A DNA stretch of 64,000 nucleotides, taken from NCBI GenBank assembly GCA_963836075.1, contig CAWIIB010000001.1:1280001-1344000 (forward strand). Direction: 5' to 3'. The notes beneath the pieces were generated by a model, which saw only the letters and a list, made by a program, of their open reading frames with translations, searched no databases and had not been told where the DNA came from. This document shows positions 1-64,000 of this stretch, one piece after another; position 1 is the first letter of the stretch; each line of letters starts with the position of its first letter. Source of the DNA: an uncultured Acidobacteriota bacterium (lineage in GTDB: Bacteria > Acidobacteriota > JAQAZP01). Both the position numbers and the translations under genes were made by a program.

Positions 1-59
1 TGGATCGCTTGTAGAGTTCCCGACTCCGCTGCTGGCGGAGTGTCCAACCCGGAGTCCCG

Positions 60-2141
60 TTGATGACAGGACCGCACCAGATCGCCCTCGCCCCGGCAGA
101 CCAGAGCTACCTTGGAATACCCGGCCCGGTTCTGCAGTTCATCCTGCTGGCCCTGGCCCTGGCCGCCTTTGCCTGGATCCTCTGGCGGCGGGCCGGCCTG
201 CTGCGCCGGGCCGCTCCGGACCCGCGGCTGGACAATATCGGCCGGCGGGTACAGCGGGCCCTGGTGGTGGGCTTCGGCCAGTCACGGCAGCCCCGCTACC
301 GGGTGGCCGGCATCCTGCACATCCTGATCTTCTTCGGTTTCCTGATCCTCTCCCTGCGCTCGCTGACCCTGCTGGGAGAGGGCTTCTCCGCCGGGTTCAC
401 CCTTCCCGGGCTGGGGGGCGCCGCCGGCGGCCTCTACGCCCTGCTCAAGGAGTGGACCGCCCTGGTGGTGCTGCTCTGCTGCCTGGTGGCCGGCGTCCGG
501 CGCCTGGTGTTCAAACCGGCCCGTTACCACGACCGCCACGCCACGGTATCGCACACCGGCGAAGCCCTGCTGATCCTCGGGCTGATCTCTTTCCTGATGG
601 TGGCCGACACCCTCTACGAGGGGAGCCAGGCGGTGCTGTCGGGGGAGCAGGTGTCCGCTGCCATGCCGCTGGTCGGCACGGCAGCCGCCCTGCTCCAGGG
701 ATGCGGGACCACCACGCTGAACACGATCCACCTGGCAAGTTTCTGGCTGCACAACGCGGCCCTGCTCTTCTTCCTCTGCTACCTGCCGGTGTCCAAACAC
801 TTCCACGTCATCTCGGCCATCCCCAACGTCTTCTTCTCCAAACTGGCCCCCACCGGCACGTTGAAACCGCCGCGCCACGACGAGCCGGACATGGACAAGA
901 TCGAGACGCTGGGTGTGGGCTGCCTGGAGGACTTCACCTGGAAACACGTTCTCGACTTCTACAGCTGCACCGACTGCGGCCGCTGCTCCGATGCCTGCCC
1001 GGCTTACGCCACCGGCACTCCACTGTCGCCGCGGATGATCAGCATCAAGAGCCGCGACCTGGCCTACGCCGTCTACCCGGTGCTGGGCAGGTTCCCGCCG
1101 GCGGGGAAGGTCTCGCCGCTGGTGGGACCGCTGGTGGCCGATGAAGAGATCTGGGCCTGCACCACCTGCGGGGCCTGTGAAGAGACCTGTCCGGTGACCA
1201 TCGAGTACCTGGACAAGATCGTCGACATGCGCCGCCACCTGGTGGACGAGGGCCGCGTGCCGGCCAGCCTGCAGAAGCCGATGGCCGACCTGGAGAAGCG
1301 GGGCAACCCCTACGGCAAGATGCCGAGGAAGCGGGGCGACTGGACCGGCACCAAGAAAGAACCCGGCTGCGGCGTCCGCCCGCTGAAGAAAGGCGAGGAG
1401 GCCGACCTGCTGGTCTTCACCGACAGCTGTGCCGCCTTTGACCCGCGGATCCAGGAGATCAGCCGGGCCCTGGGCCGGGTGATGGAGCGGGCCGGACTGG
1501 ATGCCGGCACCCTGGGCAAGGACGAGGTGGACTCGGGCCACGAAGCACGGCGGCTGGGTGAGGAGGGCCTCTTCGAAGATCTGCGGGATCAGAACCTGGA
1601 AGCGCTGGAGCAGCGGTCGTACCAGCGGCTGGTCACCGCCGACCCCCACGCCTTCAACGCCCTGACCCACGACTACCCCGAGATGGAGAAGCCGGTGCTG
1701 CACCACTCCCAGCTGCTGGCCGAACTGCTACGAGAGGGGAAGCTGCCCCTGGGCAACGGCGGGGGGAAGGAGCGCACGGCCACCTTCCACGACCCCTGCT
1801 ACCTGGGGCGGCACAACGGCCTGTTCGAAGCGCCCCGGCAGGTGCTGGCCGCGCTGCCCGGGCTGAAAACCGTGGAGATGCAGCGCTCGCGAAACCGCAG
1901 CTTCTGCTGCGGCGGCGGCTCGCTCTACCTCTTCTACGAAGGCGAATGCGACCGGCGGATGGGCGAGCTGCGGCTGGAGATGGCCGAAGAAGCCGGGGCG
2001 GACACGGTGGTCACCGCCTGCCCCTTCTGCCTGATCAATCTTGAAGACGCCATAAAAACAACCGGCCGTGAAGGCAGGATGGAGGTCATCGACCTGGCCG
2101 AACTGGTGGAACAGTCGCTGGTTCGGGAGGAGACGGCCTGA
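60..2141 (+). CDS. Membrane-anchored Fe-S oxidoreductase (FadF/HdrD-like, CCG domains; probable ETF:quinone oxidoreductase)
   Basis: N-terminal TM helices; two CxxCxxCxxxCP motifs (CTDCGRCSDACP, CTTCGACEETCP); CCG-domain motifs FHDPCYLGRHN, SFCCGGG, TACPFC; directly upstream of etfBA. The ATG at 63 is the likely start. Confidence 0.88.
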   Translation: MMTGPHQIALAPADQSYLGIPGPVLQFILLALALAAFAWILWRRAGLLRRAAPDPRLDNIGRRVQRALVVGFGQSRQPRYRVAGILHILIFFGFLILSLRSLTLLGEGFSAGFTLPGLGGAAGGLYALLKEWTALVVLLCCLVAGVRRLVFKPARYHDRHATVSHTGEALLILGLISFLMVADTLYEGSQAVLSGEQVSAAMPLVGTAAALLQGCGTTTLNTIHLASFWLHNAALLFFLCYLPVSKHFHVISAIPNVFFSKLAPTGTLKPPRHDEPDMDKIETLGVGCLEDFTWKHVLDFYSCTDCGRCSDACPAYATGTPLSPRMISIKSRDLAYAVYPVLGRFPPAGKVSPLVGPLVADEEIWACTTCGACEETCPVTIEYLDKIVDMRRHLVDEGRVPASLQKPMADLEKRGNPYGKMPRKRGDWTGTKKEPGCGVRPLKKGEEADLLVFTDSCAAFDPRIQEISRALGRVMERAGLDAGTLGKDEVDSGHEARRLGEEGLFEDLRDQNLEALEQRSYQRLVTADPHAFNALTHDYPEMEKPVLHHSQLLAELLREGKLPLGNGGGKERTATFHDPCYLGRHNGLFEAPRQVLAALPGLKTVEMQRSRNRSFCCGGGSLYLFYEGECDRRMGELRLEMAEEAGADTVVTACPFCLINLEDAIKTTGREGRMEVIDLAELVEQSLVREETA

Positions 2142-2178
2142 GGCCGCCCGGCCGGCGGATGGAACCTGGGGAGGATAT

Positions 2179-2966
2179 ATGGAAATCATCGTCTGCATCA
2201 AACGAGTGCCCGACGTGTCCGAGGTGGAGGTGGAAGTCGACCGCTCCGGCCTGGGCATCGAGGAGGCCGACCTGGTCTACGGCATCAACGAGTGGGACAA
2301 CTTCGCCATCGAGGCCGCGGTCCAGCTGAAGGAGGCCCACGGCGGGCGAGTCACCGCCATCACCGTGGGCGGCGAGGACGACGAGGAGGTGCTGCGCCGC
2401 GCCCTGGCCATGGGCGCCGACGAGGCCCTGCACCTCAAGGACCCCGCCTTCGAGGGCTCCGACGGCCACGGCATCGCCACCATCCTGCACAAGGCCATCA
2501 CCGCCCGGCCCCACGACCTGGTGCTCACCGGCGCCATCTCCGGTGACGACGGCAGCGGCCACGTGGGCGGCATGCTGGCGGCCAAGCTGGGCATCCGCCA
2601 GGTGGCCCTGGCCACCGGCCTCACCGTGGACAGAAGCCGGGCCACCGTGCGCCACGAAGTGGAGGGCGGGCTGGAGCGGGTGGTGGAGCTGGACCTGCCG
2701 GCCCTGGTCACCGTGCAGACCGGCATCAACGAGCCGCGCTACGTCTCGATCCGCGGCATCCGCAAGGTATCGGGGATGGAGATCCCGGCGGCCACGGCCT
2801 CGGACCTGGGCCTCGACCCGGCAACGGTGGGCGCGCAGGGGGCACGGGTAATCACCGAAGAACTCTTCCTCCCCCCCGGGGCGAGGGTGCCGAGATGCTG
2901 GAAGGCGACGACGAGGAAATGGTGGACAAGCTCATCGAGCGGCTTCGTGAACATGGAGGGCTGTAG
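2179..2966 (+). CDS. etfB: Electron transfer flavoprotein beta subunit (frameshift in C-run 2871-2877)
   Basis: MEIIVCIKRVPD, ALAMGADEA, INEPRY motifs; GAGG RBS. Adding one C restores ...PPRGEGAEMLEGDDEEMVDKLIERLREHGGL* ending at 2966, just before etfA. Confidence 0.9.
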
Positions 2967-2968
2967 CC

Positions 2969-3949
2969 ATGAGCACACGCACGATACTGGTGCTGGTGGA
3001 ACGGACCAAGGGTGAGCTCGATGACAGCGCCCTGGAACTGGCATCTGAAGCCCGCCGGCTTTCCGGTGGCGGCCCGGTGCACGCGGCGCTGACCGGCAGC
3101 GGACTGGGCGACCTGCCCGGCCGGCTCAGCGAATGGTTCGACCAGGTGCACGTCTTCGACGACCCGCAGCTCGATGAGCCGGACGGCGAGGCCGCGGCCG
3201 AGCTGCTGTTCAATCTCATCGAACGCGACCGGCCCTGGATCACCCTGATCCCGCACACCAACAACGGCATGGACCTGGCCCCGGTGCTGGCGGTGAAAGC
3301 CGACTGCCCGCTGATCGCCGACTGCCTCTCCATTACCGCCACGGATGACGGGCTCTCCGCCGTACGCACCGTCTATGGCGGCAAGGTGCACGCCAGGGTC
3401 ACCGCCCGTTCCTCGGACAAGGGGCTGATGGCCACGGTGCGCCCGGGCAGCTGCGCCGCCGAGCCGGAGGCGCCCGGCGCCGGCGGGGCCGTGGTGCAGG
3501 AACAGGTTCCGGAAAATCTGGTGGCCCACCGCCGTTTCGTGGAGACGCTGACCCCCGAGGCCGGCGCGGTGGACATCACCCAGGCGGAAATCCTGGTGGC
3601 CGTGGGCCGGGGGATCGAGGAGCAGGAGAACCTGGAGATCATCCAGTCCCTGGCCGAAGCGCTGGGCGCCGAGGTGGCCTGCTCCCGCCCGGTGGTGGAC
3701 AAGAACTGGCTGCCCAAGAATCACCAGGTGGGCACGTCCGGGCTCACCGTCAAGCCGCGGGTCTACATCGCCGCCGGCATCAGCGGTTCGTTCCAGCACA
3801 TGGGCGGGCTGAAGGGCGGCGCGTTCATCGCCGCGATCAACAAGGACCCGGCGGCACCGATCTTCGGTGTGGCCGATGTGGGTATCGTGGGAGACCTGTT
3901 TGACATCGTTCCGCTGCTCGAAGAAAAGATTCGGGAGCTGAAAGGATAA
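2969..3949 (+). CDS. etfA: Electron transfer flavoprotein alpha subunit
   Basis: VAVGRG, ACSRPVVD, QVGTSG, GISGSFQH, AINKDPAAPIF FAD-binding motifs. Confidence 0.95.
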   Translation: MSTRTILVLVERTKGELDDSALELASEARRLSGGGPVHAALTGSGLGDLPGRLSEWFDQVHVFDDPQLDEPDGEAAAELLFNLIERDRPWITLIPHTNNGMDLAPVLAVKADCPLIADCLSITATDDGLSAVRTVYGGKVHARVTARSSDKGLMATVRPGSCAAEPEAPGAGGAVVQEQVPENLVAHRRFVETLTPEAGAVDITQAEILVAVGRGIEEQENLEIIQSLAEALGAEVACSRPVVDKNWLPKNHQVGTSGLTVKPRVYIAAGISGSFQHMGGLKGGAFIAAINKDPAAPIFGVADVGIVGDLFDIVPLLEEKIRELKG

Positions 3950-3967
3950 CCATCCGGAGGCATCGAC

Positions 3968-5116
3968 ATGGATTTTGAACTGACCAAGGCACAGAAGGAC
4001 ATCCAGAAGGCGGCCCGGGAGTTCGCCAAGGGCGAGTTCGACAAGGAGCTGGCCCTGGAAATGGACAACAACCACGAATACCCGAAAAAGATCTGGAAGA
4101 AGGCCTGCGGCGAAGGGTTCATCGGCCTGCACTTCCCGGAGAAGTACGAGGGTTCCGGCTACGGCTGCCTGGAGAACGTCCTGGTGGTGGAGGAGTTCTG
4201 CAAGGCCGACTCCTCCATCGGCGCCGCACTGATGCTCGCCGACTTCGCTTCGGAGAACATCCTCCGCTTCGGCACCGACGAGCAGAAGGAGAAGTGGCTC
4301 ACCCCGGTGGCCACCGGCGAAATGATCTCCGGCGGCGCGATCACCGAACCGGACCACGGCAGCGACATCACCCGCATGAACACCACGGCGGTGAAGGACG
4401 GTGACGAGTGGTTGATCAACGGCACCAAGACCTTCATCACCAACGCCGGCATCGCCGCCTACTACGTGACCATCTGCCAGACCGACCCCGAGGCGGGCCA
4501 CAAGGGCCAGTCGATGATCATCGTCCCCGGGGACGCCAAGGGCCTCGAGTCGGCCGACGTGGGCCACAAGATGGGCATCCGCATGATCCCCACCGGCGAG
4601 CTGTCGTACAAGGACGTGCGTGTGCCGCTGGACAACCTGGTGGGCAAGGAGGGCAAGGGCTTCTACCAGATCCTCGAGTTCTTCGACGAGAGCCGCATCG
4701 AAACCGCGGCCCAGGGCCTGGGCACCGCCCAGGGGGCCTTTGACCGGGCGCTGGCCTACGTCAAGGGCCGGGAGCAGTTCGGCAAGAAGATCGCCCAGTT
4801 CCAGGCCACCCAGCACAAGCTGGCCGACATGGCGACCAAGATCGAGCTGGCCCGCCTGATCACCTACAAGGCGGCCTGGAACTTCGACCAGGGACGCATC
4901 GACCCCAAGCTGACCTCGATGGCCAAGTGGTATGCCGCGCGCACCGCCTGCGAGGTGGCCGACGAGGCGATCCAGCTGCTGGGCGGCTACGGTTACGTGG
5001 CCGAGTTCGAGGTGGAACGCTACTACCGCGACGCCAAGATCTGCGAGATCTACGAGGGGACCCGCGAGATCCAGAAGAACACCATCGCCTCCTCGGTGAT
5101 CGGGAAACTGAAGTAG
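3968..5116 (+). CDS. Acyl-CoA dehydrogenase
   Basis: AITEPDHGSD, INGTKTFITN, REQFGKKIAQFQA, QLLGGYGY, YRDAKICEIYEGT; GGAGG RBS. Confidence 0.96.
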   Translation: MDFELTKAQKDIQKAAREFAKGEFDKELALEMDNNHEYPKKIWKKACGEGFIGLHFPEKYEGSGYGCLENVLVVEEFCKADSSIGAALMLADFASENILRFGTDEQKEKWLTPVATGEMISGGAITEPDHGSDITRMNTTAVKDGDEWLINGTKTFITNAGIAAYYVTICQTDPEAGHKGQSMIIVPGDAKGLESADVGHKMGIRMIPTGELSYKDVRVPLDNLVGKEGKGFYQILEFFDESRIETAAQGLGTAQGAFDRALAYVKGREQFGKKIAQFQATQHKLADMATKIELARLITYKAAWNFDQGRIDPKLTSMAKWYAARTACEVADEAIQLLGGYGYVAEFEVERYYRDAKICEIYEGTREIQKNTIASSVIGKLK

Positions 5117-5127
5117 ACAGGGTCATT

Positions 5128-5172
5128 CGCGGGTGGGTGAGCCGACGGGATGTTGCGGCGATCTCACCCGCG
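5128..5172. terminator. Stem-loop between convergent genes
   Basis: CGCGGGTGGG (5128-5137) pairs with CTCACCCGCG (5163-5172), just after the acyl-CoA dehydrogenase stop. Confidence 0.45.
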
Positions 5173-5325
5173 TTCGTTGTACACCTGGTGGACCATCCGG
5201 ATGAACCAGGGCGGCCGGGTGATGGCCACCACCAGCAGTACCGCCCCCAGGATGGGCAGCGGGATCACCAGGTCCACCAGAAAAACCACCGTCAGCCCAA
5301 CCAGTATTCGGCTGCGTGCTGTCAT
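5164..5325 (-). CDS. Small 53-aa membrane protein (not in ORF track)
   Basis: Manual translation MTARSRILVGLTVVFLVDLVIPLPILGAVLLVVAITRPPWFIRMVHQVYNERG*; hydrophobic hairpin; GC-rich third codon positions; AAGG upstream. Confidence 0.7.
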   Translation of the reverse strand: MTARSRILVGLTVVFLVDLVIPLPILGAVLLVVAITRPPWFIRMVHQVYNERG

Positions 5326-5541
5326 GGATTTGATACCTTATTAGAAATCAATCATTCTCACCAGGCCCGGCCAAGAGCATTGACTGTCCCCTGGGGCTGT
5401 GTAATACTCTGACCTGCCTTGTCTTGGAGCGGGTCGTGTTATCCCGTGCCCATGCCGTTTCCGGACCTCGATAACGGCTCTCGCGGATTTCCGCTTCCCC
5501 CTATTTGCCATACTTGTCATTGTCTCTGGAGGGAGTACTCT

Positions 5542-7455
5542 ATGTCCAAGACCCATTCGATTCTATCATTTGCTGCATTCGTCATGCTCGTCGCCCTGTT
5601 CGCTGCCACTCCCCTCTCCGCCGACACGGTGAGCGGGACGGTGGTCAACCAGTACGGGCCGGTGGAAGGGGCCCGGGTGCGGGTCCAGACTGCCACGGAT
5701 CCAAACTTCGTCCTCACCGATGCCAGCGGTAACTTCACCCTGGAGACTCCGGCGGGCGACGTAATCGTCACTGCCGGAAAATACCTCAACACCTGCGGCT
5801 ACGCGAACACCACCGGCGGCAGCAGCGGGGTGGAGATCGAGCTCACCTCTCTCACCTACCTCGATTACATGGCCTACGAATGGATCGACCCGCGTTCCGA
5901 CTCCGGCGACGCCTGGCGCTGCAGCCAGTGTCACACCAGGTTCTACGACCAGTGGGCAGTCTCGGTGATGGCCACCACGGTGGACAATGTCTACGTGCAA
6001 AGCTACTACAACGGCACTGACATCTTCGGCAACCCCGCCGGTTTCGGCTACCGGGTCGAGCACCCGGACGACTACGGCGACTGCGCCGGATGCCACGCGC
6101 CGGGCATGGCCAGCAAGAGCCTCGACCTGACCAGCGAGGACTGGAACCTGAACAACGCCACCGGCGACCTGATGGCCGGCATCCACTGTGACTGGTGCCA
6201 CAAGGTCTCCGATGTCAAACCAACCACGGAGCCCCCCTACGTCACGAAGAAATACGCGATGAAACGGCCGTTCAACGAGATCCCCAACGGCGGGGCGGGG
6301 CCGATGCTCGGGTCGCTGGACGACATCGTCTACGAGTGGATGGGGGCCACCTACTCGCCGCTCATGAAGGACAGCACCATCTGCGCTCTCTGCCACCTGG
6401 ACAACAGCCATGCCGGCGTGCCCAGCGAGGAGACCTTTGCCGAGTGGCAGAAGAGCAGTTACCCGGCGGCCGGTGAAGGCTGCCCCGAATGCCACATGGA
6501 GCCCTATGGCGACACCACCATCATCGACGGTGGCATCGACCGCGATCCGAACCAGGTGCACAACCACCACTTCTACGGCAAGACCGAGGCGGATCTGACC
6601 AACGCCGTAACCCTGACCATCGACGCGGTGCGCGAAGGCGGCCAGGTGACGGCCACGGTACACATCGAAAACACCGATACCGGCCACTCGGTGCCCACCG
6701 GCTTCCACACCCGCAACCTGATTCTGCTGGTGGAAGCAACCGACAGCAGCAGCGCACCGCTGACTCCGGTTCCCGCCTCCACCGAGTTTGTTCCCGACTG
6801 GGGCGGCATCGGCGATCCCGGCGACGGCAACTACGCCGGCCTGCCGGGCCGGGGGATCGCCAAGATTCTGGGTGACGATGACGGCAACGCGCCGGTGTTC
6901 TACACCGAAGCGACCCACGTGGTTTCCGACAACCGCATCGTTGCCGAAACCACCGATACATCGATCTACACCTTCGAGGACCCCGGTCCGTCCGCCGGTT
7001 CGATCACCGTGAACGCCAGGCTGCTCTACCGCCGGAGCTGGAAGGCGGACATGGACGTCAAGCAGTGGGGCATCCCCGACGTGTTGATGGAACAGGATTC
7101 GGTGGATCTCCCGTCCGACGCGTCGATCACCGTGGAAGCCGAGGTGGTGGGCCCGTCACAACTGGAACGGGGCGACACCCTCCTGTTCCGGGTCACGCTG
7201 ACCAACCTGACCACCAGCCCGGTCACCGCGGCCACCCGGTCCGAGGTCACCGTGCCGGGCGGGACCGTGATTACCCGCGGTCCGGCGAACATCGATCTGG
7301 GACCGCTGGAAATCCACTCCAAGGTCTACCACTGGCCGGTCCACAACCTGGCCCCCTTCGGCAGCTACCTGATGGACGTGATCAGCGAAGTTGGGGGCTC
7401 GGAAGCCGACCGGGACAGTCTGACCTTTGAAGTGGTTCCACCGCCGGAGCCATGA
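5542..7455 (+). CDS. Secreted multiheme (5 CxxCH) cytochrome c with N-terminal carboxypeptidase-regulatory-like and C-terminal Ig-like domains
   Basis: Signal peptide MSKTHSILSFAAFVMLVALFAATPLSA; CSQCH, CAGCH, CDWCH, CALCH, CPECH; GGAGGG RBS before ATG 5542. Confidence 0.88.
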   Translation: MSKTHSILSFAAFVMLVALFAATPLSADTVSGTVVNQYGPVEGARVRVQTATDPNFVLTDASGNFTLETPAGDVIVTAGKYLNTCGYANTTGGSSGVEIELTSLTYLDYMAYEWIDPRSDSGDAWRCSQCHTRFYDQWAVSVMATTVDNVYVQSYYNGTDIFGNPAGFGYRVEHPDDYGDCAGCHAPGMASKSLDLTSEDWNLNNATGDLMAGIHCDWCHKVSDVKPTTEPPYVTKKYAMKRPFNEIPNGGAGPMLGSLDDIVYEWMGATYSPLMKDSTICALCHLDNSHAGVPSEETFAEWQKSSYPAAGEGCPECHMEPYGDTTIIDGGIDRDPNQVHNHHFYGKTEADLTNAVTLTIDAVREGGQVTATVHIENTDTGHSVPTGFHTRNLILLVEATDSSSAPLTPVPASTEFVPDWGGIGDPGDGNYAGLPGRGIAKILGDDDGNAPVFYTEATHVVSDNRIVAETTDTSIYTFEDPGPSAGSITVNARLLYRRSWKADMDVKQWGIPDVLMEQDSVDLPSDASITVEAEVVGPSQLERGDTLLFRVTLTNLTTSPVTAATRSEVTVPGGTVITRGPANIDLGPLEIHSKVYHWPVHNLAPFGSYLMDVISEVGGSEADRDSLTFEVVPPPEP

Positions 7456-7477
7456 TCCGCGAACCCCACCGTACATG

Positions 7478-7510
7478 AGAAACGCCCCCCGTAACGGGGG
7501 GCGTTTCTTT
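7478..7510. terminator. Bidirectional intrinsic terminator
   Basis: AGAAACGCCCCCC-GTAAC-GGGGGGCGTTTCT followed by TT, between the convergent cytochrome and Rrf2 genes. Confidence 0.85.
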
Positions 7511-7529
7511 GGTTGCGGGGGACGGCCCC

Positions 7530-7988
7530 TCAGGCCTCCACCGGTTCCTTTTCCGCGCCGCCGGCCGCCTCGACCTTTTTGTGATGCATGGCCACGATAT
7601 CCTCGAGGGTGATACCGTCCATGAAGTCGGTCATCCGAATGGAGATGTCGCTCCAGATATCCTGGGTCACGCAGATCTCCGAACGGGCGCACTCCTCCGG
7701 CATCTCCTGGCAGTGCACCAGGGAGACCGGACCCTCCAGGGCGGTGAGCATCTGGTTGAGGGTGATTTCCGCCGGGTCCCGCGCCAGAACGTAGCCCCCG
7801 CGAGGGCCACGGTAGGCCTTGACCAGGCCGGCCACCCGGAGCAGGGTGAGCACGTGTTCCAGGTATTTCACCGGAATTTCCTGTGCCGCCGCCACCTGTT
7901 TGATCAGCACCGGCCCGCTCCCACGGCGCAGAGCCAGTTCCAGCATGCTGCGCGTTCCGTATCTTCCCTTGGTGGACAAACGAATCAT
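7530..7988 (-). CDS. Rrf2 family transcriptional regulator (IscR-like, three Cys)
   Basis: RLSTKGRYG, YLEHVL, RGPRGGYVLAR, LEGP; three C-terminal Cys (HCQEMPEECARSEIC). Confidence 0.92.
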   Translation of the reverse strand: MIRLSTKGRYGTRSMLELALRRGSGPVLIKQVAAAQEIPVKYLEHVLTLLRVAGLVKAYRGPRGGYVLARDPAEITLNQMLTALEGPVSLVHCQEMPEECARSEICVTQDIWSDISIRMTDFMDGITLEDIVAMHHKKVEAAGGAEKEPVEA

Positions 7989-8112
7989 TAGACTGTTTCA
8001 CCTGTAAATGAGGATGGATAAAACCGGCCCGGATCCCTGATCCGGCGCAACATCAGTAAACTCAGAGACAAATCTCAACAACGTCTACGTTTATTGTATC
8101 GCCTACGATGTA

Positions 8113-8140
8113 AGTATAGATGCGGAGATCACGTTGTCAA
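8113..8140 (-). promoter_or_regulatory. Sigma70-type promoter for the Rrf2 gene
   Basis: Minus strand TTGACA-16 nt-TATACT. Confidence 0.65.
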
Positions 8141-8167
8141 GGAGAGGCCGGAAAAAGTTGGTGTGAC

Positions 8168-8422
8168 TCACTTTTTCCGCTTTGAACCGCCGGTCTTGTG
8201 GCCGGGCATGGAAGAGAGCACCTGGTCGAAGAGCGAACTCTTTGAATCTTTCTTCCTCCGGGTGTCCCGGGCGTGACGGTAGGGGTGCTCGTTCTGGCAG
8301 GTGAGACAACGGGTCTTCTTGACCTCCTCGTCCACCATGGCCACCACGCCGTGGTTCAGGATCAACCTGCACCGGGGGCAGAAATCGTCAATCATGTCAC
8401 CGAGTGATATCTTGTTCTCCAT
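8168..8422 (-). CDS. Small zinc-ribbon protein
   Basis: CPRC...CLTC motifs, basic C-terminus, GAGGAGG RBS. Confidence 0.8.
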   Translation of the reverse strand: MENKISLGDMIDDFCPRCRLILNHGVVAMVDEEVKKTRCLTCQNEHPYRHARDTRRKKDSKSSLFDQVLSSMPGHKTGGSKRKK

Positions 8423-8499
8423 GAATCCTCCTCAAGGTCGACTGTGGCAACCATCACGGGAATTCTATGAGATCGGCCGGATGTTGACAACCTCGCGGA

Positions 8500-9837
8500 T
8501 CATCCCCGGCCCAGCAGTTTCCGCAGCAGCCCTTTGAATCGCTCCGCCAGGCCATGCACGGCCATCCCCCAGCGGGTCCCCGGGTTGCAGTAAAAAAGGG
8601 ACCGCAGTTCGTCCACGCTCTCCGGCAGCAGGTCCTGGTCGGCGGAGACCACACCCTCCTCAAGGGCTCGACCATAGAGCCCGGTATCCGGTTCCAGACG
8701 GATGTGGTTGATGAAAAAAGCCACCAACCGCCGGCCGAGAGTCAGCTTGGCCCGCAGGTAGAAAAAGAACAGACCGAAAATGTCCGTGGCCCTCTCCCCC
8801 GGCGGATTGGCGACAAAATTCCAGGAGACCCGCATCTGCCGGTTCTTTTTCGCCAGGCGATAGCTGTTGCGGATATCCTCCGGACGGATGTTTTTCTTCA
8901 GCAGCTCCAGCGACCGGCGGCCGTAGCCGTCGGGCGAGAAGACGAACTCGGCGCATCCCGCCTCCAGTGACAGGTCCACCATATCCTGGTCCAGCTGCCG
9001 CTCGTTGAACCAGCCAATCCACTTCACCGGCAATTTCGCCCCGATCAGCGCCCGACAGAAATTCACCGCACTCTCCCGGGGCACATTGAAGATCGGATCG
9101 GTGAGGTGGAACAGTGACACTCCATGCTCGCGGTGGAACCAGGCCATCTCCTGCACCACCACTTCCGGCGGCCGGCAGCGGACGCGGCGGCCGCCAAGGA
9201 AGGGGTAGGAACAGTAGTCGCACTTCAGGGTGCAGCCCCTCTTGTATTCGATGCCAAAAGCTCCGTAGTCACCATAGGGGCCCATATGGAGGGGAGCCAT
9301 GGTCCGTGGCGGGATGGCCGAGAGATCCATGGGCGACCGTGGGCCGCCGAAGTGAACCACGCCGTCCCTGTCCCGGTGGTATAGCCCGGCAACCCCCTCC
9401 GGGTCGCCGGAGCGGTCCAGCAGCTCGCAAAGGGTCTCCTCTCCCTCGAGAAAAACACCGTAACGCAGTTCGGGGTTGCGCTCCATGATCGCCGCAGCGT
9501 GCATGGAAAACCCCGCCCCACCGATGGCCACCACCGACTGCGGGGATTGGCGGGCAATGGTCTGCAGCAGCGGCGGCAGGAAGGCGTAGTGGTAGTGCAG
9601 GTCCAGACGGTTGGTGGTGTCGACGTTGCGCAGTGAAAGACAGACCAGGTCGGGCCGGCGCTCCAGGGCGGTGGCGAGAGCGGCACCGGGATCGGGAGCC
9701 GCATTCTGATCCAGCAGGCTGAGCTCCAGCCCCGGCCGTTTCCAGGCGAGGTAGCAATAGAGCGCGTGAAGGCCGATGGGAAAGATGACCTTCTCGCGAC
9801 GGCCAAGGAAAGGCTGGAGAAAGAGGATGCTGTTCAC
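8500..9837 (-). CDS. B12-binding radical SAM protein (resembles lipid-biosynthesis B12/radical SAM family)
   Basis: N-terminal cobalamin-binding domain (PIGL..., PDLVCLSLRNVD, IGGAGFS, LEGEETL) and RGCTLKCDYC; GTG start at 9837 is inferred. Confidence 0.85.
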   Translation of the reverse strand: MNSILFLQPFLGRREKVIFPIGLHALYCYLAWKRPGLELSLLDQNAAPDPGAALATALERRPDLVCLSLRNVDTTNRLDLHYHYAFLPPLLQTIARQSPQSVVAIGGAGFSMHAAAIMERNPELRYGVFLEGEETLCELLDRSGDPEGVAGLYHRDRDGVVHFGGPRSPMDLSAIPPRTMAPLHMGPYGDYGAFGIEYKRGCTLKCDYCSYPFLGGRRVRCRPPEVVVQEMAWFHREHGVSLFHLTDPIFNVPRESAVNFCRALIGAKLPVKWIGWFNERQLDQDMVDLSLEAGCAEFVFSPDGYGRRSLELLKKNIRPEDIRNSYRLAKKNRQMRVSWNFVANPPGERATDIFGLFFFYLRAKLTLGRRLVAFFINHIRLEPDTGLYGRALEEGVVSADQDLLPESVDELRSLFYCNPGTRWGMAVHGLAERFKGLLRKLLGRG

Positions 9838-9853
9838 GAATCGAACACCCGGG

Positions 9854-11269
9854 TCAGCCGGTGGAATCGTCGGGGTTGGTGCTGGGGCCGGAGCGCTGCT
9901 CCTCGGCCCAGACACGATCGGCCAGCTCACCGAATTCCCGTGAGTAGCGATCCAGATCACCGGCGATATCACCGAGCAGCAGGTCTGATGTCCCGTCGGA
10001 GGAGCGGGCCTCGGTGCAGGACACGCACTCCCGGAGCACTTCGGGTCGGTCGATTATCTGGCAGGGCCGCATCAGGTTCTTGTCGAATGGCTGGTTGGAC
10101 CGGATCCGCTGCAGATAGGGCGACTTCAGGGCATCCACGAATGAGTGGTCGTGAATGTTGGTATCCGAGAAATGGACAAAGGCGCACGGTTCCACGTCAC
10201 CGCGGTGATTGATGTGGAGATACTTCCTGCCGGCGGAGATACAGCCGCCGGTGAGATGGCCGTCGTTCCAGAAGTCAATGACGCCCATGGGCCTGGTGCT
10301 GCGGATCCGCTTGATGCCCTCGCGCAGCATGAGCCGCTGCTCGGGCAGGCACATCAGGTTCACATCGGGATCGCGGCCCACCGGAACGTAGCTGAAATAC
10401 CAGCCCAGCAGGCAACCCTTATCCTCGTAATAGTCGACAAAATCGTCGCTGGAAACCAGCTCGGCGTTCTGTCGGGTGGCGGTCACCGAAAAACCGAAGA
10501 GCGATTTTGCCTCTTTGAGGATCGCCATGGCGCGGCGGATGGTGGCAAAGTGCCCCTGGCCGCGGCGGAAGTCGGTCTCGCGCTCCAGGCCCTCGACACT
10601 GATGAACGGAACCACGTTTCCCAGCGTGAGAATACGGTCGCAGGTGGCCTCGTCCAGCAGGGTGCCGTTGGTGAACACCCCGAACATGCAGTCATGGTGC
10701 TCTTCGAAAAGATCGAAGAGGTCTTTCCTGAGGAACGGTTCCCCACCAGAGATGAACATCAGGTGGGTTCCCACCGCCTTGACTTCACCCACCACCCGGC
10801 TGAGCAGATCCAGGTCCAACCGTTCGCGTTTTTGATACGTGGCGGCGTAACACCCGGTGCACTTGAGGTTGCAGTCCATCAGCGGGCTGATCAGCACGGC
10901 GCTGGGCGGGTAGACATGGTGATCCTCAAGACACTGCTGCCGCTTCTCGGTACCGAACACCAGGTGGTTGAGCACCAGGTTTTCCATCAGTTTCCGACGG
11001 TAGACCGGGTCGAGGTCGCGGACGATGCGCATGATCCAGGCCAGGCTCGGATGGCCGGCCTCGAACTTGAGCCGCATCTCCCGGATCGCCTTGCGGTAGT
11101 ATTCTTTCCCCGCCACCCGCTCCAGAACGCTGGTCATGCGGATGATGGAGGAATCCGAGGCGTGGGCCAGAAGGGAGCCCAGGGTCAGGATCGTCTTTCG
11201 TTTTCCGAGGTCCTTGAGCTGCTTGAACCGAGCGGGGGCGCTTTGGGGCGCTGCCATGGCACTCACCAC
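9854..11269 (-). CDS. Radical SAM protein with C-terminal SPASM/twitch region
   Basis: CNLKCTGC, ISGGEP, FTNGTL, C-terminal GCISAGRKYLHINHRGDVEPCAFVH...RPCQIID. Confidence 0.9.
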   Translation of the reverse strand: MVSAMAAPQSAPARFKQLKDLGKRKTILTLGSLLAHASDSSIIRMTSVLERVAGKEYYRKAIREMRLKFEAGHPSLAWIMRIVRDLDPVYRRKLMENLVLNHLVFGTEKRQQCLEDHHVYPPSAVLISPLMDCNLKCTGCYAATYQKRERLDLDLLSRVVGEVKAVGTHLMFISGGEPFLRKDLFDLFEEHHDCMFGVFTNGTLLDEATCDRILTLGNVVPFISVEGLERETDFRRGQGHFATIRRAMAILKEAKSLFGFSVTATRQNAELVSSDDFVDYYEDKGCLLGWYFSYVPVGRDPDVNLMCLPEQRLMLREGIKRIRSTRPMGVIDFWNDGHLTGGCISAGRKYLHINHRGDVEPCAFVHFSDTNIHDHSFVDALKSPYLQRIRSNQPFDKNLMRPCQIIDRPEVLRECVSCTEARSSDGTSDLLLGDIAGDLDRYSREFGELADRVWAEEQRSGPSTNPDDSTG

Positions 11270-11377
11270 TTTCCTGATTGCCGCATCATCCGCCTTGGAA
11301 CAACCCTGCCCGCAAGCACCCGCCCGTCTTGAGGAGGTCGAGACCCGAAAAAATCTCTAACCGGGCCTGATGTGAAG

Positions 11378-11407
11378 AAGATAGCAGAATCACCCGAACC
11401 AAGTCAA
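11378..11407 (-). promoter_or_regulatory. Putative sigma70 promoter for the radical SAM pair
   Basis: Minus strand TTGACT-18 nt-TATCTT with extended TG. Confidence 0.45.
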
Positions 11408-11408
11408 C

Positions 11409-11432
11409 GAATCGGGGAAGCGGCCCCGATTC
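11409..11432 (-). terminator. Hairpin downstream of the NifU-domain gene
   Basis: GAATCGGGG-AAGCGG-CCCCGATTC inverted repeat. Confidence 0.55.
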
Positions 11433-11463
11433 CTCCCCGGCCGGGTGGGAAACGCTGGAGGAT

Positions 11464-11685
11464 TCAGGCCTGCTCCACGACGATTCCCGGGTCCACTTTT
11501 TCCCGCAGCATCCGTTCAATACCGTTCTTCAGGGTCATCTGGGCGCCGGGACAGCCGGCACAGGCCCCCTGGAGCCGCAGTTTGACCACTCCCGAATCTT
11601 CCACTTCCACCAGCTCAACGTCGCCGCCGTCGGCCTGCAGCATGGGCCGGATCTCTTCGATAACCTTTGCTACTTTTTCCTGCAT
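11464..11685 (-). CDS. NifU C-terminal (Nfu) domain Fe-S cluster carrier protein
   Basis: IRPMLQADGGDVELV...LQGACAGCPGAQMTLKNGIE signature. Confidence 0.93.
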   Translation of the reverse strand: MQEKVAKVIEEIRPMLQADGGDVELVEVEDSGVVKLRLQGACAGCPGAQMTLKNGIERMLREKVDPGIVVEQA

Positions 11686-11906
11686 GGTCGATCTCCCACT
11701 GGTCGATGTAAACAACATAAAAAGACCGGACCCCCAAGGGTCCGGAACGGATCAGAATCTACCACAGCAACCCGGCTGAGTCAAAGCAATGACAACCGCA
11801 GCACAACCGAAACCGCGCGGTTTTGACTCGCTCTCGAGCCCTGTGCTACCATCCGCATTCTTGTCATCTAGCGGGACATCGTGCCCTGCCGGAGGGGAGA
11901 ACGGTA

Positions 11907-12704
11907 ATGGCGGAAACCATACAGCTGGAAATCGCCGGTATCTGCGTGGAATACCGGCTGGGCAGCGAAAAACTGGCCAGGGATATCCGGCACGAGATGG
12001 GCGAATTCCTCTCCGGGGAGCCGGCGGAGCTGTCCCTCGACCTGTCCCTGCTCCAGGAACACCGCTCCCCCGGTTGGCTGCCGCTCTCCCTCACCGAGGA
12101 GGGCAACGAGTTCCGCGTGGACCGACATGACATGAGCTGCCGTATCGACCTCTCCAGCGGGAGTGGATGCGGAGAGATGGCCGAAAACACGTTTGCTTTC
12201 GGCACCTTTCTCCGCGGCCTCTACTCGCGCCTGCTCCTCGACCGCCAGGGAATCATCCTCCACGCCAGCGCCGTGATCAGGAACGGCCAAGCCTACGCCT
12301 TCACCGGCCCCAGCGGCTCGGGGAAAACCACAATTGCCCTGCTGGCCGAGGAGAATCGGCTGATCACCGACGAGCTGCTGATCCTGCGCCGTTCCGCCGG
12401 GGGGGACGTGCAGGTCTGCGGCACACCCTTCATCGGCGACTCGGTGCAGACCGGTCTGAATATCCGGCAGCCGCTGCGGCGGCTGTTCTACCTCCACCAG
12501 GCCCTGGGGAACCGGATCGAACCGATGAAATTGAAGAACGCCATCACCCTGGCCATGGGGCAGGTGATGTTCTTCGACCGGTCGCCGCGGCAGATGACCC
12601 GCCTGCTGGACCTGCTGGGCCAGCTGCTGGCCGATCTCGAACCCTGCGAACTGCACTTCCTGCCTGAGCCCACGGTGTGGGATCTCATTGACCGTCTGGG
12701 ATGA
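11907..12704 (+). CDS. HprK-related P-loop kinase
   Basis: LHASAV...AFTGPSGSGKTT...ITDELL...GTPF; GGAG RBS before ATG 11907; TTGACT-18-TACCAT upstream. Confidence 0.75.
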   Translation: MAETIQLEIAGICVEYRLGSEKLARDIRHEMGEFLSGEPAELSLDLSLLQEHRSPGWLPLSLTEEGNEFRVDRHDMSCRIDLSSGSGCGEMAENTFAFGTFLRGLYSRLLLDRQGIILHASAVIRNGQAYAFTGPSGSGKTTIALLAEENRLITDELLILRRSAGGDVQVCGTPFIGDSVQTGLNIRQPLRRLFYLHQALGNRIEPMKLKNAITLAMGQVMFFDRSPRQMTRLLDLLGQLLADLEPCELHFLPEPTVWDLIDRLG

Positions 12705-14044
12705 GGGGGACCGGCGTGATGGCCCAGGACGTATTCAACCTTGCCCGTACCCGGATGGTGGAGCTGTGCGGAATCCGCCTGCCCCAGGGCCTGGGGGAAA
12801 ACCTGGTGCGGGAGACGCAGACCGGAGCGCTCAACTGGAACCTGGTGATGGCGCTGGCCTCCCGTAACCGGACCGTTTCATTTCTCCACGCAGCGATAAA
12901 AAAGCTGGGTGTGGCCGACCGGCTGCCCCGGCCGCTGACCGAGCATCTCCGGCAGGAATACCTTCACAACTACCAGCGCAACCTCGCCTTCGAGAGCGAG
13001 GTCAAGCAGCTGCTGGAGAGCTTCAGGGCGGCGGACCTGCCGCTGATCGTGCTCCGCGGGGTGATGATGTCGGAAAAGGTGTTCGGCAATCCGGCGCTGC
13101 GCACCAGCAACGACATCGACATCCTGATCCGCCGCCGGGACCTGCCCCGGATCAAGGAAACAGTGCACCCGCTCGGTTTTGTCCAGGACCCGCGGTCCCT
13201 GGACGACGAGTTCTACGAACGGCACCACCTGCACCTGCCGTATCTCAAAAGGGAGCGCCTGGTGCTGCTGGAAATCCACTGGAGCTACGACCACAAATAC
13301 ACGCCATTCAACATCGACACCGCGGCCACCTTCCACAGTGCACGCACCATCGACTACCAGGGCATGGAAGCGCTGGAGCTGGGCCCGGAAGACCTGCTGG
13401 TGATGCTCTGCCTGCACGCCTTCAAGCACTCCTGCTCGATCAAGTACACCCATGGCCGGCCCGAGGCCGAAGAGATGGTGCTCTCCGACGGCGCATTGAT
13501 GCAGTTCCTCGACCTGCAGTACGGTATCGAGTATGCCAGGCCGGACATCGACTGGGAGTTGATGCGCGCCCGGGTGGCCGACTGGAACCTGCAGGTCCCG
13601 GTGCTTGCCGCGCTGCGGGTGATGGAGTCGTTCTTCCGCCACGACCCGCAGAGCCGCGTGCCGGAACTGCCCGGCGACCCCCCGGTGGGCCGCCTCGAGC
13701 GCGCCTGCTTCTCCGCCCTCTCCGGGATGATGCTCCCGACACGACAACAGCAGCAGAACCAGGGCGGGCTTTACCGCCGCTTCGACAAAATCACCAAGGT
13801 CTTCTTCTTCAACACCGTGCGGCTCTTCGACATCGTGTCATACATCATCCCCTCGCCAGGATTCCTCCGGGGCCGCTATCCCCGGTGGCCGAAAACGCTG
13901 CTGCCCCTGCTCTACCCCTGGCACCTGCTGGTCTTTGCCGGCCAGGCCGCGCTGAACCTGCTGGACATGGTCCGCTTCGCTGTCCGCAAAAAGCTTCGTG
14001 GGCCGGTGGAATCACCCTTTGGACCGCCGGCGACCAAGGGTTGA
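12701..14044 (+). CDS. Nucleotidyltransferase family protein (NTP_transf_5-like)
   Basis: LIVLRG...RTSNDIDILI, LEIHW, LCLHAFKH; ATGA overlap with the kinase stop. Confidence 0.8.
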   Translation: MRGTGVMAQDVFNLARTRMVELCGIRLPQGLGENLVRETQTGALNWNLVMALASRNRTVSFLHAAIKKLGVADRLPRPLTEHLRQEYLHNYQRNLAFESEVKQLLESFRAADLPLIVLRGVMMSEKVFGNPALRTSNDIDILIRRRDLPRIKETVHPLGFVQDPRSLDDEFYERHHLHLPYLKRERLVLLEIHWSYDHKYTPFNIDTAATFHSARTIDYQGMEALELGPEDLLVMLCLHAFKHSCSIKYTHGRPEAEEMVLSDGALMQFLDLQYGIEYARPDIDWELMRARVADWNLQVPVLAALRVMESFFRHDPQSRVPELPGDPPVGRLERACFSALSGMMLPTRQQQQNQGGLYRRFDKITKVFFFNTVRLFDIVSYIIPSPGFLRGRYPRWPKTLLPLLYPWHLLVFAGQAALNLLDMVRFAVRKKLRGPVESPFGPPATKG

Positions 14045-14069
14045 CAGGGCCCGAAGGTTGACCTATTCT
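14041..14069 (+). promoter_or_regulatory. Sigma70-type promoter for tnaA
   Basis: TTGACA-17 nt-TATTCT. Confidence 0.6.
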
Positions 14070-14120
14070 GGCCACGGAACTATTTCACTCTTCACGAGTT
14101 ACCCCTGATTGAGAGGCGAC

Positions 14121-15494
14121 ATGCGAACCATATTCGAGCCCTACCGCGTCAAGATGGTGGAACCGATCCGGATGACCACCCGTGCCGAACGGGAAGAGAT
14201 CATCCGCACGGCCGGCTACAACCTCTTCCTGGTCAAGTCCGAGGACGTGATCTTCGACTTTCTCACCGACTCGGGAACCGGCGCGATGAGCGCGGCACAG
14301 TGGGCCGCACTGATGCTCGGTGACGAGAGCTATGCCGGCTCCCCCAGCTTCTACCGTTTTGAAGAGAAGGTCCGCCAGTTGACCGGGTATGAGCACGTAA
14401 TCCCCACCCACCAGGGCCGGGCGGCGGAGACGATCCTTTTCGCCGTCACCGGCGGCAAGGGCAAGGCGGTGCCGAACAACAACCACTTCGACACCACCCG
14501 GGCCAACATCGAGTACACCGGCGCCGACGCCGTGGACCTGGTGATCGCCGAGGGGAAGGACCCCCAGTTGGACTACCCGTTCAAGGGGAACATCGACCAC
14601 GACGCGCTGGAGAGCTTCATCGCTTCCCGGGGTACGGAAAACATCCCCCTGGGGATGACCACGGTGACCAACAACTCCGGTGGCGGCCAGCCGGTCTCCA
14701 TGGCCAACATCCGGCGGACCTCGGAGATCCTCAAATCCCACGGGATCCCCTTCTTCCTCGACGCCTGCCGCTTTGCCGAAAACTCTTACTTCATCAAGCT
14801 TCGCGAGCCGGGCTATGCGGACAAGAATGTACGTGACATCGCCCGGGAGATGTTCGACCTGGCCGACGGCTGCACCATGAGCGCCAAGAAGGACGGCCTG
14901 GTGAACATCGGCGGCTTCCTGGCCCTGCGTGACGGGGACCTGGCCGCCAAGTGCCGCGACCTGCTGATCCTCCACGAGGGTTTCCCCACTTACGGCGGCC
15001 TGGCCGGCCGCGACCTGGAGGCCATCGCCCAGGGGCTGGAGGAGGTGCTGGACGAGAACTACCTGCAGTACCGGCTGGCGGTGACCCGCTACCTCACCGA
15101 GGGGCTGAACTCACGCGGATTCCCCACCCTGCAGCCCCCGGGCGGCCATGCGGTCTATCTCGACGCCGCCGGTTTCCTGCCCCACATCCCGCCGGAGCAG
15201 TTCCCGGGCCAGGCCCTGTCGGTGGAGCTCTATCTGGCGGGCGGTATCCGCTCGGTGGAGATCGGCAGCGTGATGTTCGGCAAGCGGGACAAGCAGACCG
15301 GCGGGTTCATCCCGGCCAGCATGGAGCTGGTGCGCATGGCCATGCCGCGGCGGGTCTACACCCAGAGCCACGCCGACTGCGTGCTGGAATCGGTGGAAGC
15401 GATCGTGGAGAACAAGTCGAAGATGCGGGGGATGAAGATCGTCTACGAACCGGACTTCCTGCGGCATTTTACCGCGCGTTTCGAGTGGGTGTAG
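14121..15494 (+). CDS. tnaA: Tryptophanase
   Basis: EPYRVKMVEPI, DFLTDSGTGAMS, PTHQGRAAE, MSAKKD (PLP lysine), YGGLAGRD; C-terminal LRHFTARF has the His of tryptophanase rather than the Phe of tyrosine phenol-lyase. Confidence 0.92.
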   Translation: MRTIFEPYRVKMVEPIRMTTRAEREEIIRTAGYNLFLVKSEDVIFDFLTDSGTGAMSAAQWAALMLGDESYAGSPSFYRFEEKVRQLTGYEHVIPTHQGRAAETILFAVTGGKGKAVPNNNHFDTTRANIEYTGADAVDLVIAEGKDPQLDYPFKGNIDHDALESFIASRGTENIPLGMTTVTNNSGGGQPVSMANIRRTSEILKSHGIPFFLDACRFAENSYFIKLREPGYADKNVRDIAREMFDLADGCTMSAKKDGLVNIGGFLALRDGDLAAKCRDLLILHEGFPTYGGLAGRDLEAIAQGLEEVLDENYLQYRLAVTRYLTEGLNSRGFPTLQPPGGHAVYLDAAGFLPHIPPEQFPGQALSVELYLAGGIRSVEIGSVMFGKRDKQTGGFIPASMELVRMAMPRRVYTQSHADCVLESVEAIVENKSKMRGMKIVYEPDFLRHFTARFEWV

Positions 15495-15497
15495 TAG

Positions 15498-16529
15498 TTA
15501 GTCGCTGATCTTCAGCACCACTTTGCCGAACTGCTTGCCCGCCTCGAGGTATTCCTGTGCCTGACGGCCCTCCTGCAGGGGGAAGACCCGGTCGATCACC
15601 GGCCGCAGACCGGCCTGGCCGACAAAGGCGAGCATATCCCTGAACTCGCCCCGGCTGCCCATGGTGGAGCCGAGCACCGAGAGCTGGTTCCAGAAGATCC
15701 GGGCCACGTCGGTCCTGGGGTTCGGCCCGCTGGTGGCGCCGCAGGTGACCAGCCGCCCCCCCTTGCGCAGGGCGTGCAGGCTGGCCTTCCAGGTGGCGGC
15801 GCCCACGTTGTCCAGCACCACGTCCACCCCCCGCCCGCCGGTGAGCCGCCGGACCTCCCGGGCCACGTTCTCGCAGGCGGTGTAGTCGATGCCCTTCCAG
15901 GCCCCCAGGTCCGCCGCCCGGCCCAGCTTCTCCGCCGAGCTGGAGGTGACGATGGTCCGCAGGCCCATCGCCCGGCCGAGGATCAGCGCGGCACAGGCCA
16001 CCCCGCCGCCGATGCCGTGGATCAGCACCGTCTCTCCGGGGAGCGCCGCGGCACGGGTGACCAGCATCCGCCAGGCGGTGATGAAGGTCAGGGGAAAGGC
16101 GGCCGCCTCCTCGAACCCCATGCCCTCGGGAACCGGGTGGACATTGGGCCAGGGCACGGCCACGTAATCGGCAAACGTGCCGTCGGTCCCCTCCCCCAGC
16201 AGCTTGAAGTCCACACAGAGGCTCTGCTCACCCCGGAGACAGAACTCGCAGCGCCCGCAGCCCAGGCTGGGGTCGAAACAGACCGCCTGCCCCGGCTCCA
16301 GGCCATTTACCCCCGGGCCCACCCGTTCCACCACTCCCGATCCGTCGGCCCCCTGAATGGAGGGATAACTGGCGCCGGGGAGACCCCGCCGGACCCAGAG
16401 GTCAAGATGGTTCAGCGCGGCGCAACGCATGCGCACCAGCACCTGGCCCGGTGCGGGCGCTGGCACATCCCGCTCCTCCAGCCACACCATTTCCGGGCCG
16501 CCCGGGGCAGTCACGATCAGGGCTCTCAT
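15498..16529 (-). CDS. Zinc-binding dehydrogenase (MDR family)
   Basis: ALNHLDLW, CGRCEFC...C structural Zn site, HGIGGGV, CGATSG, FGKVVL. Confidence 0.9.
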   Translation of the reverse strand: MRALIVTAPGGPEMVWLEERDVPAPAPGQVLVRMRCAALNHLDLWVRRGLPGASYPSIQGADGSGVVERVGPGVNGLEPGQAVCFDPSLGCGRCEFCLRGEQSLCVDFKLLGEGTDGTFADYVAVPWPNVHPVPEGMGFEEAAAFPLTFITAWRMLVTRAAALPGETVLIHGIGGGVACAALILGRAMGLRTIVTSSSAEKLGRAADLGAWKGIDYTACENVAREVRRLTGGRGVDVVLDNVGAATWKASLHALRKGGRLVTCGATSGPNPRTDVARIFWNQLSVLGSTMGSRGEFRDMLAFVGQAGLRPVIDRVFPLQEGRQAQEYLEAGKQFGKVVLKISD

Positions 16530-16554
16530 GACGGAATTCCTCCTGCGGTTTCAC

Positions 16555-19527
16555 TTACTCCGGCTTGAGCACCGCCCCCTGGGCCGTGCGCCCGTCGATC
16601 CGGATCTCCAGGGCAGAGTCGAGACGGACGTGGCGGATAAAACGGGATTCGGCCGCCGCGGGCAGGCTGTCCAGCCAGGACCAGTTAATGAAATGGTGCT
16701 CCTGTTGGCGCCGGATGGTCAGATACCCGATCTGCAGGGCGGTGAGGTTCTGGAAGAAATGGGTTCCCTGGGACGGCTTGACCCGGAAGTCCTTCAACTC
16801 GGCTTCGACGATCACCCGTGCCTCCGAGATCTGGTCCCAGTCAACCGGGATGCCCAGCCAGGGGTCGGCGGTTCCCCACCGCCCCGGCCCGATGAGCAGG
16901 TAGGACCGGCCCTCCTCTTTCAGCTGGAAATTGAGCCGCCCCACCTCCTCGGCAATGGCCACGGTCTGGCCGGCATCGAAGGTGTCCGGCCTGACGTAGA
17001 TGATGTCCCCCACGTCCTCGTAGATCCCGGTGCCCAGGGCGGTGCTGGTGGAGCAGACCAGTTGTTCTTTCGCCAATTGCTCCAGGTCCAGTGCGCTGTT
17101 CTCCCTGGCCGACGCCATGGGACGGATCTGCAGAAATCCAAAACGGCGTGGCTGGCCGGGAGCCGTGTCCATGTCCACGGCGAATTCCAGTTCAACGTGG
17201 CACCCCATGCCCTTCTCCCCCAGCTGCAACAGGTAGCAGAGAATCTCGGGCAAAGGGAAGATGCCGGTCTTCAACACGTGGGCAAAGGTGACCAGCGGCA
17301 CCCCCGGCCGGTGTACGCCATCGCTGATGGAATCGTTCTCCGGCGAATAGATCGACCCCACGTGGGCCAGCGGCCCGTCCTGCCGGGCCGCGTCCAGTTC
17401 CAGGCGGAGGATCCCCGCGTCCGGGTCAAGCCCCGGCATTCGCCCGGGCTGGCTCATGTCCAGGGCAAAGAAATCGCGCTGTGAATTCTCCAGCACATCG
17501 TCCGTGGACGAAAACTGGGGCAGAATCCGCGGCTGCTCGGGGCTGAACCGCAGAACGTTCCCGCCCTCCACCACCATCTTGCCCAGGCCCAGGGCCACCA
17601 GTGCCACCCCGTCCTCGGCAAGCATCCCGGTCACCGGATAGAAGTTGTGCGAGTGAGCCACACCGGCAAAGGAGGGATAGGCCCGCTGGCCGAAGCACTG
17701 CCCCACCACCTTCTGCAGCACCACGGCCATCTTCTCTTCCTCTGTGCGGCTGCCGGTGGCCCGGAGGTAGGCCTTGGCGGCCTTGAAGTAGGTCGAGGCG
17801 TATACCAGTTTGATCGCCGCGCAGAGCTGGTCCAGACGGACCTCCAGGTCCTCGTGGTTGTTGGCGATCATATAGGTGCTGTAGATGCCGGCAAAGGGCT
17901 GGTACTGCGAGTCCTCCAGCAGGCTCGAGGAACGGATGGCCAGCGGGTAATCCACATGTTCGAGGAAGACGCGCAGGTCGTCGCTGATCCCCGGGGGCAT
18001 CCGGGCATGGAGAAAGGCCGTGGCGATCTCCTCGTCCTTTACCGATCCCAGGGCGATGGCGTGCAGGCGGTTGTGCTCAATGAACTCGTCGAAGATGTCG
18101 GTGCCGATGACCGCCATGGACGGCACCTCCACCCGCACCCCCTCGAATTTTCGCTGCACCTCGTATTCGGCCAGCATGGCGTTGATAAAGGCCAGCCCCC
18201 GGGCCTTGCCCCCCAGAGAACCGCCGCCGATCCGCACGCAGGTAAAGCTGGCGTCGAAGTTCAGACGCGAGAACTCGGCGATCACCCCGCGCTGGATCAG
18301 TTCGCGGTGCTCGGAAAATGTACGGATCAGATAGTTCCGCAGTTCGTCGATGGTGGCGAACTCGGAGATCCCCACCGGGCGGATCATCGAGGCCAGGGTG
18401 AACTCGGTGCGGGCACGGAGCCAGTGGGAAAAGTGGTTGCGGCTGGCATGGTATTGCAGCGACTCCTCGGAAATCGTGCGCAGGGTGTCCACCATGCTCC
18501 GCAGGTCCGCGGCCCGGCCGACCTCGTGACCGTCGGGGGAGCGAAAGACGAAATCGCCGAATCCCAGGTGGGAGAGCAGGAACCGGCGCAGTTCGAAGAG
18601 CAGGTGTGCCGACCCCTTGTTGATGAACGAGACTCCCAGACGATGGGCAATCTCGGCCAGTTCCAGGTTCGAGGTCTGGAGCACGCAGGCCAGACCTGGA
18701 TCGGCCTCCTTGATCAGCCGCAGGAAGGTCAGACCGGCCGCCGCCTCCTTGACCCCGCCCATTGGAAACCGGGCATCGGAGATCACCCCAAGCAGGTATT
18801 TGCGGTAGCGGGAGAAGAGTTCCACACCCTCCTCGAAGGTATTGGCCAGCAGGATTTTGGGCCGGGCCCTCATCCGCAGCAGCTTGTGGCTCATGTTGAC
18901 CCCTTCCTCCATCAGGGACTGAGTCTGTTTCATCACCTCGGTATAGATCAGGGGGAGGAAAGATGAGTAGAAGCGGACCGAATCCTCCACCAGGAGGATC
19001 ACCCGGACCTCGCCGCTGCTGGTGTCGTTATCCACGTTCATCCGGTCCTCGGCCAGTTTGATCATGGCCAGCAGTATCCGCACGTCGCCGGTCCAGAGGA
19101 AGATGCCGGAAAAATCACCCAGGGCCCGGCGGTCCTGCATCCGGGTCAGCTCCCGCAGGTGGTAGGCCAGCAACATGATGGTCAGGTCGGGGGCAAGGGT
19201 CTTCACCTCCCGGCTGAACGAGGCCGGGTCCATGTCGCCCAGCCTGCTGGCGGTGATCACCAGGTCGTATTTCTGCTTGGCGATCCGCTCCAGGGCATGG
19301 CCGGCGCTGGAAACCCTGTCCATGACCGGGGGTTGGCTGAGGTTCAACTCGAGGTATTCACAACTCAGCAGGTCGGAGAGCCGTCCATCCTCTTCGAGGA
19401 TATACGAATCGTAGAGGCTGGAGACCAGAAGGATCTTCTGCACCCGCCGGCTCATCAGGTGCTGGAAACCGGCGAAGTGGCGGCCCACGCCACCGGGAAG
19501 TTGCGGCAGGTGTATGCGGTCTTCCAT
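16555..19527 (-). CDS. Receiver-like domains fused to a PEP synthase/PPDK nucleotide-binding domain
   Basis: ILLVEDS receiver-like segments; GSLGGKARGL, PLAIRSSSLLED, FAGIYST, EKMAVVLQ, GLGKMVVEG; no phospho-His swivel or PEP-binding barrel recognised. Confidence 0.82.
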   Translation of the reverse strand: MEDRIHLPQLPGGVGRHFAGFQHLMSRRVQKILLVSSLYDSYILEEDGRLSDLLSCEYLELNLSQPPVMDRVSSAGHALERIAKQKYDLVITASRLGDMDPASFSREVKTLAPDLTIMLLAYHLRELTRMQDRRALGDFSGIFLWTGDVRILLAMIKLAEDRMNVDNDTSSGEVRVILLVEDSVRFYSSFLPLIYTEVMKQTQSLMEEGVNMSHKLLRMRARPKILLANTFEEGVELFSRYRKYLLGVISDARFPMGGVKEAAAGLTFLRLIKEADPGLACVLQTSNLELAEIAHRLGVSFINKGSAHLLFELRRFLLSHLGFGDFVFRSPDGHEVGRAADLRSMVDTLRTISEESLQYHASRNHFSHWLRARTEFTLASMIRPVGISEFATIDELRNYLIRTFSEHRELIQRGVIAEFSRLNFDASFTCVRIGGGSLGGKARGLAFINAMLAEYEVQRKFEGVRVEVPSMAVIGTDIFDEFIEHNRLHAIALGSVKDEEIATAFLHARMPPGISDDLRVFLEHVDYPLAIRSSSLLEDSQYQPFAGIYSTYMIANNHEDLEVRLDQLCAAIKLVYASTYFKAAKAYLRATGSRTEEEKMAVVLQKVVGQCFGQRAYPSFAGVAHSHNFYPVTGMLAEDGVALVALGLGKMVVEGGNVLRFSPEQPRILPQFSSTDDVLENSQRDFFALDMSQPGRMPGLDPDAGILRLELDAARQDGPLAHVGSIYSPENDSISDGVHRPGVPLVTFAHVLKTGIFPLPEILCYLLQLGEKGMGCHVELEFAVDMDTAPGQPRRFGFLQIRPMASARENSALDLEQLAKEQLVCSTSTALGTGIYEDVGDIIYVRPDTFDAGQTVAIAEEVGRLNFQLKEEGRSYLLIGPGRWGTADPWLGIPVDWDQISEARVIVEAELKDFRVKPSQGTHFFQNLTALQIGYLTIRRQQEHHFINWSWLDSLPAAAESRFIRHVRLDSALEIRIDGRTAQGAVLKPE

Positions 19528-19806
19528 GAGCTTCACCCGGTTCCGCCTGGCGGAATATCGTCCGCCGGCACCGTGCATTGGTCATCGTTTCCGGGAAGGG
19601 TTGACCGATCAAGCATAATACGGTGGCTGCAGGACTTCAACAGACCAGAGCGGCCCGGAAAACCGGCCCCACCGTCACCAGGGGTAACCGGCGGGCGCCG
19701 GAAAAGAAATTCGGCATGGCCGCAGTGATTGGCAGCAACGAACAATGCTTTTACAAACAACAACTTAGAGCGAAACACGGAAAACCGGCCGCAGAGCGGG
19801 AACGCT

Positions 19807-19836
19807 TTGACAATCATGGTTGCCGATCATTATAAT
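19807..19836 (+). promoter_or_regulatory. Consensus sigma70 promoter for gdhA
   Basis: TTGACA (19807-19812)-18 nt-TATAAT (19831-19836). Confidence 0.8.
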
Positions 19837-19876
19837 GGCACCTTCGTTGAGCGCCCCCCCCGGGGCCATGTGATAG

Positions 19877-21388
<1,512 letters not shown>

Positions 21389-21415
21389 ACCGGACCATTT
21401 GATCAGACTTTCTGA

Positions 21416-21447
21416 TGCCGGCCCCGCCAGGGGCCGGCATTTTTTTA
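21416..21447 (+). terminator. Intrinsic terminator after gdhA
   Basis: ATGCCGGCCCC-GCCA-GGGGCCGGCAT followed by a T-run. Confidence 0.9.
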
Positions 21448-21488
21448 GCCCATTGCAAACGTCAATTGGGCGGTTGACGGGCAAGGCG

Positions 21489-21633
21489 TTGACTTGCCCC
21501 CGGGTCGATGGGTAAAATTCACTGTTATTGAAAAAACACCATGTCACGAGGTTATTCACCGATCGCCGTCCCTTCTCCGGACGGGTGGTGATCGCGGGTC
21601 ACCGGCATTCTGGCAGGGGCCGGTGGCTTTTTT
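21489..21633 (+). promoter_or_regulatory. Promoter plus structured leader ending in a terminator-like hairpin upstream of the PPIase
   Basis: TTGACT-18-TAAAAT; hairpin 21560-21594; hairpin CACCGGC...GCCGGTG followed by GCTTTTTT. Confidence 0.5.
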
Positions 21634-21653
21634 CATGCCCCAAGGAGAGCGAA

Positions 21654-22724
21654 ATGAACAAGGGTCTGATCTACACATTCCTCATCACCGCCTGCTGCCT
21701 GCTGGCGGTGGGTTGCGGCGGTTCCGGCGAAGAAGCGGTGGATACAACTGCCGGCGACACCACGGTTGGCGAAGAGGCCGTCCCGGCGCCCCCGGTCAAC
21801 CCCCTTGAGGGGCTGGAGCCGGAGGCCGTGGTGGCCACGGTGAACGGCACCGAAATCACCCGGGCCCAGGTGGACAAGAAAATCGGTGAAATGGCGCAGC
21901 AGTTCCGGGGCCAGATTCCTCCGGGCATGGAAGGCCAGATGGCGCAACAGGCCCTGGGCAACATAGTGGACCAGCAGTTGCTGCTGGAAGCGGCAGCCGC
22001 GGAAGGGGTGGCGGCAGCAGAGGAGGATATCCAGGGGCAGTATGACCAGTTTGCCGCCCGGGCGCCCAGCCCGGAGGAATTCCAGAACGCCCTCACTTCC
22101 ATGGGTTTCAACGAGGAAACTTTCCGGGCTGAAATCGGCAAAAACCTGACCATTGAAAAGCTGCTCACCGACAAGCTGGCCAACGCCAAGGAAGTGACCC
22201 AGGAAGACGTGGAAGCCTACTACCGTGACAACGCGGACCAGTTCCAGGTGGCGGAGCAGGTCCAGGCCAGCCACATCCTGCTCGGCACCACGGCCGAAGA
22301 CACCCAGGAAGCCAAGGATGCCAAACGGCAGCAACTGGAAGACCTGAAGACTGAGATCGACAACGGCGCCGACTTTGCCGCCCTGGCCACCGAACACTCC
22401 GACTGCCCCAGCAAGACCCGGGGCGGCGACCTGGGCCCGTTCACCAGGGAACGGATGGTCAAACCGTTCTCCGATGCCGCCTTCGCCATGGAGGTGGGCC
22501 AGGTGAGCGACGTGGTGGAGACCCAGTTCGGCTACCACCTGATCAAGGTGACCGACAAGACGGCGCCCAGCACTCGGCCGCTGGAAGAAGTTCAGGACCA
22601 GGTGGAGACATTCCTCGACCGGCAGAACAAGGAAGCCGCCTTCAACGCCTACATGGATACGCTGCGCGCAGCCGCCGAGCTGGACTACACCGAGGGGTTC
22701 CAGCCCGCTCCCGCTGCATCCTGA
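21654..22724 (+). CDS. Peptidyl-prolyl cis-trans isomerase (PpiC/parvulin, SurA/PrsA-like lipoprotein)
   Basis: Lipobox LAVGC; VATVNG; VQASHIL, DFAALA..HSDCPS..GGDLG, MVKPF, ETQFGYHLIKV. Confidence 0.93.
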   Translation: MNKGLIYTFLITACCLLAVGCGGSGEEAVDTTAGDTTVGEEAVPAPPVNPLEGLEPEAVVATVNGTEITRAQVDKKIGEMAQQFRGQIPPGMEGQMAQQALGNIVDQQLLLEAAAAEGVAAAEEDIQGQYDQFAARAPSPEEFQNALTSMGFNEETFRAEIGKNLTIEKLLTDKLANAKEVTQEDVEAYYRDNADQFQVAEQVQASHILLGTTAEDTQEAKDAKRQQLEDLKTEIDNGADFAALATEHSDCPSKTRGGDLGPFTRERMVKPFSDAAFAMEVGQVSDVVETQFGYHLIKVTDKTAPSTRPLEEVQDQVETFLDRQNKEAAFNAYMDTLRAAAELDYTEGFQPAPAAS

Positions 22725-22735
22725 TCGACTGAGCG

Positions 22736-22769
22736 CCGGTATCCGGGTCCGCCAGGGTCCGGATACCGG
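22736..22769. terminator. Hairpin between convergent PPIase and rnd
   Basis: CCGGTATCCGG...CCGGATACCGG 11-bp inverted repeat. Confidence 0.65.
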
Positions 22770-22774
22770 TTCCT

Positions 22775-23911
22775 TCACCGCTGATCGAACCGTTCCGGCA
22801 GACCCGCCAGCTCCCGCCCCACGAATTTGAGACGCCAGCCGCGCAGCAACCGGTGCTCCTCTGCTCGCGCTCCGGCCCCTTGGGCAAACAGCGCCTTGAC
22901 CTCCGCCCGCGTGGCCACCAGCGCCGGATCGATCCCCTGCTGCTCCGCGGCCGATCGCAACAGCTTCAGCCCCTGCTCCACCAGCGGTCCGGGAACACCG
23001 TTCTTCCGCCGGTTCGGCATTGGGGATGGATAGTCGCCGGGGTCGAGGGCCAGCCCGGTTTCCACCGCCTGCAGGATGGCCGTTCCCGAACGCCGGGCGG
23101 TGCGGTCACTCACCCGTCCCTTGCCGGTGAGGGAGCGGGTCGTGCGCGGCTGGACCCGGGCCAGGTGGACCAGGGTCTTGTCGGCCAGCACCCGCCCGCG
23201 GGGGCGGTCCCGCAGCCGGGCCGTCTCCTCGCGCCAGGCGGCCAGCTCGCGCAAAACGGCCAGTTCGCGACCGGTCAACCGGCCGATGCCCTTGATCCGC
23301 GTGAACTGCTGGCGCGGGTCCCGGTCCTCGTATGCCGCGGGATCGTCGAAGCCTTTCAGTTCCTCGTTCAACCAGCGGGCCACACCCCGGTCCTTCGCTC
23401 GACGCAGCAGCTCGCCACGGGCCCTGTGGAGGTGCCGCACGTCGTCCTCGGCGTAGGACACCTGCCGCCTGGTGAGCGGCCGTTTCAGCCAGTCGGCGCG
23501 GGTCTCGGTCTTGGGCAGGCGGATGTCGAAGAGGTCAACCAGCAGGTTGCCCAGCGAGGTGGTGGAATCGAGGCCGGCAAAGCCGGCGGCGCAGCGGGTG
23601 TCAAAGATGTTACGGGGTGAGGATCCGGACGCTCGGCGGAGGATGGCCAGGTCCTGTGGTGCATCGTGCAGGATCTTCACCACCCGCCGGGAGGCCAGCA
23701 GTCGCCCCAGCGGCCGCAGGCCCCCGGGTTCGAAACCGCCGATGGCCGGCGCGTCCACCAGCAGGCAGCTGCCGTTGGCCAGGCCCAGTTGCACCACGCC
23801 CAAACGGGGGTAGAAGGTCCGCTCCCAGAAGAACTCGGTGTCCAGCGCCACGCTGCCTATGCGCATGATGATGCCCACCAGTTCCTCCAGTTCAGCTCTG
23901 GTGTCGATCAT
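22775..23911 (-). CDS. rnd: Ribonuclease D
   Basis: ALDTEF, LGVVQL, KILH, IFDT, ADWLKRPL, YAEDDV; HRDC domain (LAAWRE..AR..D.P). Confidence 0.9.
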   Translation of the reverse strand: MIDTRAELEELVGIIMRIGSVALDTEFFWERTFYPRLGVVQLGLANGSCLLVDAPAIGGFEPGGLRPLGRLLASRRVVKILHDAPQDLAILRRASGSSPRNIFDTRCAAGFAGLDSTTSLGNLLVDLFDIRLPKTETRADWLKRPLTRRQVSYAEDDVRHLHRARGELLRRAKDRGVARWLNEELKGFDDPAAYEDRDPRQQFTRIKGIGRLTGRELAVLRELAAWREETARLRDRPRGRVLADKTLVHLARVQPRTTRSLTGKGRVSDRTARRSGTAILQAVETGLALDPGDYPSPMPNRRKNGVPGPLVEQGLKLLRSAAEQQGIDPALVATRAEVKALFAQGAGARAEEHRLLRGWRLKFVGRELAGLPERFDQR

Positions 23912-24687
23912 GGTGCGCCCACCCGTTCCAGGGCCGTGCGCAGGGCCCGGGCCTCGTCGCGAAGCGAGGCGGCCGCGGCCAGGGTATCGGCATCATCGTG
24001 ATGAGCAACGGCCGTCACCGGTGCCGCCGTGTCGTCGGGGTTGCCCAGCCCGCTGTCCCGCTGGCCGCGCAGGCAGTCGAGAATGGCATCGCGGATCTCA
24101 CCGGCCCGGTCCACGCCACGGAAGAACCCGAGGTGCATGTTTGCCGACTTGCTCTGCTGCTTGCCGCCCTGGCCCCCCGACTCACCACCCCCGCCGCCGG
24201 CGGTCCGCACCTGCAGGTCGGCGATGCCGAAAAACCGCTGCAGCGGCCCCTGGCGGATGGAGAGGTTCTGGATGTTGGCAAAGGTCATGGTCTGCTCGCG
24301 AACGGTGAGCAGGCCTTCACGGATCCGCAGGCTGGTGTCGGTGATCATGTACCAGCGGTAGCGGTAGTCGAGATCGACCATCATGAAGGTAAAGGGCATT
24401 TGCAGGAGGAAGAGGGCCACACCCAGCGCTTCGAACAACTGGATCATGTTGTGGCCCATGGTAAAAAACGGACCGAACTGAATCCGGTCGAGGACGAAGT
24501 AGTAGCCGGCGGCGATACCGATGGCCGTCCCCAGCTGGCTCAGGCCCCACTGGAGCAGCCGGTAGCGGTAGAACCCCCGGGCGGCATTGAAGACCTGCAC
24601 CGAACCGGGATCGCCCGCCGGGGGCTGAGGCCGGGACGGAACCCGGAGAAGGCGGGTGACCAGGCTCTTGATCCGGCTCTCAGCCAT
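23908..24687 (-). CDS. Membrane protein with bacterial PH domain (YdbS/YdbT-like)
   Basis: Two TM helices, then YRWY.ITD.SLRIREG...IQNLSIRQGPLQRFFGIADLQVRTAGG. Confidence 0.85.
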   Translation of the reverse strand: MAESRIKSLVTRLLRVPSRPQPPAGDPGSVQVFNAARGFYRYRLLQWGLSQLGTAIGIAAGYYFVLDRIQFGPFFTMGHNMIQLFEALGVALFLLQMPFTFMMVDLDYRYRWYMITDTSLRIREGLLTVREQTMTFANIQNLSIRQGPLQRFFGIADLQVRTAGGGGGESGGQGGKQQSKSANMHLGFFRGVDRAGEIRDAILDCLRGQRDSGLGNPDDTAAPVTAVAHHDDADTLAAAASLRDEARALRTALERVGAP

Positions 24688-25216
24688 CGTCTCCCTCCCT
24701 CGCGTCGCGCTGCTCCAGCAGCCGGCGGATGGCCCGCAGTTCCCCGGCCGTCTGGTCCAGCAGCTCGGCCAGACCCGGCGTGGGGGAGCCCGGCTCCCTG
24801 CTCTCCCCGCTCCCGGGATCGCGCATCCCCCGGGCGCCGCGCATCCGGGTGTAGAGGAAATCGCGCAGCTGATCGTACTCCAGGATCCCCTCGACGGTCA
24901 TCTCCGCCTTGGCGCTGCCGCTGGCCGTCTGGATCTGGATCCGGGCCAGGCCGAGCCATCGTTCGACAAAGTTGCTCACCAGGTGGATGTCCTGGACCCG
25001 GGCATAGGTCAGGTTGATCTCCTTGCGAAAGAGGATGCCCCAGCGCATGGAGACGCCCTCCTCGCCGAAACGGTAGCGCATGGTGTGGTAGCGGAACCAG
25101 AGCGGGAGAATCACGAAGGGAAACAGCGGCCCGGTGACCAGGGCCGACATCAGGTAGTAACTCCACAGTTTCGGGTGGGGCCGTTCGATGGCGGTGATGG
25201 GCTGTTGATCAGTCAT
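24680..25216 (-). CDS. Membrane protein with bacterial PH domain (YdbS-like)
   Basis: TM region, then RYRF.EEGV..RWGILFRKE..L.YARVQDI...ERWLGLA.I.IQTASG. Confidence 0.85.
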   Translation of the reverse strand: MTDQQPITAIERPHPKLWSYYLMSALVTGPLFPFVILPLWFRYHTMRYRFGEEGVSMRWGILFRKEINLTYARVQDIHLVSNFVERWLGLARIQIQTASGSAKAEMTVEGILEYDQLRDFLYTRMRGARGMRDPGSGESREPGSPTPGLAELLDQTAGELRAIRRLLEQRDAREGDDG

Positions 25217-27660
25217 GGCTCCTCCCTGCCCGGCAGGTCCAGTTGCACCAGGCTGCCGCCCAGCTGAGCTGCATGGGCGGGGTGACAGGTAAAGATGATG
25301 GTCTGGCGCTCGGTGGAAAACTCGCCGATCACGTCCGCCGCGGCGGCCTGCCGCCCGGGGTCCATGTCCACCATCGGATCGTCGAGAACCAGGAATCCGT
25401 CCGCGGCTCGCAGAAAATAGCGGGCCATGGACAACCTGATGGCCAGGCCCATCCCGGCGCGGGTCCCCATGGAAAGCAGGTGGGCCGGGATCGCCGTGCC
25501 GTCAGGCAGACGGGCGCCGCCGGCTTCGGTGCTGCCCACTCCCTGGTAGCGTCCGACGGTGAGCCGGGGCACCACCCGCTCCAGTTCCTCGATCCAGGGG
25601 TCCATTGTCTCACTGTCCAGGGATGACCGGACATGGATGAATGCCTCCCGTATCCGGTCCACCGCCTCCGCCTCCCGCAGCACCCGCTGGTCCGCCGCAA
25701 TCGCGTCCCGCAGAGCGGCCTCCGCCTCCTCCAGGGTTTCCAGCGGCCCCCGGGACTGGAGTTCCAGCTGATCCATCTTCAATTGCGTCAGTTCCTCACT
25801 GTGCTGCCGGTGTTCGGCCTGACAGGTCTGGAAACGGTGGACAAAACCGCCGGGGTCCTCCGCCCCTTCCGGCAACGGTGTCAGGGCGGCCAGTTGCTCC
25901 TCCGCGGTCTTCAGAGCGGACCGTTTTTCCACCAGGAGGTCCAGCAGGTGGTCAATCGATCCGTATTCGGATTGCCAGGCGGACAGCTGTTGCCGCTTCC
26001 CCCCGGCCAGCCCTTCGATCTCCCTGATCTCGCCGGCGGTGCGGCCCTGTTCCCGGGCGATCACCTCCACCGGCCGGTGGCCGCCGTTCTCCGAACCCCT
26101 CGGGGCCCGCTCCCGCAGGCCCTCCAAGGTCTCGCCGTCGAGCGCCGTGTCCAGCCGCTGACGGCAGGTCTCCACGGTGCGCTCGGCGGCCGCCGCGGCC
26201 GCCCGGGCCGCCTCGGCGTCGGCCAGGGAGAAGACCCCCAGAGCTTCGAGACGGGATGCGAATTCCTCCGTGAGACGATCGTAGTCCCGGCGCAGATCAC
26301 CCGCAGCGGCATCCCCGCTGCTCACCGCCAGCGCCCACTCCGGATGGTCGAGGCTGATCTGCCCGCCGGCCTCCAGTTCGAGGGTTTGACCGTCAGCCAG
26401 CCGGTGCTCCGCGGCGTCATCGAGATCGCAGCGGGAGATCAGTTCCAATGCGCCCTTCGGAGTGAGGGACAGCGTGATCCGGCCGGCCCGCAGACCGGCG
26501 GTCAGTTGCTGGAGTTCATGGTGCAGGGCAACCGCCGCCCGGAAGTCCTCCTCCCCCACCACCCGCAGACCGGCCAGGGCATCGCTCGCCTCGCGCCAGG
26601 CCTTCTCTTCCCTCTCGGCCCGCTCCAGTTTCTCCGCATCCTGCCGCTGGGCCGCCGCCGCTCCAGCCTGTTCCAGTTCTTCGTCCAGCCCGGTGCAGGC
26701 CTCGGCCAGCGCGTCCCGCCGGTGGACCAACCCTTTCAGTTCCTCTTCCATGGCCGGCCAGGCGGTGGTAATCCCCCGCAGGGTCTCCTGCTCCTGTTCC
26801 AGAGCCTGCCGCTCCAGCTCCTGCACCGTGCGGCGGCGGGCGTCCTCGGCCGCCTGACGGTTTTCGTCGAGAAACGCCGCCAGCCGCTCTGTTTCGGCGG
26901 CCAGACGGTTCAGACGCTGATTTATCTGGTCCAGCTGCTGTTCGTGCTCCAGCGCCAGGTCCCGGGCGCGCCGCGCCCGCTCACGGTCATAGTAGGCCTG
27001 GAGGATGCGCCCCACTTCGCGGCGATAGGGGGTGTCGATCCCCCGGTTGTTCTCCGGCCGGTTCAGTTCCCGGTCCCAGCGCCGGTAACAGGCTGTGTAC
27101 CGCTCCTCGATGGCCTGCTCCAGCCGCTCGATGGATATGCCGTCGGTTTCAAACACCGCCCGGCGCAGAATTGCGGCCAGGTCGGTCACCGGTTCGCCAC
27201 CAGACTCCAGGCCGGTCAGCGCATCGGCCACCGCCGCCTGACCGGCGAAGAGCACCGAACGCCAGGTACCCTCCCGGATCCCCAGCAAACGGCTCAGCGT
27301 CTCCTGCACCGCATCGTCACCGGCCAGCAGGTTGCCGTCGGGCAGCAGGAGTTCGGACCGTGCCCCTTCACCCCAGGCCCGGGACAACCGGTACCCGCCG
27401 GGGGCGTCCCCCGCGATGGTGAAGTCGAGTTCCGCGCGTATGGTGTCGCCTCCGCCCAGGGGCATGAAGGGGGCCACTTCCTTTTCGAAACGGCGCTTGC
27501 CGCAGGTGGCCGGGGTGAACAGCAGCAACCGCAGGGCCGCCATCAGCGTGCTCTTGCCGGCCTCATTCGGTCCCAGCACCACGGTGAGATCCGGGTGAAA
27601 CTCCACCGTCCGGTCGGCAATGCCGGCAAAGGGAGAGAGCCGCAGGCGGGTGATGATCAT
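25213..27660 (-). CDS. SMC/Rad50-like coiled-coil ATPase (YhaN/SbcC-like)
   Basis: Walker A GPNEAGKST, long coiled coil, signature LSMGTR, Walker B LVLDDP..DMD, FTCH; no CxxC zinc hook seen. Confidence 0.88.
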   Translation of the reverse strand: MIITRLRLSPFAGIADRTVEFHPDLTVVLGPNEAGKSTLMAALRLLLFTPATCGKRRFEKEVAPFMPLGGGDTIRAELDFTIAGDAPGGYRLSRAWGEGARSELLLPDGNLLAGDDAVQETLSRLLGIREGTWRSVLFAGQAAVADALTGLESGGEPVTDLAAILRRAVFETDGISIERLEQAIEERYTACYRRWDRELNRPENNRGIDTPYRREVGRILQAYYDRERARRARDLALEHEQQLDQINQRLNRLAAETERLAAFLDENRQAAEDARRRTVQELERQALEQEQETLRGITTAWPAMEEELKGLVHRRDALAEACTGLDEELEQAGAAAAQRQDAEKLERAEREEKAWREASDALAGLRVVGEEDFRAAVALHHELQQLTAGLRAGRITLSLTPKGALELISRCDLDDAAEHRLADGQTLELEAGGQISLDHPEWALAVSSGDAAAGDLRRDYDRLTEEFASRLEALGVFSLADAEAARAAAAAAERTVETCRQRLDTALDGETLEGLRERAPRGSENGGHRPVEVIAREQGRTAGEIREIEGLAGGKRQQLSAWQSEYGSIDHLLDLLVEKRSALKTAEEQLAALTPLPEGAEDPGGFVHRFQTCQAEHRQHSEELTQLKMDQLELQSRGPLETLEEAEAALRDAIAADQRVLREAEAVDRIREAFIHVRSSLDSETMDPWIEELERVVPRLTVGRYQGVGSTEAGGARLPDGTAIPAHLLSMGTRAGMGLAIRLSMARYFLRAADGFLVLDDPMVDMDPGRQAAAADVIGEFSTERQTIIFTCHPAHAAQLGGSLVQLDLPGREEP

Positions 27661-28784
27661 GAGCCGGCACCGCGTATGAGATCGTAGGCCGTCTGCAGCG
27701 CCAGACTATCGCCGTCCGGTCCGGAGAGGCGGTGCAGCAGCCGGTGGGGAAAGGACCCTTCGGTGAACTCCCGGTCGATATCCTCCGCGGTCACTTCGCG
27801 CAGCAGATCGCCGAGGTCGCACTCCAGGTGCAGCACCTGCTCCTGGAGACCGGCGACCAGTTCGCCCCGCCGGTCATGGATGCTCCCCGGCACCCGGCCG
27901 CTCAGTTTCAGTTTGACCAGCGCGGTGTCCCGTGAAAATTCCTCGAACAGTGCCTGCAGGACGGAGAGGTCCTCCTCGCCGGCCAGGACCCGGTCCAGTG
28001 AATGGAACCGGAACCGGCCCGTGGGGACCGACCGGTGGGACACGGAACGATCCGCAGCCAGGTCGATGATCCAGGCGTGACCAGGGTGCGCGCAGTCGAA
28101 CCCGTCCGGTTCGGGGGTGGCGGGAAAGAAGATCCGCGCCCCGCGGCCGCTCTCCTCGTCGGGGAAACGCACGTGGGTGTGCCCCAGCAGCCAGAGATCC
28201 ATCCCGCAGGCTTCCAGTTCCTGCGTGGTCATCGGGTAATAGGAATCGTTCCAGTCGATGGAAAGGCCGCTGACACTGCCGTGGGCCAGGCCGATCCGCA
28301 GCGCACCGCGCTCCTCGCCGGAGGGAGGCGTGATCCAGCCGATGGCATTGGCCGACGAGTGCTTGGCGGTACAGGGGGCCGCGTGGACCACCGCCTCGAT
28401 GTCATAAGGCCCCAGGTCATAGGGCCGGGCCTCACCGAGGAGCAGCGTCCGTTCGCCGCCGGCCTCGCGAAACCAGTTCCAGAGCGTGTCATCCCCGGCC
28501 TGGATGTAGTCGTGATTCCCCGGAAGCACCAGCACCAACCGGCCCTCGAAGGCCCTCAGGATCTCGGCGGCCCGCACCACGTCCCGTTTGGTCACCTGCC
28601 GGTTGTCAAACATGTCGCCGGCCACGGCAAAGAGGGAGCACTGCTCGCGGTTGGCCGTTTCCACCATGCCGGCCAGCGTCTCGAACCTCGCGTCCACCAG
28701 CGCCGCCTGCACCTCGGGCCGGTACCCCCGGGCGAATTTCATTCCCAGGTGCAGGTCTGCCGTGTGAAAGATACGTATGCCCAT
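27657..28784 (-). CDS. Mre11/SbcD-like DNA exonuclease (YhaO-like metallophosphoesterase)
   Basis: HTADLHLG, AGDMFD, LPGNHD, LAHG, LGHTH motifs. Confidence 0.92.
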   Translation of the reverse strand: MGIRIFHTADLHLGMKFARGYRPEVQAALVDARFETLAGMVETANREQCSLFAVAGDMFDNRQVTKRDVVRAAEILRAFEGRLVLVLPGNHDYIQAGDDTLWNWFREAGGERTLLLGEARPYDLGPYDIEAVVHAAPCTAKHSSANAIGWITPPSGEERGALRIGLAHGSVSGLSIDWNDSYYPMTTQELEACGMDLWLLGHTHVRFPDEESGRGARIFFPATPEPDGFDCAHPGHAWIIDLAADRSVSHRSVPTGRFRFHSLDRVLAGEEDLSVLQALFEEFSRDTALVKLKLSGRVPGSIHDRRGELVAGLQEQVLHLECDLGDLLREVTAEDIDREFTEGSFPHRLLHRLSGPDGDSLALQTAYDLIRGAGS

Positions 28785-28895
28785 CTGCTGCGCTCTGCTG
28801 GTTGAGTGGACTGACCGATCGTGCGCTACTCTAAACAAATCGGCGGCGCGGTTCAACACTTCGGCAGCCGAAAGCGTCGAAACCGTACATAATAA

Positions 28896-28930
28896 ACCGG
28901 CGGGACAGAGATCAAACGGCCGTCCCGCCG
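28896..28930 (-). terminator. Terminator downstream of the tricorn protease gene
   Basis: CCGGCGGGAC...GTCCCGCCGG stem followed by TTTATT on the minus strand. Confidence 0.7.
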
Positions 28931-28982
28931 GGATCAAATGTCGAAGACGATATTCGCCAACCTGCCGCCCGGTCACTGCAGA

Positions 28983-31900
28983 CTACTCGTCCTTGAAGGC
29001 CCTGCGGCTCCGGTCACGGATATCCCCGAAATCGGGCTTCAACGGCGGCTGTTCACGGTGCAGGCGCAGCACCTCCTCGATCCCCCGGTCCAGCTGGGCA
29101 TCCACGCCCCGCGCCAGGTCCTGGGGCAGGTTTTCCACCTCGATGTCAGGGTCCACGCCATGGTTCTCCAGTTCCCAACCGTCACGGGGATCCCACCAGG
29201 CGGATTGCGGATTGGTCACCAGCCCTCCGTCGACCAGCGAACGGGCGCCGTAAATACCCACCACACCGCCCCAGGAGCGCATGCCGATCACCGGGGCCAA
29301 CTCGTTGAGCTGTACCGCCTTGGGGAAGATGTCGCCGTCCGAGCCGTTGAACTGGTTCATCAGCACCACGAACGGACCATTGAGCACCCTGTCGGGGTAG
29401 GTGCCGATACCGCCGCCGCGGATCCGCGAATAGGAGAGCAATGGCCGGCGCAGCCGTTCCAGGATCATCTGGGATACGGCCCCGCCGCCGTTCCAGCGGG
29501 TGTCCACCACCATCCCCTCCAGGCCCAGTTGGGGGTAGAACCAGGTGTTGAACTCCACCAGACCGTCGGTCCACATGTCGGGAAGGTGGATGTAGCCCAC
29601 CTTGCCGCCGGTCTTCTCCGCGACGTATTCCCGGTTTCCCCGCACCCAGTGGGAGTAGCGCAGGTCCGCCTCACTGCCCATGGGGGTCACCAGCACCTCA
29701 TGCGACCCGTCCATATCGGGTGTGTCGTTCACCGTGAGCAGGGTGGATCGGCCGGCCATGTTCTCCAGCCAGGCATGGATCGGACGGCGGCCGTCAAAGG
29801 GTACGCGGTTCACCGCCAGGATGTAGTCACCCTCGGCGATGGCCACCCCCGGCCGGTCCAGCGGCGAGCGGACCCGGTCAGGAGCCGATCCGCGGTAGAT
29901 CTTTGCCACCTTGAATGCCTCACCCTCGCGGGTCAGGTCGGCGCCCAGCAGTCCGGTGGACACCCGGGTGGGTCTGACACCCATGTCACCGCCAAAGACG
30001 TAGGTGTGCGAAGTGTTCAACTCGCCGAACATCTGGCCGATCAGGTCGGAGAGGTCTCCGCGGGTGGCCAGCCGCGGCAGCAGCGACGCATACTGGTCCC
30101 GGATCGCCTCCCAGTCCAGCCCGCTCATCTTCTCGTCCCAGTAAAAATCACGCATCCGCCGCCAGGCCTCATAGTACATCTGGGCCCACTCCTCCCGGGG
30201 GTCCATCTGGATCACCATTCCCGAAAGGTCCACCTTGGACTCGGCCAGTGCCGGTCCGGGAGGCGCCGCCGTGCCGGTGACGAAAAGCTCACCGGGGCCT
30301 TTGAGAACAGCTATTTTGGTGCCCTTGGCGGCGATGGTGTAGCCGGAGATTCCCTCGACGAACGGCTTGGCCTCCTTCTTTTTCAGGTCAAAGGTGTGCA
30401 GCGACGCCGTGGGGCCCTCCTCCTGGAACAGGCCCGGCTGCTCAGCCATGCCCCGTTGCGGGACGGTGACGTAAAACAGGTGGCTGCCGGTGGCCCCCAG
30501 GCCGGTGTAGTTTCCACGGTCCACCGGGAGTTCCACCGTTCTGGCCATCAGGCCCGCAGTGTCGATCTTCACCGGGGCCGGCGCTTCATCGTCCTTATCC
30601 TCGCTATCGTCACCGGTTTCCTTGTCTGCCTCGTCATCACCCTCCTCGCCCGCGTCGTCGCCGGCCTCATCCGGTTCTTCCTCCGGGGGAAGACCGGCCG
30701 TGTCCACCAGCGGGTTCTCCACATCTTCGCGGAGCAGCACCATGTAAAGTTTGTCGTTTTTCTGCTCCACGTTGTTCCAGTCGAACTGCCCGAGGAAAGG
30801 ATTTACCGCCCGGGAAGAGGTGTAGTAGAGGTAGCGGCCGTCGGGATCCCAGGCCGGCGAACTGTCGTCGGACCAGTCCCCGGTCACCTGGTGGGTTTTC
30901 TTCTCCACCGTGTCGTAGATGTAAATCGAGGTGTATTCCGAGGGCAGGGTCATGGAGTAGGCCAGCCAGCGGCCGTCGGGGCTCCAGACATACTCCCGGA
31001 TGGCGTAATTGCTGCTGCGGGCCACCTCGGTGGGATCCCCCCCCTCGGCCGGCATGGTGTAGAGCCCCAGGTCGCTGGAGGAGAAAGCCACCAGTTTTCC
31101 GTCCGGCGACCAGGCCGGTGCATAGTGCCAGGCGCTCTTCCCGGCCACCGGCTTGATCACTTCCGGTTCGCCGCGGCCCCAGGCGTCGATCACCCGGAAC
31201 TCATCGTCGCCGGCCTCGTCTGAAGTGTAGATAATCCGTTCGCCCGCGGGGTCGAAGGTGGCTTCCCGCTCCCGCGCCCCGGAACCGCGGGTCACCGGCA
31301 GGGTGACGCCGTCCTCCACCGGAACGGAGAAGATCTCACCCCGGGCCACCACAGCCAACCGGTCCCCTTCGGGGTTCAGTGAGAACCAGTCCATGGATCT
31401 GGCCGGATCGGGATAGCGAACCCGGGTCAGCACCCGGTCGCTGGGCAGCGTGATTTCGACCTTCGCTTCCTTGCCCCGGTCCGGGTCGAAGAGGTGGATG
31501 TCTGCCGCGTGACAAAAAGCGATACGGCCGTCCGGCCCCATGGCCGGCCAGCGGATGTCCCACGTGTCGAATCCGGTGTGCCGTTTGCGGTCCGAACCGT
31601 CAGCGGCCATGGACCAGATATTCACGGTTCCACCCTGGTCGCTGGCAAAGTAGATCCGGCCGCCATGCCACATGGGAAAGGCGTCCATGCCGCCAAAATC
31701 GGTCAGCCTGGTGAAATCACCTTTTTCCGGGTCACCGGCCCAGATGTCGGTGGCCGTCCCACCGCGGTAGCGCTTCCAGTTCCTGGTGTCCCGGGACCGC
31801 CGGTTGAAGGCCCAGGCACCGCTGTCCCGGTCAACGTCGAGACGGGCGGCCCAGCCCAGCGGCAGTTCCTCGGCATCACCGCCCCGCAGGTCCACGGTGA

Positions 31901-32315
31901 ACAGGCGCCAGGTGCCCATGGGGTCACTGCGCAGGCTGCGAAAGATCACCCGCTCGCCGTCCGGCATCCAGCCGATCATTTCGTCCGGCCCGCCATGCCA
32001 GGTGAGCCGCTGCGGTTCGCCGCCGGCCGCCGGAATGACATAGACATCCAGATTGCCGCCGTAGGCCCCGGAAAAGGCGATCTGCTTCCCGTCGGGAGAG
32101 AAGTTGGGGAAATACTCGTTACCGTCATGGGTGGTGAGCCGGACGGCGGTTCCACCCCCGGAGGCTACCGTCCACAGGTCACGTTCGGCGCAGAAAACGA
32201 TGCTGTTGCCATGGATATCGGGTTGCTGGAAATAGCCGTCACCGGCCATGGCCCACGGGACAGCGGCCAGGATGAAGATCAACGCGAGGCCCAGGAAGCA
32301 ACGTGGTCTGTTCAT
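28983..32315 (-). CDS. Tricorn protease homolog (S41, beta-propeller/PDZ), secreted
   Basis: Signal peptide; PD40-type repeats (FSPDGK, WSPDG); GYIHLPDM, DTRWNGGG, GSDGD catalytic Ser, RSWGG, ENHGVDPDI; GAGGAGGAG RBS. Confidence 0.93.
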   Translation of the reverse strand: MNRPRCFLGLALIFILAAVPWAMAGDGYFQQPDIHGNSIVFCAERDLWTVASGGGTAVRLTTHDGNEYFPNFSPDGKQIAFSGAYGGNLDVYVIPAAGGEPQRLTWHGGPDEMIGWMPDGERVIFRSLRSDPMGTWRLFTVDLRGGDAEELPLGWAARLDVDRDSGAWAFNRRSRDTRNWKRYRGGTATDIWAGDPEKGDFTRLTDFGGMDAFPMWHGGRIYFASDQGGTVNIWSMAADGSDRKRHTGFDTWDIRWPAMGPDGRIAFCHAADIHLFDPDRGKEAKVEITLPSDRVLTRVRYPDPARSMDWFSLNPEGDRLAVVARGEIFSVPVEDGVTLPVTRGSGAREREATFDPAGERIIYTSDEAGDDEFRVIDAWGRGEPEVIKPVAGKSAWHYAPAWSPDGKLVAFSSSDLGLYTMPAEGGDPTEVARSSNYAIREYVWSPDGRWLAYSMTLPSEYTSIYIYDTVEKKTHQVTGDWSDDSSPAWDPDGRYLYYTSSRAVNPFLGQFDWNNVEQKNDKLYMVLLREDVENPLVDTAGLPPEEEPDEAGDDAGEEGDDEADKETGDDSEDKDDEAPAPVKIDTAGLMARTVELPVDRGNYTGLGATGSHLFYVTVPQRGMAEQPGLFQEEGPTASLHTFDLKKKEAKPFVEGISGYTIAAKGTKIAVLKGPGELFVTGTAAPPGPALAESKVDLSGMVIQMDPREEWAQMYYEAWRRMRDFYWDEKMSGLDWEAIRDQYASLLPRLATRGDLSDLIGQMFGELNTSHTYVFGGDMGVRPTRVSTGLLGADLTREGEAFKVAKIYRGSAPDRVRSPLDRPGVAIAEGDYILAVNRVPFDGRRPIHAWLENMAGRSTLLTVNDTPDMDGSHEVLVTPMGSEADLRYSHWVRGNREYVAEKTGGKVGYIHLPDMWTDGLVEFNTWFYPQLGLEGMVVDTRWNGGGAVSQMILERLRRPLLSYSRIRGGGIGTYPDRVLNGPFVVLMNQFNGSDGDIFPKAVQLNELAPVIGMRSWGGVVGIYGARSLVDGGLVTNPQSAWWDPRDGWELENHGVDPDIEVENLPQDLARGVDAQLDRGIEEVLRLHREQPPLKPDFGDIRDRSRRAFKDE

Positions 32316-32452
32316 TAACTCCTCCTCCGGGATATCAGGAAACAAGAAACCGCCTTCCCCCGGCCAGGCCTGTCCCCGGCCGCACCAGATGCTCTTCAAT
32401 GCTAAACGTGAAAACAGGGGGATGGTTCATTCCGGGGAGGCGAAGAAAGGGA

Positions 32453-33295
32453 TCAGGAATCGTGGCCGAGCCTGAAAATCTGATCGATGGCCTCGGCGGC
32501 GCCCAGGGGCAGCGAGACGTGACGGTCAGCGGGCACCCGGGGCTCCCGGGGGTTGATGCGGATCAGGGTGGCCGAGGGCGCACCGGCCACCTCTTCCGAC
32601 AGGTAGCGGACCGTGGGAACGGCGGTGCCGGCGCCGATTTCGATGATCGCGATCCGCTGTCCGGACTGCCGCAGCCCGCCGAGCCAGTTCCGCATCCGCT
32701 GGCCCTGCTGCTGGGCCCGCTCCACGTTCCAGTGCCAGTCGCCGAACATCAGGATGTTCGGCCGGGCCAGCCCTCCGCAGTGGGGGCAGAGCGGCAGGGC
32801 GCCATGGGCCTGGAAGGCCTCCTCGTCCACCTGCACCTCGACGCCGGCGGCATCCCAGATGGCGCCGCTGCAGGGTGTGCAGCACTGCAGGTGATGAATC
32901 GAGCCGTGACACTCCTCCACCAGCTCGTCGTCGAACCCGGCCCTCTGGAACTGGCCGTCCACGTTGGAGGTGAAGACATGGTAGCCGCCGGGCTTGCTCA
33001 GCCCCAACTGGCGCAGCTGGTGAAAACCCTGGTGCGGGACGGTGCGCCGGTAGAGATTCAACCGGTGGCCATAGAAGGCCCAGGCCAGGGCGGGATCCCG
33101 CTGGAACCACGCGGGATTGGCCATGTCGATGAAGGAGATTCCCAGCTTGGCGATGGGGGGGTAGGCTTTCCAGAACCCTTCGTTCCCGCGAAAGTCGGGC
33201 AGGCCGGAATCGACGCCCATGCCGGCACCGGCGCTGATCAGCAGCGCGTCGGCCTCCCGCACCGCCTCGGCGGCGCGTCTGATCGGTTCATCCAT
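32453..33295 (-). CDS. Sir2 family NAD-dependent deacylase
   Basis: GAGMGVDSGLPDFRG, TSNVDG, ECHGS, Zn-binding Cys pairs, ARPNILMFGD, GAG..VP, RINP. Confidence 0.93.
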   Translation of the reverse strand: MDEPIRRAAEAVREADALLISAGAGMGVDSGLPDFRGNEGFWKAYPPIAKLGISFIDMANPAWFQRDPALAWAFYGHRLNLYRRTVPHQGFHQLRQLGLSKPGGYHVFTSNVDGQFQRAGFDDELVEECHGSIHHLQCCTPCSGAIWDAAGVEVQVDEEAFQAHGALPLCPHCGGLARPNILMFGDWHWNVERAQQQGQRMRNWLGGLRQSGQRIAIIEIGAGTAVPTVRYLSEEVAGAPSATLIRINPREPRVPADRHVSLPLGAAEAIDQIFRLGHDS

Positions 33296-33305
33296 GTCGG
33301 GTTCC

Positions 33306-33701
33306 TCAGGCCGACCGTCCCACCCGGTCCACATGCGCGGCCAGCCTCTTCTTCCCCGCGGGATCCAGACGCGAGAAGAAGACTCCCACTTCGTAGCGGT
33401 CTCCTCCGGGAACATCCACGTCCGGAGCGACCCAGACCACCGTGCCCTCGCCCTTGACCGAGACCGGGCCGTTCCCATCACCCGGAATGCCGTTGTCGCC
33501 GGAAAACATGATCTCCAGCTCGAAACGGGTCATCGGCTCCAGCGGCAGATCGGACTTGAAGTAGAGCCCCGATGTGCTGAGGTTCACCGTTTCGAACGAA
33601 GAGAGCCGCAGGTCACCATCAACTCCTCCGAGGGCCGCCCGGAACCGCAGCTTTGACTGAACCCGCGTCGCCCCCCGACGGTCCTGATCGCGCTTCGACA
33701 T
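33306..33701 (-). CDS. Single-domain PilZ protein
   Basis: RxxxR (RRGATR) and (D/N)xSxxG (NLSTSG) c-di-GMP-binding motifs; G.VVW and GVFF strands. Confidence 0.85.
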   Translation of the reverse strand: MSKRDQDRRGATRVQSKLRFRAALGGVDGDLRLSSFETVNLSTSGLYFKSDLPLEPMTRFELEIMFSGDNGIPGDGNGPVSVKGEGTVVWVAPDVDVPGGDRYEVGVFFSRLDPAGKKRLAAHVDRVGRSA

Positions 33702-33903
33702 CTGTATGGATCCCTCCCCAACCGGGACAGGGCCGGGGCCCGAAGGCGCACCGGCAATGCCTGTGCATCTGGTGTTCGTTTCCGTTTCCGTGGAAGACAC
33801 TGCCGGGCGGCGGGACACCGCCGCCTCGCTTGAGAGGAGTTTACAGGCAAGCCAGGGGAAAGGTCAAACAGACGGGGAAAGGGCAGGTTGCAAGGCCCAA
33901 TGC

Positions 33904-35322
33904 CTATTTGCCGGTGAGGAACCGCTTCAGCTTGTAGGTGTAGAGCACCAGGGGGAAGATCAGGTCGTAGAGCGATTTGGTGAGCGTGCCGGGTATGGGA
34001 ATGCGCGAGAGGGTGCGCACCACGAAGGCCCAGCGGGGGTAGGAGACCTCCCAGGGGAAGACGTTGTGGTAGTACGCCACTTTTCGCGGCGTGATGGAGG
34101 GCTGGTCGAGCATGGTGACATTCTGGAAGAAGGAGTGGATCTGGCGGTTCGAGATCCAGCCCTTTTCCTTGCACTCGCGGTAGAGGGCAGTGCCCTTGTA
34201 CGGCCGGAACACCGATACAAAGGGGGTCTCCGGGCGGACCTCCCGGTTCAGGGCGATGGTCCGGCGGATATTTTCCTCGGTCTCTCCGGGCAGGCCCACC
34301 ATGTTGAAGGTCCAGAGGCTTATGCCGGCTTCGTGCACCAGCGTGCAGACCTGGCGGATGGTGTCGTTGGAGATCTTCTTCCCCACCACCTTGCTCCGCA
34401 GTTCCTCGTCGCCGCTCTCGATCCCCAGGCGGAACTGGAAGCAGTTGGCCTCCTTCATCCAGCGGATCACGTTTTCATCAAGCTGGTCAAAGCGGGTGGA
34501 GCAGGCAAAGGGCCGGTCCACCCGCCGGGCGTATTCCTCGCAAAAGGACCTGATCCATTTGCGATTGTGGGTGAAGGTCTCGTCCTCGAAAACCACTTGG
34601 CGCACACCCTTGTAGCGGTCCAGGACCTCCACCACCTCGTCCACCACGTGTGACGGGCTCCGCTGGCGGACATAACGGCCGCAACCCTGGTAGATCTTGC
34701 GCAGGGCGTGATTGGCGCAGTAGGGGCAGAGGAAGGGGCAGCCCCGCCCGGTGGAGAAGGAGGCCTTGCCGGTGCGCGAGACGATCTGCTGGTACTCAAA
34801 GAGCTCGCGGTCCGGGAATCCCAGCCAGTCCAGGTCCTCCACCAGGGGCCCCAGCTCGTTCTTCACCACTTCGCCCTCATGGCTGAACCAGAAGTTGAGG
34901 ATCTCCCACGGCTCCCCCCCCCCTTCCAGGGAACTGGCCAGGGCCGTCAGGGCCAGGTCACCCTCGCCGACGCAGATGCCCAGCAGCCCGGGAAGGGCCA
35001 CGGCCTCCTCCGGGGCCATGGTGGCGTGAAGGCCGCCCAGCACCACCAGGGGCCGGGGCTCTTTCATCCCGCCGATCTGCCGCACCACCCTCGACGCCAG
35101 CGGGAACTGGTCACTGGTGGCGGAGACGGCCACCAGGTTGGGGCGGAAGAGTTTCAGCGCCCGCTTGATCACGCCGGGCTGGTAGCTGTTGATATTGAGC
35201 AGCGCGGTCTGGTGGCCGTCGCGGACCAGCATCGACGACAGGTAGCCGATGCCGTAGTTGTAAGCGCGGGCGGCCACCACGGTGTGTGCCGGCGGGAAGG
35301 GATAGATGAAGAGTATTTTCAC
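33904..35322 (-). CDS. B12-binding radical SAM protein
   Basis: GIGYLSS, GGLHAT, GEGD, RGCPFLCPYC, FEDETF, GIESG, MVGLPGET. Confidence 0.92.
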   Translation of the reverse strand: MKILFIYPFPPAHTVVAARAYNYGIGYLSSMLVRDGHQTALLNINSYQPGVIKRALKLFRPNLVAVSATSDQFPLASRVVRQIGGMKEPRPLVVLGGLHATMAPEEAVALPGLLGICVGEGDLALTALASSLEGGGEPWEILNFWFSHEGEVVKNELGPLVEDLDWLGFPDRELFEYQQIVSRTGKASFSTGRGCPFLCPYCANHALRKIYQGCGRYVRQRSPSHVVDEVVEVLDRYKGVRQVVFEDETFTHNRKWIRSFCEEYARRVDRPFACSTRFDQLDENVIRWMKEANCFQFRLGIESGDEELRSKVVGKKISNDTIRQVCTLVHEAGISLWTFNMVGLPGETEENIRRTIALNREVRPETPFVSVFRPYKGTALYRECKEKGWISNRQIHSFFQNVTMLDQPSITPRKVAYYHNVFPWEVSYPRWAFVVRTLSRIPIPGTLTKSLYDLIFPLVLYTYKLKRFLTGK

Positions 35323-36218
35323 CGGCCACCCCCTTCATCCTTCCCCGCCGCCAGGTCCCGGTAGGTCACGATGCTGATGCCCAGCGATTCCACGAATCGG
35401 CGGGCCTCCCCGGAGCAGAGCAGGGCCAGTTCGGTGGCCCAGTGAAAATCCCAGGGACTGCCATAGCCGGCCTCTCGCAACTGGGTGCGCAGATTCGTCC
35501 GCGACCCCTCACCGGGATGGCACATCAGTTCGGCGGTGACCGCCGGACCGTCGGAGAAGGCCTTGACCAGCCGGCGGAATGCCTCGAGGGTCAGCCGGCC
35601 GCTGCAGCCGGTGCCCAGTAACGCGTCGGGCCTGGCGAAAAAATCTCCATAGACCCTGGCGCTGCGCCGCGCGCCCAGGCGGAGCAGCCGGCCCTTCCAG
35701 CCGCTGCCGCCGCCGTCGCCGGGTCCGTTTAACCGGGGCAGCCGAACCGCCGGAATGCCGTATTCCCGCGCCAGACCGGCGAACACCGGAGCCAGCGGGG
35801 GAAAGAGGTGCAGGTGCTGGTGCCCGTCCATGTGATCGGGCCGGATGCCGGTGCCGAGGATCCGCTCCAGCTGGGCCCGCAGTTCGGTGGTCACCCGTTG
35901 CAGGTTGACCCGCCGCAGGACAAAAAAGTCGCCAATGAAATGGCGGTAGTCCGCCGGCAACAGGTTCTCCGGCCCCCGGCCCAGGCCGCCGTCCTCCCAG
36001 GCGGTGAGCGCCCGGCCCTCGGCCAGGGCCAGGTGCGCCCCCACCCCGATGTCGGGACGGGACCGGCACAGCGCGACGCCGCTGTCAAAAGCGGGACCGT
36101 TGGCCAGCAGCGAGAGGCTGCTCACGATCCCCTCGCCCGCGGCCCGGGCCAACCCGCGGTCGATCCCGGGCAACAGCCCCAGGTCGTCGCCGTTGATCAC
36201 CAGCCGCTTGACCGTCAT
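35319..36218 (-). CDS. ChbG/HpnK (YdjC) family carbohydrate deacetylase
   Basis: INGDDLG, GVGAHL, DHMDGHQHLH, ELMCHPG. Confidence 0.92.
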   Translation of the reverse strand: MTVKRLVINGDDLGLLPGIDRGLARAAGEGIVSSLSLLANGPAFDSGVALCRSRPDIGVGAHLALAEGRALTAWEDGGLGRGPENLLPADYRHFIGDFFVLRRVNLQRVTTELRAQLERILGTGIRPDHMDGHQHLHLFPPLAPVFAGLAREYGIPAVRLPRLNGPGDGGGSGWKGRLLRLGARRSARVYGDFFARPDALLGTGCSGRLTLEAFRRLVKAFSDGPAVTAELMCHPGEGSRTNLRTQLREAGYGSPWDFHWATELALLCSGEARRFVESLGISIVTYRDLAAGKDEGGGR

Positions 36219-37000
36219 CGCCCTTCCCCCACCGGGGCCGGCCCTGACGGCCTCTGCCCGCCGCGGGTCATCAGGTAGGCCGTCAGTTCCAACAGAATCT
36301 TGACGATCACCGCCGGGGAGGCCAGGGTGGAAACCCCGGCGGTGCGCGGGAAGTATCGCACCCCCACCTCCTCGATGGCAAAACCGGCTTTCCGCGCTTC
36401 GATCAGTACTTCGGCATCGATGAAGGAGCCGTTGGAACGGAGCTCGATGCGCTCCAGCACCTGCCGCCGGAAGAGCTTGAAGGAGAAATTGATGTCGCGG
36501 AAACGGAACCCGAAGAGAAAATTGATCAGCCAGTTGTAAGTCCGGGAGTAGACCGTGCGCAGCAGCGTCTCGTCGCGGTTCAGCCGGTAGCCGGTGACCA
36601 CGTCCACGCCGCCGGCGGCCACCAGCGAAAAGGCGGCGGTCATGTCGGCGAAATCGATGGGGTTGTCCGCGTCGGTGTAAAAGACCAGCTCCATCCGGCT
36701 GGCCGCAAACCCGGCCTTGAGCGCTCCCCCCAGCTTGAGGTTGCGCGGCAGGTGGATCACCCGGACGTGCGGGTCAGCGGCGGCCAGGCGGTCGGCAATC
36801 ACGGCCGTCCCGTCGGTTGAGGCATCGTTGACCACGATCACCTCGTGCTCGACGCCGACGGCGTCCAGCGCGGCGCGGGCACCGCGTACCGACCGCTCGA
36901 TATTCCCCTCCTCGTTGTAGGTGGGGAAGAACACGGAAACCGATTGCGCGGCTCCATCGCCGGCGGCCAGGGCCCGCGCTTTTTCAGACAACTGGATCAT
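36215..37000 (-). CDS. GT2 polyprenyl-phosphate glycosyltransferase (Dpm1/ArnC-like)
   Basis: FFPTYNEE, VVNDASTDGT, YTDAD, GYR, FKLFRR, DAEVL. Confidence 0.92.
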   Translation of the reverse strand: MIQLSEKARALAAGDGAAQSVSVFFPTYNEEGNIERSVRGARAALDAVGVEHEVIVVNDASTDGTAVIADRLAAADPHVRVIHLPRNLKLGGALKAGFAASRMELVFYTDADNPIDFADMTAAFSLVAAGGVDVVTGYRLNRDETLLRTVYSRTYNWLINFLFGFRFRDINFSFKLFRRQVLERIELRSNGSFIDAEVLIEARKAGFAIEEVGVRYFPRTAGVSTLASPAVIVKILLELTAYLMTRGGQRPSGPAPVGEGR

Positions 37001-38478
37001 CAGACCCGCCGTAACTTGAGCAGCGTCCGCCGGAGCCCGGTGGGGGTCAGGAGCTGGCCCGCCAGACGGGCGGCACGCCGCGGCTTGAGGTAGAAACGGT
37101 AATAGGCCCGTTTTTTCAGGCGTTCGATCTGCTCCCCGGTGAGCCCCTTTTCCGGATCGGCGTAGACCGAGACGTGGAAGCAGTCGAAATCCTCGAAGGG
37201 CTTGTCGATATGCTGGCGTGTCCGGTCATAGAGCGTGGTGTGGGGAAAGGGGGTGGTGATGTCGAACACCGCATCGTCGAAGGGCAGACGCTCGGCGAAC
37301 CGGACGGTGGCCTCGATCTCCTCCGCCGTCTCCGAGTAGGCGCCCATCATGAAATACCCCTGGACCTTCAGCCCCACCGACTTGGCCAGGTGTACCGCCC
37401 GCTCCACCGACTCCACGGTTTCGCGCTTGTCGTAGATCTCCTCCAGCACCCGGGGCACGGCCGACTCCACCCCGATGTTCACCTTGCGCAACCCGGCCTC
37501 CTTCATCAAGAGCAGCTGGTCCCGCTGGGCCAGGTCAGCCCGGATGTTGCAGCACCAGTGGAGGCCCAGACGCCGTTCGATCAACAACTCACAGATCCCG
37601 GCCACCCACTTGCGGTCGAGGATGAACAGCGAGTCCTCGAACATGAAGGCCTCGATCTTGAAACGGTCCCGGATCGCCTCGATCTCGTCCACCACCGGGC
37701 CCGGGCTGCGCTTGCGTATCCGCTTGCCGAAGATGCTGGAGATGGTGGGCTGACAGAAGGTACAGGTGTAGGGGCAGCCCCGGGAGGCAATCACCGAGGT
37801 GCCGCGCAGACCGGGCTTCCAGGAGTCCATGGAGTACCAGCTGCGGAAGTAGTTCTCCATCTCGAAGAGGTGCCGGGCCGGTGGAGGCACGCTGTCCAGG
37901 TCGAGAGTGAAGGGTCGCCGCGGGGTGGTGACCAGTTCCACTTCGCCGTTGCGGCCCTTCCCGCCGCGAAAGGCGATACCCTGGATCGAATCGCTCGGAC
38001 CGCCCGCTTCCAGCAGTTCGGCCAGTGTCTCCTCGCCCTCGCCAATACAGACGGTATCGACGTTGCGGTCCTCCAGTACGCTCTCCGGCAGCACCGTGGG
38101 ATGGGGGCCGCCGAAAATCACCTGGCAGCCGGGGGCCGCCGCCTTGGCCAGGGCAGCGGCGCGCCGGGCTTCGCGCAGGTGCGGCGTGACCACCGAGAGC
38201 CCCACCACGTCGTAGCGCCGCTCCCGGAACCGCTGTTCCAGCATGGCAAAGGGGTCCCGGGCAAAGGAGAGGTCGAGGATCTCCACGTCGGCGTCGGCGT
38301 GCTTTTCCAGCCAGCTGGCAAGATAGCCGATGCCCAGCGGCGGCTGGCCGCTGGGATACTTGACCTCGGGAAAAACCAGGGCCACCTTCGGCCGGCTGCC
38401 GGACCGCTGACGGAGCACTCCCGGCGCCCCGGCCGGCGATCCGTTCCCCGTGATGTCCTGCCCCGCATCAGAGGTCAC
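37000..38478 (-). CDS. B12-binding radical SAM protein
   Basis: PPLGIGYLAS, GGPHPT, GEGE, SRGCPYTCTFC, FEDSLF, GVES, TPFPHT. Confidence 0.92.
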   Translation of the reverse strand: MTSDAGQDITGNGSPAGAPGVLRQRSGSRPKVALVFPEVKYPSGQPPLGIGYLASWLEKHADADVEILDLSFARDPFAMLEQRFRERRYDVVGLSVVTPHLREARRAAALAKAAAPGCQVIFGGPHPTVLPESVLEDRNVDTVCIGEGEETLAELLEAGGPSDSIQGIAFRGGKGRNGEVELVTTPRRPFTLDLDSVPPPARHLFEMENYFRSWYSMDSWKPGLRGTSVIASRGCPYTCTFCQPTISSIFGKRIRKRSPGPVVDEIEAIRDRFKIEAFMFEDSLFILDRKWVAGICELLIERRLGLHWCCNIRADLAQRDQLLLMKEAGLRKVNIGVESAVPRVLEEIYDKRETVESVERAVHLAKSVGLKVQGYFMMGAYSETAEEIEATVRFAERLPFDDAVFDITTPFPHTTLYDRTRQHIDKPFEDFDCFHVSVYADPEKGLTGEQIERLKKRAYYRFYLKPRRAARLAGQLLTPTGLRRTLLKLRRV

Positions 38479-39878
38479 TGCCCGTCCTCCCCTTCCCGGC
38501 CCGCCCCGCGAAACCAGCGCCAGAGCGCCACAACGGCATAGGCGGCCAGAATACCCATCAGCGGGTCCACCGGCAAGCGGTATCGTATCCCGCCGTGAAA
38601 CAGTGTGTGCAGGCCGATGGTGTAGAGCACCAGCGACACCGGCACCAGGGCCCCGCGGACCCGCCGGCGCCAGGCGAGGTAGACCCCTGACGCGGACAGC
38701 GGCAGCACCAGGCCGTAGGAAAGCAGGCCGGCCAGCAGGTAGAGCGCCCCGCGGGACCGGCTCCCGGTGACCGACATCAGCCAGACGAATCGGCGCACAC
38801 AGAGGGAGGCGAAGTAGGCCGGGTTGGCGCTGATGAAGGCCACTGCCCGGCTGGTGATCAGCCGGTTCCTCTGCACCTCGCTCAACCCCTCCAGGTCAGG
38901 GTATTCCAGCAGTTCGGTTTTCTCAAGGCGGGCCGCCAGCCCGTCGGGGAAACCGAGGCCGGCCTCGAGGAACTCCGGCCGCACCACGTCGGGGTGGTTG
39001 CGCATCCAGAGGTTCAGACCGCCCTTGGTGGGCATCAAAACAAACTCGTCGTGGACCCGGTAGTTGCGCACCACCCAGGGGGAGACCGTCACGGCAAAGG
39101 CCAGGCCGCACAGCAGGACGGCCACCACACCACGGCGGCGGCCCAGGGCGAATAGCATCAGCAGCGCCGCCAGGGGGAGGAAGAGGATGATGCTCGATCG
39201 GGCGAGAAAGGTCAGTCCGGCAAAAATACCCACCAGCAGTGCCAGGGTGGACGGTGACAACCGGCAGCCCCCCCGCTCACCGGCACCGGGCAGGGCAACA
39301 CCCGGACCGGCCACCAGGCAGGTCAGCGCCCAGGCCATGGCGGCGAGGAGCATGACGTAGAGGTTTTCCCCGGCCAGCAGACCGGTGTAATAGACGAGAT
39401 AGGGGTAGAGCGCGGTGATGATCCCGGCAATCACGGCGGTCGGACCGTCGCGGAAACAGCAGCGGGCGGTGCCGTAGATGGCCAGCGCGGCCAGGGCCCC
39501 GAACAGCGCCTGGAGCAGGCGCACCACCAGGTAATTGCCCGGCCCGGCCACCCGGTAGACCAGGCCCAGGGTAACCGGGTAGAGCGGCGGGATGACCGAG
39601 GAGGGCCGCTCCGCAGGAGTGATGCCGAAATGGTGGTCGGGCCGGCGGACCCAGTCCGCCAGGGAGTCGCCGCGCCCGGCATTCCCGGCCCGCTTGAGGT
39701 CCGCATCACTCTGGCGGAAGGAGAGCCCCTGCCCCTGGGCCACACTGGCGGCCAGCCGGTCGTAGAGCCCCTGGTCGCCGCCGGCCGGGAGCAGCCGGTC
39801 CGCGGGGAGCAGCAGGACAAAGACCAGCCGGGCCAGCAGGGCGAGAAGAAAAACCCAGAGTGCCGGGCGCCTGGTCAT
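38475..39878 (-). CDS. ArnT/PMT-like (GT39) membrane glycosyltransferase
   Basis: Multiple TM helices; DQ..Y..LA, PPLYP, RLLQA, ENLY, PWVVRNY, RYRLP motifs. Confidence 0.85.
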   Translation of the reverse strand: MTRRPALWVFLLALLARLVFVLLLPADRLLPAGGDQGLYDRLAASVAQGQGLSFRQSDADLKRAGNAGRGDSLADWVRRPDHHFGITPAERPSSVIPPLYPVTLGLVYRVAGPGNYLVVRLLQALFGALAALAIYGTARCCFRDGPTAVIAGIITALYPYLVYYTGLLAGENLYVMLLAAMAWALTCLVAGPGVALPGAGERGGCRLSPSTLALLVGIFAGLTFLARSSIILFLPLAALLMLFALGRRRGVVAVLLCGLAFAVTVSPWVVRNYRVHDEFVLMPTKGGLNLWMRNHPDVVRPEFLEAGLGFPDGLAARLEKTELLEYPDLEGLSEVQRNRLITSRAVAFISANPAYFASLCVRRFVWLMSVTGSRSRGALYLLAGLLSYGLVLPLSASGVYLAWRRRVRGALVPVSLVLYTIGLHTLFHGGIRYRLPVDPLMGILAAYAVVALWRWFRGAGREGEDGQ

Positions 39879-39897
39879 CGGTCTGCCTCCCCGGGAA

Positions 39898-40662
39898 TCA
39901 TCGGAGCTCTTTCCAGAGGCGACGGATCTCGCCGAGGATCTCGGTGACCACCGACGGCCGGACAAAACCGAAGTTCTGCCAGCGGCCGATGTTGTACGAA
40001 GTGGCTCCGTGTGTCCGAGGGTAGTGCTGCACTCCCACCTCGCAGAAACGGCGGCCATCCTTTATCGCCTTGATCAGGATTTCGGCGTCGGCCAGTCCGC
40101 TGGTGGCGCTGATGGTCATGTCCTGGAAGATTTCCCGCCGGAAGACCTTGAACGAGCAGTCCACGTCCCGGACCCGCAGGCCGAAGAGAAAGCGGATCAT
40201 CAGGTTGTAGACCCAGGCGGTGAAGATGCGCATCTTCGGGTCCTGGCGGTCGATCCGGTAGCCCACCACCATGTCCCAGCCCTCGTCGAGACGCTCCAGC
40301 AGGGTGGTGATTTCCCGCATGTCGAACTGGTTGTCGGAGTCGGTGTAGAAGATCAGATCCCTGGTGGAGTTTTCGATCCCCGAACGGAGGGCCGCGCCAA
40401 AACCGCGGTTTTCCGCGTGGCGCACCACCTTGACCCGGGGATCGCGCCGGGCCAGTTCGTCGGACAGCTTCGAGGTTCCGTCACGGCTGCCGTCATCGAC
40501 GATGATGATTTCAAAGTCACGGCAGAACGTCCCCAGCACCTCGGTGGCCTGATTCACCGCCCGCTCGATGTTGTCTTCCTCGTTGTAGGTGGGGAAGAAC
40601 ACCGACACGCTCTGATCGAAGCCTTGCATCACGTTTCCGCTCTCCGTTTCCTCCGGGATCAT
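39898..40662 (-). CDS. GT2 polyprenyl-phosphate glycosyltransferase
   Basis: FFPTYNEE, IVDDGSRDGT, NRGFGAA, YTDSDNQFD, DVDCSFK; paralog of 36215-37000. Confidence 0.92.
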   Translation of the reverse strand: MIPEETESGNVMQGFDQSVSVFFPTYNEEDNIERAVNQATEVLGTFCRDFEIIIVDDGSRDGTSKLSDELARRDPRVKVVRHAENRGFGAALRSGIENSTRDLIFYTDSDNQFDMREITTLLERLDEGWDMVVGYRIDRQDPKMRIFTAWVYNLMIRFLFGLRVRDVDCSFKVFRREIFQDMTISATSGLADAEILIKAIKDGRRFCEVGVQHYPRTHGATSYNIGRWQNFGFVRPSVVTEILGEIRRLWKELR

Positions 40663-41594
40663 CCCACCCGCCGGGCGACGATCTTCATCTGGTCCCGCGG
40701 GTCGACAGCTATTTCCATCCGCCCCAGGCCGGTGGCGTCCAGCACCGAGCCCACGGTGCGGTGCACCAGGGGCTGGTCACGAAACAGGTTGTTCAGATAG
40801 GCCAGTTTAGCTCTCTTGGGATAGGTCCCCACCTGTTCCACACGAAAGCCGCTCTTCTCCAGCAGACGGGTGACGGTCTCCCGGGTGAAGTAGTAGAGGT
40901 GCATCCGGATAACCGCCCACCAGCGCTCACCCAGCAGCCGGGCCCAGAAGGACTCGGCATCGGGCACCAGCAGCACCAGCAGGGCACCGGGCCGCATGAT
41001 GCGGTGCGCCTCGGCCAGTTCGGCCAGGGGATCGTTCATATGCTCGATCACGTCCCAGAAACTGACCAGCTGGAAGATCCCGTCAGGATAGCCCTGGTCC
41101 CGCAACTGCCCGCCGCTGATCTCCAGCCCCGCCTCGCGGCCCAGTTCCACCATCCAGCTGTTCAGTTCCACGCCCCGCGCCGGGTCCCAGCCGCGTCGCC
41201 GGGCCGCTTCGAGGAAATAGCCTGACCCGCAGCCCACGTCGAGAACCGGTCCCGGGGGACCGTGCTCTTCCAGTTCCATGAGATCGTGCTCGAAATGCTC
41301 CACCCGCTCCTCGCGCAGCGAAGCGTAGCGCTCGTCCCGCAGGCGGCGGTAGATCCCCGCCCCGCCGGCCTGGGTGGGCCGGGGACTGACATAGACCAGC
41401 CCGCAGCGCACACAGCGGACAATGCGGTGGTGGCGCTGGACCCCCAGGCTTACCGAGGCGTAGGTGTAGTCGAACTCCTCCAGCCGGGGGTCGGCGTCCC
41501 CGCGCTGGAGGTTCGACTGCCAGACCGTCCGGGCCTCCCTGCTGCCGCAGAGCATGCAGTGGACCTGTTCAAGACCGTTCTCCGGATCAGTCAT
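40659..41594 (-). CDS. Class I SAM-dependent methyltransferase with N-terminal zinc ribbon
   Basis: CMLCG...CVRCGL; VLDVGCGSG; WDVIEH; HLYYF. Confidence 0.9.
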   Translation of the reverse strand: MTDPENGLEQVHCMLCGSREARTVWQSNLQRGDADPRLEEFDYTYASVSLGVQRHHRIVRCVRCGLVYVSPRPTQAGGAGIYRRLRDERYASLREERVEHFEHDLMELEEHGPPGPVLDVGCGSGYFLEAARRRGWDPARGVELNSWMVELGREAGLEISGGQLRDQGYPDGIFQLVSFWDVIEHMNDPLAELAEAHRIMRPGALLVLLVPDAESFWARLLGERWWAVIRMHLYYFTRETVTRLLEKSGFRVEQVGTYPKRAKLAYLNNLFRDQPLVHRTVGSVLDATGLGRMEIAVDPRDQMKIVARRVG

Positions 41595-41634
41595 CCGGTC
41601 AACCTTTCATCAAAAACCGGCACGGTTCAAGGGA

Positions 41635-43131
41635 TCAGGGACGCTCCAGACGGTAGAGCAGCAAGTCGCGCCCGAAGGACCACCGCCCGGCGATACGCCA
41701 CCCGCCCGCCAGGATCTCTTCCCGGTGGGCGATCTCGGCGGCCGGCGTCGAGCCGTCCAGACCCGCCTGGACCCAGGCGGCTCGTCCGCCAAGGGAGGCA
41801 TACCGTTCAGGGCTGCAGGCCAGAGCCTTGGCGTTTCCCGGCACCGCCTCCCCGGTGGTGTAGTAGTGCCGCAACGCCAGTATGTTCTCGCAGCCCACGA
41901 ACTCGCCGGGCCGGGCCTGCTGCTCCAGGTGAGCCGCCAGGCCCTGCCAGTCCTCGCGGTGCACCACATCGGTGGGCAGCCGCCAGGCGGTCCCCAGGGA
42001 GACCAGGTTCGCCCCGGCCAGGAGCAGCGCCGCCGGCCAGAAAAGTCGGCCCCGGCGCCCGGCGGTCACACCCCGGGCGATCAGGATGACAAATCCCGGC
42101 AGCGCTGCCGCCAGGTAACGGGCCCCCAGGTTGAGCTGGAAGAACACCGCTCCCAGGGCCACGGGTAGCAGCAGCACCGCCGCGGCCAGGGCCACGCCCT
42201 CCCGTGCGGGCCCCTGCCCTGTCCGCCATGCCCGGACAAGAAAATAGGCCGCCCCCCCGGCTCCTGCCGCCAGCAGCGCCACCGACAGCGGATCGCCGAG
42301 GATGGCCCGGACGGCCTGACGGCCAAAATTCGCGAAATGATACCCCATCGAGAAGTGGAGATAAACACCGGCCAGCTTTTTGGCCAGGGCGAGCGGGGAG
42401 TCGAGGAGAAAGGCCCGGGTGCCGGCCTGGCGCAGAAACCCGGCCAGCACCGGCGTGGCCAGCAGCAGCATCAGCGCCTGGAGCCGCAGGAGACGGGAGG
42501 TCAGGGCGGCCGGAATTTCGCCGTTGGCCAGGCGGCGCCAGATGAGATAGCCCCAGTGCGAGAGGGGAACCAGCCAGCCCAGGTGGTGGGTGTAGACGCA
42601 GGCCAAACAGGCGGTGACCCACAGAACACCGGCCATCCGTCCCCGGACCGCCGCCCCCCCGGTGCCGCAAAGCATGGCCAGGGCCAGGTGGGCAAAAACA
42701 GCGGCGGCGCCCAGCAGGGAATACATCCGCACCTCCCCGCCGCTCTGGACGAGACAGGGCGAGAGGGCGGCGATCAGACCGGCGGCCCAGCCACCGGCCC
42801 GGCCCAGCAGTTGCCGTCCCAGAAGACAGATTCCGGCCACGGCCAGACACCCGAAGACCAGGGAGAGCGACCGGGCCGCGGCGTCACCACCGCCAAACAG
42901 CGCCCCCCAGGCCTTGAGCAGCAGGTAGTAGAGCGGCGGGTGGACATCGGCAGCGCCGATAACGGAGACCGCGGCGATCCGTCCGGCATCCTGGGCGGCA
43001 AAGGCCAGCGAGTAGGCCTCGTCGCCCCACAGGCTGCGCGTAGCGATGCCGGGCAGCCTGACCAGGGCGGCCAGCAACACACAGATTGTTATCGGGATGG
43101 CTTTCCGAAGTCCCGCCCGTTCTTCGCTCAT
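41635..43131 (-). CDS. ArnT/PMT-like (GT39) membrane glycosyltransferase
   Basis: SLWGDEAYS, HPPLYY, ARSLS, EVRMYS, YTHH, RY, REDW; about 11 TM helices. Confidence 0.85.
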   Translation of the reverse strand: MSEERAGLRKAIPITICVLLAALVRLPGIATRSLWGDEAYSLAFAAQDAGRIAAVSVIGAADVHPPLYYLLLKAWGALFGGGDAAARSLSLVFGCLAVAGICLLGRQLLGRAGGWAAGLIAALSPCLVQSGGEVRMYSLLGAAAVFAHLALAMLCGTGGAAVRGRMAGVLWVTACLACVYTHHLGWLVPLSHWGYLIWRRLANGEIPAALTSRLLRLQALMLLLATPVLAGFLRQAGTRAFLLDSPLALAKKLAGVYLHFSMGYHFANFGRQAVRAILGDPLSVALLAAGAGGAAYFLVRAWRTGQGPAREGVALAAAVLLLPVALGAVFFQLNLGARYLAAALPGFVILIARGVTAGRRGRLFWPAALLLAGANLVSLGTAWRLPTDVVHREDWQGLAAHLEQQARPGEFVGCENILALRHYYTTGEAVPGNAKALACSPERYASLGGRAAWVQAGLDGSTPAAEIAHREEILAGGWRIAGRWSFGRDLLLYRLERP

Positions 43132-43235
43132 ACGCTCCAGATCCTCTAACTGTTGGTGGGGCCGCGTGTTACTGACGCAAATCGGGAGTATAGCATTGTT
43201 GCCGTGGTTTCAGAACCGGCGTGAGGTAGCCACAA

Positions 43236-45449
43236 TCAGGCAAAACCGGAGGGATCCACCTCGCCCTCGCTCCCCCTGGGGAGGTGCGTGAGCAGCGGGC
43301 AGTCCTCGTCCCTGTTGTCGAGATGGGCCTCGGCGTGGATCTGCTCCACGGCACGGGACACGCTGCGGTAGAAATTCTCGTGGCCGACTTTGTCGTAGAG
43401 GTGCGTCCTCTTCATCACCCGGAGCACCTTGTCATTGCAGCCGCTGACCGAGAACTTGACCCCCGCCTCGTGCAGGCGGTCGGCCAGCAGGGAGAGGATA
43501 TCCTCGCCCGATGCGTCCAGTTCGTTGATCCCGTTGCCCACCAAAACCACGTGCTTCACCTGGGGCATGGCGGTCACCTGGTCGATCAGCTTGTCCTCGA
43601 GGTAGCTGACATTGGCGAAGATCAGCGACCCGCTGAAGCGGATCACCACGATGTGGTCGCAGGTCTGGAGCTTCCACAGTTCAGCGTTGCGGAAGGAGCC
43701 GTCAGGGTGTTTGGAGAGCACGGCCACTTCCGGCTTCATGTTGCGCAGCAGGTAGAGGACGACGGAGAGCAGCACACCGATGATGATCCCCCGGTCGAGG
43801 TGCGGGGCGAAGAGCAGGGTGGCGACAAAGCTGATCACCGAGATGATCCCGTCATAGGGCTGGGCCCGGTAGGCGTGGATGAAACCGGAGACGTTGAGCA
43901 GCCCGATCACCGCCATCATGATGATCGCCGCCAGCACCGCCTGCGGCAGATGGTAGAGCAGCGGGGTGAAGAAGAGCAGGGTGATCACCACGATCAGGGA
44001 ACTGATCACGTTGGAAAACCCGCTGACCCCGCCGGCCTGGAGATTCACCGCCGACCTGGAAAAAGAACCCGACACGGGGTAGCTCTGCCCCACCGAACCG
44101 AGGATGTTCCCCAGCCCCTGGCCGATCAGTTCCTGGTTGGGATCAAGGCGCTGACCCGTCTTGGCCGCCATGGCCTTGGCGATGGAGATGGCCTCCATGA
44201 AGCCCAGCAGGGAGATGATCACCGCCATGGGAAAGAGCCGCAGCACGATACTCCCGTCGGGCCGCGGCAGGGCCATTTTGGGCAGCCCCTGGGGGATGAC
44301 CCCCACCACCGCGCCTCCGCCGCTCATCCGCAGGGCGCTCTCGTCCAACGCGCCATTTCCCACCCTGATACGCCAGGTCCGGCCGTCATCCCCCAGCCCG
44401 CCGGGAACCTCCCCCCGGAGAAAAAACCGGTATGCCGATTCGGCCGCGGGACCTGGTGGTATTCCGGCAAACTTGAACTTGCGCAGCACGGCGCGGAACC
44501 GGGTCGATTCCTCCTTCAACTCGTCTATTTCCAGGTTGAGCAGTTCCAGGCGGTGCCGCAGCTTGACCAGTTCCGCATACATCGCCTCACCTTCGGCATG
44601 AGACGCTTCCTGGTATTGTCCGTCAACCCGGGTGCGCTCCACCGCGGCCTCGGTCATCTTCTCCAGGCTCCGGTTATAGCCGCTGACCATCCTCCGCACC
44701 TCGGACGCCTGAATCGCTTCCAGGGCGGCCGGCTGGTCGTGCTCGAATCCGATGGCCCAGGAGATGATCGTGGTCACCACCACCGCCACCAGCACGTTGG
44801 GAATCCGCGGATTGAACTTTTTCAAACCGGCCATCAGGGCGAAGGCCAGCGCAGCCAGGGCGAGGGTGGGCCAGTGGGTATAATCCCAGGCGGCAACAAC
44901 CACGTTCCAGATGGTTTCGTAATGGTGTTCGGCCTTGTCCACGTAAACGCCAAAGACTTTCGACAGCTGGGAGGAGGCAATGATCAGGGCCGCGGCGTTG
45001 GTAAACCCGTTGACCACCGGGTGGGAGAGGAAGTTGACCACCAACCCCAGGCGGAAGACCCCCAGCAGGAACTGGAAGATACCCACCAGCAGGGCGAGAA
45101 TGATGGCGTAGCCGATGAAGGCTTCGCTGCCCGCGGTGGCCAACGGTTCCAGAGCCGTGGCGGTCATCAGCGAGACCACCGCCACCGGGCCGGTGGCCAG
45201 CTGGAAGCTGGAACCGAAGAGTGAGGCGACCATCGGCGGTAAAAAGGCCGCGTAGAGACCGTAGTACGCCGGCAGACCGGCCAACTGGGCATAGGCCATG
45301 GACTGGGGAATGAGCACCAGGGCCACGGTGAGCCCGGCAATCACATCGGCACGGGCCGCCGCCCCGGTGTAGCCCTTGAACCATCCGATGAAGGGCAGGA
45401 ACCGCACCAGCAAACCGGCCCGACGGAGCCGTAGCCGGACCACCGTCAT
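43236..45449 (-). CDS. SulP (SLC26) anion permease with STAS domain
   Basis: DVIAGLTVALVLIPQSMAYA, GLY, GPVA, NQELIGQGLGN, GSFSRS; C-terminal STAS; exact start uncertain. Confidence 0.94.
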   Translation of the reverse strand: MTVVRLRLRRAGLLVRFLPFIGWFKGYTGAAARADVIAGLTVALVLIPQSMAYAQLAGLPAYYGLYAAFLPPMVASLFGSSFQLATGPVAVVSLMTATALEPLATAGSEAFIGYAIILALLVGIFQFLLGVFRLGLVVNFLSHPVVNGFTNAAALIIASSQLSKVFGVYVDKAEHHYETIWNVVVAAWDYTHWPTLALAALAFALMAGLKKFNPRIPNVLVAVVVTTIISWAIGFEHDQPAALEAIQASEVRRMVSGYNRSLEKMTEAAVERTRVDGQYQEASHAEGEAMYAELVKLRHRLELLNLEIDELKEESTRFRAVLRKFKFAGIPPGPAAESAYRFFLRGEVPGGLGDDGRTWRIRVGNGALDESALRMSGGGAVVGVIPQGLPKMALPRPDGSIVLRLFPMAVIISLLGFMEAISIAKAMAAKTGQRLDPNQELIGQGLGNILGSVGQSYPVSGSFSRSAVNLQAGGVSGFSNVISSLIVVITLLFFTPLLYHLPQAVLAAIIMMAVIGLLNVSGFIHAYRAQPYDGIISVISFVATLLFAPHLDRGIIIGVLLSVVLYLLRNMKPEVAVLSKHPDGSFRNAELWKLQTCDHIVVIRFSGSLIFANVSYLEDKLIDQVTAMPQVKHVVLVGNGINELDASGEDILSLLADRLHEAGVKFSVSGCNDKVLRVMKRTHLYDKVGHENFYRSVSRAVEQIHAEAHLDNRDEDCPLLTHLPRGSEGEVDPSGFA

Positions 45450-45612
45450 CGCGCGCCTGGGCTCGCTTTTTCCTCATGAACCCTTGGGTGTTTCAGAATA
45501 GTTCGTGGTTCATCCGGGGCCGGAACACAACGAACCAGGCCCGTCTCACGGGCGGGAATATACCACTAAACATTGCGATCTGGAAGCCGTCCGCCATCAG
45601 TCGCGGCCATCA

Positions 45613-46110
45613 TCAGGCCGGTGTGAGCCCGAAGCGCTGGACGATCCAGTCGGCCAGCGCCATTGTCTCCCCGGGTTTGAACCATACCAGTTCCCCGTCG
45701 GGCGCCGTCCGGCTCACCACGGCCAGCAGCCCCGGGTCTCCGGCGTTGAGCGGGGCGAGGGATGGCGGCACGCACTCGACTTTTGGCGCTTCGGGATTGC
45801 CGCGTCCTTCCCAGAGTACCAGGTCCTTGCCCTGGAACAGAGTCTGGTGCAGCTCCCGCACCATCTCGTCTTCCGGCCGGTTGGTGTGGCACGACCAGCG
45901 GTCCGGCGCGATAATTACGGCAACGGCGCTGCCGGCCTGGCGGTGCTGCCAGGAGTCTTTTCCCGGCGTGTCGAACTCGTGCTCGTGAGAGGTGTGCTTC
46001 ACCGTGGCCAGCACCAGGCCCCGCCGCACCAGTTCCTCGATCAACCCCGACATCAGGGTGGTCTTGCCGCTGTTCTTCCGCCCGACAATGCTCAGGTGCT
46101 CGGCCATCAT
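45613..46110 (-). CDS. mobB: Molybdopterin-guanine dinucleotide biosynthesis protein B
   Basis: GRKNSGKTTL, VKHTSH..FDTPGKDSW.HR.AG, DLVLWEG. Confidence 0.88.
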   Translation of the reverse strand: MMAEHLSIVGRKNSGKTTLMSGLIEELVRRGLVLATVKHTSHEHEFDTPGKDSWQHRQAGSAVAVIIAPDRWSCHTNRPEDEMVRELHQTLFQGKDLVLWEGRGNPEAPKVECVPPSLAPLNAGDPGLLAVVSRTAPDGELVWFKPGETMALADWIVQRFGLTPA

Positions 46111-46696
46111 CCGTTTCCTTCCAGATCGCGCAGCCACTCCAGGTCTTCCACCCGGTTGACGTTGAACAGCGACAGGCCGGGATGGGAGGGGACCACCTTC
46201 ACCCAACAAAGCTCGCGGAACCCGGAGTCGATTTTGTAGTCCCCCTGCTCCAGACGCCGGCGCCAGTAGCCACCGGTATCGCGGTGGTAGAGCGCGGCCA
46301 GCGGTTCGGGCCGGACCCCGCCGCTGAGCGCCGCCACCCGGTCACCGTCGGAAACCCGTTCCACCAGCAACCGCAGGTCTGCGGCTGTGAGCAGCGGCAT
46401 GTCCCCGGCCACCACCAGGGCCCAGCGGGTGGGACAGGCCGGGAGCAGGGCTGCCAGGCCGCCGAGGGGGCCGCACCCGGGCCGGGCGTCGGCAATGATC
46501 CGTCCGGGATCGGGCCAGATACCGTCCAGGTTGTCACCCACCGCAAAGGGCGGTCGGCCCAGTACCTGTTCCAGCAGGCTGCCCGCCCGCTGAAGCAGGG
46601 TCCGCCCCCCACCTCGAAGAGCCGCTTGTCCCGACCCATCCGGGTGGCCCGGCCGCCGGCCAGCACAAACCCGGTCACCTCCTCGATCTCCGCCAC
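46107..46696 (-). CDS. mobA: Molybdenum cofactor guanylyltransferase (frameshift in G-run near 46605-46610)
   Basis: VLAGGRATRMGRDK in one frame; GPLGG, VAGDMP, EPLAALY, FNVN in the next frame. Confidence 0.88.
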
Positions 46697-46852
46697 TGGC
46701 CCCTCCCTGCTCGCCGCCCGGCAATCCACCGGCCAGCATGAAACGCCACAGGGCCGATGATACACGAGGCGCTGGGCAGGGAAAAGGGTGCCAAATCGTT
46801 GTATACTCTAAAATCCTGATTTTCTAACCACCGTCTTCCGCCGGAGGTTTTC

Positions 46853-48172
46853 TTGATTCAGCTCCTTCCCAGATGTGTCCTGCTGGTCCTGGCCATGCTG
46901 GCCGCTGCCGCCGCTCCGGCAACGGCGACGACGACGCAGGACGAACAGTCCGCCGCCTGGTCACCGCTGAGACCCGGGGAGGCCCCGGCGGCACTGTCCG
47001 CCAGAGCGGCCGAGTTCTTCAACCTGGCTGGCCGGCGCCAGTGGGACGGAGCGGCGTCGATGGTCTCCCGGCGTTCCAGAGACCTTTTCTCCATACCGGA
47101 CGACGCGCTGCCCGAGGCGATCCTGACCCACATCACCTTCAATCCGGGAAGGATTCTCCAGCTGGAACTGACCGGCAAAAGCTGGTATCACCTTTCCCCT
47201 TCCCGCCGGCCGTCAGGAAAGGGCCGCCCCGGGGAATCCGACATCTTCCAGATGGAAATCCTGCTGCAGGATGAGGATTACTACCCGGAGATGACCCTGC
47301 TCTGGATCTTCGAGGACCAGGACTGGCGTCTGCTCAGCGACGACATCTACCACCACTACCTGACCCTGGACATCCCCGGTGACAGCCGGGGTCTCTGCAC
47401 CAGGTTCATGAGGCTGCTGCGCCACGGACAGTGGGCCGAGGCCGCGGAGATGGTATCCGTGCGCACGGCGCGACTCCCGTTCTCGCCGGTTGGCGGCGGA
47501 GCCAGGGAGCTGGTACACGCCCTGACCCTCGTGCCGGGGAAGGACACGTTCAAGGAGTTCGTCCTCACCTTCGACCGGGACAGCTGGTGCGAGATCGGAC
47601 AATACGATGCAGATCAGGGCTGGTTTGAAATGCGGATGCATCGGCTGAGCAGCGGCGTGGAAGAGATCTCCCTGATCTGGGTCCGCGAAGAAGGCAGTTG
47701 GAAGGCGTTCTGCGACGCGGACTACCTCCGCTACCTCGACCTGGAGCCCCCGGAACGGATGCCGCCGGCCCTGCTCGAGACGGTGGAGCGATATCACATC
47801 AACTTCTGCCGCGGCTTCAACCGCCAGTGGTGGGTCGACTGGAGCGACAAGTCCCTGTGGAAAGCCTACGACCTGGGCTCTGAGAAGCTGCGAGCCCGCA
47901 TGTCGTTCAGCGAGTTTGCCACATTTCCGAATCCCCTGCCGGTGCCGCGATTCAACATCAAATACCTCCGGATAGCCGGTTTCGCGGTACGCCAGGGCGG
48001 CCTTGTGGAGGTGGTGGTCATTCTTCGAGGAGGGGGGCCGGGCGCCCGGATGGAGGCACCGGATACCTCCCAGTGGATCGAGGTTGACGGCCACTGGCGG
48101 CGCACCACCGCGGAAGTGGAAGAGATCAGACCTCTTGCACCGCCCACTGCTCATCGACCCACAGGCCGATGA
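46853..48172 (+). CDS. Secreted hypothetical protein with three tandem NTF2-like repeats
   Basis: Signal peptide; GGAGG RBS before TTG; three units each starting with helix F/Y...W..A..(M/L).S and ending W..E.G/D.W(R/K). Confidence 0.65.
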   Translation: MIQLLPRCVLLVLAMLAAAAAPATATTTQDEQSAAWSPLRPGEAPAALSARAAEFFNLAGRRQWDGAASMVSRRSRDLFSIPDDALPEAILTHITFNPGRILQLELTGKSWYHLSPSRRPSGKGRPGESDIFQMEILLQDEDYYPEMTLLWIFEDQDWRLLSDDIYHHYLTLDIPGDSRGLCTRFMRLLRHGQWAEAAEMVSVRTARLPFSPVGGGARELVHALTLVPGKDTFKEFVLTFDRDSWCEIGQYDADQGWFEMRMHRLSSGVEEISLIWVREEGSWKAFCDADYLRYLDLEPPERMPPALLETVERYHINFCRGFNRQWWVDWSDKSLWKAYDLGSEKLRARMSFSEFATFPNPLPVPRFNIKYLRIAGFAVRQGGLVEVVVILRGGGPGARMEAPDTSQWIEVDGHWRRTTAEVEEIRPLAPPTAHRPTGR

Positions 48173-48497
48173 CCTCCACTGCCGGGTATCGGCCGCGGAT
48201 CAGTTCAACGGCCCGGGAGATCTGTTCCAGCTGGGTTTCCTTGTCCACCGGGTTCCCGGCGCAGTCATGGTGACCCACCACACAGACGGCCCGCGACCCG
48301 TGCTTGTCCACCGAAATGGCGATGCGGTGGAATACCGATTCCAGCAGGCCGGGATCCTCCCCCCCGGCGAGAATGCTGATCGGTCCCGGCTCGGTTATGG
48401 TGTCCACATAGGTGGAACCGAAACGCCGTCGCATGAACTCGTTCACCGGCAGTTGTGTGCGGCCGTCCATACAGTTGATCGCGGTGCAGAAACTCAT
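48126..48497 (-). CDS. Small beta-carbonic-anhydrase-like protein
   Basis: CMDGR and GHHDCAG zinc-ligand motifs. Confidence 0.8.
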   Translation of the reverse strand: MSFCTAINCMDGRTQLPVNEFMRRRFGSTYVDTITEPGPISILAGGEDPGLLESVFHRIAISVDKHGSRAVCVVGHHDCAGNPVDKETQLEQISRAVELIRGRYPAVEVIGLWVDEQWAVQEV

Positions 48498-48511
48498 CCC
48501 TTCCTCTCCAG

Positions 48512-49798
48512 TCAGATTTCCGTGCCCGAGGGTATAATCGCCCCGCGCTGGATGATGGTGATCCCGTCACGGATCCAGTAGTGGTCTTCGCGGACTTCCC
48601 GGTCCTGGGGCTGTGGCCGGATCACCACACCGTCGCCGATGCGGGCGTTCTTGTCGATGATCGTCCGCTCGATGACGCAGTAGCGGCCGATGCCCAGGGC
48701 CGGGATGTCCTCCCCGCCATTGATCATCCGCCGGCTCACGTCCTCACCTTCAAAAAAGTCGGCCCCGTGCATCACCACGTGGTCCAGCCGCGACCCCTCC
48801 CTGATGTTGGAGCGCACCCCGACAATGGAGTCGCTGATCACCGCGCCGGTGATGTCCGACCCCTCCACCACCAGGCTGTCACGGATCTCGGAACGGATGA
48901 TCCGGCTGGGGGGCAGCGAACGGGTGCGCGTGTAGATGGGCCAGCCCGGCTTGTAGAGACTGAACGGGGGCCGGGGCTGGGCCAGGGAGATGTTGGCTTC
49001 GAAAAAGGCCTCGATGGTCCCGATGTCCTCCCAGTGATCGGCGAAGGGGTAGGCCATCACCCGGCGCCGGCCCACGGCCGCGGGGAGGATGTCCTTGCCG
49101 AAATCCTTACGTTCGCGGTCCTCCAGGTCTTCCACCAGGACACTGGTGTCAAAGGAGTAGATCCCCATGGAGGCCAGGTAGCGGTCTTCGCGGATCTCCA
49201 GCCCGCGGGAGCGGAAAAAACTGCCCGGCGCCCGGAAACGGTCCAGCACGTCCGGGTCCGTCGGTTTCTCCACGAACTCCAGCACCTCCCCTTCATCGCT
49301 GACCCGCAACAGCCCCATCCGCGGGGCCTCCTCCCGGCTCACCGGGTAGACCCCGAGGGTGATCCCGGCGCCGCTCTCGCGGTGGTAGCGCACCAGGTCC
49401 CCATAGTCCATGCGGTAGAGGTGGTCACCGGAGAGGATCACCACCTGCTCCGGCTGGTAGTAGGTAGTGTGGTTCAGCGTTGCCCGGACGGCATCGGCGG
49501 TACCCTGAAACCAGTCGGAACTCTGGGGCGTCTGCTCCGCGGCGAGGATATCCACAAAGCCGTCGGAAAAGGTGTCGAAGGCGTAGGTCTGCATGATGTG
49601 GCGGTGCAGACTGGCCGACATGAACTGGGTCAGCACAAACACACGTTCGATCCCGGAATTGATGCAATTGGAGATGGGAATGTCGATCAGCCGGTACTTG
49701 CCGGCGAAACTGACCGCCGGCTTGGCCCGCTCGAGGGTCAGGGGAAAAAGCCGCGTCCCCCGGCCGCCGCCCAGGATCACTGCTGCCACGCGCTTCAC
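48512..49798 (-). CDS. glgC: Glucose-1-phosphate adenylyltransferase
   Basis: ILGGGRGTRLFPLT..RAKPAV, YRLIDIPISNCINSG, WFQGTADAVR, LSGDHLYRMDY, FVEKP, WEDIGT, IIDKNARIG. Confidence 0.96.
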   Translation of the reverse strand: MKRVAAVILGGGRGTRLFPLTLERAKPAVSFAGKYRLIDIPISNCINSGIERVFVLTQFMSASLHRHIMQTYAFDTFSDGFVDILAAEQTPQSSDWFQGTADAVRATLNHTTYYQPEQVVILSGDHLYRMDYGDLVRYHRESGAGITLGVYPVSREEAPRMGLLRVSDEGEVLEFVEKPTDPDVLDRFRAPGSFFRSRGLEIREDRYLASMGIYSFDTSVLVEDLEDRERKDFGKDILPAAVGRRRVMAYPFADHWEDIGTIEAFFEANISLAQPRPPFSLYKPGWPIYTRTRSLPPSRIIRSEIRDSLVVEGSDITGAVISDSIVGVRSNIREGSRLDHVVMHGADFFEGEDVSRRMINGGEDIPALGIGRYCVIERTIIDKNARIGDGVVIRPQPQDREVREDHYWIRDGITIIQRGAIIPSGTEI

Positions 49799-49843
49799 GA
49801 GTTCGTACCTCCTCTCCGTAAATGGAAACCGCCGCCCCGGGTC

Positions 49844-50179
49844 TCAGACCTCGATGCCGAAGTAGACCAGCACCAGGTCCCTGTCGCCGGTATTGACCAG
49901 TTCATGTTCTTCGCCCGGTGAAACCGCGATGCAATCCGCAGCGGCCAGGGAAACCTCCCCGCCCTCTCCACGCAACAGGCCCGTTCCGGACTGCACCAGA
50001 AACACCTCGCACATGTCGGGGTGCGCGTGGGCACCGGCCGCCTCTCCGGGAGGGAATACCGCCCTGGAGAAACCGGTGAGGTGGGGGATGTCCCCCCGCC
50101 GGAGAAACACCTTCTTGCGGATCAGCGGATTGTGCGACACCGCCTCCTCCGCCAGCTGGTCCAGTGAGACAATTTTCAT
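49844..50179 (-). CDS. Cupin domain protein
   Basis: HAHPDMCEVFLVQSGTG...PGEEHEL cupin motifs. Confidence 0.88.
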   Translation of the reverse strand: MKIVSLDQLAEEAVSHNPLIRKKVFLRRGDIPHLTGFSRAVFPPGEAAGAHAHPDMCEVFLVQSGTGLLRGEGGEVSLAAADCIAVSPGEEHELVNTGDRDLVLVYFGIEV

Positions 50180-50360
50180 CACGTATGGTATCCGGAATCA
50201 ATCATCCGTCAAGTCGCCGCGCTTCCAAGACGGCTCGCCAGGGGAGAATATCTCGCAACTGTCTATTTTTGCTAGAATAGCATAGATTCAGGGCAACGTG
50301 TAGAGTTGGCAAAGAGCCGTGGAACCTGCCGCCCGGGCCCCTTTCTAGACTGGGAAACGA

Positions 50361-50921
50361 ATGAGCAACTATGTCGACTGGGTCACCCAATGGCCCCTCC
50401 TTTCCGCCGCGGTGCAGTTCGCCATCCTCGGTACGCTGGGCGAGGTTCTCTCCCATTCCATCAGGATGAAAAGAGCGGCCATACCGTGCACACCGCTGCA
50501 GCTGCTGGGGAAAATCGCCGCCTGGGCGCTGCTGGGCGTAATCATCAAGTATGGCTTCAGCGGCATGAAAGGCTTTACCCGGGCGCTGGTGGAGCACCAG
50601 TTGCTGCCCGGCTTCATGGGCCACGGTGTGGGCTGGGCCCTGGGGGTCTCCGTCTTCACCAACCTGCTGTTCGGGCCACAGATGATGTTCTTCCACCGGC
50701 TGGAAGACAACCTGATTCTGGGGACCCGGGGGTTCAAAGGTCTGACCACCGCCTGGTGGACGTTGATCTGGTTCTGGATCCCGGCGCACACGGTGACCTT
50801 CAGCCTCCCTCGCCCCTACCAGATCGGCCTGGCGGCAATCTGGGGGCTGGTGCTGGGGGTGATCCTCGGCGCCAGCAAACAAAAAAACGCCGCCCCGGAA
50901 GGGAGCGGGGCGGCGGATTGA
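50361..50921 (+). CDS. Mpv17/PMP22-like membrane protein
   Basis: Hydrophobic helices; WFWIPAHTVTFSLP..YQI motif. Confidence 0.7.
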   Translation: MSNYVDWVTQWPLLSAAVQFAILGTLGEVLSHSIRMKRAAIPCTPLQLLGKIAAWALLGVIIKYGFSGMKGFTRALVEHQLLPGFMGHGVGWALGVSVFTNLLFGPQMMFFHRLEDNLILGTRGFKGLTTAWWTLIWFWIPAHTVTFSLPRPYQIGLAAIWGLVLGVILGASKQKNAAPEGSGAAD

Positions 50922-50947
50922 AATCAGATCAACATTCTGCTTCCGGA

Positions 50948-52900
50948 TCACCTCGCCTCGGCGGATGACCCTTCCACTTCGGCCCACGGCTCGATCCGGC
51001 CGCCGAGGTGCTTACCGAGGAACTCTTCCGCCCGGCCGTAGAAATCGAGACGGTTCTCCGGCCTGGCAAAGCCGTGCCCCTCGTCGGGGTAAACCACGTA
51101 GGCCACTTCCATCTCGCGGGCCCGCATGGCCTCCACCATTTGGTCCGCTTCGCGGATATTGACCCGCGGGTCGTTGGCCCCCTGGGCGATGATCAGCGGC
51201 TTGACGATCTTGTCGGCATGGAACAGCGGCGAGATCTTCTTGTTGTAGGCATCGTCTCCTTCCACATCACCAACCCGCAATGTCAGTTGCTTTTTCATCG
51301 GGGCCCAGTAGGGCGGGATGGAAGCGAACAGGGTCTGCATGTTGGACGGTCCGACGATGTCGACACCGCAGCAGTAGAGATCGGGGGTGAAGACCAGCCC
51401 GGCCAGCACGGCGTAGCCACCGTAGGAGCCGCCGTAGATCGCGATTTTCTTCGGGTCGGCGATGCCCTGGTCGATGGCCCACTTCACCGCGTCGGTGAGG
51501 TCGTGCTGCATGGCGCCGACGCCCCACTCGCCGTTGCCGGCGTTGAGGAACTTCTTGCCATAGCCGGTGGAGGCCCGGAAATTGAGCTGCAGGGTGGCAT
51601 AGCCGCGGTTGGCGAACCACTGGGCCTCACCATTGTAACCCCAGGCATCACGGGCCCAGGGGCCCCCGTGCACGTTGAGCACCAGCGGCAGGTTCTTGCC
51701 CTCCTTGCCCGGGGGCAGGGTGAGAAAGCCGACCATTTCCAGCCCGTCGCGGGCCTTGATCACCACCGGCTCCATGGTGGCCAGGGTGTATTTCTCCAGC
51801 TCGGGCCGGCTGACGAACAGCTTGGCAGCCTTTTTCTCCCCGCGGTCATAGAGGTAATAGGTCACCGGGCCGTCGTCGGTGTCGTAGGCGATGACCCACT
51901 TTTTGTCGGCCAGGTCGCGGTTCGCCAGCCCGAACTCGCCCCGCTGCAGGGTGGCGAGGTAATCGAAGTCGGCCTTGATCGACGAGTCCAGAACCGTCCA
52001 CTCGTTCTTCAGGTAGTTGAAACCCACAGCCTGCACCACGTGGGTGTCGGGGTGGACCTCCACCGCGCCGATGTCCACCTTGTCGTTCTGCGCCAGGGTC
52101 TCCAGTTCCTTGCCGTCGGCCAGCGACACCTTGACCAGCCGGGTGGTGTCGGCGCCGATGGAGGTTGTCACGTAGAGCGCCTTGCCGTCGGCGGTGAAAT
52201 CCACCGGCCCGCCGTTCTCGCCAAAGGGCCAGTTGAGCAGGTCGCGCCAGGGCGAATCCTTGGAGTCGCGCACCCTGAGGATCGTGCTGCCGTCCATGGG
52301 GTTGGTGGCCACCGCGGCCCGGATGACAAAGTCGGCGTCGGTTGCCCAGCCCAGCACATCACCCGGGTTTTCCGTGTCCAGCACCACCGCCCCGGTGGTC
52401 AGATCGATGCGATACATGTCGAAGAGCCTCCGGTCACGGAGGTTCAGCCCCACCAGCAGCTCGTTGGGGTGGTGACGGTCGCCCATCATTCCCTGGGCAC
52501 GGATACCCTGGAACGGTGTCAGGTCGCGAACCACTTTCGACTCCAGGTTGGCCAGGTGGACATGCCAGTTTTCGTCCCCGCCGAAGTCCTGGATATACAT
52601 GATCCCCTTGCTGTCCTCGGACCAGCCGTAACCCCGGATTCCCCGCTTGGTATCATTGGTCACCTGCACTGCTTCCCCGCCTTCCACCGGCTGGACCCAG
52701 ACATTGAGCACCCCATCCTCGGACGGGGCAAGATATGAGATGCGGGTACCGTCAGGCGAGATCTGGGGAGAAGTCTTCTCCGGATTGCCGAAAATCACGT
52801 CCCGGGGGATCAGCTCGGGTTCAGCGGCCTGCAATTGAATTGTCAGCGCGGGCAACAGGGCCAGCACCGCAATTGTCCCAACCAGAAAACTATTCCTCAT
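50948..52900 (-). CDS. S9 family peptidase (dipeptidyl aminopeptidase/acylaminoacyl peptidase), secreted
   Basis: Signal peptide; HGGPW, GGSYGGY nucleophile, QGANDPRV, DEGHGF. Confidence 0.95.
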   Translation of the reverse strand: MRNSFLVGTIAVLALLPALTIQLQAAEPELIPRDVIFGNPEKTSPQISPDGTRISYLAPSEDGVLNVWVQPVEGGEAVQVTNDTKRGIRGYGWSEDSKGIMYIQDFGGDENWHVHLANLESKVVRDLTPFQGIRAQGMMGDRHHPNELLVGLNLRDRRLFDMYRIDLTTGAVVLDTENPGDVLGWATDADFVIRAAVATNPMDGSTILRVRDSKDSPWRDLLNWPFGENGGPVDFTADGKALYVTTSIGADTTRLVKVSLADGKELETLAQNDKVDIGAVEVHPDTHVVQAVGFNYLKNEWTVLDSSIKADFDYLATLQRGEFGLANRDLADKKWVIAYDTDDGPVTYYLYDRGEKKAAKLFVSRPELEKYTLATMEPVVIKARDGLEMVGFLTLPPGKEGKNLPLVLNVHGGPWARDAWGYNGEAQWFANRGYATLQLNFRASTGYGKKFLNAGNGEWGVGAMQHDLTDAVKWAIDQGIADPKKIAIYGGSYGGYAVLAGLVFTPDLYCCGVDIVGPSNMQTLFASIPPYWAPMKKQLTLRVGDVEGDDAYNKKISPLFHADKIVKPLIIAQGANDPRVNIREADQMVEAMRAREMEVAYVVYPDEGHGFARPENRLDFYGRAEEFLGKHLGGRIEPWAEVEGSSAEAR

Positions 52901-53031
52901 CGATCAATCCTCCTTGACTGTGGATACACGATACTTTTCCGCCGAACCGGCGAAATATCGAATGATGGGCTTCACTCCCCGATCGGTACTCCCGATAAGA
53001 AAGTGATGTCCGGAAACAACTATAACGCTTT

Positions 53032-55263
53032 ATGATAGCAGATAGTTCAATGGAACTGGTCAATACAGCAAACAGTGGAGCCAACGCACCGGCGGGCCGC
53101 GGGATTCCGGAGAAGGATTCGGTGGTGCAACTGTACGTCCGGCTGAACACGGCCCGCAAACTGGGCGAGTTTTTCTCCAGCGACCACCCCTGTTTTCTGG
53201 AAGCGGTGGAAGGGGCCGCCGAGATCATCAACGGCTTCGGCGAGTATGCCGGAGAATTGAGCTATTCCAGCAACGATGGATCGATCTCCTCCGGGGGCAC
53301 CCGCTTCAAACCGGAAGAACCATACCTAGATGACTTTGCCGCCGCTCTCCGCACCGCGAACATCACCGTGATCCGGTTGGCCCGCGGCGTCGCCGCCGCC
53401 GGACTGGCCAGCTTCACCAGCCTGCTGGCCGCCTGCACCGATCTGGATGTGGGAACCGGCAAGATCCGCCAGTTGATCAGCGGGCTGGTGGCCGACGGGA
53501 TCCGGGTGGGAATGACACCGGCCGGAGGGCCGGCCGTGGAGAGCGTGCCCCTTGGCCAGAGCGTGGAGGAAGCGGTCTGGAAAACCGAAGTACAACGTCT
53601 GTTCGGGGTCATCCCGGCCTGCAAATCTGCCCCGGGTGCCGGCACCGAAACCGGCGAGAACGTGGTTCTGGCCAACATAAACCCCCGCCGGCTGGCCGGG
53701 TTGATCAACACCTTCGATTCCGTCGTAACCGCGGACACGGTGTACGAGAAGTTCCTGATGCCGTATCTTCGACAGGTTGCCGATGGTGAAAGCGGGTCCG
53801 AAGGCCTGATCCCGGACCACGTCCAGCTGCGGTTCATTCAATTTCTCCGGGCGCTCTCCCCCGGTCACCAGGTCCGGTTCACCACCGCGGTTCTGGAGAC
53901 GTCACACTCCTTCACCCCGTTCGCCACAGGTGTCCTCGAGGCCATACCCGTACAGTTGGCCGGCAAGGCCCTGGCCAGGATCAAAACCGAGGAGAACACG
54001 GTCCACCCCCGGATCACCAGCCGGTTCGAAGCGCTGTGCCGTCTCACCGGATGGAACCCCTCGGCCGATGACCAGTCTCCCCAGGCTCCGGGAGAAGTTG
54101 ATATCGACGTCAATACCGTCGATGGTGTCGTCCGCTGCACCCCACGGTTCGAAAAAGCAGCAGCCGGCACGGCTCCACCGGTCAGACGAATCTCCTTTGC
54201 CGCCGAATTCACTCCGGCCGGCAAGCGGAAGGCACTGATTCGGGTGGGGTTGGACCTGCTGGAGAGATCCACCACGCTTGAAGAGGCCCGCGTGCAATCA
54301 CGTGTACTGCCGCAGCTCTTCACCGAAGCGCTGAACGAACGGGACTGGATCGGGTTGAACCGTGACTGGATTGATCTGGTGGCACTGGTGAAAAAGGGCC
54401 AGGCGTCCAGACCATTCCTCACAAAAACGCTCAGGCGGATACGGGAGTCTTTCATCACTGCCCAGACAATGGAGCGAATCGTCATCGGCATCGAAAACTG
54501 CAGTGCTGAAACCGGCGAACTGTTCAAACAGTGGCTTCCGGCACTGGGCCCCGCGGCCGGCGATGCCATGATCAAGGCCCTGATAGAATCCAACAACCGT
54601 TCCCGGCGCCGCCACCTGCTGTCCGCCATCGTCTGCTTCGGACAGGACGCGGTGCCGCTGGCTCTGAAGCGGATCAGCGACCCCCGCTGGTACGTGGTGC
54701 GGAACATGATCACCATCATCCGCGAGGTCGGCGACAAACGGGCGGCCGAGGACCTGCTCACACTCACCAATCACGCCCAGTTCCAGGTGCGCCGGGAACT
54801 GATCAACACGCTCCTCGCCCTGGACCACCCGGAGGGCCTGGAACTGGCGGAAAGCTGTATCCGTTCCGGGGATCGCAAATTGAGATCAGCCAGCATCGGC
54901 CTCCTCGGCTCACACCGCGTTGACGGAGCCCGGAACATTCTGTTGCAGGTCCTGAAGGACCAGGAGAGCCGGGGAGTTCCGTACAGCCAGCCCCAGAAGG
55001 TCAGCGCGATCTGGGCCCTGGGACAGATCGGGAACCGCGCGGTCCTGCCGGAACTGCAGCAATTCCTGAAGAAAAGCCGGATGTTCAAATCGCCGGACAA
55101 ACACGAACTGAAAATGGCCATCTTGCGCAGCCTGCCAGGGTATCAGCTCAAGGATGTGGAAGCGCTGGCCCGATGGGGAATGGCCAACGGTGACGAAGAC
55201 GAGGCCGCCAGCTGCAGCATGCTGGTGAGCAACATCCTGCTGCTCACGGGGGCGGGCAAATGA
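53032..55263 (+). CDS. HEAT-repeat-containing protein
   Basis: C-terminal HEAT repeats (DPRWYVVRN, QVRRE, AIWALGQIG); stop overlaps the HD-GYP start. Confidence 0.75.
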   Translation: MIADSSMELVNTANSGANAPAGRGIPEKDSVVQLYVRLNTARKLGEFFSSDHPCFLEAVEGAAEIINGFGEYAGELSYSSNDGSISSGGTRFKPEEPYLDDFAAALRTANITVIRLARGVAAAGLASFTSLLAACTDLDVGTGKIRQLISGLVADGIRVGMTPAGGPAVESVPLGQSVEEAVWKTEVQRLFGVIPACKSAPGAGTETGENVVLANINPRRLAGLINTFDSVVTADTVYEKFLMPYLRQVADGESGSEGLIPDHVQLRFIQFLRALSPGHQVRFTTAVLETSHSFTPFATGVLEAIPVQLAGKALARIKTEENTVHPRITSRFEALCRLTGWNPSADDQSPQAPGEVDIDVNTVDGVVRCTPRFEKAAAGTAPPVRRISFAAEFTPAGKRKALIRVGLDLLERSTTLEEARVQSRVLPQLFTEALNERDWIGLNRDWIDLVALVKKGQASRPFLTKTLRRIRESFITAQTMERIVIGIENCSAETGELFKQWLPALGPAAGDAMIKALIESNNRSRRRHLLSAIVCFGQDAVPLALKRISDPRWYVVRNMITIIREVGDKRAAEDLLTLTNHAQFQVRRELINTLLALDHPEGLELAESCIRSGDRKLRSASIGLLGSHRVDGARNILLQVLKDQESRGVPYSQPQKVSAIWALGQIGNRAVLPELQQFLKKSRMFKSPDKHELKMAILRSLPGYQLKDVEALARWGMANGDEDEAASCSMLVSNILLLTGAGK

Positions 55264-55977
55264 CAGAAAGCGGACAAATGTTCGATGCCGACCTCAGGGA
55301 ACTGGACACCGAGTTCAACCGGTTGGCAACGGGTTTTCTTACCAAGCTCGAGATACGGGACAGCAGCGCGGGCCGCTTGATCCACGACAAGGCCGGTGAC
55401 CTGCTCAACTGGTTCCACGGGTTTCCCCAGCCGCTGCGGCTGCTCTCCCGGTTGAGGACACATCACCCGGACAGTTTCAGCCACAGTGTCAACGTCTGTC
55501 TGCTCACCGCCATGCAGGTCGGACCAGGCAAACCTGCCCGAAGAGGAGCGGGAGGCGGCCCTGGCCGGTCTGCTGCACGATGTGGGCAAGGTGGCCGTAC
55601 CCGTGGAGGTGCTGGACAAGAAGGATGCCCTGTCCCGGACAGAGGCGGCAAAGATCAGTATCCACAGCGTTGCCGGCGCCAGGTCGCTGGCGGCAATGCC
55701 CGAACTGCCGCGGCTGGTGGTGGTGGGTGCCTGGGAGCACCACCTGCATTACGACGGCACCGGGGGATATCCCCGGCCCACCAGATGCCGCTCGCCGCAC
55801 CCGGTGAGCCAGATGATCGCCCTGGCCGACTTTTTCGACTCGCTGACCACCTGGAAACCGTACCGGCAGGAGCAGCCCCGGGACCAGGTGCTGCAAATGA
55901 TGATGGAGCGGGAGGGCCGGGTTTTCCATCCCGAGTTGCTGGGGGGCTTTACCGCGCTGATCGGATCTCTCAACTGA
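55260..55977 (+). CDS. HD-GYP domain phosphodiesterase (frameshift near 55521)
   Basis: HSVNV in the first frame; LLHDVGK, EHH..YDGTGGYP, ADFFDSL...PY in the shifted frame. Confidence 0.85.
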
Positions 55978-56255
55978 CCGGGGCCAGGTTGGACGATGGT
56001 CGCCCCCCACCCGCCCCGGTCGTTCATGGCCAGGCGCCAGGAGACCACGTCCGGCTGCCGCTCCAGCACTGCTTCCACCGTCTTCCTCAGTGCGCCGGTG
56101 CCCTTGCCGTGGATGATTCGCACCTGGAGAATGCCCCGTTCACGGCAGGCGCGAAGATACTCAGGCACCAGGTCCTTCACGTCCCGGGGGTGAAAGGTGT
56201 GCAGGTCCAGAGTGCCGTCGATGGGGAGTTCCACCGCCTCGCCGTCTTCGAGCAT
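55970..56255 (-). CDS. Stand-alone Smr domain protein
   Basis: LDLH, IIHGKGTGALR, GGWGAT; removing one C near 55991 gives TIVNLAPVS* at 55970 instead of a 168-aa ORF running into HD-GYP. Confidence 0.85.
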
Positions 56256-57232
56256 CAGTCCTCCCCCCGGGACACCCCGGGCCGCCAGGGCAGGTTGTCC
56301 AGCTCCACGTTGCCGCCGCTGAGGATGATCCCCACCCGTTTCAGCCCCGGCACCGCAACAAAGGCAGCGGAGAGGGCCGCCGCCACGGCCACCGCCGCGC
56401 TGGGTTCCACCAGCAGCTTGGCCCGCTCCCAGGCCAGCCGCATGGCCGCAATGGTCGCCGTATCATCCACCGTGATCACCCGCTCCACGTGGTCGCGGAT
56501 CACCGGCCAGGTCAACTGGCCGAGGCTGGTCAGCAGGCCGTCGGCCAGGGTGTCCGGTGCGGTCTGGGGGATCAGCCGCCCCGCCTCCATCGACCGGGCC
56601 GCGTCGTCGGCCCCCCGGGGCTCGGCGGCGAAGACCCTGACCCGCGGATCGATCCCCCGGGCGGCGATACAGGTGCCGGAGAGCAGACCACCCCCGCCCA
56701 CCGGAGCGATGACCGCGTCCAGGCCGTCCACCTGCGAGAGCAGCTCCAGAGCCGCTGTTCCCTGGCCGGCGATGATTCGAGGATCGTCGTAGGGGTGGAT
56801 GAAGGTGGCGCCGGTCTCCTCCCGTACAGCAAGGGCGGTGGTCTCGCGGGCGACGAGGGTCGGCGGGCAGAGAACCACCCGCCCGCCGTATTCCTCCACC
56901 GCCCGGCGCTTCACCGGGGAGGCGCTGGTGGGCATGACGATGTGCGCCGCCACGCCACGCAGGCCCGCGGCCAGGGCCAGGGCCTGGGCATGGTTTCCTG
57001 AACTGTGGGTCAATACGCCGCGTGCGGCCTCCCGGTCCCCGAGGCTGAACACCGCGTTGGCCGCCCCGCGGAACTTGAACGCTCCGACCTTCTGCAAGTG
57101 TTCGCACTTGAAAAAGAGGCGCCGTCCGGCCAGGCGGTCAATGGCGGCACAGGTCATCACCGGGGTCAGGTGAGCCCTGCCGGCGATCCGTTCCGCGGCG
57201 GAGCGAATGTCGCTCAGAGTGGCTGCATACAC
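56255..57232 (-). CDS. PLP-dependent threonine/serine dehydratase or serine racemase
   Basis: KCEHLQKVGAFKFRGA, HSSGNH, AGQGT, PVGGGGL, EPSAA, LSGGN. Confidence 0.92.
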   Translation of the reverse strand: MYAATLSDIRSAAERIAGRAHLTPVMTCAAIDRLAGRRLFFKCEHLQKVGAFKFRGAANAVFSLGDREAARGVLTHSSGNHAQALALAAGLRGVAAHIVMPTSASPVKRRAVEEYGGRVVLCPPTLVARETTALAVREETGATFIHPYDDPRIIAGQGTAALELLSQVDGLDAVIAPVGGGGLLSGTCIAARGIDPRVRVFAAEPRGADDAARSMEAGRLIPQTAPDTLADGLLTSLGQLTWPVIRDHVERVITVDDTATIAAMRLAWERAKLLVEPSAAVAVAAALSAAFVAVPGLKRVGIILSGGNVELDNLPWRPGVSRGED

Positions 57233-57243
57233 GCGGAGTCTCC

Positions 57244-58377
57244 TCAGGCGGGCCCGGTATCCAGGTGGTATTCGATGCGGTGCGCCCTGAGATCCTCGAG
57301 CACCGCCTCGAAGATACCCTCGTCCTCGCAGAGCCCCTCGGGCGGGATGACACCGTGCCGGGTGACCGATCCGCCGAGCACCAGCCGCGCCACGGCGGTG
57401 CAGGTGTACCCGGTGGTGCGGGCCATGGAAGATGTGCCGGTGGCGGAATCGTAGCGGTCGAAGAGCGAGTAGCGGTAGGACCGTGCCTCGCCCTCCTCCT
57501 CACCGCGGATCTCCACGGTCATCACGGTGATGTCCTCCTCCCCTTCGCCAAAGGTCCAGAGGGGGAAGAGGATCCTGGCTGTAAGGTCCAGGGGCCGGAC
57601 GCTCACCTCCCCCACCTGCACCGGCTCCTTGCTGAAGAAACCGGTGTCCCGCAGCAGGCGCATGTGCTCGATGTGTCCGGGATAGCGCATGGTCTTCTCC
57701 ACCATGTCGGGAACATCCATGGTGCTGATCAGGGTGCGCAGGCCGTCGGTGTTGAAGGCCACCAGCGTGCCCACCTCGGCGAACTCCACCGGCTCGGGTT
57801 CGGAGAGCGCCGGCCGCTCCACCGTGGCGCCGGAGACCACCAGCCGCGCCGGCCGGGTGTATTCCTCCAGCACATCGATGGGCGAGAACGGGGCCTTGTA
57901 CTGGTAGGGCTCGGTGCGCCGGACCGGAAGCCCGCCCACCAGGCAGCGGTAGGAGTGGACCTTCATCCGCCGGACGTGATGGCCGAGGATGATGTTGCTC
58001 ATCCCCGGTGCCACCCCGCAGTCCACCACCGCGGTGACCTCCCGCCGGCGGGCCAGTTCGTCCAGTTGCAGCGGGTCCTCGGGGAAAAAGGAGATATCCA
58101 CCACGTCGGTGCCGCTCTCGATCACCGCCCGCAGCGTCTCGAAGCCCATGAAGCCGGGGACCGCCCCGATGACCATGTGGAAATCGTCGGAAATCCGGGA
58201 AACGGTCCGGGCGTGGGAAAGGTCGGCACGCATGATCTGGATCCCGGGATGTCCGGCGGCCAGCGCGTCCAGACGCTTCATGTCCATGTCCACCGCGGTC
58301 ACCTCGAAGGCGCCGCTCAAATCCACGGCCATGGCGCTGCCCACCATACCCGCACCCAGAACCGCTATCTTCTTCAT
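57244..58377 (-). CDS. Saccharopine dehydrogenase-like / lysine 6-dehydrogenase family protein
   Basis: LGAGMVG Rossmann motif, DCGVAPG, GGLP, TDGLRTL, EKTMRYPGH, SMARTTG. Confidence 0.88.
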   Translation of the reverse strand: MKKIAVLGAGMVGSAMAVDLSGAFEVTAVDMDMKRLDALAAGHPGIQIMRADLSHARTVSRISDDFHMVIGAVPGFMGFETLRAVIESGTDVVDISFFPEDPLQLDELARRREVTAVVDCGVAPGMSNIILGHHVRRMKVHSYRCLVGGLPVRRTEPYQYKAPFSPIDVLEEYTRPARLVVSGATVERPALSEPEPVEFAEVGTLVAFNTDGLRTLISTMDVPDMVEKTMRYPGHIEHMRLLRDTGFFSKEPVQVGEVSVRPLDLTARILFPLWTFGEGEEDITVMTVEIRGEEEGEARSYRYSLFDRYDSATGTSSMARTTGYTCTAVARLVLGGSVTRHGVIPPEGLCEDEGIFEAVLEDLRAHRIEYHLDTGPA

Positions 58378-58482
58378 CAAACATCCTCCACTGGAACTGA
58401 ATACTCCGCAGACCACCCGGCCAGGAGAGGAATTATAGTCGGGAACAGCGGCCGGGGGAACAGACCGGTCCGGGGGTGCGGC

Positions 58483-59278
58483 TCACTGCCGCTCTTTCCG
58501 TTTCCCGGCCATCCGGCGGAGCAGGGTCTTCACCAGCGGTGTGCGGAGCAGGGTGACCAGGAGCCGGTTGCGCCAGCCGGTAATCACCACCACCCGGCGG
58601 CGGCGCAGAGCGGTGAGCGAAATATCCACCACCTGCTCGGCGGTCATCCAGAGCCACCGGGGCACCGAGGAGCGGTCGAAGTCGTATTCCGGCGTATCGT
58701 GGAAACCGGTGTAGGTAAACCCGGGACAGAGGGCCTGGACACGGACACCGCTGCCGGCCAGCTCGGCATCCAGCGCCTCGGTGAACAGGTTGAGAAACGA
58801 CTTGGTGGCCGAGTAGACCGCCCCGCGGGGGGTGGGAAGGAAGGCGGCCACCGAGGAGACGTTGATCACCGCCCCTTCGCCGGCCCGGATCATCGCCGGC
58901 AGGGCGGCACGGCAGAGCCGCACCGTGGCGGTCAGGTGCACGTCGATCATCGCTTCCTGCCGGTCCGGATCGACGTCGGCCACCAGGCCCGGAACCCCGA
59001 ACCCGGCGTTGTTCACCAGCAGCGCCAGGGCCGGGCCCCCGGCCACCCGCTCCTCCAGCCGGTGCAGGCTGTCCGGGTCGGCCAGGTCGGCGGGAAGGAC
59101 CTCCACCGGCGCCCCGTGCTGCTCTTCCAGTTCCCGGGCCAGCGCCTCGAGACGATCGGCTCGGCGGGCGGTGAGCAGCAGGTCCGTACCCCTCGGCGGC
59201 CAGTCGCCGGGCATAGACCTCCCCGATGCCGCTGGAGGCGCCGGTGATCAGAGCCGTTCCCTTGAACGTTCCGGCCAT
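58483..59278 (-). CDS. SDR family oxidoreductase (frameshift near 59185)
   Basis: TGASSGIG in one frame; NNAGFG, NVSS, YSATK, LCPG in the next; one extra G in TAC-G-GAC. Confidence 0.9.
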
Positions 59279-59290
59279 TTTGATATCCGC

Positions 59291-60208
59291 TCAGATTTTC
59301 AGAAGGGCATCAATGATGTCGAGGGTGGCGCCCTTCTGTTTGACCACCATGGTGGGGATGGTGGTGGCACGGACCACCTGCTCGGCGTTGCTGCCCAGCA
59401 GGATGGCCGCCGGTCCGGTGATTCCCCGCCCGCCGATGACCAGCAGGTCGGCCCCGGAGGTCTCGGCGTGGCCGAGGATCGCCTCCGAAACATGCTCGTT
59501 GCAGATGTAGGTGGGCTGGACCTGGATGCCGCGGGTGTCGATGCCGGCGATAAAATCCTTGTAGCGCTTTTCGGTGTTGCCCTTCATGATCTCGGCGAAG
59601 TCCTCGAAGCTCTTTCCGGTCTTGTAGTAGCCGGTGGGCACGTCATAGACTGCGAGGCAGCCCACCGTCGACGTCTCGTCGGTGGCCCGGGCAAAACCGA
59701 TGGCCACTTCCAGCGCTTCCCTGGAGCAGTCCGAAAAATCCACCGGCGCCAGGATCCGCTCCATGTCGTCCAGGGAGCCCTCGGGGACCAGGAGCACCGA
59801 ACAGGGGGCCTTGCGGATCACGATATCCTGACGCAGGTCGCGCTGGTACTTGCGAATCTCCCGGCCCACCACAATCAGGTCCACCAGCTTCTGCTTGGCG
59901 AACTTCATCAACTGACGCAACAGCGTCCCTTCCACGGCATCGAATTCAAGTCCGGCATCGGGGTGCCCATCGACAAAGTGCTCGGCCACCACGTCCCGCA
60001 TCCGGGCCTCCATCGACTCGTCCAGCGGGTCAAGCACCTCGGGATACTCCCTGGAGATCTCCTCCGGCAGATCGAGACTCGACGCGACATGGACAAAGTA
60101 GACCTTCTCCGATCTGGCCATACGGCTCAGCTTTGCTGCGTAACGGATGGTCGAGTGGTCGGCCGGAATCATTTCCAATCCCACCATCAATCTCTTGTAC
60201 TGGTCCAT
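59291..60208 (-). CDS. Universal stress protein (tandem USP domains)
   Basis: DLIVVG, APCSVLLVP, ILAPVDFS..S..AL, ADLLVIG.RG....LLGSNAEQVVR. Confidence 0.9.
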   Translation of the reverse strand: MDQYKRLMVGLEMIPADHSTIRYAAKLSRMARSEKVYFVHVASSLDLPEEISREYPEVLDPLDESMEARMRDVVAEHFVDGHPDAGLEFDAVEGTLLRQLMKFAKQKLVDLIVVGREIRKYQRDLRQDIVIRKAPCSVLLVPEGSLDDMERILAPVDFSDCSREALEVAIGFARATDETSTVGCLAVYDVPTGYYKTGKSFEDFAEIMKGNTEKRYKDFIAGIDTRGIQVQPTYICNEHVSEAILGHAETSGADLLVIGGRGITGPAAILLGSNAEQVVRATTIPTMVVKQKGATLDIIDALLKI

Positions 60209-60338
60209 TGCCTGTCCTTTCCCGCCGGACGGCCGGGCTCGGGCCGTTCCTGCTGCTGTCAAGCGAATCCCGTTTCCACCGGGCCGCGGCCACGCCGCAA
60301 GTTACCCGTTCAATGATATGTTACGAATTCGGGTCATT

Positions 60339-61094
60339 TCAATCCGTGCCGCCGCCCAGGCCAAAATCGGACAGCAGCGGCGGCTCGGCGTCCGCCCGCT
60401 CCAGCAGGCGCAGGGCCGCCTCGATCACCGCGTGCTGCCGCGACGGACTGTCCGGTTTGTCCAGGGGATAGCCGTGGGCAAAGGGGACGAAGAGGGCCCG
60501 CGGCGGACGGACCTTCACCGCCGCCTCGCGCAGCAGGGCCAGGGCCACCGTGGAAATTCCGCGCCGTTCCAGCTCCGCCGCCACCAGGCTCACGGCCTGG
60601 TTGCAGAACGGTCAGACCGGCACCAGCAGCGCCACGTCCACGCCGTCGGCCTGCAGGGCCCGGGCCGCCTCGGGCGCCGTCCGCCGCACCAGCCGGCCCG
60701 GAGCGGTGATCGAACCCATCATCGAGAGGTGCCGCTGGTTCACCGATCCGATCCGTCCCGAGACCACCAGCTCCTCCGCCCGGTCCATGGGGAACGCGAG
60801 GTTGGGATCCTGGCGGATGCCGCTGTGGTCGAAGCTGTCGCTGCGGTGGCTCTCGTCCAGCGATTCCAGCCTGGTCTCCCGGGGGATGAACCGGAAACTG
60901 GGGTCACCGCCGCGGCCGCCGTGGAAGAGGTCCTGGCCCGGGGCGGTGAATCCGGCGCTGCTGACCAGGGCCAGACGGCAACGGTTGAGCGGTTTGCGCA
61001 ACGGCGTCCAGGGCACGGGATCGATCCGGCGCCAGGGGTAGATACGGAGCATGGTGCGCAGGGTCAGGGAGAACTCTTCGAGCCGGCCCATCAT
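60339..61094 (-). CDS. PrdB/GrdB-like selenoprotein (glycine/sarcosine/betaine/D-proline reductase selenoprotein B family), 251 aa with Sec161
   Basis: ORFs 60612-61094 and 60339-60593 are in frame across TGA 60614-60612, giving LLVPV-U-PFCNQAVSLVAAELERRGISTV; family motifs LALVSSAG, GDPSFR, DPNLAFP.DR, GVDVALL, PPRAL..PF..G.PL. Confidence 0.9.
60575..60611 (-). promoter_or_regulatory. Candidate bacterial SECIS element
   Basis: Directly 3' of the UGA: CCGUUCUGCA-ACCAGGC-CGUGA-GCCUGGU-GGCGGCGG, a perfect 7-bp upper stem with a G-containing loop and extendable lower pairing. Confidence 0.72.
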
Positions 61095-61534
61095 CCACCT
61101 CCAGTCCCGCTGCCCTCCATCGCGGCGATGAAACCGGGGGGCACCCGGGTAACCTTGCGCTCCCCGTAGTCGAAAAAGACAACACCGGTCTTGGCCCGGG
61201 CAGCTTCCTTGCCGCTGTTCCGGCTGGTGATGCGGTAGAAGAAGTCGCAGCCGCTGCGGCTCAGTTCACCCACTGCCACCTCGATGACCAGGCTGTCCCC
61301 GTGGAACACCTCGGAACGGTAGATCAGCATCGCGTCCACCATCAGCAGTCCCACACCGTCCACATCGTTCTCGGCATACCCCAGCTGACGGAGATAGCGC
61401 ACCCGCGCCTCGTGGACCAGGGAGAGCATGGAATCGTTGCCCAGGTGGCCGCCGTAGTTGATGTGGCCCACCTGAACCTCCAGTTCGGTGGAGAACGGGA
61501 ACAGCGCCGGCAGCTGGAGATTCAATCGGCCCAT
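61091..61534 (-). CDS. Hotdog-fold thioesterase (4HBT/YbgC-like)
   Basis: HINYGGHLGND...HEAR, YRSE.FHGD, T.VVFFDY. Confidence 0.88.
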   Translation of the reverse strand: MGRLNLQLPALFPFSTELEVQVGHINYGGHLGNDSMLSLVHEARVRYLRQLGYAENDVDGVGLLMVDAMLIYRSEVFHGDSLVIEVAVGELSRSGCDFFYRITSRNSGKEAARAKTGVVFFDYGERKVTRVPPGFIAAMEGSGTGGG

Positions 61535-61537
61535 CGG

Positions 61538-62932
61538 TCAGTTCCTCCCCGCCGGCGGCGAAGCAACGGCCTGCACGCGGAACGGCTGCAGTTTGCGGTA
61601 GGTCAGAGACCGCCAGAGCCATTCGGCCGGACCGAAACGGAAGCGCTCCAGCCAGGGCCGGCAGATGGCCAGCTGGATAACCCAGATGGCCAGCACCACG
61701 CCCATCAGCGGGAAACGGTTGACGCGGCCGAACAGCCCCAGGCCGTAACCGTAAAAAAGAAATGTGCAGATCAGCGTGTGCATCAGGTAGTTGGTCAACG
61801 CCATCCGGCCCACCGCCGCCAGCCGGCTGCGCAGTGCGGTAAACAGCCCGGCCTTGCAAACCAGCATCACCAGGCCCACATGGCCCAGGGAGACGAGAAA
61901 ACCGGCGACCAGATTGTAATGGCCGCCCAGGGAAAAGGTGTGGATGAAGTCGAACTCGTGGGCCTTGAGGTCCACAACACTCCAGACGGACAGCGGCAGG
62001 CCGAGGCCATAGCCCCAGAAAATCATCCCCCGGTAAAAACGGGAGGAGCGGTCCGCGGAAAAAACACCGCTCTTCATCAGTCCCATGCCGATGAGCATCA
62101 GGCCGCCCACGTGCCAGTAGACGTTGATGATCCCGGCGACGAGCTGCATGTTGAGCACCACGGGAAAGCGGTCGGCGAAGATTTCGCCGTAGGGGCCGGA
62201 CGAATAGAGATCTACCTCCTCCTGGAGTTGCTCCGGCGTGGGATAGTATTCCTTTTTCATCTCAGTCCAGGAGTCGAGCATCGATTGCTGCATGGCATCC
62301 AGATCCTGCCCCTCGGCCTCCAGCGCTTCCGCTTTCTGGGCGGTGTCGCGCATAAAGCTCATGAAGAGCCCCAGTCCGCTGCTCAGCGGAATTACCACCA
62401 GCATCAGCACGATCCCGGTGATCACCAGTGCCCGGGGGGAGAAACGGCGGAAGAAGTAGATCAGTAATCCGCACACCGCATAGGTGAAGAGGATGTCGCC
62501 GTACCAGAAGATGTAGGCGTGGACCATGCCGATCATCAGCAGCCAGAAACAGCGGCGGAACCAGATGCGGCCGAAACCTGAACCGCGCCGCCGGGCACGG
62601 TCGAACATCAGCACCACACCGGCGCCAAAGAGCATGGAGAAGATCGACATGAATTTCTGCTCGAAGAAGACGTGGGTCGCAAACCAGGTCCAGAGGTTGA
62701 CACCCTCCGCCCCGCCCCAGACCCGGGGATCGAAGTAAACCGCCCCGGGCAGGGCAAAGAAATAGATATTCATCACCAGGATGCCCAGCAGGGCGAATCC
62801 GCGCAGCGTGTCCACCGAATCGATGCGCTCGGCCTCGGCCACCGGTGCGCTCTCCGCGGGCAGGGTCTCCGTAACCGGGGACTCTCCGGAAAGATCGGGG
62901 GTCAACGGATCGCCGGGCAGCTGTTCTTCCAT
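61538..62932 (-). CDS. DUF418/YeiB family membrane protein
   Basis: RIDSVDTLRGFALLGIL.MN, KF.SIFSMLFGAG, WYGDIL..YA, GRMALTNYL, FRFGPAEWLWRSLTY. Confidence 0.9.
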   Translation of the reverse strand: MEEQLPGDPLTPDLSGESPVTETLPAESAPVAEAERIDSVDTLRGFALLGILVMNIYFFALPGAVYFDPRVWGGAEGVNLWTWFATHVFFEQKFMSIFSMLFGAGVVLMFDRARRRGSGFGRIWFRRCFWLLMIGMVHAYIFWYGDILFTYAVCGLLIYFFRRFSPRALVITGIVLMLVVIPLSSGLGLFMSFMRDTAQKAEALEAEGQDLDAMQQSMLDSWTEMKKEYYPTPEQLQEEVDLYSSGPYGEIFADRFPVVLNMQLVAGIINVYWHVGGLMLIGMGLMKSGVFSADRSSRFYRGMIFWGYGLGLPLSVWSVVDLKAHEFDFIHTFSLGGHYNLVAGFLVSLGHVGLVMLVCKAGLFTALRSRLAAVGRMALTNYLMHTLICTFLFYGYGLGLFGRVNRFPLMGVVLAIWVIQLAICRPWLERFRFGPAEWLWRSLTYRKLQPFRVQAVASPPAGRN

Positions 62933-63240
62933 ATTTTCACGTCTCCCGGGAGGCATTGGAAAGTGTTCGAATATCGCAGGTTATCGATTGATTCTAGGGG
63001 GTGAACCCGGCCGGGTCAAGCGGGGACCGAAGAACGCCGGGACGGTCTGAAAAAACATCAGGTTGTGCTGGCGACCGGGCCGGTCCCTCCCGGCGGTTCA
63101 CTTCTTTTCATGGACAATCAGGATAAAGATGAGTGCTTGACGGGAATCGGGCCCTGACCTATGTTTCAATGCAACAGATCTGATCGAAAGATAAGCAAAC
63201 CATGGGCACTGCGGGCCGGATGGCCACCAGGAGCAAAACC

Positions 63241-64000
63241 ATGCGCAAGATCACGCTGGCCGTTCTGGTGCTGTTCATCCTGTCCCCCACCGCCGCTGCT
63301 GCGGCCGTAATCCACGTTCCCGGGGACCAACCCACCATCCAGGCCGGCATCGACGCCGCATCACCAGGCGACACCGTGTTGGTGGCCAATGGCACCTACA
63401 CCGGCCCCGGCAACCGCGACCTCGACTTCAACGGCAAGTCGATCATCGTCACGTCGGAAGACGGCCCGGAAACCTGCATCATCGACTGCGATGGCCTGGG
63501 CCGCGGATTCCTCTTCCACAGCGGTGAGGACGAAGACGCGGTGGTCCAGGGCTTCACCATCCGCAACGGCTACCTGACCGATGGATCAGGGGCCGGTATC
63601 CGGATCACAACCGGATCCTCACCTGTGATCAACGGCTGTATCCTCACCGGCAATAATGCCGTCTACCCACGGAGCGGCGGTGCGGTCTGGGCCGACTCGG
63701 GACTGATCAGCGACTGCATCATCCAAAACAACCGGGCCGACGCCGGTGGTGGCCTGTCCCTGGGCGGCGATGCCGTGATCCACAACTGCCTGATCCTGAA
63801 CAACTGGGCCGACGAGGCCGGGGGTGGTGTGGTCACCGGATCCAGCGGAATGCCCACCCTCTCCCAGTGCACCATCACCGGCAACATGTCCGGGGAAGGC
63901 GGCGGCGGTCTGTTCGTGGGCTCCCTGGTGATGACCAACTGCATCGTCTGGGACAACTGGGCCTCCACCTATGGCGCCGACGGCTATGTCTGGGGTTGGA
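63241..64000 (+). CDS. Secreted right-handed parallel beta-helix (pectin-lyase fold) protein, truncated by window end
   Basis: MRKITLAVLVLFILSPTAAAAAVIHVPGDQPTIQAGIDAASPGDTVLVANGTYTG...GFTIRNG; GGA/GGG repeats; AGGAG RBS; no stop seen before 64000. Confidence 0.85.
   Translation, partial: MRKITLAVLVLFILSPTAAAAAVIHVPGDQPTIQAGIDAASPGDTVLVANGTYTGPGNRDLDFNGKSIIVTSEDGPETCIIDCDGLGRGFLFHSGEDEDAVVQGFTIRNGYLTDGSGAGIRITTGSSPVINGCILTGNNAVYPRSGGAVWADSGLISDCIIQNNRADAGGGLSLGGDAVIHNCLILNNWADEAGGGVVTGSSGMPTLSQCTITGNMSGEGGGGLFVGSLVMTNCIVWDNWASTYGADGYVWGW

Follow-up and report, generated by a model that had tools for sequence, protein, structure and literature searches.

Branched tetraether lipids are widely used as proxies for temperature and pH. 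In the literature that we searched, Mss and Ger were the only confirmed bacterial enzymes, and no enzyme was named that would introduce additional methyl groups or rings into the chains. Mss, the bacterial membrane-spanning lipid synthase, couples two fatty-acid tails (Sahonero-Canavesi et al. 2022, PMC13159169). In a stretch of 64,000 nucleotides from an uncultured Acidobacteriota bacterium (hereafter, the window), a first-pass annotation drew attention to an Mss-like radical SAM gene next to a B12-binding radical SAM gene. The locus raises the question of whether this pair couples lipid tails and then modifies them, so that a methylated or cyclised membrane-spanning lipid would be its product. 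We addressed it with four kinds of observation: the gene structure, the domain and fold classes, the agreement of motifs and the lipid-related contexts of relatives.

Arrangement of the gene pair and its neighbours

As had been claimed, the two radical SAM genes lie about 16 nt apart; both are on the minus strand (Table 1). The Mss-like gene is the upstream member, its stop ending at 9854 and the B12 gene starting at 9837; in the list of open reading frames, the latter is nested in a longer frame (8500-9972). Neither gene is a chance open reading frame, since each has hundreds of homologues. The motifs reported for them were recovered as well, with CNLKCTGC, IDFWNDGHLTGGCISAGRKYLHINHRGDVEPCAFVHF and RPCQIID in the first protein and CLSLRNVDTT in the second. 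No membrane helix was predicted in either protein, and a consensus scan of the spacer matched neither a promoter nor a terminator.

Table 1. Features at the locus, in window coordinates
Feature	Position	Strand	Description and basis
Rrf2/IscR-like regulator	7530-7988	-	Pfam Rrf2, 129.8 bits; last of a same-strand gene run
Zinc-ribbon-like protein	8168-8422	-	84 aa, four Cys, basic tail; 81-91% identical copies in L001, L081 and L082
B12-binding radical SAM gene	8500-9837	-	445 aa from GTG; CxxxCxxC is C202/C206/C209
Intergenic spacer	9838-9853	-	16 nt; open reading frame coordinates and consensus scan
Mss-like radical SAM/twitch gene	9854-11269	-	471 aa from GTG 11269; likelier 467 aa from ATG 11257
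Conserved leader	11258-11377	-	About 120 nt; two predicted hairpins, AGGAAA Shine-Dalgarno, then ATG 11257; alignment and RNAalifold
Promoter-like site	11378-11407	-	TTGACT-18 nt-TATCTT, TG before the -10 element; consensus scan; upstream of the Mss-like gene
NifU-like Fe-S scaffold domain protein	11464-11718	-	Pfam NifU, 100.7 bits; directly upstream of the Mss-like gene
ScmC/HprK-related gene	11823-12704	divergent	26-27 bits
NTP_transf_5 gene	12701-14044	divergent	164.6 bits

The dedicated promoter suggested for the pair corresponds to a consensus match, and this promoter-like block is identical in the relatives L081 and L082, with diverging flanks. The hairpins of the leader were predicted from three sequences only, too few for covariation, and a riboswitch search of positions 7000-14500 against Rfam (E ≤ 1) returned no match. 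Because both the ATG and the AGGAAA Shine-Dalgarno sequence are conserved, and because the 94% identical homologue P0001 is 467 aa long, ATG 11257 is more likely to be the true start of the Mss-like gene than GTG 11269.

L001, L081 and L082 retain the pair together with the six neighbouring genes that we tested, as do all three genomes of the genus; the NifU-like gene is likewise present in L001, L081 and L082. The zinc-ribbon-like gene, whose product had no family match in Pfam or NCBIfam, accompanies the pair in close relatives only; the consensus scan gave it a promoter-like site of its own (8490-8462). The Rrf2-like protein, possibly an Fe-S- or redox-responsive regulator, scored 118.5 bits against the NCBIfam IscR family, below the cut-off of 207.55. 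Its gene has a promoter-like site with 11 of 12 matches (8140-8113) and a terminator-like hairpin (7500-7485), both from the consensus scan. No gene for lipid synthesis (fatty-acid synthesis or glycerolipid) adjoins the pair in the window. GC3 in the block (0.71-0.81) is slightly lower than in its neighbours (0.84-0.94). This was not decisive for horizontal transfer, the gap being small and other parts of the window equally low in GC.

Families and folds of the two proteins

The first protein consists, according to its structural model, of an N-terminal helical domain (residues ~1-117) assigned to no family, followed by the radical SAM core. In Pfam it matched Radical_SAM (63.5 bits) and SPASM (27.2 bits), both over cut-off, and otherwise only Fer4_12. 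The core carries C133/C137/C140 and GGEP (175-178), and four more cysteines (286, 343, 362 and 403) are invariant. We compared the protein with four of the six blocks described for Mss in the supplement of the Mss paper, scoring residue conservation over 14 family members, and all four were present. In block I (CNxxCxGC), the match is CNLKCTGC at 133-140, with C133, C137, G139 and C140 invariant and N134 conserved in at least 90%. In block II (GGE, SAM-binding), G175, G176, E177, P178 and F179 are invariant. In block V (an Asp beside a Phe, Tyr/His/Asn interspersed with glycines, and VEPC), D332, F333, W334, N335, D336, Y350, H352, N354, V359, E360, P361 and C362 are invariant or conserved in at least 90%. 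The three prolines and the cysteine of block VI are found as P394, P402, P409 and C403; the valine and alanine given for this block in the supplement were not located in the first protein.

The family of ~465-aa proteins to which it belongs is very large, with 1039 and 5631 matches among the scored candidates of two homologue searches, one of them seeded with a protein from a Clostridia metagenome-assembled genome. Species genomes contain at least 540 relatives of the first protein, and the family extends over Thermodesulfobacteriota, Bacillota, Atribacterota, Armatimonadota and Omnitrophota. The first protein is 44% identical to a Clostridia homologue (E = 3e-145). When 73 family members were placed in a tree, the first protein and L001 stood alone on a long branch (1.55), and both are at most ~50% identical to any other member. 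Function may have shifted in the first protein, given this long branch and low identity. The genome has a single gene of the Mss family. Overall, the claim that the first protein is Mss-like gained from the motif blocks, the phylum range and the acyl-lipid contexts of relatives described below: the protein probably belongs to the broad Mss-type family, and it may fall within the Mss clade.

The fold was less informative. The model of the first protein is of middling quality (pLDDT 69), with residues 361-407 below 50, so that the C-terminal domain is poor. The nearest solved structures are peptide maturases, led by SkfB (66 bits, Z 22.2), and in Foldseek and VIA comparisons SkfB, SuiB and viperins ranked at or above GDGT-MAS. 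The fold therefore cannot separate lipid from peptide enzymes, and we dropped it as a discriminator.

These structural neighbours bear on a second reading, in which the pair would mature a ribosomal peptide or protein, with a twitch/SPASM cross-linker, a B12-dependent C-methylase and an HprK-like kinase and nucleotidyltransferase tailoring the product. SkfB, SuiB, CteB and anSME are the best solved relatives of the first protein. In addition, the ScmC/HprK-related and NTP_transf_5 genes, which we take to be of types found in RiPP cassettes, accompany the pair in L001, L081 and L082. None of the other 79 Mss-like loci has them, however, and the recurrent neighbours in 76 family loci are lipid genes rather than peptides, proteases or exporters. 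Furthermore, Pfam revealed no PqqD/RRE domain, the open reading frames of at least 80 aa included no candidate precursor, and all maturase families scored far under their cut-offs (StsB, 69.8 versus 625 bits; ScmE, 40.9 versus 400 bits). We regard peptide maturation as improbable.

The second protein passed the Pfam cut-offs for both B12-binding (PF02310, 36.4 versus 32.1 bits) and Radical_SAM (PF04055, 37.8 versus 29.5 bits). Its model is of high confidence (pLDDT 94.9) and most similar to TsrM (TMq 0.75-0.78, E = 6e-24), with further matches to AprD4, MgmA, OxsB, CysS and TokK; four of the six best fold matches are methylases. Judged by its domains, its CxxxCxxC motif and its predicted fold, it is a genuine cobalamin-dependent (class B) radical SAM enzyme. 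Its proposed assignment to a lipid-biosynthesis family was borne out in part. TIGR04072 is its second-best curated family, but at 158.2 bits it missed the cut-off of 360, which a positive control (L024:11083-12486) passed at 390.6 bits. The benzimidazole methylase BzaD (TIGR04385) scored higher (218.4 bits, cut-off 450), and the hopanoid C-3 methylase HpnR (TIGR04367, cut-off 650) gave only 24.8 bits. No cut-off of a curated family was attained by the second protein, and searching the ESM Atlas with either protein gave nothing beyond generic radical SAM clusters. The nearest relatives of the second protein (33-44% identity) form a group of their own in clusters with LpxL-type acyltransferases.

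The curated families would also allow the pair to act on a tetrapyrrole or cobamide precursor, as an AhbD/NirJ-like enzyme with a BzaD-like methylase. Besides the BzaD score, the first protein has NirJ2 (85.2 bits) and AhbD (76.2 bits) as its top curated matches, and the NifU-like and Rrf2-like neighbours are of a cofactor type. Nevertheless, all of these scores are far below cut-offs of 450-500 bits, no bza, cob, ahb or nir gene was present in those parts of the window that were scanned with Pfam, and both families have lipid-related contexts. This reading appears very improbable to us.

Gene contexts of relatives and proposed function

We then analyzed how far the pairing extends beyond this genome. 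The exact pair is present in all three genomes of its own genus and in 4 of 401 genomes of a phylum sample, and the B12 subfamily of the second protein (E ≤ 1e-40) was likewise found in 4 of these 401. This subfamily was paired with an Mss-like gene in 2 of 80 metagenome loci and in 1 of 80 genome loci, all three being close relatives; the genome loci were the best 80 of the 540 relatives, with Thermotoga and Thermoanaerobacter unrepresented among them, and one metagenome scan was built on an alignment of eight sequences. The expected synteny is thus upheld within the genus, but pairing with this particular B12 subfamily is limited to that one genus.

Other B12 enzymes are frequent near Mss-like genes. 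Of 80 Mss-like loci, 76 were analyzed for their neighbourhoods, and in 47 of them some B12-radical SAM gene lies within four genes of the Mss-like gene. In seven of these, the B12-radical SAM gene immediately follows the Mss-like gene in the same orientation, and its subfamily is only 23-25% identical to the second protein. The Mss-like cluster of Geobacter hydrogenophilus contains a true TIGR04072 member (390.6 bits, above the cut-off of 360), and the second protein is 31% identical to it (E = 6e-48).

The contexts of both families are related to acyl lipids. In the 76 Mss-like loci, a GT2 glycosyltransferase gene occupies position -1 in 47, a polysaccharide deacetylase is present in 39, an LpxL-type acyltransferase is nearby in 29, and genes for ACP and a FabD-like protein occur in 21 and 11, respectively. 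A homologue of the first protein from the same phylum is overlapped by a gene for a CDP-alcohol phosphatidyltransferase. Relatives of the B12 enzyme adjoin an LpxL-type acyltransferase in 36 of 73 loci, and GT9 heptosyltransferases (10 loci) and Wzy_C ligases are also found.

These contexts can be read in another way. The pair could modify acyl chains without making membrane-spanning lipids, by branching, cross-linking or cyclising the chains of an envelope glycolipid (lipid A-like) or chains bound to ACP. LpxL-type acyltransferases, GT9 enzymes, Wzy_C ligases, deacetylases, GT2 enzymes and ACP would all fit such a role, none of these clusters is tied to diabolic acids, and the first protein is a long-branch member of its family. 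On the other hand, its motif blocks agree with those given for Mss, PlsA/Ger-like pieces follow the Mss-like gene in 10-14 of the 76 loci, and the published range of Mss homologues includes these phyla. We consider chain modification of this kind a serious possibility, if a rather unlikely one.

To the reading that we favour, in which the pair consists of a lipid tail-coupling enzyme and a B12-dependent tail modifier and both enzymes have membrane-lipid hydrocarbon tails as their substrate, we give about even chances. Its substrate, coupling chemistry, methylation and regulation are proposed here as follows. Both genes would form one transcription unit for two oxygen-sensitive radical SAM enzymes. 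The first would bind a [4Fe-4S] cluster on C133/C137/C140 and SAM at GGEP, and probably one auxiliary cluster on C286/C343/C362/C403. If it works like Mss, it would abstract hydrogen at the termini of two acyl chains and link these into a membrane-spanning diacid. The second enzyme would carry out a cobalamin-dependent modification of unactivated chain carbons of this kind, most likely C-methylation and less likely cyclisation or desaturation. The NifU-like neighbour may supply Fe-S clusters, and the Rrf2-like regulator may make expression respond to Fe-S status or anoxia.

A more specific proposal is that the B12 partner is a tailoring enzyme that has so far been missing for bacterial membrane-spanning lipids, namely a methylase or ring former acting on the diacid made by the Mss-like enzyme. 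We hold this to be unlikely as things stand. If it were true, an anaerobic sediment bacterium could add to its lipids the further methyl branches or rings by which the brGDGT series of palaeothermometry is defined. A two-gene unit of an Mss-type and a cobalamin radical SAM enzyme could identify such a tailoring step in anaerobes. In Thermodesulfobacteriota and Geobacteraceae, the Mss-like genes in clusters with ACP, acyltransferase and B12-radical SAM genes, including the TIGR04072 cluster, offer a lead on the orphan TIGR04072-type function. Should the first enzyme not be an Mss, the pair would still be an uncharacterised lipid- or peptide-modifying duo.

Comparison with known systems

The openly accessible literature contained no description of a pair of Mss and B12-radical SAM genes, of a function for TIGR04072 or of a brGDGT methylase. 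The closest bacterial system is Mss itself, confirmed for WP_129545148.1 of T. ethanolicus (446 aa) and for Tmari_0825/TM0824 of T. maritima (482 aa); these two match each other at an E value of only 1e-89, and homologues were defined by E ≤ 1e-50 and at least 30% identity to WP_129545148.1 or WP_004080829.1 (PMC13159169). The first protein is similar in length (467-471 aa), in its radical SAM core with a twitch/SPASM tail and in the blocks matched by description from the supplement. The phylum range of its family agrees as well, and the host genome is rich in radical SAM enzymes of the anaerobe type. It sits on a long branch within its own family. The next gene after it encodes a B12-radical SAM enzyme, in contrast to the neighbour of T. 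maritima mss, which encodes a 316-aa radical SAM protein without B12 that yielded no diacids (PMC13159169). Co-occurrence of Mss with an ether-forming enzyme of the Ger/PlsA type is supportive, not defining (PMC13274423, PMC11868695). The genome encodes one protein resembling PlsA/Ger, of 1509 aa with two BcrAD_BadFG stretches and DUF2229, in which a search at E ≤ 1e-5 found no HGD-D domain.

Tes/GDGT-MAS (PDB 7TOL/7TOM) resembles the first protein in its radical SAM core and in the tail-to-tail Csp3-Csp3 coupling proposed here. The structural match (VIA Z 19.3, rmsd 3.2 over 246 residues) is no higher than that to viperins or SkfB. The sequence alignment is limited to the core (profile score 26.4 bits, E = 2e-5, positions 117-245), and a single-sequence search at E ≤ 0.01 found no full-length similarity to MJ0619 (7TOL). 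For the second protein, TIGR04072 and BzaD are the two best curated matches, but it misses both cut-offs and falls into its own LpxL-type group.

The gene logic of the locus is paralleled in archaea, where gms, encoding a radical SAM/twitch GMGT synthase, clusters with gmm, encoding a B12-radical SAM GMGT methylase (PMC11214058). The two genes are often clustered, and in T. guaymasensis they overlap (PMC11214058). Here too, an enzyme of the twitch type, a putative C-C bond former, adjoins a B12-radical SAM enzyme that may methylate tails. Gms carries a COG4001 domain and acts on isoprenoid GDGT, and its bacterial homologues number ~200, or 17% of 1,149 (PMC11214058); in contrast, the family of the first protein has thousands of members and no extra Pfam domain. 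Were the B12 partner indeed a tailoring enzyme of the diacid, the fact that Mss-like genes have been paired repeatedly and independently with B12-radical SAM genes of different subfamilies would mark a general, previously undescribed "couple-then-tailor" module in bacteria, parallel to Gms-Gmm.

Gene layout and upstream region of the pair

The first-pass annotation had described a radical SAM gene lying just upstream of a B12-binding radical SAM gene, behind a putative promoter of their own. ORF calls on the minus strand confirmed the two genes and their spacer of 16 nt, and every peptide motif quoted for the two proteins was found in the ORF translations. The only terminator-like hairpin in the same-strand run that holds the pair lies past the regulator gene (7500-7485), and promoter-like sites precede the pair, the four-Cys gene and the regulator gene. 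In an alignment of three sequences, the site ahead of the pair is conserved in both relatives amid diverging flanks, which lends support to a dedicated promoter. The AGGAAA Shine-Dalgarno sequence and the ATG at 11257 are likewise kept in both. Because of this conservation, and because P0001, a 94% identical homologue, is 467 aa long, we favor a predicted start of the Mss-like gene at ATG 11257, which would also give 467 aa. The leader of about 120 nt 5' of this gene (11258-11377, minus strand) contains two predicted hairpins, three sequences being too few for covariation. Rfam gave no match in the region around the pair and the leader.

Features of the pair and its surroundings (window coordinates except in the last line)
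Feature	Position	Strand	Remark
Mss-like radical SAM gene	9854-11269	minus	471 aa from GTG
B12-binding radical SAM gene	8500-9837	minus	445 aa from GTG, within longer ORF 8500-9972
NifU-like gene	11464-11718	minus	start of the same-strand run holding the pair
Gene for 84-aa four-Cys protein	8168-8422	minus	same-strand run, after the pair
Rrf2/IscR-like regulator gene	7530-7988	minus	same-strand run, after the four-Cys gene
Promoter-like site TTGACT-18-TATCTT	11407-11378	minus	ahead of the pair; conserved in two relatives
HprK-related/ScmC-like P-loop protein gene	11823-12704	plus	divergent from the NifU-Mss run
NTP_transf_5 nucleotidyltransferase gene	12701-14044	plus	divergent from the NifU-Mss run
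1509-aa PlsA/Ger-type protein	genome contig C9, L162:6185-10714	plus	far from the pair; beside urocanase and peptidase genes

Other parts of the window were also annotated. The product of 5419-7455 (plus strand) is a multihaem c-type cytochrome of 678 aa that has a CarboxypepD_reg-like domain at its N terminus and matches ExtKL weakly (47.5 bits vs 250); its gene is kept beside the block of the pair in relatives. A glutamate/leucine dehydrogenase gene at 19910-21388 (plus strand) is broken into ORFs of 378 and 108 aa, 15 nt apart, and neither covers positions 83-149 of the ELFV_dehydrog profile; a frameshift or an assembly error may be the cause. A second envelope-type cluster (33904-43131, minus strand) contains two B12-radical SAM genes (33904-35322 and 37000-38478; top matches HpnJ/BchE, 142-173 bits, under the cut-offs), together with a YdjC-like gene, a GT2 gene, two PMT_2 glycosyltransferases and a SAM methyltransferase.

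The Mss-like protein and its family

The first protein scored above the Pfam cut-offs for Radical_SAM (63.5 bits) and SPASM (27.2 bits); no curated NCBIfam model passed, the top one being NirJ2 (85 bits vs a cut-off of 500). Its family is very large. Of the candidates scored, 1039 matched, and those listed were mostly some 46% identical, with a length near 465 aa; a second search seeded with a Clostridia homologue gave 5631 matches, and species-genome contigs contained 540 relatives. The best 80 of these 540 came from Thermodesulfobacteriota/Geobacteraceae, Syntrophaceae, Atribacterota, Armatimonadota, Omnitrophota, TA06 and Clostridia. The Mss paper (PMC13159169) and a Black Sea study report homologues of Mss, the membrane-spanning lipid synthase, over a matching range of phyla. 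Six conserved blocks of Mss are given in the supplement of the former; blocks I, II, V and VI were compared with the first protein, and all four matched (CNxxCxGC; GGE; Asp-Phe, Tyr-His-Asn and VEPC; three prolines plus a cysteine in the last). Each was invariant or nearly so when the window protein was aligned with 13 homologues. Since four further cysteines outside the radical SAM triad are invariant (286, 343, 362 and 403), the protein would fit a single auxiliary cluster in a twitch domain and not a full SPASM domain.

A homologue from a Clostridia MAG was 44% identical to the first protein (E 3e-145), and one from the same phylum, next to a CDP-alcohol phosphatidyltransferase gene, was 41% identical (E 1e-98). 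By comparison, the match between the two confirmed Mss enzymes has an E value of 1e-89 (Table S20, PMC13159169). The genome harbors one Mss-family gene (774 bits; next match, 70 bits). A quick tree built from 73 members of the family set the window protein and L001, its 94% relative, by themselves on a long branch (1.55), which weighs against a simple transfer of function from Mss.

Among solved structures, sequence searches ranked SkfB first, at 34.7 bits for the single sequence and 66.4 bits for a profile; GDGT-MAS, the archaeal tail-coupling enzyme Tes, was matched by the profile only, at 26.4 bits and within the radical SAM core. The AlphaFold model was middling (pLDDT 69), with a poor C-terminal domain. 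SkfB, SuiB, CteB and anSME led its Foldseek matches, with GDGT-MAS (7TOL) ranked 49th, and VIA-align gave Z scores of 22.2 for SkfB, about 21 for viperins and 19.3 for GDGT-MAS. Neither by sequence nor by fold do solved structures decide on the function. These relatives, together with the divergent HprK-like and nucleotidyltransferase genes, give a small chance that the pair acts in peptide maturation. The latter two genes, which overlap by 4 nt, are present in three close relatives and missing from the other 79 Mss-like loci.

The B12-radical SAM partner and conservation of the pair

The second protein had been proposed to be a lipid-biosynthesis B12-radical SAM enzyme. Its class stood, as judged from Pfam (B12-binding, 36.4 bits; Radical_SAM, 37.8 bits; both above cut-offs) and from its fold, but TIGR04072, the lipid-biosynthesis family, scored under its cut-off (158.2 vs 360 bits), as did all 17 listed curated families; it and BzaD (218.4 vs 450 bits) were the best two. 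The AlphaFold model was excellent (pLDDT 94.9, pTM 0.92) and matched the cobalamin-dependent radical SAM enzymes TsrM (TMq 0.75-0.78), AprD4, MgmA, OxsB, CysS and TokK. From the BzaD match and the NirJ/AhbD matches, there is also a chance, smaller still than that of peptide maturation, of a role in cofactor chemistry.

The family of the second protein is small (67 matches in a word-indexed search). An exhaustive search of 1.84 billion cluster representatives found 210 with E<=1e-30; that of the window protein's own cluster was 75% identical and the next best 44%. A Geobacter TIGR04072 member was 31% identical (E 6e-48), and relatives at 33-44% identity scored 275-302 bits with BzaD and 205-262 bits with TIGR04072. 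In 73 loci of these relatives with a called ORF, we found a second B12-radical SAM paralogue (41 loci), an LpxL-type acyltransferase (36), GT9 heptosyltransferase (10) and also Wzy_C ligases. Their context differs from that of the window, yet it is also lipid-flavored. Fifteen of the 73 encode a protein of about 343 aa, the size of the radical SAM/SPASM proteins in metagenome loci L084 and L102. In these two loci, as in L098 and L109, B12-radical SAM genes stand in tandem arrays of two to four, in the company of genes for LpxL-type acyltransferases, GT9, Wzy_C, a methyltransferase and a small radical SAM/SPASM protein. Such clusters resemble a system for acyl tailoring of LPS or of a glycolipid, one that belongs to no named family.

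The pair with the B12 subfamily of the window is kept only in the immediate lineage. Synteny held in its own genus (3/3) but in few metagenome loci with relatives of the B12 enzyme: two of 80 (85% and 75% identical) had the adjacent Mss-like gene and six other tested neighbors, whereas the other 78, with 33-44% identical relatives, were without them. Of the 80 Mss-like genome loci, only L001 (94%) had the B12 enzyme of the window. Among 401 genomes sampled from the phylum, the B12 enzyme was found at E<=1e-40 in four, namely, all three of the genus and one 32% match, and the Mss-like protein in 38 (three in the genus, a second genus at 46-50% and others at 29-41%).

Mss-like neighborhoods and a candidate lipid-tail pathway

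ORFs were called in 76 of the 80 Mss-like loci (four had no clean call), and neighbors within four genes were clustered and named by Pfam on cluster representatives. GT2 at position -1 (47/76) and a polysaccharide deacetylase (DUF3473) at -2 (39/76) were accompanied by B12-radical SAM genes (46-47), an LpxL-type Lip_A_acyltrans (29), an acyl carrier protein (21), a FabD-like acyltransferase (11) and domains of the ether-lipid-forming PlsA/Ger type (DUF2229/HGD-D, 14; DUF2229, 10; BcrAD_BadFG, 12). The order in Geobacter hydrogenophilus DSM 13691 (locus L024, 4502-13306) is deacetylase, GT2, Mss-like, LpxL-like, B12-radical SAM (DUF4070), FabD-like, 4HBT thioesterase, B12-radical SAM and FabG, the second B12-radical SAM enzyme passing TIGR04072 (390.6 > 360 bits). 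In a Thermodesulfobacteriota MAG, it is ATP-grasp, GT2, Mss-like, three PlsA/Ger-like pieces, B12-radical SAM, LpxL-like and ACP. Unrelated genes surround the Mss-like gene in Atribacterota, Omnitrophota and a Clostridia MAG. Seven loci of the Geobacterales type have a B12-radical SAM gene directly after the Mss-like gene (gaps of 6-48 nt in six); its subfamily is only 23-25% identical to the window enzyme, with BchE, ApyD and HpnR as top matches.

The orphan TIGR04072 lipid cluster includes the Mss-like gene in Geobacteraceae and Thermodesulfobacteriota, as in loci L024 and L005 (deacetylase, GT2, LpxL-like, ACP, FabD-like, thioesterase, FabG and two B12-radical SAM genes), which in L005 and 9-13 other loci also has split PlsA/Ger-like genes. 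Our literature search found no paper linking an Mss-like gene to this cluster.

Because both families repeatedly adjoin acyl-lipid genes and each other's enzyme class, and because the first protein carries the published Mss signature, the best explanation of the pair is a candidate tail-coupling enzyme with a cobalamin-dependent tail modifier: the first enzyme would couple lipid tails, and the second would then modify them. The absence of lipid-synthesis neighbors around the pair in the window counts against this reading, and the target may instead be a lipid A-like or ACP-bound chain and not a membrane-spanning lipid. Elsewhere, the genome encodes a PlsA/Ger-type protein with two BcrAD_BadFG ATPase domains and DUF2229, in which no HGD-D was detected.

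Mss homologues have already been published for many phyla, including Acidobacteria MAGs (11/97). In the openly accessible literature, which did not include the Zenodo files that accompany the Mss paper, we found neither an operon of Mss and B12-radical SAM genes, nor a connection of TIGR04072 with such an operon, nor a bacterial brGDGT methylase. A close functional precedent, with the same two enzyme classes, is archaeal Gms-Gmm, a twitch radical SAM cross-linker and a B12-radical SAM methylase that are reported to be often clustered (PMC11214058). By analogy, the second enzyme of the pair would most likely catalyze a methylation, though this is not the sole option, since ring synthases and a desaturase are also among the B12-radical SAM enzymes described as acting on archaeal lipid tails.
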